A stretch of DNA of 63,369 bases, the filler included, from Theionarchaea archaeon (lineage in GTDB: Archaea; Methanobacteriota_B; Thermococci; Methanofastidiosales; SZ-28-30), in the NCBI GenBank assembly GCA_018992565.1. It is 4 parts of 4 records of this genome, joined end to end, with 100 filler letters (N's around TTAATTAATTAA, not from the genome) between each part and the next. Parts side by side here need not be neighbours in the genome. Positions count along the whole stretch, not along the records: positions 51,526 to 57,493 come from JACVGW010000123.1; 3 more parts are not named here. The stretch is one strand, 5' to 3'. This document shows positions 1 through 63,369 of the stretch, in pieces. How positions within the stretch are numbered: position 1 is the stretch's first letter; each line of letters begins with the position of its first letter. The position numbers and the translations under genes were made by a program. A model generated the notes under the pieces. The model made no database searches and was not told the origin of the DNA. It was given only the letters and a program-made list of their open reading frames with translations.

Positions 1-740
1 AGAATCCCCAGGACAATCACCACACTTCCTTTCAGTCTGCTGGTGGGTTCCCAGGACATTCTCATCATGCTGTACCCCAGGAGAAATCCTGTGACCATAC
101 CCATGTACTCTGGAACGAGCTCAGTATTCCATCCCACACCAGCTACCAGACCGCAGACTACTATGATCAGTGCCCATCGTTTCCACAGCTCTTCGGGAAC
201 CTGTAGATGACACGCGTGAAAGGCAAGATACAGGGCTGCTATCCCCAGAAGCCAGCCTCCAATGACGTCAGTAATGTAGTGCTCTCCCAGACCAAGTCGA
301 GATATCCCTACAGCGAAAGAAACAACTGCTCCTACATATATCCAGGGTTTCCAGTATCTGGTGAGAAATCCCCATCCTATTACAGCATTCTGTGGACTTC
401 CTGAAGGATACCCGTATCCAACTTCTGATGATCCTGGGGGTCTCGAAAGGCCGAATCCCACCTTGGCCAGCAACCCGGCTGCTCCCGCACCATAGAACGT
501 GGCAGTGAGTACAGCACCATCCCTTTTCAATCCCCACCAGTAGAGGGCAGGTCCAACAAAAGGAGCAATTCCTGCCAACAGATGGAGTATCTGCCACACT
601 GCATCCGGAACATTCCATGATACCGTCACTGCATCCACAGGATCAAGAATGTGTGTATATAGTCTCAGAATTCCTACAATAAAAAAGAGAGAAAAAAGCA
701 CAGTAATTACAATACATCCTCTATACTTCTTATCGTTCAT
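1..740 (-). CDS. PAP2-family membrane phosphatase-like protein (3' end runs off window)
   Basis: Absent from the ORF track; translated by hand from ATG 740 with no stop: MNDKKYRG...KVGFGLSRP...GYPSGSPQNA...SRLGLGEHYITDVIGG, matching PAP2 C1/C2/C3 motifs; several hydrophobic helices. Confidence 0.8.
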   Translation of the reverse strand, partial: MNDKKYRGCIVITVLFSLFFIVGILRLYTHILDPVDAVTVSWNVPDAVWQILHLLAGIAPFVGPALYWWGLKRDGAVLTATFYGAGAAGLLAKVGFGLSRPPGSSEVGYGYPSGSPQNAVIGWGFLTRYWKPWIYVGAVVSFAVGISRLGLGEHYITDVIGGWLLGIAALYLAFHACHLQVPEELWKRWALIIVVCGLVAGVGWNTELVPEYMGMVTGFLLGYSMMRMSWEPTSRLKGSVVIVLGI

Positions 741-886
741 GAAGAAGATACAAGAATACATATATATATCCCTATGGTGTCATCAATGCAAACCTTTTGC
801 TGTGAATATTTCTCGATATCTCTATATCATGAAAATACTGGTTCATGGTCTTCAGGGCTTCAAAAAAGAAAAAAAGAAGAAGGTTC

Positions 887-1729
887 TTAATCACGTTCAA
901 CAGATTCGGCCTTCTCCAGTATGGAAAGTAATGCTTCTCCCTCCTTAGTGAGGGTCCCTTTCTTGAAGACTCCCAGGTTCTCCATGTAGGGATCGGTGAC
1001 CTTCCTGTTGATCAACTGCGCACCAAAGGCTGAATTCCTCAAGGCCAGAATGTCTTCTACAGATTCGCTCTTGACAGCTTCCTGTCTCGAGATTGTCCCA
1101 TCTTTTAAGAAGATGATCCTTTCAGCTTTCTTTGCCACTTCGGGATCATGGGTTACCACAATGAAGGTCGTTCCCTTTTCCTTGCTGATCTTTTTCATGA
1201 GCTGAATGACCTCCATTGAAGTTGTCGAATCCAGCTCACCCGTAGGTTCATCTGCAAGAACAAGAACAGGATCGTTCACCAGGGCTCTAGCAACCGCCAC
1301 TCTCTGTCGTTCCCCGCCTGAGAGTTGAGATGGCGTGTGGTGCAGTCTCTCTCCCAGGCCCACCACCTTCAGAAGATCAATTGCTCGTGCTCGACGCTCA
1401 GCCCCTGAAACCAGTCCATGCATGGGTATCTCCACGTTCTCAAGAGCCGTCAAGTAGCCTATGAGATTGTGAAATTGGAAGACAAATCCTACTTTCCGTG
1501 ATCTGAAGGCATCCACGTCTTTGATGCCTGAGAGGGGTTCACCATCAATGAATACCTCTCCAGACGTGGGAGTGTCCAAAGCACCAATTAGAGTGAGAAG
1601 CGTTGTCTTGCCGGAACCCGAGGGGCCCATGATGGAGACAAACTCGCCTCCCTCAATCCCTAGGCTAATACTCTTCACTGCCTGTACTTCGCCAAATTGC
1701 TTGGTCAAGTTTTCTGTTTGAAGAAACAT
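887..1729 (-). CDS. ABC transporter ATP-binding protein (LolD/MacB-like)
   Basis: Walker A GPSGSGKT, signature LSGGERQRVAVARAL, Walker B VLADEPTG, VVTHD. Confidence 0.95.
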   Translation of the reverse strand: MFLQTENLTKQFGEVQAVKSISLGIEGGEFVSIMGPSGSGKTTLLTLIGALDTPTSGEVFIDGEPLSGIKDVDAFRSRKVGFVFQFHNLIGYLTALENVEIPMHGLVSGAERRARAIDLLKVVGLGERLHHTPSQLSGGERQRVAVARALVNDPVLVLADEPTGELDSTTSMEVIQLMKKISKEKGTTFIVVTHDPEVAKKAERIIFLKDGTISRQEAVKSESVEDILALRNSAFGAQLINRKVTDPYMENLGVFKKGTLTKEGEALLSILEKAESVERD

Positions 1730-1738
1730 GGTATCACC

Positions 1739-2857
1739 TCATTCATGAGATAAAGCCTCCATAGGGCTCATCCTGGAAGCTCTCCATGCAGGGTAGAATC
1801 CTCCCAGAACACCGAGAATCACTGCAATAACAAAGGCACTCACCACAAGGTCTGCTGTGACAGGGAGATCTACTGGAAGCTGAGCTGCTTCAGCCAGTGC
1901 ATTCACCAGTCCCGCGGCTATCACAATTCCTATGATTCCTCCAATAATACTGATGGCAAGTGATTCCTTGAGAACCATGGACAGTATCTTCCTTTTCTTC
2001 CAACCCACTGCTCTCAAGATTCCGATTTCCCGCGTTCTCTCCATAATTGACATAATCATGGTGTTCATGACAATAATACTGCCCACGACTATAGCAATGA
2101 GAGAAATGAGAGCAGAAATACTCGTAATCAGCTGGAGGTCCTCCTGTTTTGATGCTACTTCTGTGCTCTTCAACGCCATGAATCTCGAGAACTTGCTTTC
2201 TACTTCGTCTCTGATTACATCCACATTGTTGCTGTCTTCTACTTTTACTCGAAGCAGTGAAACCTGATTTTTCATATCAAAGAGAGTCTGCACCTCGGAC
2301 AGAGGGATGATGACACCGCCATCTTCAAAAGAGGCTCCTGTCTCATAGATACCGACGACATCAAAAGAATTGCCCTTTATTTTGAGAGCATCCCCTACCT
2401 GATATCCCTCTTGCACTGAAATCATCCTGCCTATGATGACCTTACCTGTGTCACCTTGGTTGAGGGTTCTCCCTTGAGTAATTTTGAATCGTTGGAGGTT
2501 CCTTTCAGTAGCTTCCATGCCAAATGTCATGATATACGATCTGTCTCCAATCTGTGCTGTAGTGAAAATCATTCCTGAAACCCAGGAAATGCCTTCCATC
2601 TGCTCAAGAGCCTGTTGTGTAGTGCTGTCCACCCTACTCAACATGAGATCAGGTGCATTTTTCTCCATGACAACAAAGTCACCGCCACCTTCTTCAATGA
2701 CTCTCTTGAACTGAGCTTCCAATCCTGTAGATACCATCAGCAAAGCAGTCACCAACATTATTCCAATAGCAATACCGAGAACTGTCAGTCCGCTCCTCAT
2801 CTTTCTTCTAAAAACACTTTTGAGAGTCATTCCAAAGACACGTTCCTTCATGCTCAT
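1739..2857 (-). CDS. ABC transporter permease (MacB/FtsX family)
   Basis: RSGLTVLGIAIG at N-terminus, ERTREIGILRAVGW, C-terminal YPAWRASRMSPMEALSHE. Confidence 0.93.
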   Translation of the reverse strand: MSMKERVFGMTLKSVFRRKMRSGLTVLGIAIGIMLVTALLMVSTGLEAQFKRVIEEGGGDFVVMEKNAPDLMLSRVDSTTQQALEQMEGISWVSGMIFTTAQIGDRSYIMTFGMEATERNLQRFKITQGRTLNQGDTGKVIIGRMISVQEGYQVGDALKIKGNSFDVVGIYETGASFEDGGVIIPLSEVQTLFDMKNQVSLLRVKVEDSNNVDVIRDEVESKFSRFMALKSTEVASKQEDLQLITSISALISLIAIVVGSIIVMNTMIMSIMERTREIGILRAVGWKKRKILSMVLKESLAISIIGGIIGIVIAAGLVNALAEAAQLPVDLPVTADLVVSAFVIAVILGVLGGFYPAWRASRMSPMEALSHE

Positions 2858-2862
2858 AGTCC

Positions 2863-2895
2863 TAAGATTTTCGCCCGCTATTTAAGATTTTCGCC
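2863..2895 (-). promoter_or_regulatory. Candidate BRE/TATA promoter with 13-bp direct repeat upstream of the ABC operon
   Basis: TAAGATTTTCGCC at 2863-2875 and 2883-2895; minus strand reads GAAAATCTTAAATA about 20-30 nt before ATG 2857. Confidence 0.5.
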
Positions 2896-3197
2896 TACGA
2901 ACCCTTTAGAGCCTCATGCGATCCACTATAATATTACTTTTTCTTTTTCGTTGATAGATATTTCCCAATATGCTCTTTAGTCCATAAGAAGAAAGCTTTA
3001 GACAAAAAGCCAATTCTTTTCTTTTTATATCACTAATCTATGATTAATTATCCATAGAAGGCTTTATAAATGCACATGTGAAAAAGAAGGTGATGATTTC
3101 AATGAATCATCTGCCTGGGCCGCGTCCTGACTGCCTAGAGCACAAGAGTGAGAACACGTAATCGTGAAAGCAAGAACCATATGAATGGAGGAATTGC

Positions 3198-3617
3198 ATG
3201 GATTTGAACCAAGAGTTTATTGATGAATTTGGAAGACTCTCCAAAGACATTCAGAATAATGAGCTCCAGGGGAAGATTCAGATGTTTTTCAGATTGATAA
3301 AGCCAAGAGTTACGCAAAATGAGCTTGCAGAACGATTTGGAGTTAGAAATGCTGATATCAATGTTGCTATGGAGAACTTTAAAATACTGGGTGTTGCAGA
3401 AGAAACTGAAGAAGGGGGGTTGATGACATATGTCTTCAAAGGATACGCTGCTGAGATAAAGGAGATAGCCAGCCTCTTTCCTGAGAGGCAGAAGAGGCTC
3501 GGCGCCTCTGTAGAAGTTCTTGAACAGCTCATAGAAAAAGCACGCATGGAGGGGGAACAGGTAGACAAGCATCTTTCTGTGGTGCAGAGTATCAGGAAAG
3601 ACTTCGGAATCGAGTGA
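3198..3617 (+). CDS. Putative winged-HTH regulator (GbsR/MarR-like)
   Basis: VTQNELAERFGVRNADINVAMENF HTH-like segment, coiled-coil C-terminus, GGAGG SD; divergent from the ABC operon. Confidence 0.55.
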   Translation: MDLNQEFIDEFGRLSKDIQNNELQGKIQMFFRLIKPRVTQNELAERFGVRNADINVAMENFKILGVAEETEEGGLMTYVFKGYAAEIKEIASLFPERQKRLGASVEVLEQLIEKARMEGEQVDKHLSVVQSIRKDFGIE

Positions 3618-3658
3618 TCATAAAGATTCTTTCACCTCGTGGACTGTTCGAAGAGATT

Positions 3659-4672
3659 TCACACGCATGAAGCCACAAGTTCTTCAATACTCATCATCTT
3701 GTGGAATGAATTCCGTTTCATATGGTACAGGCAAAAGGGACAGGCTGTGACCAGGGTAACATCCGGAAGAGAATTCTTGAGCATTGTACGGCAGATAGAA
3801 TCAGCCACTTCTCTGAAGTTCAAAAGCATGCCCCCTCCTGCTCCGCAGCAGCTCTGAGATTCCTTCTCCGTGTAGGATGACAGAGAGCTGAGTATTCGCC
3901 GCGGCTGCGAGGTAATTGAATTTCTCAGGAGGTGGCACGGATCATGGTAGGTGGTGCAAAGAGGCTGAGGTTCTAATTCATCAAGGTAGGTGTTGAGTAT
4001 TTCTGATGTGTGCATGACTCTAATGTTGAAAGGGTACTCAAGAAAGTGGGAATAACAACCTGCGCATGATGTGATTAGAGTCTTTATCCCTTTGGTTTTA
4101 AAGTAGGTTATATTACGTTCCATTATCTCTTGGGCTTCTGCTAAGAATCCAGTTCTTGACAGAAGAGAGCCGCAGCACACATCATCAATAACTTGAAGGG
4201 GTAGCCTATCTTTGACGACCCTCATAAAGCTCTGGGCTATCTGAGGCTGCATCAGTGAAGTTGTGCACCCCGGAAAATACGCTACATCTGCTTCAGGATC
4301 AGAAGATAGTGCAAGCCAGGACTCTCTCTCGGACTGTGGCCTTGTATAAGGGTTGCCCATCTCACATGCTGATTGGACTGATTGACGAAGTGTATGGTTC
4401 TCAAGAGGATGTGCAGCTCTCCATGTCTTGACCGCTTGTGTGATCTTTGCATGGGAAGGGCAAACATCTTCACATCGTCCACACATGGTGCAGGTGTACA
4501 GTCGTTCAGTGACAGACTGTAAGTCCAGAAGTCCTTCTGCATATTTTCTCAAGAGTATGCTCTTAGCACGAGGCGACAACGCTTCACTATATGTCGCAGA
4601 GTACACAGCACACCCATCAAGGCAGTAACCACAGGAGCCGCATTCAAATATATCACACTGATGAGGGTTCAT
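3659..4672 (-). CDS. Fe-S/CCG-domain oxidoreductase (GlcF/HdrD-like)
   Basis: CGSCGYCLDGC and CTMCGRCEDVCP ferredoxin motifs; two CCG domains (FPGC, VCCGS, SCAGC; YHDPCH, SCCGAGGG, ACPFC). Confidence 0.9.
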   Translation of the reverse strand: MNPHQCDIFECGSCGYCLDGCAVYSATYSEALSPRAKSILLRKYAEGLLDLQSVTERLYTCTMCGRCEDVCPSHAKITQAVKTWRAAHPLENHTLRQSVQSACEMGNPYTRPQSERESWLALSSDPEADVAYFPGCTTSLMQPQIAQSFMRVVKDRLPLQVIDDVCCGSLLSRTGFLAEAQEIMERNITYFKTKGIKTLITSCAGCYSHFLEYPFNIRVMHTSEILNTYLDELEPQPLCTTYHDPCHLLRNSITSQPRRILSSLSSYTEKESQSCCGAGGGMLLNFREVADSICRTMLKNSLPDVTLVTACPFCLYHMKRNSFHKMMSIEELVASCV

Positions 4673-4676
4673 TTCA

Positions 4677-6029
4677 TCACCTTAACCCCAGCTTCCCCCT
4701 GTTCATAATGTGACACGGATCAAAGACGTCCTTTATGTCCTGCATAACCTTTCTCCTTGCAGGGTATCCACAAAGATAACCTACTTTATCGCCCCCCAAA
4801 GCGCTTATCCCTCCTCCATGTTCTAGAGTTATTTTGATAATCTCATCTTTTGCCACCTTTACTCTTTTTACTTCCTCTTCGTCCCTTTCATTTACCACCA
4901 TCCCCGGGAAGAGGACCAATGTGCGCCGGGAGGCCACATAGCCCCCCATGAACATTCTTACAGACAATTCGTCTGCCTTTTCCCAGCATCTGAGAGCAAC
5001 GTCAAAGACACAATCCACGGGTACGAAGGTGTCTTCAAAGGAGATCATTCCAACGCGATACACTTTCGGAAGAAATGAAGAAAGGTTTTTCCAGAGCCCC
5101 GCAGAAATGCCTCCAATGTTCAGGTGAGAGTTGTAGTGACGTACTATGGATTCCAGCGTACATTTCTCCTGTTCCCCAAACTGCTGGAATACCATCAAGA
5201 GATATCCTGAGGAATTTCTCTTGTTCCTGTCAATTGTGGCAGCAGGGTTTCCAAGAGTAACCTCCCTGACAAAGTCAAATGTTGTGGCATCATCATATAT
5301 AATGGTGTAGGGACAGAGATCTGTGAGAGCTACCTCCTGTACACAGGCCAATGTGTCCTCGAAACTCCCAAAAAAGGCTGAAACCACTGTTTGATTCTGC
5401 TTATTAATAGATGTGAGAAGAATGCTGGTTATGAATCCCAGTGTACCCTCAGACCCCACAAACAGCTCACAGAGGTTGTATCCTGGAGTGTATTCAGTCA
5501 CACTCCCCAGTGAGAACTCATCTCCATTTCCTGTTATCACCGTCATGTCCAGGACCTGCTGTTTTATTCTTCCATATTGGTACGATCCCAGCCCCACGCC
5601 GTTGGTAGCAACAAACCCACCAATGCTGGCGCCGGGGGAACTCCAGGGGATCACGGGGAGTTGTAACCCAGCTCGTGCCAGGGTTGTATCTATGTGGGAT
5701 ATACTGCATCCTGGCTGTACTCTCACGTAGTGTCTCGTTTTGTTCACTTCTTCAATTCTATTCATATGGGCAAAATCGACGATGATCCCGCCTTCCACAG
5801 GGACTGCTCCTCCAAAGGTACCAGTTCCCCTTCCTCGAGGTATGAGGTTCCATCCTTCCTTCTTGGCAGCCTCTACCAGGGATTTAACCTCCTTCTTGGT
5901 TTTGGGCTGGACAACAGCATCAGGCATTCCTTCCAGGCAAGGGACGGCATCTCTGGAATAACAGAAAAGATCAGCAGGCTCAAAAAACGCTCTCTCTTTG
6001 AAAATATCTCTCAATGTATGCTCCATCAT
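4677..6029 (-). CDS. FAD-binding oxidoreductase (GlcD/D-lactate dehydrogenase/VAO fold)
   Basis: PDAVVQP, PRGRGTG, SIGGFVATNG, GSEGTLG, KDVFDPCHIMNRGK; start set at the ATG overlapping the upstream stop (ATGA). Confidence 0.88.
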   Translation of the reverse strand: MMEHTLRDIFKERAFFEPADLFCYSRDAVPCLEGMPDAVVQPKTKKEVKSLVEAAKKEGWNLIPRGRGTGTFGGAVPVEGGIIVDFAHMNRIEEVNKTRHYVRVQPGCSISHIDTTLARAGLQLPVIPWSSPGASIGGFVATNGVGLGSYQYGRIKQQVLDMTVITGNGDEFSLGSVTEYTPGYNLCELFVGSEGTLGFITSILLTSINKQNQTVVSAFFGSFEDTLACVQEVALTDLCPYTIIYDDATTFDFVREVTLGNPAATIDRNKRNSSGYLLMVFQQFGEQEKCTLESIVRHYNSHLNIGGISAGLWKNLSSFLPKVYRVGMISFEDTFVPVDCVFDVALRCWEKADELSVRMFMGGYVASRRTLVLFPGMVVNERDEEEVKRVKVAKDEIIKITLEHGGGISALGGDKVGYLCGYPARRKVMQDIKDVFDPCHIMNRGKLGLR

Positions 6030-6940
6030 ATCACCAGGGTTCCATGGTCCACAACTACTGTCCTGTCTATTATGACTGTGGGTGCAGATATGACTCCATC
6101 CATGTGGATTCCTGCTCTGTGACATCCCCCAATAGTATGGTTGTCTCCCAGAGAGATGTGACAGGTTCCTTCTATCTTCTTGGCTTCAAAAACGGTATTG
6201 TACGTGGCTGCAGGATTCATACCCACAGCGCATTCAGCAATTTGCCTGCTCCCCGGATGGGCATTTAAGAGGGGTTCCAGGTTCTCTGGTCCTCCCTCAC
6301 AGGATACTACCTGTCCTTCACGTACATGGAAAGTGATAGGGTCTTTAAGAAACCCCAGACCAACCATGCCAACATCCACCACATAAGAGCCTTCAACACT
6401 CTCTTCCACTGGTGATATGAGCACTTCCCCCTCCGGGAGAGTTCCAAATGCACCCTGTCTTGTGTAGTCACCTGTAAGAGGCAGGGGGTGCCTCTCCTTG
6501 ATCGACATTTCAAGATGAAGTCCACCTGATTCAACAGTGACGTATTCTCCTCGTTCAAATATCTCCTGCAGGCACAGGCCTCGTTCCTCAAGGAGTTCAT
6601 AGTCTGTGTCAACAATAGTCTTCAGGGATTCTTCAGTGATCCCCGCCATTGAAATAAACCGGGCTCCCTTCTCACAGGCTTTTTTCCGTGCATCAGTAGG
6701 ACCCAACGAGAAGGTGGTGAGAGCCATAATAGCATCATATTCAGTGAACATATGAGATATCTGGGGCGAGGGCTCCTCCCCATTACAACGTGCTGGAGGT
6801 ATACACACCAGAGGAGAGGAAAGACCTTCTCCAAAGGGTTTTCCTATTCCAAGATGTGGGTAGTCGCAGACTACAAGTACATCCTCATCTGTCTGAAGAT
6901 TCAAGCATCTGTCGGCTATGAATCGAGCGACATCTTTCAT
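6026..6940 (-). CDS. M29/AmpS-like metallo-aminopeptidase family protein
   Basis: LPEGEV, IAECAVGMNP, EAKKIEGTCHISLGDN, GIHMDGVI motifs. Confidence 0.8.
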   Translation of the reverse strand: MKDVARFIADRCLNLQTDEDVLVVCDYPHLGIGKPFGEGLSSPLVCIPPARCNGEEPSPQISHMFTEYDAIMALTTFSLGPTDARKKACEKGARFISMAGITEESLKTIVDTDYELLEERGLCLQEIFERGEYVTVESGGLHLEMSIKERHPLPLTGDYTRQGAFGTLPEGEVLISPVEESVEGSYVVDVGMVGLGFLKDPITFHVREGQVVSCEGGPENLEPLLNAHPGSRQIAECAVGMNPAATYNTVFEAKKIEGTCHISLGDNHTIGGCHRAGIHMDGVISAPTVIIDRTVVVDHGTLVI

Positions 6941-6944
6941 CAAA

Positions 6945-8468
6945 TCACCTGCCAGTCCAGGAATAGCTGTGGGACGGAACTGGAACATCTGGATCTATAG
7001 GGATATCCACAACAGTGGTCCTCTCAGGCTCTGGCTCCAATTCCAGCAATTCCTCAAGGGTTTCAATTCTCACTCCTTCAGCCCCGAAGGACTCTGCCAG
7101 CCTGGCAAAGTCGGGAAGAGGTGAGAGATCGATTTCTGAAATCCTGTTGAAGCATGACAGCTGGCTCTGTCGAATCATGCCGAGATATCCATTGTTGAAA
7201 ATGCACACTGTCACAGCGAGTTGGTTCCTTACAAAGGTGACCAGTTCCTGACACATCATGAGAAAACTGCCGTCTCCTCCTATGTTTACCACAGGACTTG
7301 CCGGACAGGCTACTTTAGCTCCAAGAGCAGCAGGAAGCCCGAATCCCATGCAGCCCAGCCCTCCAGAGGTAATGAACCGAGATGGTCTCGAAATCCTCAG
7401 GTAGTTGGCAGCAAATAACTGATGTTGACCAGTATCTGTAATGAAAATGGAGTCTGGTGGGAACACTTTCCTCAGCGTTTTGAGTACGGCTACAGGACTG
7501 AGAAGTGGCCCTTCAGGTGTCATGACCTCGGATTCTGATTCTGATTCTTCCCATTGAGGTGTGTGAGGTCTCTCGGAAAGCAATGCCAGGAGTATAGGAA
7601 GCACTGTTCTCAAGTCCCCCTTCACCAGCATGGTATTCTCCAGAGCTGTTCCCACCCTGTCTTCCACATTGACACATACAATGTGTGCTCTCGGAGCAAA
7701 CTCTGAGACACTCCACACTGTCCTGTCAGAAAGCCTGGTTCCCAGGGCCAGGACAACATCGGCTCGCTGTACAATGTGGTTGGCATGCTGTGAACCATTG
7801 CTGCCAATCATCCCGCAAAACAGGGGATCACACTCAGGAAACCCACTCTTACCCATCAAGGTCGTCACCACAGGGCAGTTCAGCAGGTGACAGAGATCGT
7901 ACACCTTTTCTGAAACCTGTGAGCGCACAACTCCTCCACCAACTATGACGACTGGGAGCTGGGAATCCATAAGGAGGGTTGCTGTGGCACATATATCATT
8001 GTAAGGGATCCTAGGGGATGAGGGAAAGGTGTTCTCATCAAAGCCAGGAAGCCAGGCAGTCTGTCCAGTCTGAACATCGCGAGGGAAATCCAGGTGAACT
8101 GGCCCAGGAGGACTGCTGGTACTGATTCGTATCATTTTTTTCACCATGTATTCTACAAGCTTGGGAGTGGTTACCAGTGCAGAGCTCTTCACAATTGGGT
8201 CAAATACTGATGTTGTTTCCACTTCCTGAAAAGAATCAGTTCCTATCCTGGAAAGAGAAGTCTGTCCCGTAATTGCCAGCAGGGCTGAACGATCCTTATA
8301 TGCTGTCGCCAGTCCTGTAGTCAAATTAAGAGATCCTGGTCCGGAGGTGGCCATGGCCACAGCAATGTTCCCGCATGCTCTAAAAAACCCATCTGCCGCA
8401 TGGGCTGCTGCCTGTTCATGTCCCATGAGGTAGTGAGTCATTCCGGTGTCCAGGAAGAGATCATACAC
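6945..8468 (-). CDS. Thiamine-diphosphate enzyme, acetolactate synthase large subunit-like (5' end in gap)
   Basis: HEQAAAHAADG, ATSGPG, PGPVHLDFPRD, SGGLGCMGFGLPAALG, GDGSFLM...NNGYLGMIRQ. Confidence 0.9.
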   Translation of the reverse strand: MYDLFLDTGMTHYLMGHEQAAAHAADGFFRACGNIAVAMATSGPGSLNLTTGLATAYKDRSALLAITGQTSLSRIGTDSFQEVETTSVFDPIVKSSALVTTPKLVEYMVKKMIRISTSSPPGPVHLDFPRDVQTGQTAWLPGFDENTFPSSPRIPYNDICATATLLMDSQLPVVIVGGGVVRSQVSEKVYDLCHLLNCPVVTTLMGKSGFPECDPLFCGMIGSNGSQHANHIVQRADVVLALGTRLSDRTVWSVSEFAPRAHIVCVNVEDRVGTALENTMLVKGDLRTVLPILLALLSERPHTPQWEESESESEVMTPEGPLLSPVAVLKTLRKVFPPDSIFITDTGQHQLFAANYLRISRPSRFITSGGLGCMGFGLPAALGAKVACPASPVVNIGGDGSFLMMCQELVTFVRNQLAVTVCIFNNGYLGMIRQSQLSCFNRISEIDLSPLPDFARLAESFGAEGVRIETLEELLELEPEPERTTVVDIPIDPDVPVPSHSYSWTGR

Positions 8469-8568
8469 NNNNNNNNNNNNNNNNNNNNNNNNNNNNNNNN
8501 NNNNNNNNNNNNNNNNNNNNNNNNNNNNNNNNNNNNNNNNNNNNNNNNNNNNNNNNNNNNNNNNNNNN

Positions 8569-9539
8569 GTCACCCCCTCAACTGAAACCCGGATTCCTTT
8601 GGGTATCTCAAAGAGGAGAAAGGTGGTCACAGTGAATGTACCAATGGCAGCCAGGAGCACAGTCAAGTGAGCTCCTTCCAGATACTGGACTATCAGTGAG
8701 ATCTGGAGCATAATAGTACCCAAGCGGAACAGGCGCAATGTGGTGGTTGCATTGGCTGGGGTGGGATGCTGCAGAAGGAGCTGTGTATTGTACAGAGAAA
8801 GTATCACCACACAACCCATGATGGTGGCAAAGGTCAAAGTGAAGTTGGACACCCAAGCACTCCACACAACTCCTGCAATCCAGAAGAGAGAGGCTACATA
8901 TGTTGACCTTCTCATTCCCACCTGTACGGGGAGCGTCATAACGTGAGTCTTTTTATCTCCAGGAACATCACCCACAGAGGCCATGATGTTAATGGCTATA
9001 TGATACAGAAATACGCCCAGAGGAGCCCACCATGAAGTGATCCTTCCTGCAACTGCAGATTGTCCAATATAGATGCAGAGTAAGACACAGAAAGCAAAGG
9101 TTATGTGGCCCGAAATACCATTTCTCTTTGTAGTATATGAATATACATTTGACATGAGAATGGCAAAAAGGGTCAGACTGGGGCATACATAACTCCTGGT
9201 GGCAACAGACAGCGCTATTCCTGAAAGCGTCAGCAATCCCCCGAATGCCACTGATTCCCGCAGGGTGAATCGTCCTGAAGGGACAGCCCGGTAGGGTGTG
9301 TTAATGGTGTCCACGTCAAGATCAAATATGTCATTAAATACCTGACCTCCCGCCCACAGAAAAACAGGTATGAACATCCCGCAGAGCGCAGTGATATCAA
9401 TGCGCACTTCCTGAGTTGCCATTATCACACCAATCAGACCTGATGTGAAGGGCATACTCATATTGAAAATCCGTATAAACTCAAGAGCACCCCAGATCTT
9501 AGAGGTAGATCCTTTCTCCAGGGATTGCACGCTTCTCAT
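8569..9539 (-). CDS. UbiA-family prenyltransferase (DGGGP synthase-like; 3' end in gap)
   Basis: NDIFDLDVDTINTPYRAVPSG and GDVPGDKKTHVMTLPV motifs, multiple TM helices; ATG overlaps the upstream stop. Confidence 0.88.
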
Positions 9540-10843
9540 GAAGACCCCCTCTGTATTTGGTAAACGCATCTCTGAGCGGAATCTGCAGGAAGCTCCATTC
9601 CCGGCCCAGTTCCCTCTACCGTGTCTCCCACAAAGTAGAGATTCTCCAACGGTGAGGAAACAGGCACTTTATGCCTCCCGACCCATCCCACATGTTTTGC
9701 CAGTCCATCCACCACAGGAGTCTCAAACGAGTGCACCCATTTGATACAGGGGCCCGCTCCTGGGAAAGCCTCTTTGAGAAGGTCCACAGCATGGGACTCA
9801 GCGCTCCTCCCCGTATAGGGAACTGCTATGAGTACCAGTTGATTCCCTGGAGGTGCAACCTCAGAAGAACAGGTTGAAGGTGAAAAAAGTGCGCAGTGTT
9901 CTCCTGGCTGCCACATATCCGCATCTTCAGGAAGGAGAACCAGCGAGGGTATATTGACAAATGGTCTGGTGAGGCAGACATACACCTGTGTAGAAGGTCC
10001 CGTATGGTTTCCCTTCATGGCCTTCACTCTTTTTGAGAATTCAGAAGGAAATTCTGTAATATAATCCAGAATGGAGTACACAGGGGGGTTGAAAATGACA
10101 GTATCTGGAACGATTTCCTGCAGCTCTCCATCTTTCTCATATAACACTTTTGATACACGCTCACCGTCTACATCCATCTCTACCACTTCTGCTCCTGTGA
10201 TAACCTGACCTTTCAGAGACTCAATTCCCCGAACCAGAGAATCTGCTATCGTCCTGATACCACCAGCTGCAGGATATCCCAACCCCTGGCACATGGATGT
10301 GGCAATCTGCAGTACACGGAAGTACTCTCCCGCAGATGCTTTGTCTGCTTTTGCAGTGATGGCAAAATAGCTCGAAAGGTTGAAATGCTTGAGCAAGACG
10401 GGATCATCAGTCTTTTCCCTGGCCCATTCCAAGACTGTCATATCATCATAGGTATATGTCTCCTCATAGGGGATCTTCCTGATGTCTGCTGCGAATTTCA
10501 TGAGCACGGGACGTAGTTCAGGTGGAACGTGTCTAAACCCTACCACGGATTCAATAACCCCCTGTCTATACTGGCTCAGGGGAGGGTCCAGCTTCTTCAG
10601 GTTCACCGGCTGTCTCAACTGCTGAAGGATCTCCCCAACAGTGCCGCCAACATGCCCACTGCTGTAGTAAGATGCATGCCATCCGTAGTCAAGAAGACAT
10701 CCCTTCACTGGAAATGAAGTAGCCCTCCCTCCAACATACGTCTCTTTTTCGAGAACAAGAGGCTTCTCACCTGAGAGGGATAAGAGGGAGGCTGCACACA
10801 AGCCTCCAATTCCAGAACCAATCACAATGACACTCATAGTCAC
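9536..10843 (-). CDS. FAD-dependent oxidoreductase, phytoene desaturase (CrtI)-like
   Basis: VIVIGSGIGGL...LEKETYVGGR, YPAAGGI, SEVAPPG, LENLYFVGD. Confidence 0.85.
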   Translation of the reverse strand: MTMSVIVIGSGIGGLCAASLLSLSGEKPLVLEKETYVGGRATSFPVKGCLLDYGWHASYYSSGHVGGTVGEILQQLRQPVNLKKLDPPLSQYRQGVIESVVGFRHVPPELRPVLMKFAADIRKIPYEETYTYDDMTVLEWAREKTDDPVLLKHFNLSSYFAITAKADKASAGEYFRVLQIATSMCQGLGYPAAGGIRTIADSLVRGIESLKGQVITGAEVVEMDVDGERVSKVLYEKDGELQEIVPDTVIFNPPVYSILDYITEFPSEFSKRVKAMKGNHTGPSTQVYVCLTRPFVNIPSLVLLPEDADMWQPGEHCALFSPSTCSSEVAPPGNQLVLIAVPYTGRSAESHAVDLLKEAFPGAGPCIKWVHSFETPVVDGLAKHVGWVGRHKVPVSSPLENLYFVGDTVEGTGPGMELPADSAQRCVYQIQRGSS

Positions 10844-12075
10844 GGTCTCACTAGAACACAGTAGGGATCAGAGGCTTTGATATTCCCCCCTGATAGTCCC
10901 CAGGAGCGTCCTCTGCAACCGCCGCAGAAATCCCTGTACGTGCACTTCGCACAGAACCCATCGAAGTTCTTGCGATCTCTCATCTCCTTGAATTCAGGGC
11001 TGTTTATCCACAGATCTTCGAGGTCACCATGGAGGGCATCTCCTACCTCCAATGGATAGAAGGGGCATGGTTTCAGCATGCCATTGGCTGTGATCCCCGC
11101 ATACACCCTTCCTGCTGAACATCCACCGTGGAACTGTGACACCAAGTTGGCATTAAAAGATTTCCCGTTGTAGTAAAACAATGCCAGTTCTGGATCAGCA
11201 ATCCACAAGAGCAATTTGGGCGATATGTCCTCCAGATTCTTGGCATCTCCGTTGGCATCGATCTTTCCCTGTTCTATCAATTTTTCATGGGCAATTCGGG
11301 TAAACTGAGGTATCAGAGAGAATATAACAAACTTGCCTTCCTCTCTCCGATCGTATAGCCACCTGTTGAACTCGTCATATTCTTCCGCAGAAAGTGTTAG
11401 CTCCTCAAAGTTGTCAGCACCTGCACCCGCAGGCAAGAAGTTCAGCACATTGAACCCATTCAAAGGAATTCCCTCTGCCAGGGCGTACATGTCNNNNNNN
11501 NNNNNNNNNNNNNNNNNNNNNNNNNNNNNNNNNNNNNNNNNNNNNNNNNNNNNNNNNNNNNNNNNNNNNNNNNNNNNNNNNNNNNNNNNNNNNACATCCA
11601 TGTCTGCCAATTTGTCAATGATTGAAAAAGCTTCTTCCAGAGATATGTCTTCTATCCCTGAAGCAAAGACTTGGGAGGCGTAGCATTGCTTGCATGTTTT
11701 GATATTGCACTTTGAAGAAAAATCCCATACAATCTGGAACGGGGCTCCCAGGGTTGCAGGGGTAGTCACACCAAAAGTAGCCATACTCTTCAAGGTCAGC
11801 ACCAGTTTCTTGGGGTTTATTGGCAGTCTTTTCAGAAAATCTGTGAGCATCTGAGGAGTAATCACCGTTTCTGAGAGGGCTTTCATGAAATACTGCATAA
11901 ACTCCTGGACATCCTTCTGGCAGGTTTCACATTGTGTCTGCTGGGTCAATGCAAATCGAAGCGCTGTATATATTTTTTTTGTCTTGCAGCTGGGACAGGT
12001 CTCAAACATCTTCTTTAAGGATGCATTAGCATCCGGATCTCTCACCAAAAGATTCAGTTCAGACATCTTCATCAT
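10840..12075 (-). CDS. Radical SAM/SPASM-domain protein (internal gap)
   Basis: APFQIVWDFSSKCNIKTCKQCYA; SPASM GCSAGR...G.LKPCP...CAKCTYRDFCGGCRGRS...DPYC; N-terminal CPSC/CETC. Confidence 0.9.
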   Translation of the reverse strand: MMKMSELNLLVRDPDANASLKKMFETCPSCKTKKIYTALRFALTQQTQCETCQKDVQEFMQYFMKALSETVITPQMLTDFLKRLPINPKKLVLTLKSMATFGVTTPATLGAPFQIVWDFSSKCNIKTCKQCYASQVFASGIEDISLEEAFSIIDKLADMDXXXXXXXXXXXXXXXXXXXXXXXXXXXXXXXXXXDMYALAEGIPLNGFNVLNFLPAGAGADNFEELTLSAEEYDEFNRWLYDRREEGKFVIFSLIPQFTRIAHEKLIEQGKIDANGDAKNLEDISPKLLLWIADPELALFYYNGKSFNANLVSQFHGGCSAGRVYAGITANGMLKPCPFYPLEVGDALHGDLEDLWINSPEFKEMRDRKNFDGFCAKCTYRDFCGGCRGRSWGLSGGNIKASDPYCVLVRP

Positions 12076-12407
12076 CCTCTACTTTTCTTAATTGAAATTC
12101 TACTTATAAGCGTTACGCATGTAATATAAAAAGACATTAAACAATATATTAGTTTCCTCAGGTATCTAAAGGAAGCAATTTCCATTTATTTCACAAACTG
12201 AAAAGTCATGGTAATTGGCCAGTCTATGAGAAAAAAGGAACTTATTATTTGCAACTAGTCATTTTCTATATCTTTTACTCAAAATTGTAATAAAAAACAA
12301 TAGAAAAATTGAAAGATAATTTGATGCTGGAACATGTTTTAGAGTTCAGACGTGTCTCCTGAACCTGTGCATACCCGGTTCCTACTGGATGAGCCTTGAT
12401 AACCGCG

Positions 12408-12943
12408 CTAGCACTTCTTGATTCTGGATCCAGCTCCCACAATACTGTCCACAAGAGTAATCCCCTCAAGCCTGCAACCTTCATCAACAATGCTCCTCTG
12501 TAATATGCAGTCTATGACAGCAACGTCATCGAGGACAACTGATTCCTCAAGCCTCGACCTTTCGATGGTGCATCTCTTCCCCACATACGATTCGTGACCA
12601 TATTCCATATTCGCCTGTATATATGACTTTCTGTCTCCAATATCATGCCAGGCTTCTTCAAATGGAAATCCGTCAACATTCTCGCGTTCAAGCACCCATT
12701 CAATGAAATAACCGGGGGCATCCTTACCCTTTCCAGGCAGTCTCCCGTTCATTCCTTCATATGTCAAGAATTCAGAGAAGAGAGGGAGTACCCTTTCCGG
12801 GAAGAGGTAGACTCCTGTGCTGACCAATGTTGAACGGGGGTTCTGAGGTTTTTCCTGGAATGTGAGAACCCTTCCCTCCTTAAGTTCCGCCACCCCATAC
12901 TTTCCCTTTACATCTGAGTCTTTCATATCATGAAGCGCAATCA
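12408..12943 (-). CDS. NDP-sugar synthase/nucleotidyltransferase, C-terminal part (5' in gap)
   Basis: YGVAEL...FQEKPQNPRSTLVSTGVYLF, WHDIG, left-handed beta-helix tail. Confidence 0.88.
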
Positions 12944-13043
12944 NNNNNNNNNNNNNNNNNNNNNNNNNNNNNNNNNNNNNNNNNNNNNNNNNNNNNNNNN
13001 NNNNNNNNNNNNNNNNNNNNNNNNNNNNNNNNNNNNNNNNNNN

Positions 13044-13785
13044 CTCCATTGATGAGATCCACCACTTCATTGAGGCTGCACGAGACACCTGTCCCCAGAT
13101 TGAAAACATCATGTTCAACGTGAGAATCAAATGCTCTCAAGATTCCCTTTACAATGTCGTGGACATGGGTGAAATCCCGCTTCTGGGTCCCATCTCCATA
13201 GATAATGGGCGGATTTCCTTCCCTCATAGCCCACAGAAACTGGGAAACCAGATTGGCGAATTGCCCTTTCGCTTCTTCCCGAGGACCATATACTGAAAAA
13301 AACCGGAGTCCTACTGTCTCCGTCTTGTACCAGTCGTAGTGCAGATCGGCTAGTCGCTCCATGAAATATCGGGCCTCTGAGTAGTAATCCCTCACCAGTA
13401 TGGGCATATCTTCCCTCCAGGGAAGCGGATTCCCGTTATATATGGAGGATGTGGAAGCCCACACCATTCTCACGTCCAGGGTCCGGGCAAGTGCCAGCAT
13501 GTTCAGAAAATCAGTCACTGCCTTTCCAACCAAGGAAGGGTCCTTCCTGTACATAGGGGAAGACGAATATATGCCAAGATGGACTATCCCATCGATGTGT
13601 GATACTTCCTCTGCAGTCAATGCTCCACAGTCTCTTCTCAGGAAATGGACATCCATCCCCCGGATGTTGTCCAGAGTCCCTGTATGCAGGTTGTCCACTA
13701 CAAGAACCTCATATCCCAGGGATTTCAACGTCTCTACCAGGTGGCTGCCTATGAAGCCACAACCTCCTGTCACCAAGACTCTCAT
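13044..13785 (-). CDS. NAD-dependent epimerase/dehydratase (3' in gap)
   Basis: VLVTGGCGFIGSH, LRFFSVYGPRE, GDGTQKRDFTHVHD, FNLGTG. Confidence 0.92.
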
Positions 13786-13797
13786 TCTATCACCTTT

Positions 13798-14781
13798 TCA
13801 CCTTTTGCTTTCCCTTTTCTCGAAGAGTTCCGTGTTATCATGATTGCAGTGTTTCCTCTCCAGTGCCTCAACCCGAGCATAATACAATATTTCCTCCTGT
13901 ATTTTCCTCTGCCTTCCCAGCATGTCAGCAATCAAGGCCAGAATTATGCATAAGAACCCAACAATCAACAAGACTCCGCTCAGGGTCACCAGAGATCTGT
14001 AAGGCGAGACCTGAGATGTTAATACCCATCGAATAAACAGAATAGATCCAGAGACGGCTCCTGAAATGAAAATCGCTGATCCCAGCATTCCAAAAATCTT
14101 GAAAGGATACAAGTCTATCATGGTCCTCACAATAATGAGCAGAGCGCTTACTCCATATGCCAAAGGGTTCTTGACAACCCGTGATTTTCTGGCTTCATCA
14201 TAGGCTACCCTGACGGGAATTTCCTTCATGCGCATTTTCTTGGAAACTAGGTCCAGAAATGTTTCCTGGGTATACGTAAAATCCCCGAATAATGTAATCC
14301 TGAGGGCAGCCTCTCTTGAAAGAGCTCTGAATCCGCACTGGGTATCAGTAAATGAAGAATGCGTCAGCACATTGACCAGCCATGTGAAGAGCGTATTTCC
14401 CATCCGCTTCACCCTGGGCATTGCAGGGTTCTCCAGCAAGAATCGGGAACCTGTAACAAAATCTGCTTCATCGCACAGGATGGGCGCAAGTAATCGAGGG
14501 ATATCATCTGCATCGAATTGCCCATCTGCATCAATACTCACCAGAATATCAGCCCCAAGTTCCAGACCTCTCTCCATCCCTGTTTTCACAGCAGCCCCTA
14601 CACCTCTATTCTCAGGATGGGAAACCACAACTGCGCCTGCCTTTTCTGCATACTGACCTGTCTGATCGTGAGACCCATCATCTATGACCACCACTGTATC
14701 AACATGGGCCTTAACATCATTCACGGCACGTTCTATGGTCTTCTCTTCATTGTATGCTGGAATAAGGGCAATAATATTCAT
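13798..14781 (-). CDS. Glycosyltransferase family 2 (polyprenol-P-sugar synthase-like)
   Basis: LIPAYNEE, VIDDGSHD, DADGQ, DTQCGFRA, C-terminal TM helices. Confidence 0.93.
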   Translation of the reverse strand: MNIIALIPAYNEEKTIERAVNDVKAHVDTVVVIDDGSHDQTGQYAEKAGAVVVSHPENRGVGAAVKTGMERGLELGADILVSIDADGQFDADDIPRLLAPILCDEADFVTGSRFLLENPAMPRVKRMGNTLFTWLVNVLTHSSFTDTQCGFRALSREAALRITLFGDFTYTQETFLDLVSKKMRMKEIPVRVAYDEARKSRVVKNPLAYGVSALLIIVRTMIDLYPFKIFGMLGSAIFISGAVSGSILFIRWVLTSQVSPYRSLVTLSGVLLIVGFLCIILALIADMLGRQRKIQEEILYYARVEALERKHCNHDNTELFEKRESKR

Positions 14782-14899
14782 TTCATCGTGTCCTGAGAGA
14801 AGAACATATTTAAGGTTTTCCTCACCCTCTCTTGTGAGAGAATCAATCTCTTCTGAGGCAATGATAAGTTCACAAAAGATTTAAATTGGTGTGGCCTGA

Positions 14900-16522
14900 G
14901 TGCCTCTTATGCTTGGCGAAGTGCTCTCTTGGCTGAAAGGATTCATGTTCTGGGGAGTAGTGGTGATGTGGCCGGGGTTTCTCCTCCAGCGTGTCCTCCT
15001 CAAGAACAAGAGAGCCCTGGATATTCTTGTTTATAGCACTGGATTCGGACTTGCCTCTATGGTCATTATGTGTCCCCTGCTGGACGCACTGTGGGAGATA
15101 TCAATTGTCTCCATAGGGGCTGCATGTGGCATTCTTTCTGGAATCCTCATAGCCGTAGCTTTCTATCATGATCCTCCTGTCATTACCTTGAAGGTGTCTG
15201 GCAGAGTGCGCATAACCAGGGTACATATTGTGATTCTACTGTTGGTTTGCTATGCGTTTCTGCTTCGTTCTTCTACGCTCTTTGATCCTCTGCCCAGAGG
15301 ACAGGATGCATGGACGCATCTCTCTTTTATTTCATATATTTACCAATATAAAGCTCTTCCCGAGGTTCTTCCCTGGATTGAGCCTGCTGTACCCGTTACA
15401 CTGGACTTATATCCTCCTGGTGTTCACTGCGTGGGCGCTCTCTTGTCTCAGGCAGCAGGCGAAATATCCTTTAGTCTCCTGAAGGCAGTGTTCATAGGCA
15501 TGGGGACAGCGACAATTCTCTCAGTATATGTGGGAGTGCGAAACTTGTTTGACGAGAAAACAGCTCTCCTGTCAGCAAGCGTCACAGCAGTGTTTATACC
15601 TCACATGATAATGACTTCGGAAATCACTGCCCAATCTCTTGCTATTTTCATGGTCCCCTTGATTCTGTACGTATTCTACATGAAAAAGTGGGTAGCTGCA
15701 GGCATACTGCTGGGAGCCGTCATTCTCATGCACCATCTTTCTGCTTTTGCCGCAGTGCTTTCTGTGGGAGCTGTAGCTCTGACGCTGAGTTCCAAAAAAC
15801 TTGAGTATCTGGGATATGCTCTGGGTACTGGTGGGACAGCACTGGCTGTGTCTGCTCCGTGGTGGATACATGTTCCCTTTAGAATGTCCTCCATTGATGC
15901 TGGAGGCTCTTCTTCTTCCTATGTGGGGACAGGGTTCTTCTCTCCGTATTTAAGCGTGATTTCTCCTTTGACTATAGTATTCTGCATGATAGGAGTGTAC
16001 ATCGCTCTGACTCACATCAGCAAAAAAAAGACATTCATATTCACATGGGCGCTCGTTCTGTTCATCGCGTCTCAGCCTGTATTTCCCATTGACTTTTTGC
16101 CCTGGAGATTTCCTGCATTCTTCATTTTACCAGGATCTGTGCTGGCCAGCCTTGGAATACTTAGTATATGCTCCCGGATAAGGACTCGATGGTGCTATGC
16201 CCTCTTGTTTGTTGCATTAATGGCATATCCTCAGCAATTTTGGCCTGGCACTGACAATGACAATCTACAGGCTACCCAGTGGATTGACGATTCCACTCTG
16301 GATCCCTACTTCTACGTATATGGGAGAAATTACACGTACATCTACCCTCTTTCATATCATAGAATGCATATTATCACTGATTTCGATGCTCCGTTTTCCT
16401 TTGGTCTTAGCCCTGCGTACTTCTATGATGATGCAGACTGGGTCCCTCATACACTTGAGCGGTTTGGGCAGTTCGATAGGATCTACTCATGTGGCAGCAT
16501 CATCATCCATAGAATAGAGTGA
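14900..16522 (+). CDS. Polytopic membrane protein, probable GT-C glycosyltransferase
   Basis: Many TM helices, GQDAWTH loop and YPPGVH motif typical of GT-C; divergent from the GT2 gene. Confidence 0.6.
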   Translation: MPLMLGEVLSWLKGFMFWGVVVMWPGFLLQRVLLKNKRALDILVYSTGFGLASMVIMCPLLDALWEISIVSIGAACGILSGILIAVAFYHDPPVITLKVSGRVRITRVHIVILLLVCYAFLLRSSTLFDPLPRGQDAWTHLSFISYIYQYKALPEVLPWIEPAVPVTLDLYPPGVHCVGALLSQAAGEISFSLLKAVFIGMGTATILSVYVGVRNLFDEKTALLSASVTAVFIPHMIMTSEITAQSLAIFMVPLILYVFYMKKWVAAGILLGAVILMHHLSAFAAVLSVGAVALTLSSKKLEYLGYALGTGGTALAVSAPWWIHVPFRMSSIDAGGSSSSYVGTGFFSPYLSVISPLTIVFCMIGVYIALTHISKKKTFIFTWALVLFIASQPVFPIDFLPWRFPAFFILPGSVLASLGILSICSRIRTRWCYALLFVALMAYPQQFWPGTDNDNLQATQWIDDSTLDPYFYVYGRNYTYIYPLSYHRMHIITDFDAPFSFGLSPAYFYDDADWVPHTLERFGQFDRIYSCGSIIIHRIE

Positions 16523-16595
16523 TATACCTGATCTCTCAAAAGATGAAGTGCAGATTCAATTGGGGAATAAGAACATTTCTTGCAAGAGTCAATGG

Positions 16596-17671
16596 CTACT
16601 TCCGAAGTGTTCTTTCGACAAGGACCATCAATGCCAGCAGCATGAGACCTATTGCTGCCAATATGGCAAAGATGGCCCCATATCCTCGTTGCTCCTGTTC
16701 TCCACCAGATGTGGATTCGGGGCATTCAAGAATGCATCCGAAAACGTTTACGTGCCCCTGCCTGTCATCCTCCCATACCACCACGTTTCCATAGATAGCT
16801 GGCTACCACTTGTCACCAGGCCCTCTTGTTATCCTGATGTATTCTCCAGTAGACAGGTTACAGCCCGAAATCTGGGTTTCGGTGCCGTTTAATTCCTGCC
16901 CCACCACATAATCATCGTAAATTATGGGAGCCATCTGCAGGACTGAGTCTCTCGTGATGCAAGATTCACGACCTGTCTTCAAGTCGTACCCCCAGATATC
17001 CAGAGAATTTTCTCTACCATCTGACCATACCACAATATCATTACAGATTGCAGGAAAAAACTGGATTTCTCTGTTTTCTACTACAGATATTCTTTCCTTT
17101 GTGGTCACATCATATCCATAGATGTTGAAAAGCTCGTCTTCTTGGTTGAGCCACACCACCACATTCTTATGTATCTGCGGAAACCATTCTGTGCAGGTCT
17201 CAGTAGCTATAGGAAACTCCTCTCCTGTTGCGAGATTACATCCATAGACATCATAAGATCCATGCCGCGCATCAGGTCCACCACAACATCCTCATAGATA
17301 GCAGGGTCCCATTGGCTATGATCTGTAGTAATCTGGAATTCTCTTCCTGTTTCAAGGTCGTATCCGTAGATATCTGAGTTGCCATTCCGCGAATCTGTAT
17401 ACACTACAATGTCTTCATAAATCGCTGGCTGGTATTGATTATCAACATTGGTGGTTACTTGAAACTCCTCCTGCATTTTCAGATTATAGCCGTAAATATC
17501 CTGGTTATGGTTTCTCTCGTCTGTCCATACAACTATGTCCCCATAGACTGCAGGAGACCTCTGCCCACTGGGACCTGTGGCTATGGGAAATTCGCAGTTT
17601 CTCTGAGCAGGAAGGGTGTGCAGGAAAAGAACGCACAAAATGAATATCAGTAGGAAGGTTCTGCATGTCAT
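16596..17671 (-). pseudogene. Disrupted beta-propeller repeat surface protein (Methanosarcina-type, TIGR04275-like)
   Basis: PAIYxDIVVWxDxRNxNxDIYGY repeats split by a frameshift near 17270-17285 and an in-frame TAG at 16803-16805; signal peptide and C-terminal TM retained. Confidence 0.8.
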
Positions 17672-17786
17672 CGTGGTACCTCATCACACGTATAGGTTCA
17701 CCTCAATAAATGAGTAGTGCATGCTTTCACTAGCAGGACTCACAGAGAAGAAAGCAAATGACTACTCATAACCTAGCTGTGAGATT

Positions 17787-19325
17787 TCATCTCTTTTCAA
17801 GGGGTCTGTCTTGTAAGCGATTCTTCCTGTTCTTGTAGATAGTCTGTACGAGAGAAAAAGGAAAGAGGGCAATATTGTTCAATCCAGCTACTGAAGAAAG
17901 GTTCTTCACTCCTCTCCTCATTTCGGATACCAGCTCACGGATGACGATTTTCTCTTTCACTTCTCCTGACTCTCTAACCGTGCTCAACCGGTGAATTGAG
18001 TACAATCCAATAAGGAAGGCCATGAAGAAAAAAAAGTCCCATTGCTGCAGGTTCAGAGTCTGAAAAGCAATCGCCCGCTGGGGGCTCAGCCAAGTGAGAG
18101 TTATGGCCAGTTCTCGCTGAGCAAAAAAATCTGCGAACAATCCTCCTAATACGGGGGCAATTCCTGCAGAAAGTGAGTTAACAAGGTTGATAGTGGCCAG
18201 ATACGCTGTTGCTTCTCCCCGAGGTGCTAGTTTGAGCCCGATAGTACCTGAGGCCAGAGTTACTCCCGCGGTTGCCATCCCCAGGACAACGTGAATGACC
18301 ACCAGGAGAGGGAGAGTCAGGATATGTTTCTCAGGAAGGGTTGTAAAGGTCCAGGCCAGAATGCCTATGATGAACAGGGGGCCACTCACTCTTAGTACTG
18401 ATTTATGGCTGAATCGATCCGAAAAATCTCCCCAGATGCGGAGAAATGAAATATTGACTACTTGACTCAAAGCAGTCAGTGTGACAATCCAGGAAAGATC
18501 CAGTTCCAGCCGCTTCAACATATATACTGTGAAGAAGGGTGCAGTCAAGTTGACTGCGAAACTCCAGGATGCCATAAATTTGACCAAATTCATGAAATTC
18601 CTGTCCCTGAAAGGTTTCTGCAACAATCTCATAAAGGGGAAGGGGGATTGAGACCTGATTCTCGGCTCAGGCGTGGCATAGATGTAGTAGACGCCTAAGA
18701 GCCCAATGAAGAATCCGGAGAAGTAAAGCGGTGTATATGCATAAAGCCCGTTGGAAAAGGCATTTTTCCAGTGATCAAGGTATACTCCAATAAGCAAAGA
18801 AAGGGGGACATCCACTATTTTGGATAGTCGCATCCTGCGAGAGAAGAACGCTCCCATCTGATTCTGTGGGACGAGGTCACGCATCCAGGAATGCCAGCTA
18901 CAAGCACCTATGGATACAAAAAGTGAGCGCAGTGCAATGGCAATTATGAGAACTAGAACCCTGTGGTCAGCTGGTATGACCAGGGGGATACATGCCACCA
19001 GCAAGAGCATTGATTTGTTGGCAAGAGATGCAAGCATTGTCATGGCCCTTCTGTTTCTAAATCTTTCCACAAGATAGACCGATGGAATTTGAACAAACTG
19101 GAGGAGCGGTGGCAGTGCAGCAAGGAGTCCTATGACCACATTTGATGCACCCAGTTCCAGGGCAAAGGTCACCAGAAAAACCCCGCAGGTGAGCGTGGCC
19201 ATTGCCTGGGTGACCACTCCGTCCTTGATGACGTTCCTCAATCCTCTCTGGATATCACGCTCTGCCAGCTTTTCATCTGGTGTGACTCTCATCATATCCC
19301 TGCTTTCAGTCAAGGTTCCCTGCAC
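17787..19325 (-). CDS. MFS transporter
   Basis: About 12 TM helices, WGDFSDRFSHK motif; start may be 19295. Confidence 0.88.
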   Translation of the reverse strand: MQGTLTESRDMMRVTPDEKLAERDIQRGLRNVIKDGVVTQAMATLTCGVFLVTFALELGASNVVIGLLAALPPLLQFVQIPSVYLVERFRNRRAMTMLASLANKSMLLLVACIPLVIPADHRVLVLIIAIALRSLFVSIGACSWHSWMRDLVPQNQMGAFFSRRMRLSKIVDVPLSLLIGVYLDHWKNAFSNGLYAYTPLYFSGFFIGLLGVYYIYATPEPRIRSQSPFPFMRLLQKPFRDRNFMNLVKFMASWSFAVNLTAPFFTVYMLKRLELDLSWIVTLTALSQVVNISFLRIWGDFSDRFSHKSVLRVSGPLFIIGILAWTFTTLPEKHILTLPLLVVIHVVLGMATAGVTLASGTIGLKLAPRGEATAYLATINLVNSLSAGIAPVLGGLFADFFAQRELAITLTWLSPQRAIAFQTLNLQQWDFFFFMAFLIGLYSIHRLSTVRESGEVKEKIVIRELVSEMRRGVKNLSSVAGLNNIALFPFSLVQTIYKNRKNRLQDRPLEKR

Positions 19326-19435
19326 AGGTTCGTCAGAAAAAGTGGAAGAACGACACTTTTAAAGATGTCGCTATCAATTGGAAAGAAAGAGAGAAAAGAA
19401 AAGTATTTAAGGATAGGATTACCCTTTCAACAGGG

Positions 19436-20422
19436 ATGTCAATAATAAAATTTACAGATAACCTTGCAAGGAGATTCGCTCCCACATTTATTGCAAGTGA
19501 AGGGGAGAGATGCTATCTCACTGAATTGAGAAAAGAAGAGAACCCTCGAATAGCCCGGGCATATCCTGTGTGGAACCCTCACGTCTATTTTTCTGCCCTC
19601 AACTTAGGGTCTCACAGGGATAGAACAGCATATGAAATCAACTACCTGACTATCTGGGACTGGGATACAGGCGGGATCCTGGGCAAAATCAGTGGTCATC
19701 AGTGGGATACAGAAAGAACAGCAGTCCTTGTGATGGGGCCCGTGAACACGGAAGATCCTGAGGAATTCTCAATGCACGAGGCGTACTATGCAGCCCATGA
19801 AGGTGTTTCTCTGGTGGACAAGAGTCGCTATGTCCCCTGTATTGGAAGAGACTGCGGAGTCACTGTCTACTGGTCCCACGGAAAGCATGCCAGCTATGCT
19901 GAAAACCCTCAGGGCATTATAGGGTTTGAGCGATTCAGATCACCTGGAATCCGCACCGAACCTGATGAATACACACTGGTTGATGTGGGAACTCTCAAGT
20001 CTCCGCTTCCAGAGACTCCATGGGTTGTCTATCCAGAAGGATGGGGATGCGACAGGATCACCCCTGTATGTAAGAAGCTGGGAACCAGATTGTGGAAGAG
20101 GAGTTCCTGGGAGAAAATTAGAGAACCCTCACTTACTGAGGCCCACATACAGTTATTCCAGCAATATCAGGGACTTGAACCCACTGGCAAAGTAGACAGA
20201 AAAACCTTCAGCAAGGCGAAACATGTTGACCCTCATCTAATTGAGAACATCACTCAATTGTCTGAAGAAGAATTTAAGGTTTTGAGTGCATCACGTGTTA
20301 GAGGGAATGATATTGATTTGATTGTGAAATCGGATTTGAGTGTCTCTCAGATTGAAAAAGTGGCTGAAGAAAGAGCTCCAGGAGCAGTAAGAGCCAGAAT
20401 CAAGAAATTTGCTGCAGAATGA
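19436..20422 (+). CDS. NPP1/Vps62-like domain protein with C-terminal peptidoglycan-binding-like segment
   Basis: GHQWDTE, YYAAHEG, VYWSHGKHASY; IQLFQQYQGLEPTGKVDRKT resembles PG_binding_1. Confidence 0.5.
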   Translation: MSIIKFTDNLARRFAPTFIASEGERCYLTELRKEENPRIARAYPVWNPHVYFSALNLGSHRDRTAYEINYLTIWDWDTGGILGKISGHQWDTERTAVLVMGPVNTEDPEEFSMHEAYYAAHEGVSLVDKSRYVPCIGRDCGVTVYWSHGKHASYAENPQGIIGFERFRSPGIRTEPDEYTLVDVGTLKSPLPETPWVVYPEGWGCDRITPVCKKLGTRLWKRSSWEKIREPSLTEAHIQLFQQYQGLEPTGKVDRKTFSKAKHVDPHLIENITQLSEEEFKVLSASRVRGNDIDLIVKSDLSVSQIEKVAEERAPGAVRARIKKFAAE

Positions 20423-20504
20423 TCTAGCGTGACAGGTCTTCCAACGTACCCTGCTTGACCTGAGCTTTTCAGTGTCGTACTGTAGGTTTCCTGAATTCTC
20501 TGTA

Positions 20505-21263
20505 CTAGATATAGAGCTTTGTAGGATCGATCTCCTTCCTCAGAATCTCCAGCTCCTGGTCAGTGGGGGGTTCATTCTTTCCCACAGTATCTGGAATAAC
20601 CAATTCAAACCCAGTATTCTCTTTCACCTGTTCAATTTCCACCCCGGGGTTTAGAGCCAGGAGGGTCATCCTTTTTGTGCTCTCTTCAAATCCCAGTAGT
20701 GCCAGATCAGTGACCACCCTGTAAGGACCAGTCCCTGGAGGAAGCCCTGCCTCTTCCCTGGCACCAGGTCCTGTCAGGTAGCCTGGGGTTGTGATGAACT
20801 CCACCTTTTCCACGAAATGTCTGGCATCATGCGGCATGATTGCTATAGTCCGCCATACCAAAGAACCGATATCATTGGCCCCTCCACTCCCTGGAAATCG
20901 CACTTTTGGTCTGTCATGGTCTCCTATTATGGTGGAATTCAGGTTTCCGTAGGGATCTATCTGGGCTCCGCCTACAAACCCGTACATGATGAGCCCTCTC
21001 TGAGCTGCCTCCATAACATCGCAGATTGATGATGCAGCCAGTGCCTTGTAGAAAGACCGCGACCCACCTACACCCAGAGGAAGTTCTTCCAGCCGTGCTC
21101 CTGTTCCTCCAAACTCAAACACACAGATAAGGTTGGGAGCATGAATTTTCTGGGCCAGCGATGCTGCCAGCATGGGGATACCAGTTCCGATAAATGCACT
21201 GGTCCTATCCTCCATCTGTCTCGAAGCAAGGCAAATCAGTAATTCGCGTTGGTTATATTCCAT
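20505..21263 (-). CDS. Family I CoA-transferase subunit B (glutaconate/3-oxoadipate type)
   Basis: FIGTGIP, GGAQIDPYGNLNST, RFPGSGGAND, FITTPG, VVTDLA. Confidence 0.92.
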   Translation of the reverse strand: MEYNQRELLICLASRQMEDRTSAFIGTGIPMLAASLAQKIHAPNLICVFEFGGTGARLEELPLGVGGSRSFYKALAASSICDVMEAAQRGLIMYGFVGGAQIDPYGNLNSTIIGDHDRPKVRFPGSGGANDIGSLVWRTIAIMPHDARHFVEKVEFITTPGYLTGPGAREEAGLPPGTGPYRVVTDLALLGFEESTKRMTLLALNPGVEIEQVKENTGFELVIPDTVGKNEPPTDQELEILRKEIDPTKLYI

Positions 21264-21267
21264 GATT

Positions 21268-22239
21268 TCACCTACCTTTGGCTTTTGCCTTCATCATGTC
21301 CAGAGTCTCCTTCCCCACACGCTCCAGATAGTCCTCATGAGAAGGTACATCCCAGATCCATTTCTGCAGGTACTCCTCAGTCGTCGTCTCTTCTTTGGAT
21401 GCTGCCACATACCAGGACAAGTGCTCTTCATCTCGCCAGTAGTAGTAGGGCATCTCTCCCGGATGTGAGCCAAAAGGAGCCTCTACCACAGCATCCACCA
21501 GATACCATGGGATAATAGTCCTTTCAGGGTACATTCTGATTTCTTCCGTGGAAATAATCTCTTCTGCAGAAATAATGAGACGACGAGAAGCCCTGGCCAG
21601 TTCGAAAGCGAATCCAGAGATGCCGTCTATCTGGCAGTTGCCGTACTGATCTGCCCTGTGCACGTGGATGATGCCCACATCCAGCATGGTGGCAGGGAGG
21701 AGTAACACCTTCTCACCTGTGAAGGGGCACTTAGCCACTTTAGCTGCACTGTATTTAAACGTGTCAGTTCCCAGCATCACCCGAACAGGAAGGAATGGCA
21801 CGCCCAACGCTGCTGCTTTCAGCCGCCATGCAAGTGCTGCATTGCTCCACTCATTGACTTTCAGCTTCCCGGATTGAGCTGCTCTTCTCAAAACACTTGA
21901 TAACCCGTAAACCTCGTACCCCAGGTAGGTCAGATCAATCTTATCTACAAGACCTGCTGCAATGAGAATGTCCACTTCCATGATCCCCTGACCAGCCACC
22001 TGCAGATGACCGATCCTCTGCCGCACAATTTCCCGGGCAATTGACATGGGGCACCTGACGAATCCATACAGCTCAGTCCCAATGTAATCGCCTTCATGGA
22101 TAAATTTCTTCACTGCCTCATGTTCTGACATTGTCTTGGGTTCCAATGCCCAGGACTTCTTTTCCCGCATCCACTGACGATCTTCGTTCATGCGCGGGGA
22201 AAGAAAAAGCTCTCCTTTGCCAGATTCCAGTACTTCCAT
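21268..22239 (-). CDS. Family I CoA-transferase subunit A
   Basis: AAALGVPFLP, LGTD, CPFTGE, HVHRADQYGN, VDAVVEAPFGSHP; GAAGGTGAT SD. Confidence 0.92.
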   Translation of the reverse strand: MEVLESGKGELFLSPRMNEDRQWMREKKSWALEPKTMSEHEAVKKFIHEGDYIGTELYGFVRCPMSIAREIVRQRIGHLQVAGQGIMEVDILIAAGLVDKIDLTYLGYEVYGLSSVLRRAAQSGKLKVNEWSNAALAWRLKAAALGVPFLPVRVMLGTDTFKYSAAKVAKCPFTGEKVLLLPATMLDVGIIHVHRADQYGNCQIDGISGFAFELARASRRLIISAEEIISTEEIRMYPERTIIPWYLVDAVVEAPFGSHPGEMPYYYWRDEEHLSWYVAASKEETTTEEYLQKWIWDVPSHEDYLERVGKETLDMMKAKAKGR

Positions 22240-22357
22240 TATAATCACCTTCACGTATGCTCTGGATCATACTCGTACAACAACTTAAAAGGTTTGTGTG
22301 GTGTACTGCAACACCTCTTGAGAGACGAGAGTACTCTCACAGATTCATCAGTGGTGA

Positions 22358-24034
22358 CTATCGCCGCCTGTAGCATTGTGTATTCATAATCATCCCCCGG
22401 GAGGCCCATCCTCTCCTGGCAGTTCCCACCCCTAACTCCATGAACTCGAGGTCCTGCGACGAATGGGCATCTGTACCCAATGCTAACGTAATATCATACT
22501 CTCCTGCTTTCCTCACATGAATATCATTTAGGTCCAGACGATGCGGGTAGCAGTTTATTTCAAGAGCAGTCTTGGTTTCCTCAGCTACTTCGAAAATCAC
22601 GTTCATGTCAAGGTCCAGAGCCCCTCTTCTTCCAATAATTCTCCCTGTAGGATGCCCCAGGATGGTGACCAGGGGATTCCTCATGGCTTTCACCACCCGT
22701 CGAGTAATCACATCCTGTGGGGCCTTGAACCCAGAATGAACAGATGCTATTACAAAATCCAGCTGTTCAAGAATGCTCTCTGGATAATCCAGAGACCCGT
22801 CTGGGAGAATGTCGCTTTCCACACCAGAGAGAATGGTTATCCCGTCAATAGTATCGTCCAGCTTCTTGATGATTGCGTGCTGTTCCAGGAGTTTCTCTGG
22901 TGAAAGCCCACCTGCTATCCTCAGGCTCTGTGAGTGATCTGCAATTCCGACATACTCATAGGCCAGCGCCCTGGCCTTCAGTATCATAGCTTCAAGTGAA
23001 TCAGATCCATCGCTCCAATCAGTATGCAGGTGAAGGTCTCCCTTTATGTCTGTCAGTTCCACCAGCTGGGGGAGCGAATTGGTCTGAGCAGCCTCAATCT
23101 CCCCAGAATTTTCCCGTAATTCGGGAGGAATGTACTCTAATCCCAGTGTTTGATATATCCCCTCTTCTGAATCGCCCCCGACTTTTTCGCCAGTTTTCCG
23201 ATTAAAAAGACCATATTCACTTAATTTGAGTCCTTTTCTCAGGGCCAGGTTCCTCAGGCTGATATTATGTTCTTTCGATCCTGTGAAGTACTGCAAAGCT
23301 GAACCGAAGCTCTCCTCAGGGAGAACACGTACATCAGATTGTATTCCGTTTCTGAGAATGACTGTTGATCTGGTCGGCCCCTTTGAAATAACGTGCTTCA
23401 CCTCAGCCAGTGCAGTAAAGGTATTCATGACCTGCTCTGGTCTGCGTGATATAGCCAGGATGTCAATGTCGCCCACTGTGTCTTTCCACCGCCTCACAGA
23501 CCCAGCCACCACAACGTTATCGCAGACATGGAGGAGGGCCTCTTCCAGCTTCCTGCATACGGGGAGCACCTTTCCCAGAAGCCTCCTCTCTTTCTTGAAT
23601 TGGTACAGCTCAATGGACCTCTTCAGGTTCTCCTCTGTCTTTGGCCCAAATCCTTTCATTCTCGGCAATAAATGACGTTCAAGAGCTTTCTCCAATGCAG
23701 ATATACTGGTAATGCCCTGCGAAGCCAGAATCTGGGCAGTCTTGGGGCCAATTTCCGGAAGGTTCAGCAATTCTCCAACTTCTTCTGGCGTTTCTTCTTT
23801 TAACTTCTCCAGATACTCAAGTCTCCCTGTTCTAACAATTTCGTCAATTTTCTTGGCAATGGCCTCTCCCACGCCTGGAATCACGGTGTAGTCTTTGAAT
23901 GTCATAATATCTTCTTCTAGGGACTCGATAGAACGGGCAGCCTTTCTGTAGGCCTGTGGCTTAAATTTCACCCCCTGAAGTTCCAGTAAATCTGCAATCT
24001 CCTGAAGAATGCGGGCTACATCTGAATTATCCAT
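22358..24034 (-). CDS. polX: DNA polymerase X / PHP 3'-5' exonuclease
   Basis: IPGVGEAIAKKI, AGSVRR, GDIDIL, YFTGSKEHN, PHP motifs DLHLHTDWSDG, HPTGR, GTDAH. Confidence 0.95.
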   Translation of the reverse strand: MDNSDVARILQEIADLLELQGVKFKPQAYRKAARSIESLEEDIMTFKDYTVIPGVGEAIAKKIDEIVRTGRLEYLEKLKEETPEEVGELLNLPEIGPKTAQILASQGITSISALEKALERHLLPRMKGFGPKTEENLKRSIELYQFKKERRLLGKVLPVCRKLEEALLHVCDNVVVAGSVRRWKDTVGDIDILAISRRPEQVMNTFTALAEVKHVISKGPTRSTVILRNGIQSDVRVLPEESFGSALQYFTGSKEHNISLRNLALRKGLKLSEYGLFNRKTGEKVGGDSEEGIYQTLGLEYIPPELRENSGEIEAAQTNSLPQLVELTDIKGDLHLHTDWSDGSDSLEAMILKARALAYEYVGIADHSQSLRIAGGLSPEKLLEQHAIIKKLDDTIDGITILSGVESDILPDGSLDYPESILEQLDFVIASVHSGFKAPQDVITRRVVKAMRNPLVTILGHPTGRIIGRRGALDLDMNVIFEVAEETKTALEINCYPHRLDLNDIHVRKAGEYDITLALGTDAHSSQDLEFMELGVGTARRGWASRGMIMNTQCYRRR

Positions 24035-24241
24035 GAGGTATCTTTGGTCGAAACAATAAAAAGGTTTCAGGGGGGGGTGGAGAAAAAGAGTGAGGCAACC
24101 ACAATTCCTGGAGGAACTGGTAAATTGCTAACACGTCACAGAAATAATGCAAAAAGACCACTGTAAACCCCGGAACGAATAAAAGATAAAAAAAGAAATG
24201 CAAAAAGAGAGATGTGTGGGATGTCAGGTTATGGGCCTGGA

Positions 24242-24409
24242 TCACGTCTTGTCCATGTAACCAAAGACCACTGCCACAAGCCCAACAATGATCTTCAGCA
24301 CAGCATGCCATGAGGGCTCAGTTGCATAATCAAGATCCAAGAGTCCCAGAATACCCATAAGTAGGACAATTATACCCACAATTATTAAGACTGTCTTTGA
24401 CTTTACCAT
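24242..24409 (-). CDS. Small two-TM membrane protein (55 aa)
   Basis: Hand translation MVKSKTVLIIVGIIVLLMGILGLLDLDYATEPSWHAVLKIIVGLVAVVFGYMDKT; GGAGGTGG SD upstream. Confidence 0.7.
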   Translation of the reverse strand: MVKSKTVLIIVGIIVLLMGILGLLDLDYATEPSWHAVLKIIVGLVAVVFGYMDKT

Positions 24410-24706
24410 ACAGCCACCTCCTTTCCTTTTGTTATATAGCGACTGGACAGCCGCCTAACCTTTCAGGAATCACTGTTTCCCATTCTTACAATCCGCCCTC
24501 CACTTAACCACCGGAAAGGATGTGAGACAGCAGCCGGCTTCATTTGCCGTGACACAATATACTCTCACGCACCATTTTCTCCTTGATCTGAACCTTGAGT
24601 GACGATGAACCTCCACCATCGTTACGTTGGCCTTCTCTCTTTTCTTATCACCTCCATTTATCATGTTTATTCAGCATTTATAAAACTTTTGCACATATCT
24701 AGGTTC

Positions 24707-25528
24707 TCAATGCAACACTGATGGATAAAACCAATTCTTCCCCCGTGCTCTCTTTTTCCTATCCCATTCCTGGAGTATCTTTAGTGCTTCTGAAGCCGCT
24801 TTTCCCGCTTTTTCTTCACCAGATACAGCAAATTCTCCGGTAATTCGGTTGGCAAAGACCGCACAAATACTGCCTGCTCTCAGCCCGAATAGGGAACTCA
24901 GTGTCAGAATGGAGGCTGTTTCCATTTCAAAATTCAGAATCCCTGCCTTGCGCAGATCCTCAATGAACGATCCATATTTTGAAGGAAAGTACTCATGAAA
25001 CCCACGTCTTGCCTGACCCACGAAGAAGGAATCAGTGGTTGCTCCAATACCCAGATGATACGTGTATCCCAGGCTTTCACACGCTTCCACCATTGAGAGA
25101 ATCACTTCGTAACTGGATAGTGCTGGATATTCTGCAGTTATATATTCTTTTGATGTACCCTCAAACCTCATGCACCCTGTGTTGATTATCAAGTCACCAC
25201 ACGGAATATCCTGGAGAGCACCTGTGGATCCCACCCTGATCAATGTATGGCATCCAATTCTGGCCAGTTCTTCTACCACTATTCCTGCAGATGGAGAACC
25301 AATCCCCGTGGATATACAGGAGAGACTCTCTCCCTTATATATCCCCCTCACTGATCGAAATTCTCTGTGTTGTTGGACTTCATGAAAGCTGTCCCATAGA
25401 GAGGCTATCTTCGGCACTCGTTGAGGGTCTCCAGGCAGGAGAACATATGGTGTCAGATCACCTGTACCACACTGAATGTGATACTGCTTGCCCTCGGAAT
25501 TAGGGGATTCTGATCTTTTTCGGTTCAT
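24707..25528 (-). CDS. udp: Uridine phosphorylase (NP-I family)
   Basis: QYHI, LLPGDPQRV, HREF, STGIGSPS, IRVGSTG, NFEMETA. Confidence 0.88.
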   Translation of the reverse strand: MNRKRSESPNSEGKQYHIQCGTGDLTPYVLLPGDPQRVPKIASLWDSFHEVQQHREFRSVRGIYKGESLSCISTGIGSPSAGIVVEELARIGCHTLIRVGSTGALQDIPCGDLIINTGCMRFEGTSKEYITAEYPALSSYEVILSMVEACESLGYTYHLGIGATTDSFFVGQARRGFHEYFPSKYGSFIEDLRKAGILNFEMETASILTLSSLFGLRAGSICAVFANRITGEFAVSGEEKAGKAASEALKILQEWDRKKRARGKNWFYPSVLH

Positions 25529-25750
25529 GGTAGATAGTAGCTTTCCTCGCTATTAAAAGTTGGTTTCTTACACTCTGACTGCTCATTCCCACCATCATCT
25601 TCTTGTGGATCAGAATTCCGCAGAATTCGGTTTCCGTATTTTCAGTATATTTCTCAAAATGATGCAGAAGCTCTACCTTCGAGAAATATCAGTACTTATC
25701 CACCGAGTTCTGAACAGATACGGGTACTTCGGGGTTGGATGATAACATTC

Positions 25751-25850
25751 NNNNNNNNNNNNNNNNNNNNNNNNNNNNNNNNNNNNNNNNNNNNTTAATT
25801 AATTAANNNNNNNNNNNNNNNNNNNNNNNNNNNNNNNNNNNNNNNNNNNN
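25751..25850. other. Artificial scaffold join
   Basis: Ns flanking TTAATTAATTAA (stops in all six frames). Confidence 0.97.
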
Positions 25851-26014
25851 CAAAATAAAGACCTTATATAGGATGAATGACCGAAAAGTATTTAAAGGGT
25901 AATAATCATAAGCATTTAGCAATGAATCAGAACTCAAATCCAAAATAATGGCAAGATATATTCCCTTGTCATTGAGGATGAAGTCTGACGAACCAATAGT
26001 AGGAGGTAAAAAAG

Positions 26015-29000
26015 ATGGAAAACAAACCAGCGAAGAGAGGCTTAAGCCTCTTCATATGCATCATACTGATCGGAAGCCTAGTCATACTTAGTCCGCGAGA
26101 AGCAAATGCACAGCCGTACGCTCTTGCTGGGCTGATTTATGCAGATGTCAATATGAACAGCATATATGACCCAGCAAACGGTGACTACATCATTTCCGGT
26201 GAACAATGGACAGATGCAGATGGAAATGACCGATTTGACTGGATTGACGCCAATGGGAATGGACTGATGGAAGCTGGAGAAGCTAGCGAAGTATTCGTCG
26301 ATGATGGTCTGGATGGTGCCGGAGGTACACAGGATCTCGGAGAAGGAGATGCCGTATTCGAAGGCCCCGAGGTGTGGCTGGATCAGCCAAACGCACCTAC
26401 TTCACCTACGTGTACTGCCAACGAAACTGGAGGATATGCTGGTGCCTTACCTGCTGCTGTAGCAGCTGGCTGGACTCACAACTTGTCCAATTACATGATC
26501 AGGAACTTGCAGCCTGGTTATCACTATGTCACTGTCAGATGCCCCGGCTTTTACACTCAGACCAAGAATGTCCACGTGCTCGGCAATGTACCTGTGAACT
26601 TCGGACTGGTTCCCTTTGATTCTGTTACTGGACGAATCGTGAAGACTGATGGGACGGGAATTTGCGGGATGTGGGTGACTGCTACTGCTCAGTCTGCCCC
26701 TTACAGCAATCAAACACCCGCCTTCAACATCAACACTCTGTCCGATGCAGTGGGGAACTATGTGTTACAGGGGTTACCCCCAGGACAATACAGAATCGAT
26801 GTTACCAAGGCAGAGTACATTCCACAACAGAAGCTCAACGTCACTGTGGATGGACAAACCTATCCCAATACGCCCTTCATGGTCAATGCACATACGAAAA
26901 CAGGAATCGATTTCATCAACATGAGCTACAACTACGGAAGTATCACGGGTATTGTAGCAGGCCCACCCAGTGTCGTGGTGGAAGTACCTGGATTGGGATT
27001 GTCCACCACTGCCGACGCATCAGGGAGATATACAATATCCAATATTCCAGCAGGTTGGTATTACGTGGTCTTCAGAGCTGAAGGCTGGTATACTGGCGTG
27101 GAATATGTGTGTGTTGCTCCCGGCCCTGCGGCTACCAATGTCAGAGGAGGAGTCCCGTATGTCATGTCTTCCTGTCCAAGCTGCCCTACCACCACTATCG
27201 AAGGATCGATAACAGATGGGATACAGGCTATTGAGAATGCCATTGCAGAAGTGCCCGGAATGGGCTGGATATTCCAGGGTGTAAACAGCGCAGCCAACAG
27301 GAATGTCATCACTGACAAGGCAGGATACTATATCTACACAGATATTGGTCCTGGAAACCCTTCTCTGAGCTATGCTACCTGGGGAGGGTTCAGATACCAG
27401 TTCACGCCAACGACAGGACGATTCTTCGTGACTGTGCGCAATGAAGCTGGAGTTGTCTTTGATGAATGGGATGACCACCACAAGTCCACTGCAAGAGCAG
27501 TAGAAGTGGTGGCAGGTAGAGTAACTAGAGCTGACTTCAAGATGGAAGAAAACCCTGACTACAAGTTCGGACGAGTTGTCGATACTAATGGTATCGGCGT
27601 GGAAGGTGCCAAGGTGTACATTCCAAACAGTCCGTATACTACGGTAACAGACAGCAATGGATACTTCTTCCTGCAGCTGCCCGCAGAAACCTATTCTGAG
27701 GACTGCAACATGACCTGGCAGCCCAGGATTAGACCCGGCAGACGAGCAGAAGAAACCGTGCTGTGTGGATTCAGGGACGTATTCCAGCGGCTAATCGCTG
27801 CGCCACTACCTGTACCTGAAGCCTCAAATCCACACCGGATGTACAAGGCCCGTTACCTCATCAAAGCTGAAAAGACCAACTACTTCGACGCCATGTTCGT
27901 ACACATTTCCTCCCCTGGTCCAAAAGGAGTCAGCCGACCACCTCTGAATGATCAAGACACACCCCATGCACCAGTAGACGACTGTGACCAGTGCATGAAT
28001 GGTATTGTCATGACCTTCAAGGCAGGTATCCTTAAGGGTCAGATCAAGGATGCTACAGGTGGTTACCTCAATGATGGGTTCGTCTTCGTGTGTGGAAGAG
28101 ATATCCCCATTGGAGCCAACGGATGGTTTGAGAGCCTGGAAGTGCCTGTAGGCACGTACACTGCTGTAATCACTGATGCCACAAAACTGCAGGTTCTCGG
28201 TGTAATAGAAGGTATTCAGGTCAAATATGATCAGATAACCTACAAGAATGTGACACTGCCTGCCACACCTCCAGGAAAGTTTATCTCAGGATTTGTCTAC
28301 CACAACACGATACGAACAACTGTGGGATCTGACGCTCCTGTTGATGGCACTGGTGCCTGGCAAGGATACATCATTCCAGACCAGAATCTGTATTCACCAG
28401 GTACGACGTTCCAGCCTGGAGAAGGAATTTCAGGAGTAGCAGTGAAAACCACCTTTGGAGGAATCACAGCGTACACTGACAGCTATGGGTTCTACATCAT
28501 TAAGAACGTCATCCTGCCCTCTGGAGTATCAACTACAACCATTTTGGCCACCAAGGGCGACCATGTAACACTGGCCAATCCATCAGTCGGTCCTTCAGAT
28601 GGACTGAACTTCGTCAGTGGATTTGCAGGAGATGCAGGAGCAACTGTCTTTCCCATGTCCAAGAGACGAGGTACACTGAATGGGAGAGTGGTTAATGACG
28701 ATGGTCGAGATGTGTCCGGCGCAGTGGTCTCAGTGTGGATACCCTGGGAACGAAAAGATGAAACTGACACCAACGGATTCTACATCTTCGAAAACCTGGA
28801 AATCGGCTCCTACTTGATGAAAATCTGCGGTGGAGGCGAATGTGGTATTGACTACTGGGTCACTTACAGTGTCAATGTGTTTAACCAGGGAGAACCAGTT
28901 ACCCTCAATAGTATTGTGACCAAGGACTTCACCTACAAGAAGAGAACGGGAAGAGTCCATGGATTCGTCACCGATACAGGAGGAAGTGTACTGGAAGATG

Positions 29001-31879
29001 TGAAAGTCGAGCTCTCAGGAAAGTACACCACTTTGACAGACTGCAGAGGATACTACACCATGCTCAATGTGCCTACTGGAACCCACACAGGAACTGCATA
29101 CAAGGCAGGTTACCAGATGCGCAAGTATCATGACCAGAATGCCAGTATCGGCGTTGGATGGTCGTGGTTTGGCGGTGTTCCAGTACGAGCAGACTGGGCT
29201 GCAGTTGCTGCAGTACTACCCCCCATAGTGCCTACCCCACCAGCAGGAAATTTCCCCCTGCAGGTAATGACCAGTACGCCCACCACAGGATGGATCAGCG
29301 GGTACCTCACACTGGAGCTCACTGATGGATTCTGCGATGTCAACGTCAGAGTCAATCCAAGTGGTCAACAGGTAGTAACAGACAGTGAAGGGTACTACAT
29401 TATACTGAATGTACAGCCCTGGGATCAGTACTATCTGCACATGGAGATTACCAACTACGAAGTGGAAACACAGGGGCCAATTGCAGTCAGTGCAGGAATA
29501 GAGAGCAAGGTCAATACCTCTCACCTGAGACGGTATTCCTGCAAGGTATCTGGATACATCAGAGAAGGCTCTACACCGGTTGCTGGTGTACAGGTCAAGC
29601 TGTCAGACATGCAGAGAACACAGCTAGAATCATCTCTGTATGGTAGACACCTGGGATACTACATAACCACCACGGATGGAGCAGGATACTACGAATTCAA
29701 TGATGTGCCCTGGTCAGATGCACAAGTATCTGATCTCAATAAGACCTGGGCATGGAGCGTAGTAGCGCAGAAGACAGACTACTATGTTGGCGTCCTCAAT
29801 GTCGTTGTGGTCTATCCAGACTGTAACGTAACCAATGCCAACATGGATCTGATATCCATGAATGGTGGTATCTCTGGTACTGTGACCTGGGACCCAAGCT
29901 GTGCCACTGAAGCAACAGTCACCGTAGCACAGGTTCTGGGCGGATCNNNNNNNNNNNNNNNNNNNNNNNNNNNNNNNNNNNNNNNNNNNNNNNNNNNNNN
30001 NNNNNNNNNNNNNNNNNNNNNNNNNNNNNNNNNNNNNNNNNNNNNNTCACTGGTAGCACCCAGTAGCGGAGCATCAGGTACAAGCTGTACACCCACCCTG
30101 GACTGGAACGACTCCACAGGTGCAACTGCTTATACAGTGCAGCTCTCCGTATCCTCTGGTTTCAGTTCCACAGTGGTCAACCAAACAGTCAGTTCATCGC
30201 AGTACACAGTCCCTGCAACAACTCTGACCAGCTATACCACGTACTACTGGCGGGTCAATGCAAGCAACGTCAATGGTACTAGTGGATGGTCCACTGTATG
30301 GCACTTCACCACTGGTGATTGTGGTGGAGCAACAGTACCCAACGCACCTACGCTGGTCGCACCCAGTAATGGTGCCACTGATGTGAGTTGTACACCCACC
30401 CTGGACTGGAACGACTCTGGAGGAGCTACTTCATACACCGTACAGATCTCCACCAGCAGTGCCTTTGGATCTACACTGGTCAATGAGACAGTATCAGTAT
30501 CGACATACACAGTGCCTAATGGAACACTGTCAGGCCAGACTACGTACTACTGGCGGGTCAACGCATCTAACTCAGCAGGTACCAGCAGCTGGTCGTCTGT
30601 GTGGAACTTCACCACAGGTGACTGCGGCTATGTCTGCCCGGGTAACGTATGCGGTCACACTGATCCTGCAGAATGTACTGTACGAGCATACCTGGCAGGA
30701 CACTTGAAAGACTCTGCAGCACCGTACTTCTATGAGACTATATCAGACACCAATGGCAACTTCTACTTCAACCTGCCCACCACGTCGTGGGATCCCCTGT
30801 ATGAACAGGAAAGAGAACCTTCCCTGTACAACATCGTGGTCTCTAAGGATGGGTATGTTGTTCAGTTCAAGACAGTAGAAGTGAGCAGTCTTACTGTCAC
30901 CTGGTATGACACTGCAGGTGGTGTATCAGATGGCAACTTCACTCTGGGATCCACAGGAACTGATATCTCAGGGACAGTTACTGATGGAAGCTCTGGAATT
31001 CAGAGTGTTGCAGTAAGAGCCTATGACACTGACTACAAAGGAAGTCTTGTAAAAGTAGGTTCGGCGACAACTGATGCTTCAGGTGACTATGCGTTGAACT
31101 CACTGCCCACAGGCAGAACGTACGTCGTCAGTGCAAGCAAGGCAAACTATACCATCAAGAGCAACAATGTAAGTGCAACCACGAGTTCCAACAACTACAC
31201 GCTGCAGCAGGCGGATGGATCTTCAGTGATTACCTACACTATCAAACTAAGATACAATCCGGCAGACACACTGTATGACCAAGGGTGGAATATGGTGTCC
31301 ATACCACTGAATGTGGACGCTAACACGCCGCTGGCAGTCCTCATGTATGAACATGATGAGAAGTGGATGCAGATGACCAGACTGAGACCTGGAACTGGAT
31401 TCACGCCGCCTGGACACGCTTCAGGTGGAGCCTGGCAGATCTACCCCAACTCGCCCTTTGCATCAGGTACCGACAACGTGTTCACGCTGCACGAGACCGC
31501 CTACAACAGTCAACCCTACAGATACGGGTACTGGATCAAGGTAGCAGGCAATTCCGCAGAGATAACGTACGACTGGGTTGTCATTGGCACTCCCAATACT
31601 CAGAAAACAATCCAGCTGAGAGCTGGATGGAACCTTATCGGGCTAGCAACGCAAACCAACAATCAGACATTCAACAACGGAGGACAGATAACGTTCAGTC
31701 CCACTGCGCTGCTCCAGGTGTGGTCATTCGACGCATACGGAGCAGGTGATACCCAACTAGGGACGCACTGGTACGCCTATGTCGTCTCAGGATACCAGTC
31801 ATCTGGGTTTACAGTGATGAAAATTGGACTGGCGTATTATGTGTACGTCTCACAAGACTGTACCATGTCCTACGCTTAG
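26015..31879 (+). CDS. Giant secreted/cell-surface protein with carboxypeptidase-regulatory-like repeats and FN3-like repeats (internal gap)
   Basis: Signal peptide; repeated G.I.G.V...TDxxGxY..xxLxxGxY modules; TYYWRVNASN FN3-like repeats; C-terminal GWNMVSIP/GYWIKV/GWNLIG domain; AGGAGGT SD. Confidence 0.8.
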   Translation: MENKPAKRGLSLFICIILIGSLVILSPREANAQPYALAGLIYADVNMNSIYDPANGDYIISGEQWTDADGNDRFDWIDANGNGLMEAGEASEVFVDDGLDGAGGTQDLGEGDAVFEGPEVWLDQPNAPTSPTCTANETGGYAGALPAAVAAGWTHNLSNYMIRNLQPGYHYVTVRCPGFYTQTKNVHVLGNVPVNFGLVPFDSVTGRIVKTDGTGICGMWVTATAQSAPYSNQTPAFNINTLSDAVGNYVLQGLPPGQYRIDVTKAEYIPQQKLNVTVDGQTYPNTPFMVNAHTKTGIDFINMSYNYGSITGIVAGPPSVVVEVPGLGLSTTADASGRYTISNIPAGWYYVVFRAEGWYTGVEYVCVAPGPAATNVRGGVPYVMSSCPSCPTTTIEGSITDGIQAIENAIAEVPGMGWIFQGVNSAANRNVITDKAGYYIYTDIGPGNPSLSYATWGGFRYQFTPTTGRFFVTVRNEAGVVFDEWDDHHKSTARAVEVVAGRVTRADFKMEENPDYKFGRVVDTNGIGVEGAKVYIPNSPYTTVTDSNGYFFLQLPAETYSEDCNMTWQPRIRPGRRAEETVLCGFRDVFQRLIAAPLPVPEASNPHRMYKARYLIKAEKTNYFDAMFVHISSPGPKGVSRPPLNDQDTPHAPVDDCDQCMNGIVMTFKAGILKGQIKDATGGYLNDGFVFVCGRDIPIGANGWFESLEVPVGTYTAVITDATKLQVLGVIEGIQVKYDQITYKNVTLPATPPGKFISGFVYHNTIRTTVGSDAPVDGTGAWQGYIIPDQNLYSPGTTFQPGEGISGVAVKTTFGGITAYTDSYGFYIIKNVILPSGVSTTTILATKGDHVTLANPSVGPSDGLNFVSGFAGDAGATVFPMSKRRGTLNGRVVNDDGRDVSGAVVSVWIPWERKDETDTNGFYIFENLEIGSYLMKICGGGECGIDYWVTYSVNVFNQGEPVTLNSIVTKDFTYKKRTGRVHGFVTDTGGSVLEDVKVELSGKYTTLTDCRGYYTMLNVPTGTHTGTAYKAGYQMRKYHDQNASIGVGWSWFGGVPVRADWAAVAAVLPPIVPTPPAGNFPLQVMTSTPTTGWISGYLTLELTDGFCDVNVRVNPSGQQVVTDSEGYYIILNVQPWDQYYLHMEITNYEVETQGPIAVSAGIESKVNTSHLRRYSCKVSGYIREGSTPVAGVQVKLSDMQRTQLESSLYGRHLGYYITTTDGAGYYEFNDVPWSDAQVSDLNKTWAWSVVAQKTDYYVGVLNVVVVYPDCNVTNANMDLISMNGGISGTVTWDPSCATEATVTVAQVLGGXXXXXXXXXXXXXXXXXXXXXXXXXXXXXXXXXXSLVAPSSGASGTSCTPTLDWNDSTGATAYTVQLSVSSGFSSTVVNQTVSSSQYTVPATTLTSYTTYYWRVNASNVNGTSGWSTVWHFTTGDCGGATVPNAPTLVAPSNGATDVSCTPTLDWNDSGGATSYTVQISTSSAFGSTLVNETVSVSTYTVPNGTLSGQTTYYWRVNASNSAGTSSWSSVWNFTTGDCGYVCPGNVCGHTDPAECTVRAYLAGHLKDSAAPYFYETISDTNGNFYFNLPTTSWDPLYEQEREPSLYNIVVSKDGYVVQFKTVEVSSLTVTWYDTAGGVSDGNFTLGSTGTDISGTVTDGSSGIQSVAVRAYDTDYKGSLVKVGSATTDASGDYALNSLPTGRTYVVSASKANYTIKSNNVSATTSSNNYTLQQADGSSVITYTIKLRYNPADTLYDQGWNMVSIPLNVDANTPLAVLMYEHDEKWMQMTRLRPGTGFTPPGHASGGAWQIYPNSPFASGTDNVFTLHETAYNSQPYRYGYWIKVAGNSAEITYDWVVIGTPNTQKTIQLRAGWNLIGLATQTNNQTFNNGGQITFSPTALLQVWSFDAYGAGDTQLGTHWYAYVVSGYQSSGFTVMKIGLAYYVYVSQDCTMSYA
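30047..30627 (+). repeat. Two tandem ~100-aa FN3-like coding repeats
   Basis: LVAPSxGA..xSCTPTLDWNDS.GAT.YTVQ...TYYWRVNASN..GTS.WS.VW.FTTGDCG occurs twice, diverged at DNA level. Confidence 0.85.
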
Positions 31880-31935
31880 GTTGTGCCTCAAAGCGCAACC
31901 TTTATATTTTTCTCATCCAAAGGAAAGTGATCAAA

Positions 31936-33036
31936 ATGAAAAAACTGATGGTATTGGCACTGGTGATGGTAGTAGTCGGAGTAGGAGTGATGCTGAACGT
32001 GGAAGCAGTGCCTACTGTACCCCCTATNNNNNNNNNNNNNNNNNNNNNNNNNNNNNNNNNNNNNNNNNNNNNNNNNNNNNNNNNNNNNNNNNNNNNNNNN
32101 NNNNNNNNNNNNNNNNNNNNNNNNNNNCAACCCATGACCTTTGGATGGAGGGCAGAGTCTGGCACGTCTTCCCTCGTGGTAAGGGCTCAAGCTACAGGTG
32201 ACAATAATCACAAGAATGACAGCGTAAGCCAGAAGATTACTCTTGGCGAGACAACGAGCCAAGCTGATTCGCTGTTCAATCAAGGATTGAGTCTGTTTGC
32301 ACAGGGTAAATATGCTCAGGCGCAGAGCCTGTTCTCCAATGCTACTATCCGCTACACGGAAGCAGGGAACGGTGAAGGAGCAATGCAGGCCTCCCAGTAC
32401 GAAGAGCTGTGCAGCTCATACGTGTATGCACAGGAATTGATGAACCAGGGAGACACAGCATCCAATGCGGGTAGTTTTGAGACTGCTGCCCAGTACTACA
32501 CTCAGGCCAGAGACAAGTACGGGGAGATCGGCGATACACAGATGCAGAGCGCAGCTCAGGAGAAGCTGGATAATGCTCTTGCTTCCACAGGATTCTCCAT
32601 CGACATGAAGTACGTAGGGATCTCAGTGGCAGCTGTAGCAGCAATCGCTCTGGTGACTCTGTTGATCTCAAGAAGAAGAGGTCGTCCTATGCGCCCTGTT
32701 GAACCATCTACGTCTCGATTCCGTCTGGAAGAGCCTGAGGAGGCCCCATCCCCGCCCCCATCCATTAGCAGGCCAGTGAGTACTTCCGCAAGAGAAGCTG
32801 CACCTGCCCGTGACATGTCACCCGCAGAACTAGTGCAATTCCATCAGAAGACTGAGGATGCCTTGAGCAGGTTCTCCAAGTCATACATACGCAGCAACCT
32901 TCAGCAAGCCATGCGGGTCTATCTCTCACTGGAAGGAGAGAAAAAGCAGCTTCCAAGAGGAAGAGATCTGGAACTGGAGAGAATCATCAATGCCAATCTC
33001 AAAGAGCTAGAACACAGAATATTCGGAACTTTCTAA
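31936..33036 (+). CDS. Secreted/membrane-anchored protein with TPR-like helices (gap; halves may be separate genes)
   Basis: Signal peptide MKKLMVLALV; after the gap a CARDB-like end, ADSLFNQG...Y TPR-like repeats, TM helix plus RRRGR, Pro-rich tail. Confidence 0.6.
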   Translation: MKKLMVLALVMVVVGVGVMLNVEAVPTVPPXXXXXXXXXXXXXXXXXXXXXXXXXXXXXXXXXXQPMTFGWRAESGTSSLVVRAQATGDNNHKNDSVSQKITLGETTSQADSLFNQGLSLFAQGKYAQAQSLFSNATIRYTEAGNGEGAMQASQYEELCSSYVYAQELMNQGDTASNAGSFETAAQYYTQARDKYGEIGDTQMQSAAQEKLDNALASTGFSIDMKYVGISVAAVAAIALVTLLISRRRGRPMRPVEPSTSRFRLEEPEEAPSPPPSISRPVSTSAREAAPARDMSPAELVQFHQKTEDALSRFSKSYIRSNLQQAMRVYLSLEGEKKQLPRGRDLELERIINANLKELEHRIFGTF

Positions 33037-33161
33037 TTCCTATCTTCTAATTTTTTGTCATTTTTTACCCATTTTTTCCTTCTGGCAATCGAATTTGCAG
33101 CTTCCACTTTCTGTCACCGTCTGCATGACCAGTCAGAACACCAACCCACTGGTCTGATTTC

Positions 33162-33479
33162 TCACTCAGATTTCTCACATGCTTCCGCAATAATCTCTTT
33201 CAACTGCATATACTTTCTCAACAGGGTGTCACCTTCTTCAGTCAATACAGTGCTACCTCCTGATTTCCCTCCCCTTTTTCCCTCCACGATCTTCTTTCCA
33301 GTGTTTTTCTCAATCTCCCTGATTTTTCTCCATGCATGAGCATACGAAATGTCAAGGTGACGGGCTGCATCAGAAAGAGATCCTCTCTCTTTTATGGCCA
33401 GCAAAAGCTGGGCTGTTCCTTCTCCCAGGATGAACTTCCCCTGCTGGGACTCAAGCCAGATCTTAAAACATGGTCGCAT
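33162..33479 (-). CDS. ModE N-terminal-type HTH regulator
   Basis: LLAIKERGSLSDAARHLDISYAHAW...KRGGKSGGSTVLT. Confidence 0.9.
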   Translation of the reverse strand: MRPCFKIWLESQQGKFILGEGTAQLLLAIKERGSLSDAARHLDISYAHAWRKIREIEKNTGKKIVEGKRGGKSGGSTVLTEEGDTLLRKYMQLKEIIAEACEKSE

Positions 33480-33483
33480 GGGT

Positions 33484-34503
33484 TCACATCCATATGCCCA
33501 GTACAGCCACGGAGTTATTTATGATGTGAAATAGAATGGAAGGATACAAAGACTGGGTCTTCTCATACACAAGAGCAAGTATTGCTCCTGACACTACTGC
33601 ATAGGGAATCTGCCAGGGAATCATATGATATGCACCAAAAAACAAGGCGGAAACCAGGATACCTCTTGTCACCCCATACTTCTTTCGAAGTGCGGAATAG
33701 GCAAATCCTCTGAAAAAGACTTCCTCACCTACTGGTCCCAGGATTGCCAGATTGAGGCTCATGAATGTGGGATTCTTGGTCACCATGTTCTCCACAAGCT
33801 CATTCAGAGCAAATTCACCAAGAACTCGTTCTGTCATGCGGTATATCAATTCGTTCCCTCCCACCAGGATCACCAGGAGAGGAACAGTCTTCACCACCCA
33901 CATCATGTGGGGGGATTTAAAGCCCAGGGCCTTCACCGTTCTTTCATAAGGGTACAGGACCAGAATCACCGGGAGCACAATGAAAAGAGCAGAACCTGCT
34001 ATTGAAGAGACTGTGTCAGAAACAAGGGCCAGAGGAGTTGACAATACAAAAAAGGCCATGGCGACCACCAAAACTGGTGTTCCCCCCCAATTCACTTCCC
34101 CTGTAAGGACAGGATTGAGTGGTTTCATCTCAATGAACAACCTGATCCCCAGTACGATAAAAGCAGAAAAGCAGGCCACTGCAGCCAGGAGGACGCCCAG
34201 GCCAGTCAATATGGCTCCCGCAAAGAAGATAGCAGCCCAGACAGGGAGTAGTGAGTCTCCCAGCCCCACTATGCCCACTAATGCTGTGATCCACGACACC
34301 CCGAGAATAACCACCGCACATACAGACACAATGAATACTTTTTCTGCAGTACTGTGAACTTTGAGTCTGTCTGCAATCTGCCTGCATCTGGCAACAGCGA
34401 CGAGAATTGCCACGCCGTCCAGTAAGAAGAGCATCAGTCCTGCAGCGAGAATAAGAGTGCGGTGAGCTCCTGCCCACTCTGAGAGCGCTGCAATCAAATC
34501 CAT
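33484..34503 (-). CDS. CPBP (Abi/CAAX) intramembrane protease
   Basis: EEVFFRG, FFGAYH, HIINN motifs. Confidence 0.9.
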   Translation of the reverse strand: MDLIAALSEWAGAHRTLILAAGLMLFLLDGVAILVAVARCRQIADRLKVHSTAEKVFIVSVCAVVILGVSWITALVGIVGLGDSLLPVWAAIFFAGAILTGLGVLLAAVACFSAFIVLGIRLFIEMKPLNPVLTGEVNWGGTPVLVVAMAFFVLSTPLALVSDTVSSIAGSALFIVLPVILVLYPYERTVKALGFKSPHMMWVVKTVPLLVILVGGNELIYRMTERVLGEFALNELVENMVTKNPTFMSLNLAILGPVGEEVFFRGFAYSALRKKYGVTRGILVSALFFGAYHMIPWQIPYAVVSGAILALVYEKTQSLYPSILFHIINNSVAVLGIWM

Positions 34504-34616
34504 CCCTATCTCTTCCTGCTGGAGAGAAACCAATTCCACTATCCAGTGCATTACTCCACATTGCCGTGGCTTGTTAAAAAGGTTCTTACCGCCACCATAC
34601 AATCTTCCACAGTAAT

Positions 34617-35858
34617 TCAGGCGCGTGAACCGTACGTAGCTTTTTCTCCCAGTGACTCTTCAATTCTGAGAAGTTCATTATATTTCGCTGTGCGTTCTCC
34701 TCGAGCGGGTGCACCCGCTTTTATCCACCCGCAGTTAAGAGCTACTGCCAGATGAGATATGAAGGTGTCTTCCGTCTCTCCGGACCTGTGGGACACTATC
34801 ACACGATATCCATTGTCAAAAGCCAGGCTTGCTGCATCACACGCTTCTGAGAGAGTGCCTATTTGATTCACTTTGAGCAGTAAAGCATTGCATAGACCAC
34901 ATTCAATTCCCTTCTTGAGCCTGTGCGGATTGCTCACAAAGAGGTCGTCACCCACCAGCATGATTCTATCTCCCAGGACTGCAGTCACATTCTGAAACCC
35001 CGAGATATCGTCTTCAAAGAGCGCATCCTCAATAGAAGCGATTGGGTATGCAGCCACCAGCTGTGAATACACCTCTATGAGCTTGTCTGTTGTCATGGAT
35101 TCCCCATCAAGAGTATAGACATTCCGTACAGGATCATAAAAATAGGAGGGAGCACAATCTAAAGCTAATTTTACTTCTTTTTCATATCCCAGCCTTTGCA
35201 CTGCCTGCATGATAGCATCAAGCGGCTCACGGACTCTTTCCATGCGTGGGGAGAATCCCCCTTCATCACCCAGTGATTGTTTTCCTCCCAGAATCGTTTC
35301 CAGCTCGTGGTAGACTTCTGAGCCCATTCTCAGAGCCTCTGTAAAAGATGAAGCCCCCACAGGAGCGATCATGAACTCCTGGAAATCCAGATCGTTGGGA
35401 GCATGAGCTCCCCCATTAATGACATTGAACATGGGTACGGGGAGGGTAGTCCCCTGTGGATTCAGGTAGCTGAACAGAGGAACCTGCAGGCAGTGGGCAG
35501 CACATCGTGCTGCAGCCAGAGAGACAGCCAGGATAGCATTTGCCCCGAGATTGGATTTGTTGTCTGTCCCATCGAGTTCTATCATGAATTCATCGATTTC
35601 TCTCTGGTTTTCCACATCCTTTCCCACCAAAAGGACCGCTATCTTTTCATTCACATTTTTGACCGCTTTTTTCACCCCTTTTCCCTGATAATACTTCTTA
35701 TTATTGTCTCTCAGTTCGCATGCTTCATGAGCACCCGTTGACGCACCAGAGGGAACTGCTGCTCGCCCCCACTCTTTCTCTGTATATACCTCTGCTTCCA
35801 CCGTGGGGTTTCCTCTACTGTCCACAATCTGACGGGCAATAACCTTTCTTATTTTCAT
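34617..35858 (-). CDS. eno: Enolase
   Basis: DSRGNPTVE, VPSGASTG, GDEGGF, VGDDL, LLKVNQIG, SHRSGETED. Confidence 0.98.
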   Translation of the reverse strand: MKIRKVIARQIVDSRGNPTVEAEVYTEKEWGRAAVPSGASTGAHEACELRDNNKKYYQGKGVKKAVKNVNEKIAVLLVGKDVENQREIDEFMIELDGTDNKSNLGANAILAVSLAAARCAAHCLQVPLFSYLNPQGTTLPVPMFNVINGGAHAPNDLDFQEFMIAPVGASSFTEALRMGSEVYHELETILGGKQSLGDEGGFSPRMERVREPLDAIMQAVQRLGYEKEVKLALDCAPSYFYDPVRNVYTLDGESMTTDKLIEVYSQLVAAYPIASIEDALFEDDISGFQNVTAVLGDRIMLVGDDLFVSNPHRLKKGIECGLCNALLLKVNQIGTLSEACDAASLAFDNGYRVIVSHRSGETEDTFISHLAVALNCGWIKAGAPARGERTAKYNELLRIEESLGEKATYGSRA

Positions 35859-35865
35859 TTTTGTG

Positions 35866-36366
35866 TCACATCCTCATTCTTTCTACTGAGTAATAAGTGA
35901 TATCACCCTCTTCGTCAATAAAAGCAAACACCATCAGTTTATTCACGGAATGTGCAAGCCGACAGTGTTTGACAATATCGTATGTCTGGAATTCTCTCTT
36001 CTCAGGAATAACATGGACCAGGTATTCGGCGTGCGCTTCAGGTCCCCTCCGGTATACCCTGAAGTGGCACCCATACTTGAACCCTGTCTTCACAATGAGA
36101 CCTCTGTCCCGCAGGTCTTTGTAGACGAAAAAGCGGATATCGAATTCTGCCTCCGACCTTGCTATTTCCAGCAATTGGGAAAAATCCAGCAGCTCTCCTT
36201 CAAGTTCCACCTCGATTTTACCTTTTTCCAGAAGATACAATGCTTCCAGAAAGTTGAGATAGAGCTTCTTTTCCTTGATTTTTCCATAGAATCCCTTACT
36301 GTGCAGTTTTGACACTTCCGGCTCACTTTCAAAAACCACCTGAGATTCCATGAGTTTGCCCTTCAT
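35866..36366 (-). CDS. endA: tRNA-intron endonuclease (single-unit type)
   Basis: LEALYL, VYKDLRDRG, KTGFKYGCHFRVY, HAEYLV, RLAHSVNK. Confidence 0.93.
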   Translation of the reverse strand: MKGKLMESQVVFESEPEVSKLHSKGFYGKIKEKKLYLNFLEALYLLEKGKIEVELEGELLDFSQLLEIARSEAEFDIRFFVYKDLRDRGLIVKTGFKYGCHFRVYRRGPEAHAEYLVHVIPEKREFQTYDIVKHCRLAHSVNKLMVFAFIDEEGDITYYSVERMRM

Positions 36367-36488
36367 GACCCCACCTGAACAGAGGGCGTTCCCATAGCCA
36401 GCAAGAGAAAGACTCCGCATGCAGTCCGGGCACAGGCAGATGCTCTTGTCCTGTGGAGAACAGGCTTCCCATATTGAGTATTCATACC

Positions 36489-37148
36489 CTACCTCTTCTT
36501 CACTGCAATTACATAGAAATCCCTGAGTACTCCAGGACTCTTCAAGATCTCGATACCATTGTAGTCTCTCTGATACACTGAGAACTTGTATTTCTTTGGG
36601 GATTCTCCCTTTTCAGTGAGAAGGGATCCCATTTTGAGAATGAGGTCCTGGGCGACTTTCTGCAGCCGTTCCTCGCTTTTCCTGTATTCCTTTTGGTGTG
36701 AGGAGTAGAACAGCTTCATTCTGTCCTTGACAAAAGCACGAATCGCTACCACACACCACGCCACAGCTATGATAGCATAGAGAATGTATGGAAGTTGATG
36801 CGGTGAGATGAAAGGCATCCTGGCACTCATGAAAGCGACAAGAAGTATAACTGCTACAATGAGGAATGCCTGCTTCACGAGATACCTCATGAAAGCAAAG
36901 ATATTGATGTACAACTTCATTCTAGGTTCACTGCTGTACGGCAAATCAGTAATAGCCTTCATATCGCTATACACTTGAGACCAGTTCTCCATCCGAAGAG
37001 ACTCCCTCAGTTTTCGGGTTCTATCTCTCAATCCCTCCATGTCGACGCCCATGCCAACTCTGTAAGAATCAATTACCGAGATAAGCCATGCAAGAGTCTC
37101 CAGCTCCTCATCCATCCTGAGAACCTTTCGCTTTAATTCGCTTAACAT
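36489..37148 (-). CDS. Hypothetical two-TM membrane protein
   Basis: Long ORF co-oriented with endA/eno; two hydrophobic segments; AGGAG SD before ATG 37148. Confidence 0.7.
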   Translation of the reverse strand: MLSELKRKVLRMDEELETLAWLISVIDSYRVGMGVDMEGLRDRTRKLRESLRMENWSQVYSDMKAITDLPYSSEPRMKLYINIFAFMRYLVKQAFLIVAVILLVAFMSARMPFISPHQLPYILYAIIAVAWCVVAIRAFVKDRMKLFYSSHQKEYRKSEERLQKVAQDLILKMGSLLTEKGESPKKYKFSVYQRDYNGIEILKSPGVLRDFYVIAVKKR

Positions 37149-37410
37149 CCCGCTCCTCTCCTTCCTTTCCTTTATATATCTTTCTGAAATCGCGGGACAG
37201 ACAGTAGCATTAGGGTCACCTACAACCACCTCGGTCGTTAAAGCCCAGAAATAATCACTCTCTTGAAAATATCAAACAAAACGAAGGATGTACATCCCCT
37301 GCATTGCCTTAGAAAAGCGTATTAAAACCGAAAGTTTTATATACTTATTTTGGACACTAGATATGTCGAACGTAATCTCGACAATACACAAAAAAAAGGA
37401 GGAAAAAAAT

Positions 37411-38994
37411 ATGGCGAAAGAGGAACCTATAGTATTCACAAGGAGAGCGTCAGGACTTGTCAGAGAAATCGGACTTTTCACTGCTATCGCAATTCCGTTG
37501 ACTCACACCATTGGTGGAGGTATCAACAAACTGCTCATTCTCGCGAGCTATGAACACCCAGGTGCCAATGTTCCCTTAGCATTCATTCTGGCTGGTATTC
37601 CTGTGATGGCCACAGCCATATCGTACACGATGCTGGCTGTGAGCATGCCCAGAACTGGTGGTGACTATATCTACATATCTCGAGGATTGAACCCTGTTCT
37701 TGGTTTCCTCACTAGTTGGGGATTCTGGTGGACAGAGATCATGTCATTGGGTATCATCGCTATTTATGATGTGGACTTCTGGGGACTCAGCTTCAGAATA
37801 GCCGGTCAAGCTACAGACAGTGCAACACTCATGCACTATGCAGATGTGTTCAAAGGAGAAGGAGCAACCACAGGTCTTTTCATCGGATTTGCCATTGTTA
37901 TTGTATCTGGGTTGGTGACCTACTTCGGTGCTCGCGTATACTCCTGGATCATTAATGTCGGATTGGTCCTAGGAATTATCGGGAGTATCGTCATGGTGAT
38001 CTTCTTCATCTACCGGTCGCCTTCAGCAGCCCCTACTCTGTGGAACGAGACTTATGGAGCCGGTACCTACGAGAAGATCGTGCAACTTGCAGAGGACACG
38101 GGGTGGGCGCCCACGGAATTCAGCTTCGGGGCCACTGCGGGAGCATCTATTGGTGCAGTGTGGGCATACATTGGATTTACAGCTGGTGCCTACATGGGTG
38201 GTGAAGTCAAGAATCCATCCAAGGGCATGGTATGGTCCATCACTGTCAGTGCAGTTCTCATCATACTGTACTACACCTTCGTTGGTGTTATGGTGTACAG
38301 AACCTTTGGCAACTTTATTCCCATGTACACGCACGTCACCTACAATGCTGCAGACGAGTTAGGAGCAATCATGGCCTCATATCCCACTCCGTTACTGCCC
38401 ACCTTTGCTGCGGCCCTGGCGCCTGGACAGCATGCACTGCAGTTCTTGATGGCTGCATCGGGTGCTATATGGCTGTTGAATGACATTCCTGCATTCTTCC
38501 TGGTATGCTCACGACTGGTATTCTCATGGTCCTTTGACAGATTCTTCCCCGAGAAGATTGCCGAAGTCAACGACAGATGGCACAGCCCCCACTACGCTAT
38601 TCTGCTGACCACTATTGGTGGTTTGTTGGGAGTTGCCTTCTACTACGGCAGATCATGGGTAGCCGCTGTGGACACTACCATGTTGTATATATTCGCAGTG
38701 ATGTTTGGCTGTTTAGCAGCTGCAGTGACTCCTTATGTACGGCGTGAGGTCTACGACAGAAGCCCCAAGTGGGAGATCCTTGGACTTCCGGTAATGACAC
38801 TGGCAGGTATCATTGGATTTGGCGGCAACTTCATTCTGGTATTTGTTGCTGGCAAGGGAATTCCAGATGGTGACCTCCTGTTCCTGGCTATCTGGATGAC
38901 TGTGGGTCTGATCATCTTCTTGGCATACTATGCACACAACATCCGCAAAGGAGTCGATGTCAAGACCATCTACGCCGAGATTCCGCCTGCATAG
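37411..38994 (+). CDS. APC-family amino acid permease
   Basis: FTRRASGLVRE, MPRTGGDYIYISR, GGEVKNP, SRLVFSWSFDR, IYAEIPPA. Confidence 0.93.
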   Translation: MAKEEPIVFTRRASGLVREIGLFTAIAIPLTHTIGGGINKLLILASYEHPGANVPLAFILAGIPVMATAISYTMLAVSMPRTGGDYIYISRGLNPVLGFLTSWGFWWTEIMSLGIIAIYDVDFWGLSFRIAGQATDSATLMHYADVFKGEGATTGLFIGFAIVIVSGLVTYFGARVYSWIINVGLVLGIIGSIVMVIFFIYRSPSAAPTLWNETYGAGTYEKIVQLAEDTGWAPTEFSFGATAGASIGAVWAYIGFTAGAYMGGEVKNPSKGMVWSITVSAVLIILYYTFVGVMVYRTFGNFIPMYTHVTYNAADELGAIMASYPTPLLPTFAAALAPGQHALQFLMAASGAIWLLNDIPAFFLVCSRLVFSWSFDRFFPEKIAEVNDRWHSPHYAILLTTIGGLLGVAFYYGRSWVAAVDTTMLYIFAVMFGCLAAAVTPYVRREVYDRSPKWEILGLPVMTLAGIIGFGGNFILVFVAGKGIPDGDLLFLAIWMTVGLIIFLAYYAHNIRKGVDVKTIYAEIPPA

Positions 38995-39022
38995 TCTTTT
39001 TCTTTCTTTTTCTTTCTTTTAT
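38995..39022 (+). terminator. Oligo-T archaeal terminator
   Basis: TCTTTTTCTTTCTTTTTCTTTCTTTTAT immediately after the stop. Confidence 0.6.
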
Positions 39023-39119
39023 TAGTCTTTACAGAACAAATAAAGATCAAAATAGGATTGAAATATCAATGATCCAAAATAAGATTCATCTCCCTTCTAT
39101 AATACAACCTTGTAACGTT

Positions 39120-40277
39120 CTAACGAATATGAACTTCAACAATGTCTCCGTCCTGCAGGACGTGGTCTGATCCTACCTTTTGGCCCTCATACTTTGCTGA
39201 TGGGCCCCAAATACGCGCATACTTGAACTTTCTCTGAAATTGCTTGTGAATTCTGCCTGCTGCTTCATGTACGGTGGATTGAGGTTTCATGGTAATTGGC
39301 GGGTATGCTACCTCTTCCCCTGGTGTCTTGGTATATACCCTGATAATCTGCAGCTTTCGAAAAATCGCTTCTTTCACAGGTTCCAGGTTTATTCCTTTTT
39401 CTGCTGAAATGGGCACAATTTCATAAGAACTGAACTGCTCTCTGAGCCGGGCATACTGCTCTTTACTGTTTTTTACGTCTCCTTTGGTGGCCAGGACGAG
39501 TGCAGGTCGGAAGGCAGTGGATTCATCAAGTGCTTCCTGGAACTGATCTACTGTGGTGTCTCCCCTGAACACAACAATGGCGTTATGCACCTTTTCTCTG
39601 AGTAACAGTTCCTTTACGACCTGTTCATCTCCAAAGAAGAACTGTCTTCCTCGAATCTCAATTCCTCCTTCAGCCTTTTTTACAATCTCAATATCAGGAG
39701 GATTCTCGTTTAATCGGACACCCCCCTTTTCCAGTTCATCCAGGATAATCTTCATCTGCTCTACTGAATCCCGGGAAAGATCAATCACAATTGCCACAGC
39801 ATCAGCTGCTCTGATTGCACTCAGAATCTGAAGGCCAAACCCCTTCCCCACTGATACGTCCTGGATGAGTGCCGGAATCTCCACAAGTTGTATCTGCACG
39901 TCTTTGTACTCCAGCATTCCGGGAGTGGGAATCGTGGTAGTAAAGGGGTAGTCTCCTACTTGAGCATCTGCATTTGTCAATTGAGTCAAAACTGAAGACT
40001 TTCCTGAATTTGGGATTCCCACCAGTGCAACCTGTGCTGCCCCTTCTTTCTTCACGTTAAAGACCGGTCCATGCCCTGCCTTTCTGGATTTGGCTTCCAT
40101 TTCCTCTTTCGTCCTTGAAATCCTCCTCTTGATCTGCATCTGCATTTTCTCTGTTCCTTTGTGTTTGGGAATCAAGGTCAGCATTTTCTCCAGCGCCCTC
40201 AATCGATCCTTAGGGTTCTTGGCCTGTCTGGATTCTTCCTCAGCCGCGAGGTACTCGGGAGTCACATTGGTGGGCAT
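39120..40277 (-). CDS. DRG/Rbg-family OBG GTPase with TGS domain
   Basis: PKHKGTE, GIPNSGKS, YPFTT, IIRVYTK, WGPSAKYEGQKVG. Confidence 0.93.
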   Translation of the reverse strand: MPTNVTPEYLAAEEESRQAKNPKDRLRALEKMLTLIPKHKGTEKMQMQIKRRISRTKEEMEAKSRKAGHGPVFNVKKEGAAQVALVGIPNSGKSSVLTQLTNADAQVGDYPFTTTIPTPGMLEYKDVQIQLVEIPALIQDVSVGKGFGLQILSAIRAADAVAIVIDLSRDSVEQMKIILDELEKGGVRLNENPPDIEIVKKAEGGIEIRGRQFFFGDEQVVKELLLREKVHNAIVVFRGDTTVDQFQEALDESTAFRPALVLATKGDVKNSKEQYARLREQFSSYEIVPISAEKGINLEPVKEAIFRKLQIIRVYTKTPGEEVAYPPITMKPQSTVHEAAGRIHKQFQRKFKYARIWGPSAKYEGQKVGSDHVLQDGDIVEVHIR

Positions 40278-40396
40278 ACATCTCTTACTATAAGGGAATT
40301 TATAAGTTTTTCATCTGGTTATAAATTTTTCATCTGATGCACAAGGAGGAATCACTGCACATGTACACTTTTAAGTTCTCCATCCTTGAGTAGATC

Positions 40397-40834
40397 ATGA
40401 ATCAAAAAGAAGCGCTCCTGATTGAAATGAAGGTGTCTATTCAAAACCTCTTGAAGGCAGCTCAATCTATAGAAAAATTTGAATCCACTGTTGTGACAGG
40501 CACCTGGACTGCACGAGAAATCTTGTCTCATGTAGCTGCATGGGATCTCTTCTTTGCAGACATGAGCAAGAGAATGGTGAAAGGGGAACCTTTGCCAGAG
40601 TGGCCTGATTTTGATGAATTCAACAAGGAAGCAGTGTTAGAAAGGAAGAACAAGACCAAAGATCAACTCATTGAAGAAGTGAGAAAAGCTCGTGACATCT
40701 ACGTGCGATTCATAGAGGAACAGCCTGGAGAATTGATTTTCAATTCAAGAGGCTACGAATTTACCGTGGGGAGCCTGGCCAAAGATATCATCGGACACGA
40801 TAACCATCACCTGAAGCAGTTGACCGCACAGTGA
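40397..40834 (+). CDS. DinB/ClbS/DfsB four-helix bundle protein
   Basis: WTAREILSHVAAWD, DEFN, HDNHH. Confidence 0.8.
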   Translation: MNQKEALLIEMKVSIQNLLKAAQSIEKFESTVVTGTWTAREILSHVAAWDLFFADMSKRMVKGEPLPEWPDFDEFNKEAVLERKNKTKDQLIEEVRKARDIYVRFIEEQPGELIFNSRGYEFTVGSLAKDIIGHDNHHLKQLTAQ

Positions 40835-41446
40835 CTATCGGGTCACTGAGGCACATTCTTTGAGTGCAACAGTGAGGGCGTCCACCATGAGGTCGAGGCT
40901 CATGGAAGCTTTTCCTGGTTTGTCTACTGCCTGCTGAGGGAGATACGGAACGTGAATGAATCCTGCCTGTATTGGCAGGGCATGGGTTCTTATGTGATGC
41001 AGGGTTCCATACAACACGTGATTGCATAGATATGTTCCTGCAGAATTGGAAATCACAGCAGGAATTCCTGCCTTCTTCATTGCATCGAAAATTCGCACCA
41101 CGGGAATGGTAGCAAAGTACCCGTCCTGTCCTTCACGCTCAATCACCCGATTCTCTCGTATAGCCCCTTTGTTGTCTTTCACTTTCGCGTCATCACAATT
41201 GATGGCAATCCTTTCCACTGCCACATGAGTGTATCCACCTGCTTCTCCTAAATGCAGAATGACGTCTGGGTCCACTTCCTCACAATAGGCAATGGCTTTT
41301 TCCCGTGCTTCATCAAACGCTACTGGGAGCTGTTTTACCACAATATCTATATCCAGCTTCAGGTCCTGTAATGCTTTGCATGTTTCCCATGAGGGATTGA
41401 TTGTCTCTCCCCTGAAGGGTTCAAATCCGGTCAACAAGACTCTCAT
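40835..41446 (-). CDS. pcp: Pyroglutamyl-peptidase I
   Basis: LLTGFEPF, NPSW, ERIAIN, SAGTYLCN, GFIHVP. Confidence 0.97.
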   Translation of the reverse strand: MRVLLTGFEPFRGETINPSWETCKALQDLKLDIDIVVKQLPVAFDEAREKAIAYCEEVDPDVILHLGEAGGYTHVAVERIAINCDDAKVKDNKGAIRENRVIEREGQDGYFATIPVVRIFDAMKKAGIPAVISNSAGTYLCNHVLYGTLHHIRTHALPIQAGFIHVPYLPQQAVDKPGKASMSLDLMVDALTVALKECASVTR

Positions 41447-41452
41447 TATGAA

Positions 41453-42034
41453 TCACCGTGGACTTGGCCAGAATTTTCCCCTGTACCACGGGGTTATGGG
41501 ACAACCCAGGCACCTGTTGGAGTTGTAGTAGGCACACTCTTTGCAGTTAACTTCCAGTTCGCAGCTCTGGTCTTCTATTTCCAGTTTCACGGGGAAGACG
41601 AAGTCTTTGATGGGTGCCACCACCACATCAAAATTCACCTCTGAAACCAGCGGATTGCTGCGCAAATGGCGGTCGATAATTGCTTCCAGTGTGGCAACAT
41701 CTTCGCCCATGAAAAACATGCATAAGTTGTGCTGACCGGACGTGATGAGGCCGTTCAGAAAGAAGGGACATTCACCGAAAATTTCAAGAAGGTGAGGTGT
41801 ATTCTCGGCAGTGACATCAACCTTCGCCAGGTTGAGTCCTACTGTCTTGAAGTTCATTCCCACCAGGTAGTGAACAGCGCCTTTCTCGCCAAGCTTTCTG
41901 ATTCTCACTCCGACTGATGGCTGCGATAGGTTGACCTCCCTGGCAATATCGCTCTGGGACATCTGTGGATTATCCTCCAGAAGGGATATGATCTTCCTAT
42001 CCTTTTCATCGAGGCCGAGCTTTTCTTTCAACAT
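41453..42034 (-). CDS. Lrp/AsnC regulator with Cys-rich C-terminal extension
   Basis: LDEKDRKIISLL...SQPSVGVRIRKL HTH; tail SCELEVNCKECAYYNSNRCLGCP. Confidence 0.88.
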   Translation of the reverse strand: MLKEKLGLDEKDRKIISLLEDNPQMSQSDIAREVNLSQPSVGVRIRKLGEKGAVHYLVGMNFKTVGLNLAKVDVTAENTPHLLEIFGECPFFLNGLITSGQHNLCMFFMGEDVATLEAIIDRHLRSNPLVSEVNFDVVVAPIKDFVFPVKLEIEDQSCELEVNCKECAYYNSNRCLGCPITPWYRGKFWPSPR

Positions 42035-42184
42035 GATTTTCTGAACTATGTGCACTTTATAAGTTTATCCTCTAGGTTATTACCATTTACCCGCAGATCT
42101 AAATAGTGTGAAAATGCCTCCTCAGTCCATGAGTTGACCTATCACCCTGCAAAACTCTTTTAACGGAGAATACCTTCTTTCTGC

Positions 42185-43051
42185 ATGAAGCTTATTGGCC
42201 CTAAGACACCCCTCTGTTTAAATCTGGCGAGCAGTCTCCACTGCGATTTCGTGGAAATGGAAAGAAGAGTATTCCCAGATGGGGAACTCAATCCCCGGAT
42301 CATGGAAGCTCCCAGAGAAGCATTACTGGTAAATACTCTCTCTTCTGACGGGTTCGATCCCAACAGGTATCTGCTGGAATACATATTTGCCATAAGAAAC
42401 CTTGTTGAGAGAGGGACAAAATCCATTGTGGTGCTCATGCCCTACCTGCCCTATTCCCGCCAAGACGCAGTGTTCAGGGAAGGAGAATCCTTCACCTCCA
42501 AGTATGTTCTGGAATTGTTCAGGGATCTGGGGATCAAAACCCTCTTTTCAGTGACATTCCACCTGCATCGCCAGCAGACAGGAAATTTCGTCCCGGGAAT
42601 CACTCTCCACGATGTCTCCGGCATTGATGCGCTGCGTGACTACCTTCTGAAGAGCACCATTCCAGAAGAACAGCCAGTATTCGTGGCTCCTGATGAGGAA
42701 GCTGGAAAATGGGCCCAGAAAGTCGCAGCTTCCATGAATGGGGAGGTATTTGTATTCAGAAAACAAAGAAGTCACTCTACTGGAGCAACAGAGACCTGTG
42801 GGGAGATACCTGAAGGCCGTAATGTGGTCATTATTGATGATATGATCTCAACGGGGGGGACTATTAGAAACGCTGTGGAAATCTGCAGGACTTTCAGATC
42901 CAAGAAGATTACGGTGTGTGCTGTCCACGGCATTTTCTCCCAACCTCCACCCCGGGACATTGACATTGTGACCACCAATACTATTGACAACCCCAGTGCA
43001 AGAGTGGACATAGCCCCCTATCTGGCGAAAGCCCTATCGCAATACCTTTAA
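42185..43051 (+). CDS. prs: Ribose-phosphate pyrophosphokinase
   Basis: FPDGE, PYLPYSRQD, VAPDEEA, IIDDMISTGGT, AVHG. Confidence 0.9.
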   Translation: MKLIGPKTPLCLNLASSLHCDFVEMERRVFPDGELNPRIMEAPREALLVNTLSSDGFDPNRYLLEYIFAIRNLVERGTKSIVVLMPYLPYSRQDAVFREGESFTSKYVLELFRDLGIKTLFSVTFHLHRQQTGNFVPGITLHDVSGIDALRDYLLKSTIPEEQPVFVAPDEEAGKWAQKVAASMNGEVFVFRKQRSHSTGATETCGEIPEGRNVVIIDDMISTGGTIRNAVEICRTFRSKKITVCAVHGIFSQPPPRDIDIVTTNTIDNPSARVDIAPYLAKALSQYL

Positions 43052-43073
43052 AGCGCAATATCTGTGTTCCATC

Positions 43074-43459
43074 ATGAATGTGGTGTATCATCCCAGGTTT
43101 TTAGAAAATTACCCCACCGCCTCCTGCGAATGCCCGGAAAGGATTGCGGCAATTCTTGAAGAACTGAGAGGATATCCCCTGGTGGCGCCAGATGCAGTCT
43201 CTGACCCCCAGCTCAGCCTGGTCCATGGAGAAGGCCACATCAGTACTATAAAGAGAGAATATCCTGCCGCCTACGACGTTGCCGTGCTTGCAGCAGGAGG
43301 TGCCGTGAAGACAGCCCACCTTTCACTGGAAGAACCTGCATTTGGACTGATTCGCCCACCAGGACACCATGCCAGCAGAGATTCTGCATGGGGGTTCTGT
43401 TTCTTCAACAACATAGCACTGTCTCTGACGATGCTGAAAAGAGAGAACCTGATACGTGA
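43074..43459 (+). CDS. Histone deacetylase-family protein (3' in gap)
   Basis: ECPERI, RPPGHHA, GFCFFNNIA. Confidence 0.92.
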
Positions 43460-43559
43460 NNNNNNNNNNNNNNNNNNNNNNNNNNNNNNNNNNNNNNNNN
43501 NNNNNNNNNNNNNNNNNNNNNNNNNNNNNNNNNNNNNNNNNNNNNNNNNNNNNNNNNNN

Positions 43560-44599
43560 TCCGTCACTGCTCCCATCAGAACGGGAGCTACTGAAGCCAT
43601 GATATAACCCACAGAGAAGAAGAGCCCCAGCCCTGTACCATGAATCTCCTCTGGTGTCCTGTCAGTGAACAGCCCGAAAAGCGTGGGCCATACACTGTTG
43701 AACAGCAGCCCTGCCAGACAGACAAAGCCGATCATTGCATAGTATTGAGGCAAAGAAAGCAGTATATACATCAATATTCCCGAAAGAATTGACATTACAG
43801 AGATGATTCTGGGTTTTTCATAAATATCTGAAATATGACCTCCAATGATCTGTCCAATAATGCCAAACCCATTGAACAGCGAGAGGAACAGCCCGAATGT
43901 TGCTGAGGTATATGCCAGATCGGACAACTTCAAAGGCAGAAAGATGGTCAGTCCGCGTGAAGCCATAGAGACGAAGCCCAGACTGAGTATTACAAGAAAG
44001 ATCTTCCGAATAAACAGGCTGCGCACAGCAATATTCCGCCTTTCGCTTGGTTCTTCCTTCACAAGAACCATGAATAGAACACAAATGATAATCCCTGCCA
44101 CCGGGAAGACTCTGAATACAAAACGCCATCCATACAGATGAGCCAGTACTCCTGCAATCACAGGAGATATGGTCATGCCCAGGTTTCCTCCAGCCCCATG
44201 AATTCCCAGAGCTTTCCCTTTTTTCTGTTTGAATGCATTGGAAATAAGTGAAACGCTGACAGGATGGTACACACTGGCCCCCAGACCGGCCAGTAAATTC
44301 CACAGCACAAGCTGGGTATATGACTGAGAAACACCCATCAAGTAGAAACTCACTGAAAGGCACAACAACCCTCCCACAATGAGCATTTTTCGCTTCCCTG
44401 TATAGTCGGAGAGGTATCCTGTGAAGAACTGACCTGCTCCCAGAGAGATAACCATGCAGCCACCCAGCACACCCACCTGCAGGTAGGACAAAGACAGCTC
44501 TGTCGCTATGAGAGGAAGCAACGTGGGCAGAACCAATTCGAACCCATCATTGATCATGTGGGCAAGAAAGGTCAATCCCTGCATGCGGGTACGTGACAT
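43560..44599 (-). CDS. MFS transporter (3' in gap)
   Basis: GYLSDYTGKR, GLGASVYHP, GKALGIHGAGGNLG. Confidence 0.9.
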
Positions 44600-44701
44600 G
44601 AAATGATAAGTCTTGACTGGACTTTTAAACCTATTGCTACACCAGGTAGAGGGTATCTCAGTGAGTTCACGAGACCTGTCTATCATCTCACAGCGAATGT
44701 G

Positions 44702-45013
44702 CTACATCCTGGAGCCCACAATAATCAATATTCCCACAACAATAAGAAACAATGCAGCAGCAATATACACTGGAACTGCTATATATGCCCTCAAGAGCCA
44801 GAGACCGCCAATCACTGCCAGCACGATTCCCCATGCCCGATCATAGAATGATGCACCAGTAATCATCACCCATCCTCCCATCCCCAGCAACACCACGGGT
44901 ACCACCATTATTACTGGCACATTGGCGATCCATACGACGAGCAGACCTGCAGCAAGGATGATGAGAAACACTCCCCAGAAAATCTTCTCCAAGAACGCGT
45001 GATGTAAATCCAT
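44702..45013 (-). CDS. Small four-TM membrane protein
   Basis: 103-aa hydrophobic ORF with TATA-like TATATTTATAA upstream. Confidence 0.7.
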   Translation of the reverse strand: MDLHHAFLEKIFWGVFLIILAAGLLVVWIANVPVIMVVPVVLLGMGGWVMITGASFYDRAWGIVLAVIGGLWLLRAYIAVPVYIAAALFLIVVGILIIVGSRM

Positions 45014-45116
45014 ATACTTCCAATTCCAGTAACATTTATAAATATACCTTCATCTCTTCATCTCCGCTAGCCTGCTTCATACCAGCCATCCCGGCTGCTC
45101 ATCGACTCTGCAACCA

Positions 45117-45155
45117 AAACCTTTATATATTCTAGAAATTTCAGAAATTTTAGAA
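45117..45155 (+). promoter_or_regulatory. BRE/TATA promoter followed by candidate operator
   Basis: AAACCTTTATATA then TTCTAGAAATTTCAGAAATTTTAGAA (imperfect palindrome, 9-nt periodic AGAAATTT) before the GGAGG SD. Confidence 0.55.
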
Positions 45156-45172
45156 AAATATGGAGGATATTT

Positions 45173-45661
45173 ATGAATGACAAAATACGAGGTGAACTGG
45201 TGCTGGACTTGGTTGTCATGGCTCGCTACTGGGGACTGTCTGAAGGGAGCTCTGCCATATATGCGGTACTGGCTCTGTCAGGGAAGTCATTGAACATGAA
45301 TGAACTGCAGAAGCTCACAGGATACAGTCTGTCCTCAGTGTCTACTCATCTTAGGTCATTGACCGAAAAATACCTGGTGACCAAGAGAAAGAAAGAAGGA
45401 GTGTACGTTTACACGGCAGAAATGGATTTCGAGCAGATATTCAGACTGCTTTCCAAAGAGCTGCTGGACCGGAATATTCTGCCCCTGTACAGGAAAGTCA
45501 CAGAACTCAGAGAATCCCAGGAAGAAACCCTGAACCAGCATTTATCTCGTCTCGAAGAGGAGATGTCAAAGCTAATTGACTACCTGACAAAAATCATAGC
45601 TATGAGAGGTGAAGCTCATGGTATTAAGGAAAACCAAATCCTTGTGCCCGGTGTGTCTTAA
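45173..45661 (+). CDS. GbsR/MarR-family transcriptional regulator
   Basis: YWGLSEGSSAIYAVLALSGKSLNMNELQKLTGYSLSSVSTHLRSL...YVYTAE. Confidence 0.85.
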   Translation: MNDKIRGELVLDLVVMARYWGLSEGSSAIYAVLALSGKSLNMNELQKLTGYSLSSVSTHLRSLTEKYLVTKRKKEGVYVYTAEMDFEQIFRLLSKELLDRNILPLYRKVTELRESQEETLNQHLSRLEEEMSKLIDYLTKIIAMRGEAHGIKENQILVPGVS

Positions 45662-47105
45662 GGTCATAGAAGCAGATATCGTGGAAGAGGACGGGAAGGT
45701 GATGATGGAAAAGACCTGCCCTGAACATGGGTTTTTCAAGGATGTGTACTGGGGAGATGCAGAGCTGTACAAGAGAGCCCAGACATTTATCCACGAAGGA
45801 AAAGGAGTATCCAATCCTATTACCACCAGGGAGAAGGGATGCCCCTTCGACTGCGGCATCTGCAACGAGCACAAGACCACCACCATACTGGCCAATGTTG
45901 ACCTAACCAACAGGTGCAATATGCGCTGTCCCATTTGTTTTGCAGATACTACCTCTGAATACTTGTACGAACCCTCATTTGAGGAGATTGTAGACATGCT
46001 GAAGGTCCTGCGCAGCGAAACCCCAGTTCCATGCAAGGCAGTTCAATTCAGCGGAGGGGAGCCCACAGTACGATCGGATCTTCCGGATATTATTAGAAAG
46101 GCAAAAGAACTTGGATTTGTGCAGATACAGATTGCCACCAACGGATTAAAGCTCGCAGAGTCCCTGGATTTCTGCAAGGAACTGCGAGATGCAGGACTGA
46201 ACACAATATACCTGCAGTTTGACGGAGTCACTCCAGATGTGTACGAAAAGACAAGAGGATTCAATGCCTGGCCTGTAAAAGAGAAGGCCATCGAGAACTG
46301 TGAAAAAGCAGGAGCCACAAGCATCTGTCTGGTTCCCACGCTGGTCAAGGGGATAAACGACCATCAGGTGGGGGACATTATACGGTATGCATTTGATCAC
46401 CGTAACGTGGTGAGGGCAGTGAATTTCCAGCCTGTGTCCTTTGCTGGTCGCCTGACCTATGAAGACCTCATGGATATGCGGATTACTATTCCAGATTTCA
46501 CTCATCTGGTGGAAGAACAGACTGGGGGGCAAGTAACAGCCCAGGACTTTTATACAGTCCCTACGGTGGTACCCATATCTCATCTGGTAGAAGCACTGAC
46601 GGGTAAGCCGCAGGTAGAGTTTACGTGTCACTTCGCCTGTGGTACTGCCACGTATGTATTCAGGGATGGAGATAACCTGGTGCCCATTACACAGTTCATT
46701 GATGTGGAAGAGCTGACTGGCTATCTGGAAGAGCTATCCAAGGAGAAGGTTGGCACAGTCAAGAAGCCACTGGTGGCAGCCAAAGTGCTGAACAAGCTGA
46801 GGAAAGTCATCGACAAGGACAAGAAGCCCGGGTACCTGAACATCGAGAAGATGCTGCTGGATATCTTTCTGGGTCGTTCATATCTGGATGAATTCAGTTA
46901 TGAAGCTGTCCTCATTGGATGTATGCACTTCCAGGATGCTTACAACTTTGACCTGGAACGGGTGCAGCGATGTGCCATACACTATGCACTTCCTGATGGA
47001 AGGGTTATACCGTTTTGTCCCTTCAACACTGTGCACAGGAAGGAGTTTGAACGAGAGTATGCACGGCAGAAGGGTACCTTGAAGAAACAGATTACAGCGC
47101 AATGA
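45618..47105 (+). CDS. tes: Tetraether lipid synthase (GDGT/macrocyclic archaeol synthase, MJ0619-family radical SAM)
   Basis: SLCPVC...KTCPEHG, GCPFDCGICNEHKT, DLTNRCNMRCPICFA, QFSGGEPT, YLQFDG, CHFACG, MHFQDAYNFDLERVQRCAIHY...IPFC. Confidence 0.88.
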   Translation: MVLRKTKSLCPVCLKVIEADIVEEDGKVMMEKTCPEHGFFKDVYWGDAELYKRAQTFIHEGKGVSNPITTREKGCPFDCGICNEHKTTTILANVDLTNRCNMRCPICFADTTSEYLYEPSFEEIVDMLKVLRSETPVPCKAVQFSGGEPTVRSDLPDIIRKAKELGFVQIQIATNGLKLAESLDFCKELRDAGLNTIYLQFDGVTPDVYEKTRGFNAWPVKEKAIENCEKAGATSICLVPTLVKGINDHQVGDIIRYAFDHRNVVRAVNFQPVSFAGRLTYEDLMDMRITIPDFTHLVEEQTGGQVTAQDFYTVPTVVPISHLVEALTGKPQVEFTCHFACGTATYVFRDGDNLVPITQFIDVEELTGYLEELSKEKVGTVKKPLVAAKVLNKLRKVIDKDKKPGYLNIEKMLLDIFLGRSYLDEFSYEAVLIGCMHFQDAYNFDLERVQRCAIHYALPDGRVIPFCPFNTVHRKEFEREYARQKGTLKKQITAQ

Positions 47106-47252
47106 CTCTTATTTCCTTTTTCATCTCTTTTTTTGTTTTGGCTCTTCTTCAACCAATACTAAATTGACGAGGTGATTACTACCCCTGTGGACAGTGAGAG
47201 ACAATCGAACTGAGCTGACCACAGGTTGTGGGCTCAGTCCTCGTTCACCAGC

Positions 47253-47732
47253 CTATTGCATCAGGATTTCTCCAATTCCCCAGTAGTAACCAATGATGAA
47301 GACACCAATTGCTGCTGTCAGGAGGATTACGGTCAGAATCTTGATTCCTATTTCACTGGGAGGAATATTCCCCAATGCTCGATGAAACTTCGCCAGCTGT
47401 TTTGCACCGCCCTGGAAAAAGACGTAGTGGAACAGCCTGTACCAGAAGAAGAATAGAACAACCCAGGCAAGAATCTGGTATATGCTGAAAGTGTGGAGAA
47501 ACATGTAGAAAGGGTTCTTATATCCGCCTGCAAATTGAAGCAGCATAAGGAAAAGGAATGGAACTGTCATATACAAGAAATATCCTTTCAGAAATGTATT
47601 GGCTTCCTCTGTCCATTCTGGATGCTCCCTCAATGTTCCTCTGAGACGATATTTGCCATATAGGGCATTGAGCGCACCCACGAGGACAAACAGGACCCAC
47701 ATATATTCATAAATGAAAATATCTTCAGCCAT
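47253..47732 (-). CDS. Hypothetical membrane protein
   Basis: Four hydrophobic segments; GGTGAT SD before ATG 47732. Confidence 0.65.
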   Translation of the reverse strand: MAEDIFIYEYMWVLFVLVGALNALYGKYRLRGTLREHPEWTEEANTFLKGYFLYMTVPFLFLMLLQFAGGYKNPFYMFLHTFSIYQILAWVVLFFFWYRLFHYVFFQGGAKQLAKFHRALGNIPPSEIGIKILTVILLTAAIGVFIIGYYWGIGEILMQ

Positions 47733-47865
47733 GACAATCACCATCTCTTGATTTAGGTGATACTCACTACACGGCACCCCTTAAGAAAGTTGCGCATCGT
47801 AGTGCAAGAACTGCAGCTCGATTGCTGTAGATAGTATTATAATGTGAAACTGAGAGGTTGCATAC

Positions 47866-48690
47866 ATGAAAATCTACATCTCTGCAGACATTGAAGGGAT
47901 ATGTGGAGTCACTGACATTGATCATACCCGAAGAGAAGGGAAGGACTATGACACTGCCCGAATGCTCATGACAAAAGAAGTGAATGCTGCTGTACAGGGT
48001 GCCTTTCAAGGTGGAGCAACTGAGATAGTAGTCAATGATTCCCATGGGAGTATGATAAACCTGCTCATAGAAGAACTTGATCAGCGCGTTTCTATCATTT
48101 CAGGTTCTCCAAAGCCATTGTCCATGGTTCAGGGGATCCAGGGAAATGATGCTGCATTCTTCATCGGGTACCATTCCAAAGCAGGTACAGAGGATGCTGT
48201 CATGGACCATACATACCACGGTCGAGTTGTACATACTATCAGGGTAAACGGGATGGAATTGGGTGAACTGGGAATTAATGCAGCTTTAGCTGGTCATTTT
48301 GGCGTTCCAGTAGCGCTGGTGGCTGGAGATAAGAAAACAACGGAGGAAGCCACAGCTCTGCTTAACGACGTAGAAATTGTGACAACCAAAGAAGGGATAG
48401 GACGATTTGCTGCCCGGAATATTCATCCTGCTGTAGCACGCGAAGAGATTAGAAAGAAAGCACAAGAAGCAGTGCAGAATATTGGCAGGGTTAGACCATA
48501 CGTGGTGCCTCCCCCTCTTCATCTTGAAATGGATGTACTCTTCAGCAACATGGCTGACCGAATTGCCATGATTCCCTCTGTTGAGAGAGTCAGTGGAAGG
48601 CGTGTTGCCTATGATTGCAAGGACTTCGTTACGCTTTACACCATGATGAGGGCCATGACTCTCATTGCTTCTACTGCAATACTAAAATGA
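47866..48690 (+). CDS. dppA: D-aminopeptidase, M55 family
   Basis: MKIYISADIEG, VNDSHG, IGYHSKAG, DHTY. Confidence 0.95.
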   Translation: MKIYISADIEGICGVTDIDHTRREGKDYDTARMLMTKEVNAAVQGAFQGGATEIVVNDSHGSMINLLIEELDQRVSIISGSPKPLSMVQGIQGNDAAFFIGYHSKAGTEDAVMDHTYHGRVVHTIRVNGMELGELGINAALAGHFGVPVALVAGDKKTTEEATALLNDVEIVTTKEGIGRFAARNIHPAVAREEIRKKAQEAVQNIGRVRPYVVPPPLHLEMDVLFSNMADRIAMIPSVERVSGRRVAYDCKDFVTLYTMMRAMTLIASTAILK

Positions 48691-48748
48691 AAGCTCTGCC
48701 AAAACATACCTCCGCAGTATTACCTTCCAGGTTTCATTAATGTGAAAA

Positions 48749-49408
48749 TCAGAAGAGTGCACTGAAGAAGTGAGATAATTTAGTCCTATCCAGGTAACCC
48801 TTCGTTCTCACCCCTGTGCATACATCAACCCCAAATGGACCTACCGTACTGACTGCTTCTTTCACATTCTGTGGATTCAATCCACCAGCCAGGAAGACGG
48901 GGATACCCACAAGTTCTCTAATCTCCCTGCTGATACTCCAGTCATGGGGTCTTCCTGTGCCTCCCAGTTCTTTCACCGGCAAGAATTGATTTCCCGAGTC
49001 CAGTAACAAGGCATCCACACTGTCAGCTGCGGATTCAGCTTCCTCAATAGATTCTTTCCCTGTAATATGAATCACCTGTACCAGAGAAATGCCAGGAAGT
49101 GCCTCCCGGAGATCTTCATAGGTTCCGTGAACAAGTCGATCGCAGATCTGGATGGTATTGACCCTTGTCTTCTTCTGCTGTTCGATAATTGAACGAGTGT
49201 CCTGCCTGCTTGTAAGAAGAAAGGAAGAGACCCCTGGTGGGATGCGGGCAGCAATTTTGGCAATTAGCTCCTCCCCAATCACTCCAGGACCACTAGGCAT
49301 GTCAGACACGAGTCCCAGAGCCGATGCACCCTGCCTTATAGCTACCCATGCCTCCTCAATGCTGGCTATACAACAAATCTTGACCCTCGGTATTCTTGTG
49401 GGTTTCAT
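48749..49408 (-). CDS. trpF: Phosphoribosylanthranilate isomerase-family protein
   Basis: VKICCI, LLLDSG, LGGTGRPHDW, LAGGLNPQNV, GVDVCTGV. Confidence 0.85.
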   Translation of the reverse strand: MKPTRIPRVKICCIASIEEAWVAIRQGASALGLVSDMPSGPGVIGEELIAKIAARIPPGVSSFLLTSRQDTRSIIEQQKKTRVNTIQICDRLVHGTYEDLREALPGISLVQVIHITGKESIEEAESAADSVDALLLDSGNQFLPVKELGGTGRPHDWSISREIRELVGIPVFLAGGLNPQNVKEAVSTVGPFGVDVCTGVRTKGYLDRTKLSHFFSALF

Positions 49409-49495
49409 GATTTTTCTCTCTTTCCTGTTCTTCAAGGTTGAGGCTTTTCACCTTCTGTCAGTCTCTAGTAAGCAGTAGGTATTTTCATCACTGGA

Positions 49496-50725
49496 TCATT
49501 CATAGATTTTCTCGTCTGCATCTGCCTCCTGAGCATCCATTTCCACATTCCGGACTGTCACGCCAGGAGACAAGACCTCCCTGTAATACTCATGCTGTAT
49601 GATCAGATTCATGACCTCATTGGTACCTGTCCAGATCATCATTAATCGCGCATCTCTTAGCATCCTCTCGATAGGGTACACGTTGGTATACCCAATTCCA
49701 CCCAAGATCTGCATGGCATGATTCACGATTTTCCATGCTGTGTCAGTGGCACACTTCTTGGCCTCGGATACAAGCCTGCGAGTGTACCCAGTTCCTCCAT
49801 GTCTATCAACTGCTACCGCTGCCCCGTGCACCAGTCCCGAAGCTGCATCCAGCAAAGTAATACTGTCAGCAACCTTGAAGGAAACCCCTTCGAACTTGCG
49901 GATAGTCTGTCCAAATGCCTTCCTTCTATCACTGTACCGTGCTGCAGTTTCTAATGCTGCTCTGGCTAACCCGAGAGCTCCTGCCGCAGAGGTCATCCTC
50001 TCAGGAATCATCATCTGGTAGAAGATATCTGAGCCCTTACCCTCTCCATAGAGCAAGTTTTCTGCAGGGACCTCAGTATCCTTGAATACCAGTCTCCCTG
50101 CACCTCCTCCTCTGGTGCCCATGAGTCCATACAGGTATTCCACCTTGACGCCCATGTCTCTCTCCACAATAAAGGTGCTCAAGGAGGTTCTGGGATCACC
50201 TTTTCCAGTCCTGGCATAGACGAGAAAGATGTCTGCACCTTCAGCTCCCACTACAAACCGTTTCTGTCCGTTCAGAATGTAGTGATCTCCCTTCCTGACT
50301 GCTTCGGTAGTGGTTCCAAAGAAATCACTGCCGCCTCTGGGTTCTGTCAAGGCTTCTGCACAGCATGTGTCTCCTCGTATCAATGGTTTCAGATACGTCT
50401 GTTTTTGTTGTTCTGAGCCGAACGTGTGGAGCGCCTCTCCCACAATACTCGCCAGAGAATAGAGACAGGCCAGAGAGGCTCCTAAAATGCCAACTTCTTC
50501 TAAGGCCACGATTTCGTCCTGCCATTGTAGCCCTCGTCCATCATACATATTGTCAAATCTGAGACCAAGAAGGTTTCTGCGGGCTGCTTCAGTCACATAT
50601 TCTCTGGGATAGGTCACCTTATCAGAATCCATGTCAAGAAGGAGTCGTCGGGGAACCCACTTCACAAAATCTCGAACTTCATCACGGAGGTTCTTTTGGG
50701 GCTCTGTCAAGAAAGCTTCAATCAT
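49496..50725 (-). CDS. Acyl-CoA dehydrogenase
   Basis: [39 protein letters not shown]. Confidence 0.95.
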
Positions 50726-50758
50726 GTATTCACCGTGATGGATTACTCTCGAAGGGTA

Positions 50759-51289
50759 TTAACGTTTTTTGATTCTGACCCATCTTGAAACCGAGTCTCG
50801 TAATCTCGAGATGCTCTTGCCGAAAAAGAGTGATATCATTTTGGTAAATATGGCATACAGTTTGTTATTCTTCTTTTGATCTGTGAGATTATCAAGAGTT
50901 GACCCAGAGTGAAAGTCGTTGCTCACATAGCGAAATGACTGGGGTGGCACAAAATCCTCGGAGATCACGTTAGGGTCTACGGGTTCATCAAATGCCTGAA
51001 CCTCTTTGATTTTGATGGCAAAAGCCTTCTCTTTGTTCTCGAAATAGCCGAAGTATTCTTCTCTTGAAAGTCCTGCACCAGAAGAACACTCTTCCCAAAT
51101 CATTTCAACAGTTCCTTCAATTATCTGTTCTATTCTCAGAACACCTACTATCCTTTTGACGGGAGAGGTAGAATATATGTAAATGCTCTCTACATCTTTC
51201 CTGAAGATCCTTCTTCTGAATTCATACTTTTTCTCCCCGTCCAGGATTCTTTCTGCGTAACATGGTCTAATTGAAAGCAAAACGTTCAT
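50759..51289 (-). CDS. ASCH/PUA-domain protein
   Basis: LLSIRPCYAERILDGEKKYEFRR, IYSTSPVKRIVG, PPQSFRY. Confidence 0.9.
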   Translation of the reverse strand: MNVLLSIRPCYAERILDGEKKYEFRRRIFRKDVESIYIYSTSPVKRIVGVLRIEQIIEGTVEMIWEECSSGAGLSREEYFGYFENKEKAFAIKIKEVQAFDEPVDPNVISEDFVPPQSFRYVSNDFHSGSTLDNLTDQKKNNKLYAIFTKMISLFFGKSISRLRDSVSRWVRIKKR

Positions 51290-51425
51290 CAATGCCACCT
51301 TTTTTCTTTAGAAGTCTATATCCGCCTTCCTCAATCTGAATTATCGTCTGAGGTGCAGAGCGCAGTATTCTTTCTTTTACCAATTCCTTTATGTCCAACG
51401 GATTCTTGAGGTGAAAGTGATGCCT
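51267..51425 (-). CDS. C-terminal fragment of probable GNAT/PUA(EVE)-type protein (scaffold edge)
   Basis: Hand translation RHHFHLKNPLDIKELVKERILRSAPQTIIQIEEGGYRLLKKKGGIDERFAFN*; overlaps the ASCH start. Confidence 0.5.
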   Translation of the reverse strand, partial: RHHFHLKNPLDIKELVKERILRSAPQTIIQIEEGGYRLLKKKGGIDERFAFN

Positions 51426-51525
51426 NNNNNNNNNNNNNNNNNNNNNNNNNNNNNNNNNNNNNNNNNNNNTTAATTAATTAANNNNNNNNNNNNNNNNNNN
51501 NNNNNNNNNNNNNNNNNNNNNNNNN
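51426..51525. other. Artificial scaffold join
   Basis: N-TTAATTAATTAA-N spacer. Confidence 0.97.
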
Positions 51526-51526
51526 T

Positions 51527-51595
51527 AACTCCTACGTTGTGTGGTACGGTTACGACGGGAATGATTGGGAGATATACTTTGTTGTCCCTTCCTGA
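51527..51595 (+). CDS. C-terminal fragment of a beta-propeller repeat protein
   Basis: NSYVVWYGYDGNDWEIYFVVPS* matches the VVW...D.EIY blade consensus. Confidence 0.55.
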   Translation, partial: NSYVVWYGYDGNDWEIYFVVPS

Positions 51596-51955
51596 TAGCA
51601 CAACATACTCCTGGAGACTTCACTCTCGTTCATTGATTGTGTTCCATGCAAGGTAACCGCGTTCGATGACGTATCTTGGAACCGTTACAGTGGCAGGAAA
51701 CTTCATACCCCTGTAAAAACGGGCGTAATTGATCTACATGAAGAATATCTGTTTTCTTTTCCTTTTTCTTTCTTATCCGGAGTGTTACTGTCGGGAAACC
51801 TCACTATTTATCCTCTTGAGAATTTCATAGAGTACAGGAAAATACCAACATCATTTATATTCATGAATAGTAAATTTCTTCTTGAATAGAGATAAGAGAA
51901 AGGAACCTATCAAAAGTAAAGCACATATTTATAATATATCAAAAAGAGTCAATCC

Positions 51956-53047
51956 ATGGGAAAGATCCTCCTGACCGAAAAGGAGAAGGAGCTGCTGACT
52001 CTCATAGGCAGATCTCCGCAGGTCACCACCAAGGGACTGGTCCAGTCTGCCCAGTACAAGCGGTCAAGCAGCATAGCACGGAAAATTGGGCAATTCAAGA
52101 TGCGCAACATGCTGCGCGGTCCCTTCTATGATCTGGATTTTGGCAGGCTGTCCAGGAACACCCTCTCCATACTCGTGTGTATCATAGAATTTGACCAGGA
52201 CTATGAGACTGTCATCTCTTACTTACAGTTGATTGAAACCCTCAGGTACGTGTATCCCGTTCTATCTCCCCATAAAGAGCTACTGAATGCAATTTTCATC
52301 TCCTCAGATAATGCAGCAACAGCTGACCTTCTCCAGCTGCTCAAAGATAATTACATTATTACAGAGTGTATTATCCGTCCCTACTCCCACAGGAGGGGAC
52401 TGGAAAATCCTGATCTCTTTGGAGATCCAGATCCTCCCCTGGACAACTTGCTGGAGCCCTGTGATATGCCAGATCTGTCCTTTGGATCTCACAGTACTAC
52501 CTGGAATGCATGTGATATCAGCATTCTCCCCTATCTGCAGGCCGGATACGGAGATTCACGGTTGATTGAAATTCTGAAGGCAGAGAGAAAAGACAATAAC
52601 CTGTTGAAATACGACCAGATAAAATATTCACGGAAAAAGATGCTTGAGAAAGGGCTCATTAGAGAAAGATATGTTGTGTATCCATTTCCATACCCTGAAT
52701 GTGTTGACTTTGAGCTCTTCATGAAGACTGAAGACATTGTACTGACCCGGAGAATACAGCACAACTTTGCCAGAGGAGCACGACTGCTCAAAGAGTATTC
52801 ACTGTGCGGAGGCTGGGGACGGGTGGGTATCATATCTCATCCCCGCTTTCTGACCGGATTGATGCAGAAACTGGATGCCATTGACGAGATCACACGAAAA
52901 GAGCTGTATCAACTTCGTTCTATCCCTGACAGAGGACGCACTTTTGACCGCCCCCTGGTGTTGACATACTTCGATCTTGAAAATCAAACCCTGAAGTATC
53001 CCTATCACCAGTATGAGAGGAAGATCAAAGAGAAATTAGAAGAGTGA
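51956..53047 (+). CDS. Tandem wHTH/Lrp-like protein, putative regulator
   Basis: LTEKEKELLTLI...SSIARKIGQF and WNACDISILPYL...IKYSRKKMLEKGLI, each followed by an alpha/beta region. Confidence 0.55.
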   Translation: MGKILLTEKEKELLTLIGRSPQVTTKGLVQSAQYKRSSSIARKIGQFKMRNMLRGPFYDLDFGRLSRNTLSILVCIIEFDQDYETVISYLQLIETLRYVYPVLSPHKELLNAIFISSDNAATADLLQLLKDNYIITECIIRPYSHRRGLENPDLFGDPDPPLDNLLEPCDMPDLSFGSHSTTWNACDISILPYLQAGYGDSRLIEILKAERKDNNLLKYDQIKYSRKKMLEKGLIRERYVVYPFPYPECVDFELFMKTEDIVLTRRIQHNFARGARLLKEYSLCGGWGRVGIISHPRFLTGLMQKLDAIDEITRKELYQLRSIPDRGRTFDRPLVLTYFDLENQTLKYPYHQYERKIKEKLEE

Positions 53048-53197
53048 CAGATTCCTACTTCTGGAGGAGTGGGTCTCGCATACCATGTGGCACAGATAAC
53101 TGTCAGAGTATTTCACATTTTTTTCCATTTTACTACACAAAAAATACTTATAATATTATTCTTTTCCCTGTTATAAAGGCAAAAAGGAGGTGAAAAA

Positions 53198-53560
53198 ATG
53201 AAAAAGAAATTGTATCTTGCACTTATGGGCGTAGCTGTTATATCTCTAGCCGTAGCAAGCGTAAGTGCCAGAACGTCTCCCTCCACCCCCCTGTACACGG
53301 TGAGAATGGAGCAGGCATCCAGTGAGTTGAACTTCTTGCCAACTGTCGTGAATGATTACAGCTATACTGCTGAACCGGGGTATAACCTGGACTATTACGT
53401 ACTGGGGAACGAAGGGGGTGCACCACTGCTGGAGACAGAATCCACCTGTGAAGGTTCCACCTGCCAGGAAACCTGCCCCCAGACGTGCCGCTACACATGC
53501 ATTGACACATGTCCCAAAACGTGTGCTACCTGTGCTCCCGAGTGTATTCCAAATCCATGA
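53198..53560 (+). CDS. Secreted small protein with C-terminal Thr-Cys repeats (RiPP-precursor-like)
   Basis: TATA-like ATACTTATAA, GGAGGTGA SD, signal peptide, core STCEGSTCQETCPQTCRYTCIDTCPKTCATCAPECIPNP, oligo-T terminator. Confidence 0.85.
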   Translation: MKKKLYLALMGVAVISLAVASVSARTSPSTPLYTVRMEQASSELNFLPTVVNDYSYTAEPGYNLDYYVLGNEGGAPLLETESTCEGSTCQETCPQTCRYTCIDTCPKTCATCAPECIPNP

Positions 53561-53587
53561 TTTCCTCTTTTTCTTTTTTTTATTTTG
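53561..53587 (+). terminator. Oligo-T terminator
   Basis: TTTCCTCTTTTTCTTTTTTTTATTTT after the stop. Confidence 0.6.
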
Positions 53588-54006
53588 ATCAGACGGTGGG
53601 CAGTTCTCGCAGTCCTGAATCCCCTGGGCACGTAAATGGGAAGAGTGACAGACGTCATAAACGATTATCAGTGAGACCCGAATCATAAGGACAGGTACAC
53701 AGTCACTCATCTCCTGTCAGAACCACATTCCCAGCAACTGGAACATTCCAGCTATAACCAAAGCATCATTCATGAAGTGGATGATCATGGGAACGTAATC
53801 ACACCAGATGCAGGNNNNNNNNNNNNNNNNNNNNNNNNNNNNNNNNNNNNNNNNNNNNNNNNNNNNNNNNNNNNNNNNNNNNNNNNNNNNNNNNNNNNNN
53901 NNNNNNNNNNNNNNGTCAGAACCACATTCCCAGCAACTGGAACATTCCAGCTATAACCAAAGCATCATTCATGAAGTGGATGATCATGGGAACGTAATCA
54001 CACCAG

Positions 54007-54090
54007 ATGCAGGTTAATGGCTATGCAATTGCCACAGGTAACAAGAAGCATTTTGAGCGAATTGAAGGGCTAAGAATATGGTCGAAATAG
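54007..54090 (+). pseudogene. VapC/PIN toxin C-terminal remnant
   Basis: MQVNGYAIATGNKKHFERIEGLRIWSK*; TxNxxHFxRIxGL is the PIN C-terminal motif; in-frame stop just upstream. Confidence 0.6.
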
Positions 54091-54811
54091 AACCTGCGCG
54101 TAAGGGTGCATCCGTTACATACTGAGTCTCCTGCAGAATTTTCATCATATTTCAAGCTCATCTGAAGCACTATCTCAGACGAGAGAGTTCTGACACCATC
54201 ATCCAAAAAATATAGAAGAAACGAGGATTTCTTATATGCGTTGAGAAGTCTGAGATTTTCAGGGGCAGGAAAAAATCCTGCAGTAATCCAGAATTCCTTT
54301 ATTATCCACGAAATCTCTCGTTGATGCTCCACACAGTGTACTGGTGCTGTAGGGCAAGGTTCTGGTGACATGGGCGTTCAAATCCTTTGTCCCTACAGCA
54401 CTATGACTTCTTCCTTCTTGCTTAATAGTCTTTCGGTTTTAATCTTGAGAAAAAAAGTGCATTTATAATAAACGCACGAAAAATATCTCCTCCATCCCCA
54501 AAATTTCCATATTGATGACAAAATTTACATTTATTCCCCCAGAGACTAGATGAACCCGGGGAACACAAGAAGAACCAGAATAGGATATCTGCGGTTTGAA
54601 CTGGCCAGCTGCAAGTCCACGGCATGTAACGAGGTGATTACAGCGGGAAAAGTATGATCCTGTTAGACTATTATAATTCGTAAAGAAGGAATTTTCAGGG
54701 TCGATTCCATTTTTACGTATGGGAGCGAGGAAGAGAGGACGGACAACATACAACCAAAAGGTTATTAAGATGAAATTCAGGTAGAACATACTCTCACGAA
54801 GGAGGCCGAGT

Positions 54812-56125
54812 ATGAAGAAAGGATTCATCGTTTTCACAGTCATACTAGGTTGTTTGTTGATAAGTGTTCATGGGAGAGGTGAACTGTCAGAATTCCCCCT
54901 TGTATCAGGGGAAAATGACCAGGAATCTCCTTCAATCTACAGCAACATTGTGATCTGGAGAGAGGAGAGAGATGGAACATGGGGTACCTACGGGCGTGAT
55001 CTCTCTACCCAGAGAGAATTTCATGTAACAGTTGAGGGAAGAGAACTGAGCAACCCGAAGATCTACGGTACTATTGTGGTGGGGACTGCAAGTGATACTG
55101 GGTATCAGCATGTCTATGGATACGATCTCTCCACTGGAGAAGGGTTCCGGATGTCCACAGTTGAGAGCAATAAACCTATGCTGGACTTTTTCGGCACTCT
55201 CGCAGTCTGGGAAGATGACAGGCATGGGTCCTGGGATATCTATGGATATGATGTTTCCACCAGGAAGGAATTCCGGATAACGGACGAAGACGCTCAGCAG
55301 TGGCAGCCTGCAGTCTATGGTGATATTGTCGTATGGGTTGATGATAGAGAGGATACCCACATATATGGATATAACGTGTCAACAGGAGAAGAATTCCAGA
55401 TAACGACAGATGATGCAGACCCATTCTCCCCTGCAATCTATGGGGACATTGTCGTCTGGGTTGATATGCGGAACTTTGACCTGGTGTACAAGAACTGGGA
55501 GCTCTACGGGTATGACCTCTCCACTCAGGAAGAGTTCAGGATAACAATGGGTATCAGTAACCCCAGTTGTCCTGAGATCTATGGTGACAGTGTGGTGTGG
55601 AACGATGACAGGCATGGTAACTGGGAGCTCTACGGGTACGACCTCTCCACCCGGAAAGAGTTCAGGATCACTACTGATGAGGTTGAACAATTCACGCATG
55701 AACTGTGGGGCAGCATGGTGGTGTGGAGCGATGACAGGAATGGCAACTATGATATCTACGGTCGTGACCTTGGAAATGACTGCAGGAGGTTCGTCCGTCA
55801 GGAGGGGGACTTCTTCCTGGAAAAAGGAAAGAATAAATGTGAAGAAGAAGAGTATGAATCTGCTCTCTTTCTTCTCCAGCTAGCGAAACAGAATTATCTA
55901 TATGCAGAAGCTGCGGAAAAGGCAGAAGAATGCGATGAGTGGATCCAGAAATGCCACAGAGAACCTGAAGGAATCTGTGGGGGGAGTCTTCTTCTCGTGG
56001 CTGTCCTGGGGGTCCTGGGGTTACGAAGAGAAAGAGAAAAAGAAAGAGAGCGGACTCCTGAACAGGGTGACATGCTGGGAACGACCCCCATGAGAAGGGA
56101 TACTGACAGCCGGAGGGATGAGTAA
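54812..56125 (+). CDS. Beta-propeller repeat cell-surface protein with C-terminal anchor
   Basis: Signal peptide; about seven P.IYG.IVVW.D.R.G..DIYGYDLST..EF.IT blades; TPR-like helix; GICGGS plus TM plus basic residues. Confidence 0.88.
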   Translation: MKKGFIVFTVILGCLLISVHGRGELSEFPLVSGENDQESPSIYSNIVIWREERDGTWGTYGRDLSTQREFHVTVEGRELSNPKIYGTIVVGTASDTGYQHVYGYDLSTGEGFRMSTVESNKPMLDFFGTLAVWEDDRHGSWDIYGYDVSTRKEFRITDEDAQQWQPAVYGDIVVWVDDREDTHIYGYNVSTGEEFQITTDDADPFSPAIYGDIVVWVDMRNFDLVYKNWELYGYDLSTQEEFRITMGISNPSCPEIYGDSVVWNDDRHGNWELYGYDLSTRKEFRITTDEVEQFTHELWGSMVVWSDDRNGNYDIYGRDLGNDCRRFVRQEGDFFLEKGKNKCEEEEYESALFLLQLAKQNYLYAEAAEKAEECDEWIQKCHREPEGICGGSLLLVAVLGVLGLRREREKERERTPEQGDMLGTTPMRRDTDSRRDE

Positions 56126-57297
56126 TGTTCAGAGCGGGAAAAAAGAGCGTGTCTGCACTGACTGCAGTTCTTTTCGTTATGATAATCTCTCAATCCACTG
56201 GGATAGAAAGAGAGGTTCCTCACATGCGATCCCTCTCAAGTTCTTTCTTGCATGACTCTCGCTCGGGAACAGAAATCCGGGAGTTCTGCTCTGTCATCAC
56301 TGCATCCAGTGGAGGGACTGTTTTATTCATGGGTAATGTAGATCTTCGATCGGGAAAAATTTCCGACAGAGAGCTTAAAGTGGAGTTCTTTTCAGCGGAA
56401 GAAGAATATGCATATGTAAAGCTGGGACGGCAGTGGCATGAGAAAGGATATGACACTCGATCGCCATGGAATGATTGGGTTCTCCTGAACGAGAAGGGAC
56501 TTGCTGCTGCAGGAAGTGGAGTCCCTCTCATGTCGCTAACTCCGCATCCTGAACGACCGTTCTCAGGATCTGCTCATCAGTTTGTGGTCAAAGCGATGAG
56601 AGAATGCTCGGATGTTGCAGGCGTGCTTGAACTGGCTCAAACCTTTGATTTCGGGGAAGAAATAGAGGGGCAGTACCACATTGCTGATGCCACAGGTGAT
56701 GCAGTGGTTATCAGCGCAGGAAGAGATGGCGAGCTGGCCTTTACCAGAAAGGACAGGGGAGATGGGTATCTGGTCTCCACGAATTTCAACCTCGCTGTTC
56801 CTGAACGTGGTACCTATCCCTGCTGGCGACATGAGACTGCAACCACGATGCTGGGAGAGGTTGGGGGCGAGAATGATCTCACTGTTGATTATGCTGCATC
56901 AATTCTGGATGCAATCCATGTTGAAGGGTTATGGGTGAATACTGCAGTATCTTACGTTTTTGATTTGAATAGTGGTGATATCTACCTCTACTATCTCCAT
57001 CGGTTTGAGGATGGTGCCAGAATGAGCTTTCAGGAGGAAATAGAAGAAATAAATGAGTCCTCTCTCTACTCTGCGTCTTTCTTCTCAGCCCCACTTGGTG
57101 AAGGCCTGCATTCTCGTTCCCATTACTTTTTTGACTTATTCTCGGAGGAGACATTAGAAGAGGCGAGATCTGAGATCCAGGACTATAAGAGAGAACGCTA
57201 TCTCTGCATAGTGGTGGCAGTCATTGCTGGTGCAATGGTAGTATCAGGACTCTTTTTGGTTGTTTATGGAAAGGTGAAAACCCGCCAGAAGAACTGA
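56125..57297 (+). CDS. Membrane-anchored Ntn-hydrolase (C45/C59-like Cys amidase)
   Basis: CSVITA...LFMGNVD, LNEKGLA, HIADATGDAVVI, STNF, CWRHE; signal peptide and C-terminal TM. Confidence 0.75.
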   Translation: MFRAGKKSVSALTAVLFVMIISQSTGIEREVPHMRSLSSSFLHDSRSGTEIREFCSVITASSGGTVLFMGNVDLRSGKISDRELKVEFFSAEEEYAYVKLGRQWHEKGYDTRSPWNDWVLLNEKGLAAAGSGVPLMSLTPHPERPFSGSAHQFVVKAMRECSDVAGVLELAQTFDFGEEIEGQYHIADATGDAVVISAGRDGELAFTRKDRGDGYLVSTNFNLAVPERGTYPCWRHETATTMLGEVGGENDLTVDYAASILDAIHVEGLWVNTAVSYVFDLNSGDIYLYYLHRFEDGARMSFQEEIEEINESSLYSASFFSAPLGEGLHSRSHYFFDLFSEETLEEARSEIQDYKRERYLCIVVAVIAGAMVVSGLFLVVYGKVKTRQKN

Positions 57298-57493
57298 AAT
57301 GGAAGTATCAGATGGTCTCTTCACTCTTCTTCTGGCACTGGCTCGAGAGCGAAATCACCCGGGTTTGCACAAAATCCACAAACCCAATTGTTAAGTATGT
57401 CTGTATGTAAGGAAGGAATCAGGAGAAGTCTATAGTCAAGCGAGTATTGACGAATCCTGTAACGATTGGTCTCTGGGCTGTCCTGGAAAAAGG

Positions 57494-57593
57494 NNNNNNN
57501 NNNNNNNNNNNNNNNNNNNNNNNNNNNNNNNNNNNNNTTAATTAATTAANNNNNNNNNNNNNNNNNNNNNNNNNNNNNNNNNNNNNNNNNNNN
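57494..57593. other. Artificial scaffold join
   Basis: N-TTAATTAATTAA-N spacer. Confidence 0.97.
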
Positions 57594-57688
57594 ACGTATT
57601 TTCCATCACGAAACGCGGCATCTGCAAGAATTTCAGAAGCTATTACAGCTCCCTGGCCACCTCGACCGTGAAATCTGATTTCGATCAC
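57594..57688 (-). CDS. Pyruvate/2-oxoacid:ferredoxin oxidoreductase gamma subunit, N-terminus only
   Basis: GTG start after [39 protein letters not shown]. Confidence 0.9.
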
Positions 57689-57896
57689 TTTGTAGCACCT
57701 CCTGCTATGGCCTACCTTATTATCTTTAAAATGGTTTCGGTAAAGGTCTAGAAATGCATGGGTGAAAAACGTATTATTCAATGAACATGTGTGAAGAATT
57801 CACAGTGTGCACGCGAAAGGCTCTCAAGGTCTCCATGACGAGCATTTGACATCACGGTGCAGTTATCTTTAAATATTTCGAGATATTGTTAAAGAT

Positions 57897-58424
57897 ATGA
57901 TTGAAATTTTCGACAAGCTGGCTAAACTGGATTTGAAGGAGATTTTGGGTTATGTCATTGAATCTGAAAAGGCAGCCAGAGTATTTTATCTGGACCTTGC
58001 CAAAAGTGCCCCAGGACTTGCTGCCATCAGGCTAGAAAACCTTGCCAGAGAAGAAGAGAAACACGAGAAGACTGTTCGTGAGGTATACAAGACGAAATTT
58101 GGAGATAAATCATACACTGTTCCCAAAGAACTTCCGCCGTTAGAAAGCTCTGCCAAGGTCACCACCGTTAACAGTCTGATCCATGCTCTGGAAACAGCTA
58201 TACACAACGAAGATAATGCCTACAGGGTTTATACTTACCTGTCCACCAAGGACAAAGAGAACCAGAACCTCTGGAAATATCTTGCATCCATGGAAAAAAC
58301 ACATTATGACATTGTAAAAACAGAGAAAGAGAGTTACGAAGCCCAGGTTGTAGAAGATTCATACCTACGGGATAAAACTCCTGGTGAACTCTGGATGGCA
58401 ATGTACCGATTCCCGCCCACCTGA
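57897..58424 (+). CDS. Ferritin-like/rubrerythrin-family diiron protein
   Basis: ESEKAARVFY, EEEKHE, HNEDNAYRVY, MEKTHY. Confidence 0.88.
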   Translation: MIEIFDKLAKLDLKEILGYVIESEKAARVFYLDLAKSAPGLAAIRLENLAREEEKHEKTVREVYKTKFGDKSYTVPKELPPLESSAKVTTVNSLIHALETAIHNEDNAYRVYTYLSTKDKENQNLWKYLASMEKTHYDIVKTEKESYEAQVVEDSYLRDKTPGELWMAMYRFPPT

Positions 58425-58506
58425 GGTACCCACTGGCGTATCATGGGTTCTTTGATTCTTCGGAACTGTTCCTCTTTCCATCCAGTATCTTTTTAACTGT
58501 TATACC

Positions 58507-59298
58507 GTGGAGAGCTTCATGAAAATCACTGATCGTGTATACTGCAGAATTGGTGAACAGGGGACCTCTAATATTGGATGGATACTGGGTGATGAATACT
58601 GCACCGTGGTGGACACAGCTATGACTCCCGAGGAGACCAGACAAGACCTGCAGGCTGTTGGTGAGACCACTGATAAAGACATACGGTTTCTCATCAATAC
58701 GCACTATCATCCAGACCACACCTTCGGCAACATGCACTTCTCTGAAATTATTGGGCATTCCTTCTGCTATGAAAAGCTCAAAGAAATGACTCCCTTTTAC
58801 ATGGAGGACGCAAAGAATGCTCAGAACAAAGAACGCTTTCAGGAATTCTTCATAAAGTTACCCACGCTCACCTTCAAGGAGAGAGTTACAATCCATGCAG
58901 AACCAGACATTGAGATTATTCACCAGGGAGGACACACGCCGGGAAGTGCAGTGGTGTATATTCCCGAGGAGAAGGTGCTGTTCAGTGGCGATCTGCTTTT
59001 TGCAGGATACCACCCTTACATGGGGGATGCAGATATCAACCAGTGGATCACGGCTCTACACGCGCTGCTTAGTTTGGAATTCAAGGCTATCATACCTGGA
59101 CATGGTGAGGTATGCGACAAGGAAGAGATCAAGCGTCATATCACCTACCTGCAGGCTTTCCTAGATACTATGAGGGACCTCAAGAAGAAATACAGCAAGG
59201 AAACACTGCTTGAGAAGCCCTACTTATTGGACCTCCCCCAACTGGGAAATGAAGAGCGAATCCGCAGAAATATTGACGCACAGTACCATAAGATTTAG
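58507..59298 (+). CDS. MBL-fold metallo-hydrolase
   Basis: NTHYHPDHTFGN, GHTPG, FSGD, IPGHG. Confidence 0.92.
   Translation: MESFMKITDRVYCRIGEQGTSNIGWILGDEYCTVVDTAMTPEETRQDLQAVGETTDKDIRFLINTHYHPDHTFGNMHFSEIIGHSFCYEKLKEMTPFYMEDAKNAQNKERFQEFFIKLPTLTFKERVTIHAEPDIEIIHQGGHTPGSAVVYIPEEKVLFSGDLLFAGYHPYMGDADINQWITALHALLSLEFKAIIPGHGEVCDKEEIKRHITYLQAFLDTMRDLKKKYSKETLLEKPYLLDLPQLGNEERIRRNIDAQYHKI

Positions 59299-63369: not shown

Follow-up and report, generated by a model that had tools for sequence, protein, structure and literature searches.

A compact minus-strand gene cluster in the metagenome-assembled genome (88% complete) of an uncultured sediment archaeon of the Theionarchaea/Methanofastidiosia is tentatively explained, with a probability that we put at roughly 40% for the explanation as a whole, as a biosynthetic operon of eight genes, self-contained and translationally coupled, and as an accessory trait carried by only a small Theionarchaea/Methanofastidiosia clade. 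Judged from sequence, the operon may serve an accessory pathway in which 2-oxo acids supply the head group and an O-prenylated metabolite or lipid is the product; a small head group is probably built and then joined to an isoprenoid chain. No paper describing a cluster of this composition was found in the literature, in agreement with the original prediction, whose author knew of none.

Organization of the operon

Within the window (the whole stretch of DNA analyzed, 63,369 nucleotides), the original prediction placed seven minus-strand genes at 3659-12075, and open reading frame calls, Pfam matches, and direct reading of the junctions confirm their domains and their overlapping or 4-nt junctions (Table 1). 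The tight coupling that it described stands, but the count does not, as there are eight genes and the additional one, a PF04199 gene, lies in an N gap. Overlap junctions are GTGA at 10840-10843 and ATGA at both 9536-9539 and 6026-6029, 4-nt gaps separate the ThDP and M29-like genes and the GlcD-like and CCG genes, and each of the seven stop codons visible is TGA.

Table 1. Features of the operon and its surroundings in the window
Feature	Coordinates	Strand	Evidence and remarks
rSAM/SPASM enzyme	10840-12075	-	Pfam SPASM 6.9e-08; radical-SAM core cut by N gap 11494-11593
CrtI/amine-oxidase-family FAD protein	9536-10843	-	Pfam Amino_oxidase 2e-14, NAD_binding_8 1.9e-13
UbiA-family prenyltransferase	8569-9539	-	Pfam UbiA 1.6e-28; final four codons inside gap
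Scaffold gap, 100 N, ~0.9 kb hidden	8469-8568	-	Orthologous loci and public-run contigs
ThDP carboligase	6945-8468	-	Pfam TPP_enzyme_C/M/N 3.9e-43, 6e-31, 1.2e-21; N-terminus in gap
M29/NicX-family metalloprotein, 304 aa	6026-6940	-	Pfam Peptidase_M29 1.6e-14
GlcD/D-lactate-dehydrogenase-family FAD enzyme, 450 aa	4677-6029	-	Pfam FAD_binding_4 1.3e-35, FAD-oxidase_C 3.5e-16
HdrD/TfrB/GlcF-like Fe-S protein	3659-4672	-	Pfam CCG 5e-25 (2 stretches), Fer4_8 1.7e-11
AT-rich noncoding leader before first operon gene, two TATA-like boxes	12076-12407	-	
139-aa winged-helix-like protein, convergent with operon	3198-3617	+	Possible linked regulator
ABC ATPase and MacB/FtsX permease	887-2857	-	Pfam; possible exporter, weak link

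The gap between the UbiA and ThDP genes hides the end of the former, the entire PF04199 cyclase/KynB-like gene, and ~57 ThDP codons, and an 874-aa reading frame at 6945-9569 was rejected as a single gene, being the UbiA protein and the ThDP enzyme read across 100 N. Public-run contigs enter this gap with 740 to 778 letters from the UbiA side and 107 from the ThDP side, and bridge the gap inside the rSAM gene with 328 letters. On the minus strand, visual inspection of the loose contig ends gives a UbiA terminus (..TAHE-stop) and an ATG with an 8-nt overlap as in locus L019, and the segment FGIPGGAISP continues in frame into the ThDP fragment of the window. Just one contig from an RNA library, of 190 nt, lies on the operon (at the CrtI/UbiA junction), which does not establish expression.

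The leader upstream of the first gene has a GC content of 0.36 and no conserved small open reading frame. Putative promoter elements were compared by eye in four loci (the window, L016, L017, and L019), in which a TTTTTATAT(T/C)A element is followed ~15 to 20 nt later by a TTATA-type element 5' of the start codon.

Conservation and phyletic distribution

The order rSAM/SPASM, CrtI-like, UbiA, cyclase, ThDP, M29/NicX-like, GlcD-like, and CCG, with overlapping or ≤4-nt junctions, is shared by the window and the metagenome contigs L016, L017, L018 (partial), and L019, and the three ungapped relatives have the eighth gene (239 to 240 aa; PF04199, 3e-30) between UbiA and ThDP. The operon proteins of the window are 57 to 85% identical to those of the relatives, and the flanks differ by locus (BacA/IS200, TldD/PmbA in L017, MoeA/DUF11, or sugar-nucleotide genes); the operon is thus not mis-joined, and an artifactual or assembly-unique gene order, which the original prediction had named as grounds for refutation, is set aside. 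Longest-contig values of 43609 and 10687 are common to the match lists of the UbiA, CrtI-like, and rSAM proteins in the protein collection.

Among 133 class genomes, the UbiA protein (E ≤ 1e-40) and the GlcD-like enzyme (E ≤ 1e-60) each match only their own genome, with 0 of the 132 others, congeners included; the CrtI-like protein has no orthologue in the 40 relatives searched, and the best non-self match of the ThDP enzyme in the class is 42% identical.

The prenyltransferase and candidate tailoring enzymes

The UbiA protein (P0001, 327 aa) is the only operon protein with predicted membrane segments, six in a hydropathy scan of an orthologue, and it has both Asp-rich motifs of its superfamily (NDxxDxxxD and DxxxD), with N69, D70, D73, D77, D191, and D195 invariant in 22 sequences. 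It is closest to DGGGP synthase (DGGGPS) in sequence profiles and among solved structures (M. jannaschii enzyme, 95 bits), yet it exceeds DGGGPS by ~45 residues and stands in a clade isolated from all others: among 1.84 billion representatives, its profile matched a single cluster (616 bits) at E ≤ 1e-30, ahead of a runner-up with 119 bits, and 85 of the 100 next-best matches are DGGGPS-type. Scores on the DGGGPS models NF009521, NF009523, and NF009522 are 116.7, 122.7, and 81.4 bits, against cut-offs of 296, 269, and 353, and paralogues on contigs C19 and C10 of the same genome, with 257.1 and 252.8 bits on NF009521, are better candidates. A housekeeping DGGGP synthase is therefore rejected, and with it the core-lipid role that the original prediction had listed among its refuting outcomes. 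In contrast to core lipid synthesis, the operon also places its UbiA protein among head-group-building enzymes.

The CrtI-like protein (433 to 435 aa) scores 56 bits on TIGR02734 (cut-off, 238.1), over the N-terminal 50 residues only. Its closest solved structures, 3ka7 and 3nrn (PF1083), are both function-unknown entries, and its orthologues form 16 clusters at 62 to 100% identity, the next being at 25%. A CrtI-type phytoene desaturase is rejected, since the cut-off is missed and the 88%-complete host genome yielded no phytoene synthase (SQS_PSY, PF00494), for which the control was positive in 8 of 14 genomes. The change in isoprenoid saturation originally ascribed to this protein has family membership as its one basis, and its substrate could be an amine instead.

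The true length of the rSAM/SPASM enzyme is 484 aa, and a full-length orthologue matches Radical_SAM (6.1e-24) and SPASM (1.5e-06) in Pfam. The Cys triad and GGEPL are intact; the window protein and three orthologues share the cluster motif CNIKTCKQC (Cx4Cx2C), whose three Cys are invariant in 19 of 19 alignment rows. AhbD/NirJ of heme and heme d1 synthesis is the top-scoring family, but an orthologue reaches 202.2 bits on the AhbD model TIGR04545 (cut-off, 500), no tetrapyrrole genes are adjacent to the operon, and the enzyme differs in its Cx4Cx2C motif, a ~60-aa insertion ahead of the SPASM domain, and an extra ~115-aa N-terminal domain with four Cys that is clade specific, being seen in 18 orthologue clusters only. 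The best Foldseek neighbors of the model (pLDDT only 64.6) are SkfB, CteB, SuiB, anSME, and PqqE, all peptide- or protein-modifying SPASM enzymes, which counts against our preferred explanation.

Candidate head-group enzymes

The ThDP enzyme (550 to 566 aa in orthologues) is of the POX/AHAS type, with three TPP domains, GDG-x(25)-NN, and the cofactor-activating Glu; the GDG..NN and HEQ motifs are visible in the translation and align to AHAS. On TIGR00118 (cut-off, 538.35), the truncated window protein scores 440.4 bits and the full-length L016 orthologue 488. Biosynthetic IlvB is rejected on this score and on the context: ilvC (best, 28.9 bits; cut-off, 226.15), ilvN, and ilvD were not found in the host genome, with controls positive in 14, 13, and 14 of 14 genomes, respectively, and as that genome is 88% complete these genes count as not found rather than as proven absent. 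The cyclase, whose gene did not turn up elsewhere in the genome, scores 58.4 bits on the KynB model TIGR03035 (cut-off, 223.05). Its H-x-x-T-H-x-D..H motif is intact, and DHTSTHVD..SH, which would correspond to the KynB metal site, is invariant in three orthologues.

The M29-like protein matches only positions 207 to 348 of the 406 in the Peptidase_M29 profile and no NCBIfam family. Its PDB matches are weak (AmpS, 3.3e-4; NicX, 3.1e-3), and its ESM Atlas neighbors, as a lead only, point to NicX (PF26233). Homologues in a Thermococcales genome lie among peptide and amide utilization genes, a context that would suit catabolism as well.

The GlcD-like enzyme, which among PDB entries is closest to glycolate oxidase (9qgz) and D-lactate dehydrogenase (8jdb), is followed by the CCG protein as in GlcDEF or in D-lactate dehydrogenase with an HdrD-like partner, with the same FAD_binding_4/FAD-oxidase_C architecture. 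Glycolate oxidase GlcD/GlcF is rejected, however, since the equivalog scores fall short (180.2 bits on TIGR00387, cut-off 567.9, for GlcD; 53.2 bits on NF008434, cut-off 333, for GlcF) and the operon has no separate GlcE gene. Two [4Fe-4S] ferredoxin motifs and two CCG domains identify the CCG protein as HdrD/TfrB-type, an assignment to domain class only because it scores 169 bits on the TfrB model NF004898 (cut-off, 385). A hydropathy scan of the L016 orthologue predicts no membrane segment.

Proposed pathway and alternatives

The catalytic motifs of the UbiA, cyclase, rSAM, and ThDP proteins are intact, which supports a biosynthetic reading; no operon protein reaches a curated NCBIfam cut-off, all scores being far below. 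In the pathway that we propose, the GlcD-like flavoenzyme, partnered by the HdrD/TfrB-like Fe-S protein, would catalyze the interconversion of a D-2-hydroxy acid with a 2-oxo acid, from which the AHAS-derived ThDP enzyme would form a C-C bond to give an acyloin or keto-polyol head group. The KynB-like cyclase and the M29/NicX-like metallohydrolase-type protein could carry out amide or ring opening, closing, or deprotection. The DGGGPS-derived UbiA protein, the sole membrane protein, would then use a polyprenyl diphosphate to prenylate this head group, most likely on oxygen, and the CrtI-family flavoprotein and AhbD/NirJ-like radical SAM enzyme may tailor the product. That product would be an unusual lipid or a prenyl metabolite anchored in the membrane, as opposed to an amino acid, a carotenoid, or a lipid of the housekeeping kind. 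We infer the order of steps, the nature of the head group, and O-prenylation, the last because the UbiA protein is akin to DGGGPS and chlorophyll synthase; as the enzymes are without characterized close relatives, each substrate is a guess. Counting against this pathway, the operon lacks genes for a polyprenyl synthase, for a head-group activating enzyme, and for a methyltransferase. An ether-lipid product is possible. It is quite unlikely, on sequence considerations, that this would be an archaeal ether lipid of a new class, with a non-glycerol backbone or head group made de novo from 2-oxo acids by the AHAS-derived carboligase (pyruvate or 2-oxobutyrate with a C2 aldehyde could give a C4/C5 keto-diol, for instance), etherified by DGGGPS-derived UbiA enzymes, and given its second chain by the linked second rSAM-UbiA2 module.

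Two known systems combine similar enzyme types. In cyanobacterial scytonemin synthesis (scy/ebo), ScyA is an AHAS-like acyloin synthase, ScyC a cyclase, and EboC a UbiA-like protein, and the operon likewise pairs an AHAS-like carboligase and a cyclase with a UbiA-like membrane protein. However, with 77.7 bits the operon UbiA protein falls short of the EboC cut-off of 250, the other scy/ebo genes are absent, the host is an anaerobic archaeon, and the operon cyclase belongs to PF04199, presumably not the ScyC family. The classical menaquinone pathway uses the ThDP enzyme MenD to form a C-C bond and the UbiA prenyltransferase MenA to yield a prenylated redox molecule. The operon has the same enzyme types, but its ThDP enzyme is AHAS-like and not MenD-like, its UbiA protein is of the DGGGPS/ChlG type and not an aromatic C-prenyltransferase, and genes for chorismate-using enzymes, CoA ligase, naphthoate synthase, and methyltransferase are lacking.

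This pairing, together with the two flavoenzymes and the HdrD/TfrB-like CCG protein, is what recommends a new membrane redox carrier, as the original prediction proposed: a prenylated quinone-, phenazine-, or pyrazine-like molecule with the GlcD-like/HdrD-like pair as its dedicated reductase or oxidase. Methanophenazine requires O-prenylation, and a 2018 paper (PMC6315138) describes its pathway as still unidentified. The proposal is weakened, and we regard it as improbable, given that close relatives should share a core respiratory carrier, yet searches of 132 other genomes of the class, two congeners 91% and 84% complete among them, did not recover the operon (40 relatives for the CrtI-like protein). 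Moreover, neither of the two classes of membrane subunit searched for in the 88%-complete genome, NrfD (PF03916) and HdrE/NarI-type (PF02665), was found, and the methyltransferase and ring-forming enzymes of known quinone routes are absent from the operon. The Foldseek neighbors of the rSAM enzyme favor instead a peptide-derived, RiPP-like or lipidated product, cross-linked by the SPASM enzyme, trimmed by the M29- and KynB-like proteins, lipidated by UbiA, and exported by ABC/FtsX, as do more than 40 rSAM/SPASM paralogue matches in the genome, several in tandem, the ABC/FtsX genes adjoining the operon and a second module, and TldD/PmbA at L017. This is very unlikely: the flanks of the window, L016, L017, L019, and contig C87 of the same genome share no precursor-type small open reading frame, only a 136- to 139-aa wHTH-like gene, and the rSAM N-terminal domain is modeled, at low confidence, as all-helical with no obvious RRE. 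UbiA-type peptide prenylation is not known to occur, and ThDP and GlcD enzymes are not usual members of RiPP pathways.

Divided function within one transcript is an unlikely alternative to a single pathway, with the rSAM, CrtI-like, and UbiA proteins tailoring isoprenoid lipids and the other five forming an unrelated 2-hydroxy/2-oxo-acid or amide-catabolic module that is simply co-transcribed. The GlcD-CCG pair is one of three in the genome (~25 to 27% identical to those on C147 and C145), M29-like paralogues adjoin amino-acid and peptide genes, and a second rSAM/SPASM-UbiA2 pair occurs without the other five genes, all of which would suit such a division. Against it, the order and overlapping junctions of the eight genes are constant in every sufficiently long locus while the flanks vary, UbiA and the cyclase overlap by 8 to 14 nt in the relatives' loci and contig ends, and proteins tested from either half have the same phyletic restriction. 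Adjacent ordinary housekeeping genes (DGGGP synthase, IlvB, D-lactate dehydrogenase/GlcF, and a carotenoid desaturase) are the top-scoring named families, but this reading is scarcely credible and already contradicted by scores that are all under the curated cut-offs, by the failure to find orthologues in 132 other class genomes although 39 of 41 relatives searched carry DGGGPS-like UbiA proteins (24 to 33% identical), and by the missing ilvC, ilvN, ilvD, and SQS_PSY. The same results uphold the earlier view that ordinary branched-chain amino acid or carotenoid synthesis does not explain the cluster.

Genes adjacent to the operon

The wHTH-like gene is the only small open reading frame conserved among the flanks compared; its 139-aa product is 43% identical to that of L016:17901-18311 and 41% to that of C87:6651-7061, the C87 copy matches HTH_24 (5.3e-05), and it may be an operon-linked regulator. 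The ABC/FtsX system, absent from the L016 locus, is possibly an exporter loosely associated with the operon. A similar ABC/FtsX/wHTH set comes after the second rSAM-UbiA2 pair on C87.

Operon organization and conservation

Seven long open reading frames (ORFs) are arranged head to tail on the minus strand (see the table), with Pfam domain assignments and junctions (GTGA, ATGA, a 4-nt gap, ATGA, and a 4-nt gap, read directly from the sequence) that agree with the original prediction, as does the AT-rich stretch (GC 0.36) ahead of the first gene. All seven visible genes stop with TGA. The count of seven holds for the visible genes but the operon, ~9.3 kb in size, has eight, with a PF04199 gene hidden in an N run. 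A UbiA orthologue alignment, used to scan metagenome contigs, yields five loci, four of which carry more than UbiA; two of these (L016 and L019) have the complete gene set in an order identical to that of the window, and L017 and L018 have it as far as locus length permits, with operon proteins 57 to 85% identical in amino acid sequence to those of the window. In L016, L017, and L019, a gene of 239 to 240 aa lies between those for UbiA and the thiamine diphosphate (ThDP) enzyme and codes for a PF04199 "putative cyclase" (3e-30) of the kynurenine-formamidase/isatin-hydrolase fold family, to which its PDB neighbors also belong; a His/Asp motif is unchanged across the three. A search of the window's own genome finds no cyclase orthologue, and the expected position coincides exactly with 100 N's in the window. 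Contigs from public runs enter this gap (740 to 778 letters from the UbiA side and 107 from the ThDP side), although none in the four runs compared spans it. On the minus strand, their ends, inspected by eye, supply the final UbiA codons, giving 327 aa in total as in the UbiA protein P0001, an ATG with an 8-nt overlap identical to that in L019, and FGIPGGAISP in the reading frame of the ThDP fragment. The other N run is spanned by public-run contigs with 328 letters, in agreement with the ~330 nt in L016, and the radical SAM (rSAM) gene is thus intact; its full-length 484-aa product (P0202) is present in the protein collection. An 874-aa "fusion" ORF was rejected as an artifact, as its reading frame passes through 100 N's.

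Across the five loci, the surrounding genes are unrelated. The window has an ABC transporter together with sugar-nucleotide and glycosyltransferase genes, L016 has BacA, IS200, and a second rSAM-UbiA module, L017 has TldD/PmbA, and L019 has MoeA and DUF11. This indicates that the eight genes travel as a unit. Since gene order is kept in the relatives' loci, it is neither unique to this assembly nor the result of a mis-join. AT-rich regions with two common TATA-like elements (by eye) precede the first gene in all four loci, and no conserved ORF is present upstream of it in the four loci compared. RNA data consist of a single 190-nt contig from one RNA library and provide no evidence of expression.

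We note an IS200-like (Y1_Tnp) transposase gene directly upstream of the L016 operon, which fits the operon's changing genomic context. Upstream in the window are cell-surface glycan genes, coding for a nucleotidyl transferase, an NAD epimerase (interrupted by an N gap), a GT2 protein, and a weakly PMT_2-like membrane protein. A PAP2 lipid phosphatase gene lies at the window start. BacA is encoded in the corresponding flank of L016. Large secreted-type Peptidase_C25 (gingipain-family) proteins with Big_7 are encoded in both this genome and L016.

Coordinates of the operon and associated features (C numbers are contigs of the window's own genome; L016 is a metagenome-contig locus)
Feature	Location	Strand	Remark
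Seven visible operon genes	window 3659-12075	-	ORF calls
SPASM/radical SAM	window 10840-12075	-	Pfam
Amine-oxidase/CrtI family	window 9536-10843	-	Pfam
UbiA	window 8569-9539	-	Pfam
Three-domain ThDP enzyme	window 6945-8468	-	Pfam
Peptidase_M29	window 6026-6940	-	Pfam
FAD_binding_4 + FAD-oxidase_C (GlcD-like)	window 4677-6029	-	Pfam
2x[4Fe-4S] + 2xCCG	window 3659-4672	-	Pfam
N run, UbiA/ThDP	window 8469-8568		inside operon
N run, rSAM	window 11494-11593		inside operon
rSAM cluster motif	window ~11700-11730		Cx4Cx2C
wHTH-like ORF	window 3198-3617	+	139 aa
Cell-surface glycan genes	window 12408-16522
N gap in NAD epimerase gene	window 12944-13043
PAP2 lipid phosphatase	window 3-761
Other GlcD-like/CCG pairs	C147:3321-6009; C145:12-2488
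Second rSAM/SPASM-UbiA2 pair	C87:2531-7061; L016:16703-20577
Y1_Tnp transposase	L016:6289-6840
Peptidase_C25 with Big_7	C36:40005-42365; L016:2727-5072
rSAM/SPASM paralogues (examples)	C119:11036-15026; C110:19971-24418

Distribution

The UbiA, CrtI-like, and rSAM orthologues are labeled as Theionarchaea or Candidatus Methanofastidiosia MAGs, including Theionarchaea archaeon DG-70-1, and longest-contig values of 43609 and 10687, among others, recur in all three match lists, consistent with co-location of these genes. The hosts are uncultured archaea. Six studies have marine-sediment, mangrove, or soil metagenomes that contain near-identical DNA, although many of these runs may be the source samples. 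Searches of genome contigs using UbiA, its alignment, and that of M29 found no orthologue; the sole match, a Lysinibacillus M29-like gene, was discarded (33% identical, no synteny).

In a class survey of 133 genomes (one per species, the window's own included), UbiA (E<=1e-40), the GlcD-like protein (E<=1e-60), and UbiA2, the UbiA of the second module (E<=1e-25), are each found only in the window's own genome. The ThDP enzyme matches 27 of the 133 at E<=1e-90 (best non-self identity, 42%) and none of the three genomes of its own family, and the cyclase matches 96 at E<=1e-5 (best, 35 to 40% identity). None of 40 relatives has a CrtI-like orthologue. Because every protein tested is missing from two congeners (91% and 84% complete) and from a confamilial genome (91%), the operon is accessory rather than core. 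Its GC content (0.484) is near that of the genome (0.467), and composition thus gives no signal of horizontal acquisition.

Properties of the enzymes

Searching 1.84 billion representative proteins with a profile built from 22 UbiA orthologues recovers a single cluster at E<=1e-30 (616 bits), with the next match at 119 bits. UbiA is the only operon protein with predicted membrane segments, it retains both Asp-rich motifs, and structures, profile scores, and next-best matches place it on the side of the superfamily with digeranylgeranylglyceryl phosphate synthase (DGGGPS) and chlorophyll synthase. Members of this side prenylate oxygen, and from this descent the operon UbiA is likely to perform O-prenylation. 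The CrtI-like family is similarly bounded, with 16 clusters at 62 to 100% identity and then a drop to 25%.

Judged by sequence, the ThDP enzyme is a diverged acetolactate synthase (AHAS) without small subunit or pathway, i.e., a predicted free-standing carboligase. At what we take to be AHAS acceptor-site positions, the enzyme retains the RFDDR-type motif in the form RLSDR and has Ser for the Trp of the QWED context, a position that is Gln in E. coli AHAS I. Pairing of a GlcD-like protein with a CCG protein is typical of D-2-hydroxy-acid dehydrogenases that transfer electrons to an Fe-S/CCG partner, and the genome has three such pairs, two of them ~25 to 27% identical to that of the operon. 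Both the PF04199 protein and the M29/NicX-like protein belong to metal-dependent hydrolase types; peptide and amino-acid genes surround M29-like homologues in a Thermococcales genome (G049) and one paralogue in the window's own genome.

The rSAM protein is AhbD/NirJ-like; at its N terminus is a 4-Cys domain specific to the clade, and an insertion precedes the SPASM domain. Its cluster motif, like that of its orthologues, is Cx4Cx2C (CNIKTCKQC), and paralogues have the canonical Cx3Cx2C (alignments A2 and A5); Cx4Cx2C is mentioned in the literature for other radical SAM enzymes. The AlphaFold model is modest (pLDDT 64.6), with Foldseek matches to generic SPASM enzymes. PDB sequence searches with the operon proteins return distant relatives only, and ESM Atlas neighbors have names only at the family level.

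Alternative explanations and the proposed pathway

None of the operon proteins reaches a curated NCBIfam cut-off: UbiA scores about 120 bits on NF009523 (cut-off, 269), the L016 ThDP orthologue 488 on TIGR00118 (538), the GlcD-like protein 180 on TIGR00387 (568), the CCG protein 169 on TfrB (385), the CrtI-like protein 56 on TIGR02734 (238), rSAM 202 on AhbD (500), and the cyclase 58 on TIGR03035 (223). Two other UbiAs in the genome reach about 255 bits with DGGGPS models, and such a gene is present in 39 of 41 relatives searched; ilvC, ilvN, ilvD, and phytoene/squalene synthase genes were not found in this 88%-complete genome, with positive controls. Housekeeping roles are therefore scarcely credible, and we concur with the original prediction that ordinary branched-chain amino acid or carotenoid synthesis does not explain the operon. 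Its proposal of a new membrane redox carrier is chemically attractive but unlikely, as a respiratory carrier should be common to the congeners, which lack the operon proteins, and a search of the genome yielded no NrfD- or HdrE/NarI-type partners. A peptide-derived product is quite improbable, given that the flanks compared contain no precursor gene. That the operon is a composite is doubtful in view of its invariant eight-gene order, the 8- to 14-nt overlap of the UbiA and cyclase genes, and a phyletic pattern common to both parts.

We class the operon as a UbiA-centered pathway whose product may be a prenylated lipid or cofactor. What is observed comprises family assignments, motifs, synteny, and distribution, and from these we infer the steps and their order: a 2-hydroxy acid would first be oxidized to a 2-oxo acid and then carboligated, with hydrolytic or cyclizing processing preceding prenyl transfer at the membrane, and flavin and radical tailoring coming last. 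Synthesis of butanetriol or pentanetriol tetraethers (BDGT/PDGT) was considered because AHAS chemistry could yield C4/C5 backbones, and was set low because Methanomassiliicoccus, the known producer, does not appear among the organisms named as carrying the UbiA family. BDGTs are treated in PMC11868695.

All eight operon families are already known. As predicted, their combination appears undescribed; literature searches found no paper describing it, the isolated UbiA and CrtI-like clades, or the restricted accessory distribution. UbiA-centered pathways give rise to membrane lipids, quinones, hemes, and chlorophylls of all life, and here a UbiA branch without a close relative among the 1.84 billion representatives searched is locked into an operon with seven other enzymes. 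Were the product a new ether lipid, it could be the source of an orphan biomarker; were it a new prenylated cofactor, it would bear on electron movement in cytochrome-free archaea. The compact, conserved operon is a target for heterologous expression and directly testable by expression and lipidomics.

A second module and rSAM paralogues

The second rSAM/SPASM-UbiA2 pair is convergent in L016, right behind the eight-gene operon, and on C87 is followed by DUF3108-like, FtsX-like, and ABC ATPase genes and a 136-aa wHTH gene. UbiA and UbiA2 have no significant similarity to each other, ruling out a recent duplication. In the window, the wHTH-like ORF is convergent with the operon, 41 nt from the stop of its last gene, with an ABC/FtsX pair beyond; the ORF itself has no Pfam match and shares 43% identity with the small second-module protein in L016 and 41% with its paralogue on C87. 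The operon and second module may form one larger locus. tblastn with three SPASM enzymes gives >40 rSAM/SPASM paralogue matches in the 2.8-Mb genome, on C4, C140, C133, and C24 among other contigs, and several of them form tandem arrays of three or four.

Follow-up and report, generated by a model that had tools for sequence, protein, structure and literature searches.

A short open reading frame from a Theionarchaea archaeon raises the question of what a predicted secreted protein does with a tail built of Thr-Cys dyads, and whether that tail is matured by an enzyme. The first-pass annotation had taken the product for the precursor of a new archaeal RiPP or for a Cys-rich effector. The window (the whole stretch of DNA analysed, 63,369 nucleotides) is made of four contigs and N spacers, and the gene lies on a contig of 5968 bp that occupies positions 51526-57493. 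Its product, referred to here as the TC protein, belongs to an unnamed family that is a novel version of the archaeal Cys-rich repeat proteins with a common N-terminal handle.

The open reading frame is a real gene and has the parts ascribed to it in the first-pass annotation (Table 1). The TATA-like element, the Shine-Dalgarno sequence and the T-runs behind the stop codon are all present, the last of these probably acting as a terminator. A recognised Shine-Dalgarno sequence precedes 69 of 75 distinct family genes, and in 48 of these 69 a TATA-like hexamer, often inside AAACCGAAAnnTTTATAA, stands 15-55 nt further upstream. Near-identical DNA occurs in 20 DNA runs of six studies (labelled marine sediment, mangrove or soil), with 1-3 differences per 601 nt between samples; no RNA run is among the listed holders. 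A chance open reading frame in DNA rich in Cys and Thr codons might be proposed, since the antisense strand also carries long open reading frames (53246..53710, 154 amino acids), as is usual for repeat-like DNA. This reading is refuted by in-frame conservation and has next to no probability left: hundreds of homologues share the frame at dN/dS values of 0.19-0.27, the Shine-Dalgarno and TATA elements are conserved in the family, and the same DNA recurs in the six studies.

Table 1. Features of the TC gene and its neighbours, in window coordinates
Feature	Position	Strand	Basis
CDS, 120-aa Thr-Cys repeat protein (stop included)	53198..53560	+	Sequence; 100% match to own-genome contig C111; homologues
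TATA-like promoter element CTTATAATATTAT	53147..53159	+	About 38 nt upstream of the Shine-Dalgarno sequence; read from sequence
Shine-Dalgarno sequence GGAGGTGA	53186..53193	+	ATG 4 nt downstream; read from sequence
T-rich stretch 3' of the stop, likely archaeal terminator	53561..53587	+	Sequence; T-rich repeat of Tandem Repeats Finder; putative function
Signal peptide, residues 1-24 (MKKK, hydrophobic core, VSA)	53198..53269	+	Sequence; AF2 helix; family statistics
Conserved N-module, residues 30-66 (TPLYTVRMEQASSELNFLPTVVNDYSYTAEPGYNLDY; TPLYTVRMEQ...)	53285..53395	+	Conservation; dN/dS 0.19; no indels
Thr-Cys repeat tail, T83 to C116 (9 Cys, 8 in T-C dyads)	53444..53545	+	Sequence
363-aa tandem Lrp/AsnC-like protein, two HTH+RAM units	51956..53047	+	AF2 fold; Foldseek
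437-aa beta-propeller repeat protein	54812..56125	+	TIGR04275, E 7e-71

The protein has three parts. Its N-terminus follows the n/h/c pattern of Sec-type signal peptides, with MKKK, an uncharged stretch of 20 residues (LYLALMGVAVISLAVASVSA) and a predicted cleavage site at VSA|R. The helix modelled by AF2 at residues 2-25 (pLDDT 86-90) is the sole confident part of the model. Among 215 Met-initiated family proteins the conserved motif is preceded by a median of 31 residues with an uncharged run of median length 21, and 198 of them have a Lys or Arg within the first ten residues. The N-module that follows is invariant at P31, L32, R36, M37, S41 and F46, and in a profile of this module (A3, 59 sequences) the mean column identity is 69% and P, L, R, M, S, F and Y do not vary. 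Judged by sequence, this strongly conserved module, placed right behind the signal peptide, has the look of a recognition sequence. The Cys-free pro-region described earlier holds for residues 26-83 of the window copy, including TPLYTVRMEQASSELNFLPT, but most paralogues have Cys there. Likewise, G73 and G74 are real in this copy, but a GG lies near the junction in just 81 of 289 family tails, so it is not a conserved cleavage site.

The tail of the window protein bears out the earlier description, with Cys at positions 84, 89, 93, 97, 101, 105, 109, 112 and 116; C116 follows a Glu and the other eight follow a Thr. The spacings are 5, 4, 4, 4, 4, 4, 3 and 4, six of the eight being 4. When AF2 was run with an alignment, the model of the whole protein reached a pLDDT of 53 and showed no confident fold; the ESM Atlas model has a pLDDT of 0.50, with no usable feature match and structure rows all at TM <0.5. 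Searches of PDB sequences with the profiles A3 and A1 gave nothing meaningful (best E 0.46).

The genome from which the window was taken (2.8 Mb in 154 contigs, 88% complete) has eight TC gene copies on eight contigs. Exactly these eight, among 24,558 open reading frames, match a regular expression written for successive TC units, and the N-module and the TC tail are always found together in this genome. A word-indexed search returned 22 relatives of the window protein, while a profile search of 1.84 billion representatives returned 432 at E<=1e-3, 262 at E<=1e-10 and 90 at E<=1e-30; the family therefore comprises at least 432 clusters at 50% identity. With the N-module alone (profile A3), 449 protein clusters at 90% identity are matched, and among the 120 matches listed the longest proteins have at most 233 residues; a search for longer fused forms carrying the window protein's own N-module found none. 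Tandem arrays of up to seven copies occur (L037), and 19 of 77 distinct TC genes have another copy within 3 kb. The many paralogues with a conserved leader and a variable TC core that the first-pass annotation had looked for are thus there. Where the sources give any name, it is 'hypothetical protein', the hosts being Theionarchaea or Methanofastidiosia metagenome-assembled genomes. Literature searches found nothing on a Thr-Cys repeat family, and neither the Pfam copy nor the NCBIfam collection searched holds a model for it; a precomputed PF27846 match is attached to 4 of the 120 family proteins listed.

The distribution of the family is that of an accessory gene. When 133 genomes of the class were searched (99 of them at least 90% complete), it was absent from all 132 others, among them two congeners and one genome from the same taxonomic family; these three close relatives all lack it. 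It was not found in the viral contigs searched. Two syntenic sites differ in gene content. At one, the window genome carries a TC gene amid FemAB-like genes and the congener G032 has none. At the other, in locus L017, a TC gene sits in an insertion of about 0.9 kb between an rRNA operon and a helicase gene, where the window genome has 200 bp. Around this inserted copy only weak repeats, and no mobile-element signature beyond them, were seen, and the GC content of the 5' halves (0.44-0.49, against 0.467 for the genome) gives no sign of a foreign origin.

Tail composition was analysed over 289 distinct family tails. Thr makes up 20.8% of their residues and Cys 20.7%, followed by Asp plus Glu (10.8%), Pro (9.3%) and Lys plus Arg (2.0%). 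The tails are 30-176 residues long, with a median of 16 Cys and a median net charge of -7, and 98% of them are negative. Thr precedes 80% of the tail Cys and 55% of Cys spacings equal 4; in C-x-x-x-C units the residue at C+3 is Thr in 85% and that at C+1 is Pro in 23%, while C+2 is occupied by N, S, P, Y or D. As far as such composition can tell, the Pro and turn-forming residues between T-C dyads suggest a chain of turns. The number of Cys per tail is even in 151 and odd in 138, with no even preference, which makes a fully disulfide-bonded fold unlikely.

Selection on these parts was compared in nine independent family pairs (Nei-Gojobori method, gapless columns only), and dN/dS is below 1 in every part of the protein: 0.38 in the signal peptide (amino-acid identity 69%), 0.19 in the N-module (81%) and 0.27 in the tail overall (74%). 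Within the tail, the ratio is 0.08 at Thr positions (94% identity) and 0.53 at positions other than Cys and Thr (58%); at Cys positions dS is saturated and the ratio not computable, with a dN of 0.013 and 97% identity. The tail has 150 gap columns and the signal peptide two; the N-module is free of them. Since Cys and Thr are kept to this degree while synonymous sites in the nine pairs have diverged far or reached saturation (dS of at least 0.5), the T-C pattern is maintained at the protein level. This agrees with the earlier claim that repeats unlike one another in DNA are held together by selection on the protein; Tandem Repeats Finder reports no DNA repeat inside the open reading frame, the T-rich stretch after the stop being its sole report. 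The way in which tails diverge is visible in two loci. In L046, the DNA of three copies in tandem is the same between about -45 and about codon 90, save two differences near the end; beyond that point, substitutions and indels set the copies apart. In the L017 copy, five perfect 9-nt units (GAAACCTGT), each coding for E-T-C, show repeat slippage directly. Together with the relaxed ratio of 0.53, these observations indicate that slippage and recombination remodel the tails, selection on which is relaxed and not positive, and that the T-C dyads are strictly kept.

This pattern bears on the proposal that the protein is a secreted effector for antagonism or signalling, comparable to conotoxins or halocins and used against competitors or viruses; its signal and pro-region would be conserved and its mature part would diversify on a Cys framework. 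Such an effector would fit the accessory distribution, the presence/absence differences at the two syntenic sites, the multi-copy tandem arrays with divergent tails and the fusion of one relative to a muramidase. We nevertheless regard it as improbable, given that the variable tail positions evolve under relaxed and not positive selection (gapped columns being excluded from that ratio), that nearly all tails are anionic, that the orthologue is nearly invariant between samples, that no immunity-like partner gene recurs beside TC genes and that no viral contig matched. Typical antimicrobial peptides are cationic, and the charge of the tails likewise tells against the antimicrobial peptide envisaged in the first-pass annotation.

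Whether a maturase accompanies the family was addressed with a neighbourhood set of 110 family genes, of which 77 count as distinct at a 90% identity threshold, drawn from the window genome, 72 metagenome loci and L017. No enzyme recurs beside any of the 77 distinct genes. Of the 19 TC genes flanked on either side by 6 kb or more of sequence, 4 have a radical-SAM gene within 6 kb, against a background of 16.7% at random positions of the window genome (P=0.39). In that genome, which has 79 radical-SAM-like open reading frames, this is so for one of the eight copies: the copy on contig C30 stands 735 bp downstream of a cluster of PqqD and a radical-SAM enzyme. The three relatives lacking TC genes have no close orthologue of this enzyme (best identity 31%). 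Among the 26 radical-SAM open reading frames found in TC loci, cross-locus links at 40% identity or more amount to one same-place pair and one 113-aa fragment; otherwise they are 22-34% identical to one another, and their best relatives in the window genome sit on contigs without TC genes. The expected association with radical-SAM/SPASM genes is thus at background level, and the adjacent enzymes do not form a single family of orthologues. A complex prediction pairing the radical-SAM enzyme L076:9045-10463 with the N-module of the adjoining TC gene scored 0.00 and speaks neither way.

In the window genome, TIGR04115 (the maturase of CXXX-repeat targets) gave 54 radical-SAM matches with a best score of 102.1 bits against a cut-off of 350, and TIGR04463 gave 43 with a best of 230.4 bits against 525; on TC contigs the latter has only weak matches at C30 (94-129 bits). 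The Thr- and Cys-rich core behind a conserved leader that characterises lanthipeptide precursors is found here, but the LanC and LanB models (PF05147 and PF04738) have no match in this genome, 88% complete, and none in the control genomes either, and no LanB/LanC, LanM, LanKC or LanL enzyme is encoded among 112 neighbour open reading frames. The proximity to LanB/LanC genes that had been anticipated is therefore not seen, nor is that to YcaO, the single YcaO gene of the genome being on contig C46 and not on that of the window TC gene. The earlier remark on the lack of a maturase on this scaffold covers no more than the 6 kb of the gene's own contig and therefore carries little weight.

Maturation could still be performed by an enzyme encoded elsewhere, a radical-SAM/SPASM ranthisynthase or other, that would recognise the N-module and guide the cross-linking of Cys to Thr. 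Each Cys would be joined to the Thr three residues downstream, or methyllanthionine would be formed, giving a ladder of small rings; export would come afterwards, as with HxsA, and one enzyme would serve many scattered precursors, as with ProcM. The combination of a conserved N-module with a hypervariable tail, displayed most sharply by the L046 copies, points in this direction, as do the conservation of Thr alongside Cys, the fixed C-x-x-T register, the 1:1 ratio of Thr to Cys and the absence of an even-Cys preference. The wealth of radical-SAM-like genes in the genome, the C30 cluster with an enzyme so distant from those of TC-less relatives, and the four PF27846 matches are further points in its favour. 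Against it stand the lack of enrichment and of orthology among neighbouring radical-SAM genes, the position of their closest own-genome relatives away from TC genes, the failure of TIGR04115 and TIGR04463 to find a member, the lack of LanB and LanC matches (with silent controls), tails of up to 176 residues and the fusion of one member to a GH25 domain. On balance, we consider cross-linking doubtful. Its fullest form would be an archaeal system in which one maturase acts on many scattered precursors of exported proteins: the N-module would be recognised, every C-x-x-T made into a thioether ring (ranthionine or methyllanthionine) in ladders of 5 to more than 60 rings, and the product exported by Sec, the hypervariable tails making up a library of polycyclic exoproteins. 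This system, which we hold to be distinctly doubtful, would, if true, represent previously undescribed RiPP-like chemistry on secreted proteins.

Precedents for parts of such a scheme exist, and each also differs from the TC family. The closest is the Crp system of Methanococcus voltae, in which, according to the available part of the report, the Cys-rich repeat proteins CrpA and CrpB have 47 N-terminal residues in common and the radical-SAM/SPASM enzyme CrpC (TIGR04463) installs thioethers at C-X-X-Q/D, with the Cys ahead of the acceptor (Dieter et al. 2026, PMC13692751). Going by that description, both families are archaeal and consist of paralogues with a shared N-terminus and divergent C-terminal Cys repeats; in both, Cys precedes a fixed residue (C-X-X-Q/D in Crp, C-x-x-T here), and both have an acidic repeat region, a low-confidence fold and a suggested link to metal or iron sulfide. 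By analogy, the 1:1 ratio of Thr to Cys, their equal conservation and the C-x-x-T register recall the acceptor motifs of CrpA. However, no TIGR04463 member above the cut-off exists in the window genome and none is adjacent to TC genes, and the repeat unit has 4 residues in the TC family as against 17 or 34 in the Crp account. The TC family also has a clear signal peptide, whereas the words 'signal peptide', 'secret' and 'export' do not occur in the available part of the Crp paper. The targets of the CXXX-repeat radical-SAM system (TIGR04114 and TIGR04117) resemble the TC family in having Cys at every fourth residue, but the window protein matches neither model. Of 26 family members, two match TIGR04117, with E values no better than 0.07, and TIGR04114 has no match in the window genome, its control being silent too; the corresponding maturase, as noted, has no member above the cut-off there.

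The signal peptide had been taken as an objection to cytoplasmic modification, and this objection is weaker than first held. In the HXS system, as far as the available account goes, the His-Xaa-Ser repeat effector HxsA carries an N-terminal signal peptide, is matured in the cytoplasm by HxsB/C/D and is then exported, so that radical-SAM maturation and export can coexist (PMC13128918). Because HxsA combines both, a signal peptide leaves radical-SAM maturation of the TC protein possible. The likeness of the two proteins extends to their short-period repeats, but HxsA is described as basic and DNA-binding, with a peptidoglycan-binding domain and its maturases in the same operon (PMC13128918); no such operon stands beside TC genes. 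A third comparison concerns the prochlorosins, which the TC family resembles in its many scattered paralogues with a conserved front and a hypervariable rear that bears Thr and Cys. Prochlorosin precursors have a conserved leader and variable cores and are encoded by scattered genes. They are served, in the available part of the literature, by a solitary promiscuous enzyme, ProcM (PMC10783134). Unlike them, TC precursors have signal peptides and much longer 'cores', and LanM, LanB and LanC were not found (the LanB and LanC controls being silent).

We tentatively prefer to see the TC protein as an array of thiols that is exported and binds metal or sulfide. We favour it because of the polyanionic, thiol-dense tails, the neutral Cys parity, the sulfidic habitat and the link of Crp to pyrite: CrpA and CrpB are up-regulated on pyrite and metal binding has been proposed for them, in the part of the report available (PMC13692751). 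The lack of a confident fold, of a maturase conserved beside the genes and of TIGR04115 or TIGR04463 members above cut-off also speaks for this reading, as does the surface-enzyme layout of a GH25 fusion (P0023, below). The protein would leave the cell by the Sec pathway without enzymatic modification, and removal of the signal peptide would put the conserved N-module of 40-45 residues at the new N-terminus, where it could serve as a handle for docking, folding or partner recognition. The remainder would be a poorly structured, strongly acidic T-C-x-x tail. In anoxic sulfidic sediment its extracellular thiolates may stay reduced and bind soft metal ions or metal-sulfide and sulfur surfaces, perhaps assisted by the neighbouring Thr hydroxyls and Asp/Glu carboxylates. 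Slippage of the repeats and recombination would alter the tails in length and sequence, with promoter, signal peptide and N-module being kept or homogenised. The metal-binding half of the earlier suggestion of a disulfide or metal-binding mini-protein is thus the reading that we prefer, but its disulfide half fits poorly with the neutral Cys parity.

Several observations sit less easily with a thiol array. Metal binding leaves unexplained why Thr is kept almost as strictly as Cys, why it occupies C+3 so regularly and why the two residues are equal in number; pairwise Cys-Thr chemistry would explain this conservation and the 1:1 ratio. The CxxxC spacing with Pro, unlike the CxC/CxxC motifs of metallothionein, also counts against metal binding, and so does the likeness of the conserved N-module to a recognition sequence. 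With metallothioneins (PF00131) the family does share small size, about 20% Cys and the lack of a stable fold without metal. However, the window protein scores 13.7 bits against a cut-off of 23 (E 0.067) and only 1 of 26 family members gives a match, and TC proteins are strongly acidic and predicted to be exported, with an obligatory Thr.

A structural role at the cell surface or in a matrix is another alternative. Here the T-C-x-x array would be an extended, protease-resistant spacer or a cross-linkable component of the envelope, to which the N-module would dock; Thr would possibly be O-glycosylated, or chains would be bridged by disulfide, polysulfide or metal. The relative that recalls such a role most clearly is P0023, in which an N-module and about 60 TC units flank a GH25 muramidase domain (E 1.3e-29) and a hydrophobic segment ends the protein. 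The layout is that of an ordinary surface enzyme, the TC array between the GH25 domain and the C-terminal hydrophobic segment being in the usual position of a stalk. The low complexity of the tails, with Pro at 9% and position C+2 held by turn-formers (N/S/D/G), would suit a spacer, odd Cys counts would fit inter-chain links, and two of the eight copies in the window genome lie amid glycosyltransferase or FemAB-like surface-decoration genes. We nonetheless hold this role to be unlikely. P0023 is a singleton, known from one contig; most members have no other domain or anchor (a C-terminal hydrophobic segment was scored in 0 of 152 by a crude test that also missed that of P0023); proteins of 120-200 residues make poor spacers on their own; and the glycosylation-gene neighbourhoods are not conserved across loci.

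Archaeal Cys-rich repeat proteins with enzyme-made thioethers have been shown just recently (Crp, 2026), as have radical-SAM-matured repeat effectors that are exported, in bacteria (HXS, 2026). The TC family is large, unnamed and restricted to uncultured archaea of sulfidic sediments, and its strict T-C dyads, conserved handle, hypervariable acidic tails and arrays with homogenised 5' halves need to be explained by a specific chemistry. Free thiols would make the proteins candidate extracellular scavengers of metal or sulfide where sulfides lock up trace metals; cross-linked ones would make them a novel class of secreted polycyclic protein.

Finally, one neighbour is associated with the family. 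The 363-aa protein encoded upstream of the window TC gene is modelled with confidence (AF2 pLDDT 86.5, pTM 0.83), and Foldseek matches it to NirDL (4ch7, E 2.8e-8, TMq 0.52) and to many Lrp/AsnC regulators on either half. The HTH-then-RAM arrangement of Lrp/AsnC proteins is seen in its fold only, Pfam hinting below threshold at MarR_2 (E 0.03-0.1) for 3 of the 7 family members scanned; on the strength of the model it may be an Lrp/AsnC-type regulator or an enzyme of the AhbA/B or NirDL kind. Its family is the only one enriched beside TC genes: 7 of 49 distinct TC genes have a member within 1.5 kb, where the background is 1.2% (P=2e-6, the related genomes not being independent). In twelve of its 16 occurrences a TC gene is no more than 450 bp away, and the two genes may diverge, converge or run in the same direction. 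The adjacent tandem regulator would probably control some TC copies. The window genome has ten paralogues of the 363-aa protein, and members of its family are also encoded by relatives that lack TC genes (10 of 133 genomes), which shows that it is not reserved for TC genes. The order of regulator, TC gene and propeller gene recurs in L030/L032, as synteny of one orthologous place rather than a family-wide link.

The window is made up of several DNA pieces joined together, four contigs of the same genome, and no gene-neighbourhood argument can be carried across the joints; these pieces are listed below with two further features.

Composition of the window and features near Thr-Cys (TC) genes
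Feature	Sequence	Position	Remark
Contig C101	window	1-25750	
Contig C103	window	25851-51425	
Contig C111	window	51526-57493	
Contig C114	window	57594-end	
N spacers	window	25751-25850, 51426-51525, 57494-57593	
437-aa protein of TIGR04275 beta-propeller repeats	window	54812-56125	
Cluster of five radical-SAM genes and a stand-alone PqqD-domain protein	L011 (own-genome contig C30)	465-9006	one TC paralogue lies just downstream

The genome itself (2.8 Mb) contains 79 radical-SAM-like ORFs, often clustered by two to eight, nine of which match the model TIGR04463 (the family of CrpC, from the Crp system of Methanococcus voltae) over its full length at 150-230 bits, under the cut-off. The radical-SAM enzyme nearest to the TC paralogue on C30 has no close orthologue in three relatives lacking the TC family (best identity 31%).

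Some genes of the family have unusual codons at the start position. Of the 69 in which the SD is clear, 12 have a codon other than ATG, GTG or TTG there, namely ACG (seven genes), ATA (four) or CTG (one), followed, as usual, by D/N-R/K-K. These genes lie on L077, L056, L035, L076, L090, L047, L012, L085, L045 (two genes), L013 and L011, and three of them are paralogues from the genome of the window (C68, C55 and C30). These codons suggest near-cognate initiation or damped translation. Another locus, L046:8600-10860, holds three family genes in tandem. Their DNA does not differ between the promoter and roughly codon 90 but diverges sharply beyond, which looks like gene conversion or recombination confined to the 5' half.

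One singleton relative (P0023, 656 aa, found on a single contig) is a fusion protein: a signal peptide and the conserved N-module of the family precede a GH25 muramidase, after which come about 60 TC units and, at the C-terminus, a hydrophobic segment. A surface lysozyme of this type in an archaeon, borne on a TC stalk, would be noteworthy in its own right. Another family contig, L017, is labelled Woesearchaeota and carries, in the region 890-6587, a complete archaeal rRNA operon; some 640 bp separate its 16S gene from a TC gene. This label is probably a binning error, because the L017 16S is 96.6% identical to that of the genome under study (contig C127).

On C111, a run of 100 withheld bases (N, 53815-53914) starts 255 nt downstream of the TC gene, and no long plus-strand ORF is found between 53561 and 54811, a stretch that includes this run. 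The beta-propeller protein encoded beyond it has a signal peptide, and at its C-terminal end a hydrophobic segment precedes a charged tail; in L030 and L032 its gene keeps synteny with the TC gene. The upstream neighbour (51956-53047) is one of 10 paralogues in this genome, the others being at nine other places, which encode proteins of ~365 aa consisting of two Lrp/AsnC-like HTH+RAM units. This family, whose members may be regulators or enzymes, has no Pfam model, and its best PDB match is NirDL, a fused siroheme decarboxylase.
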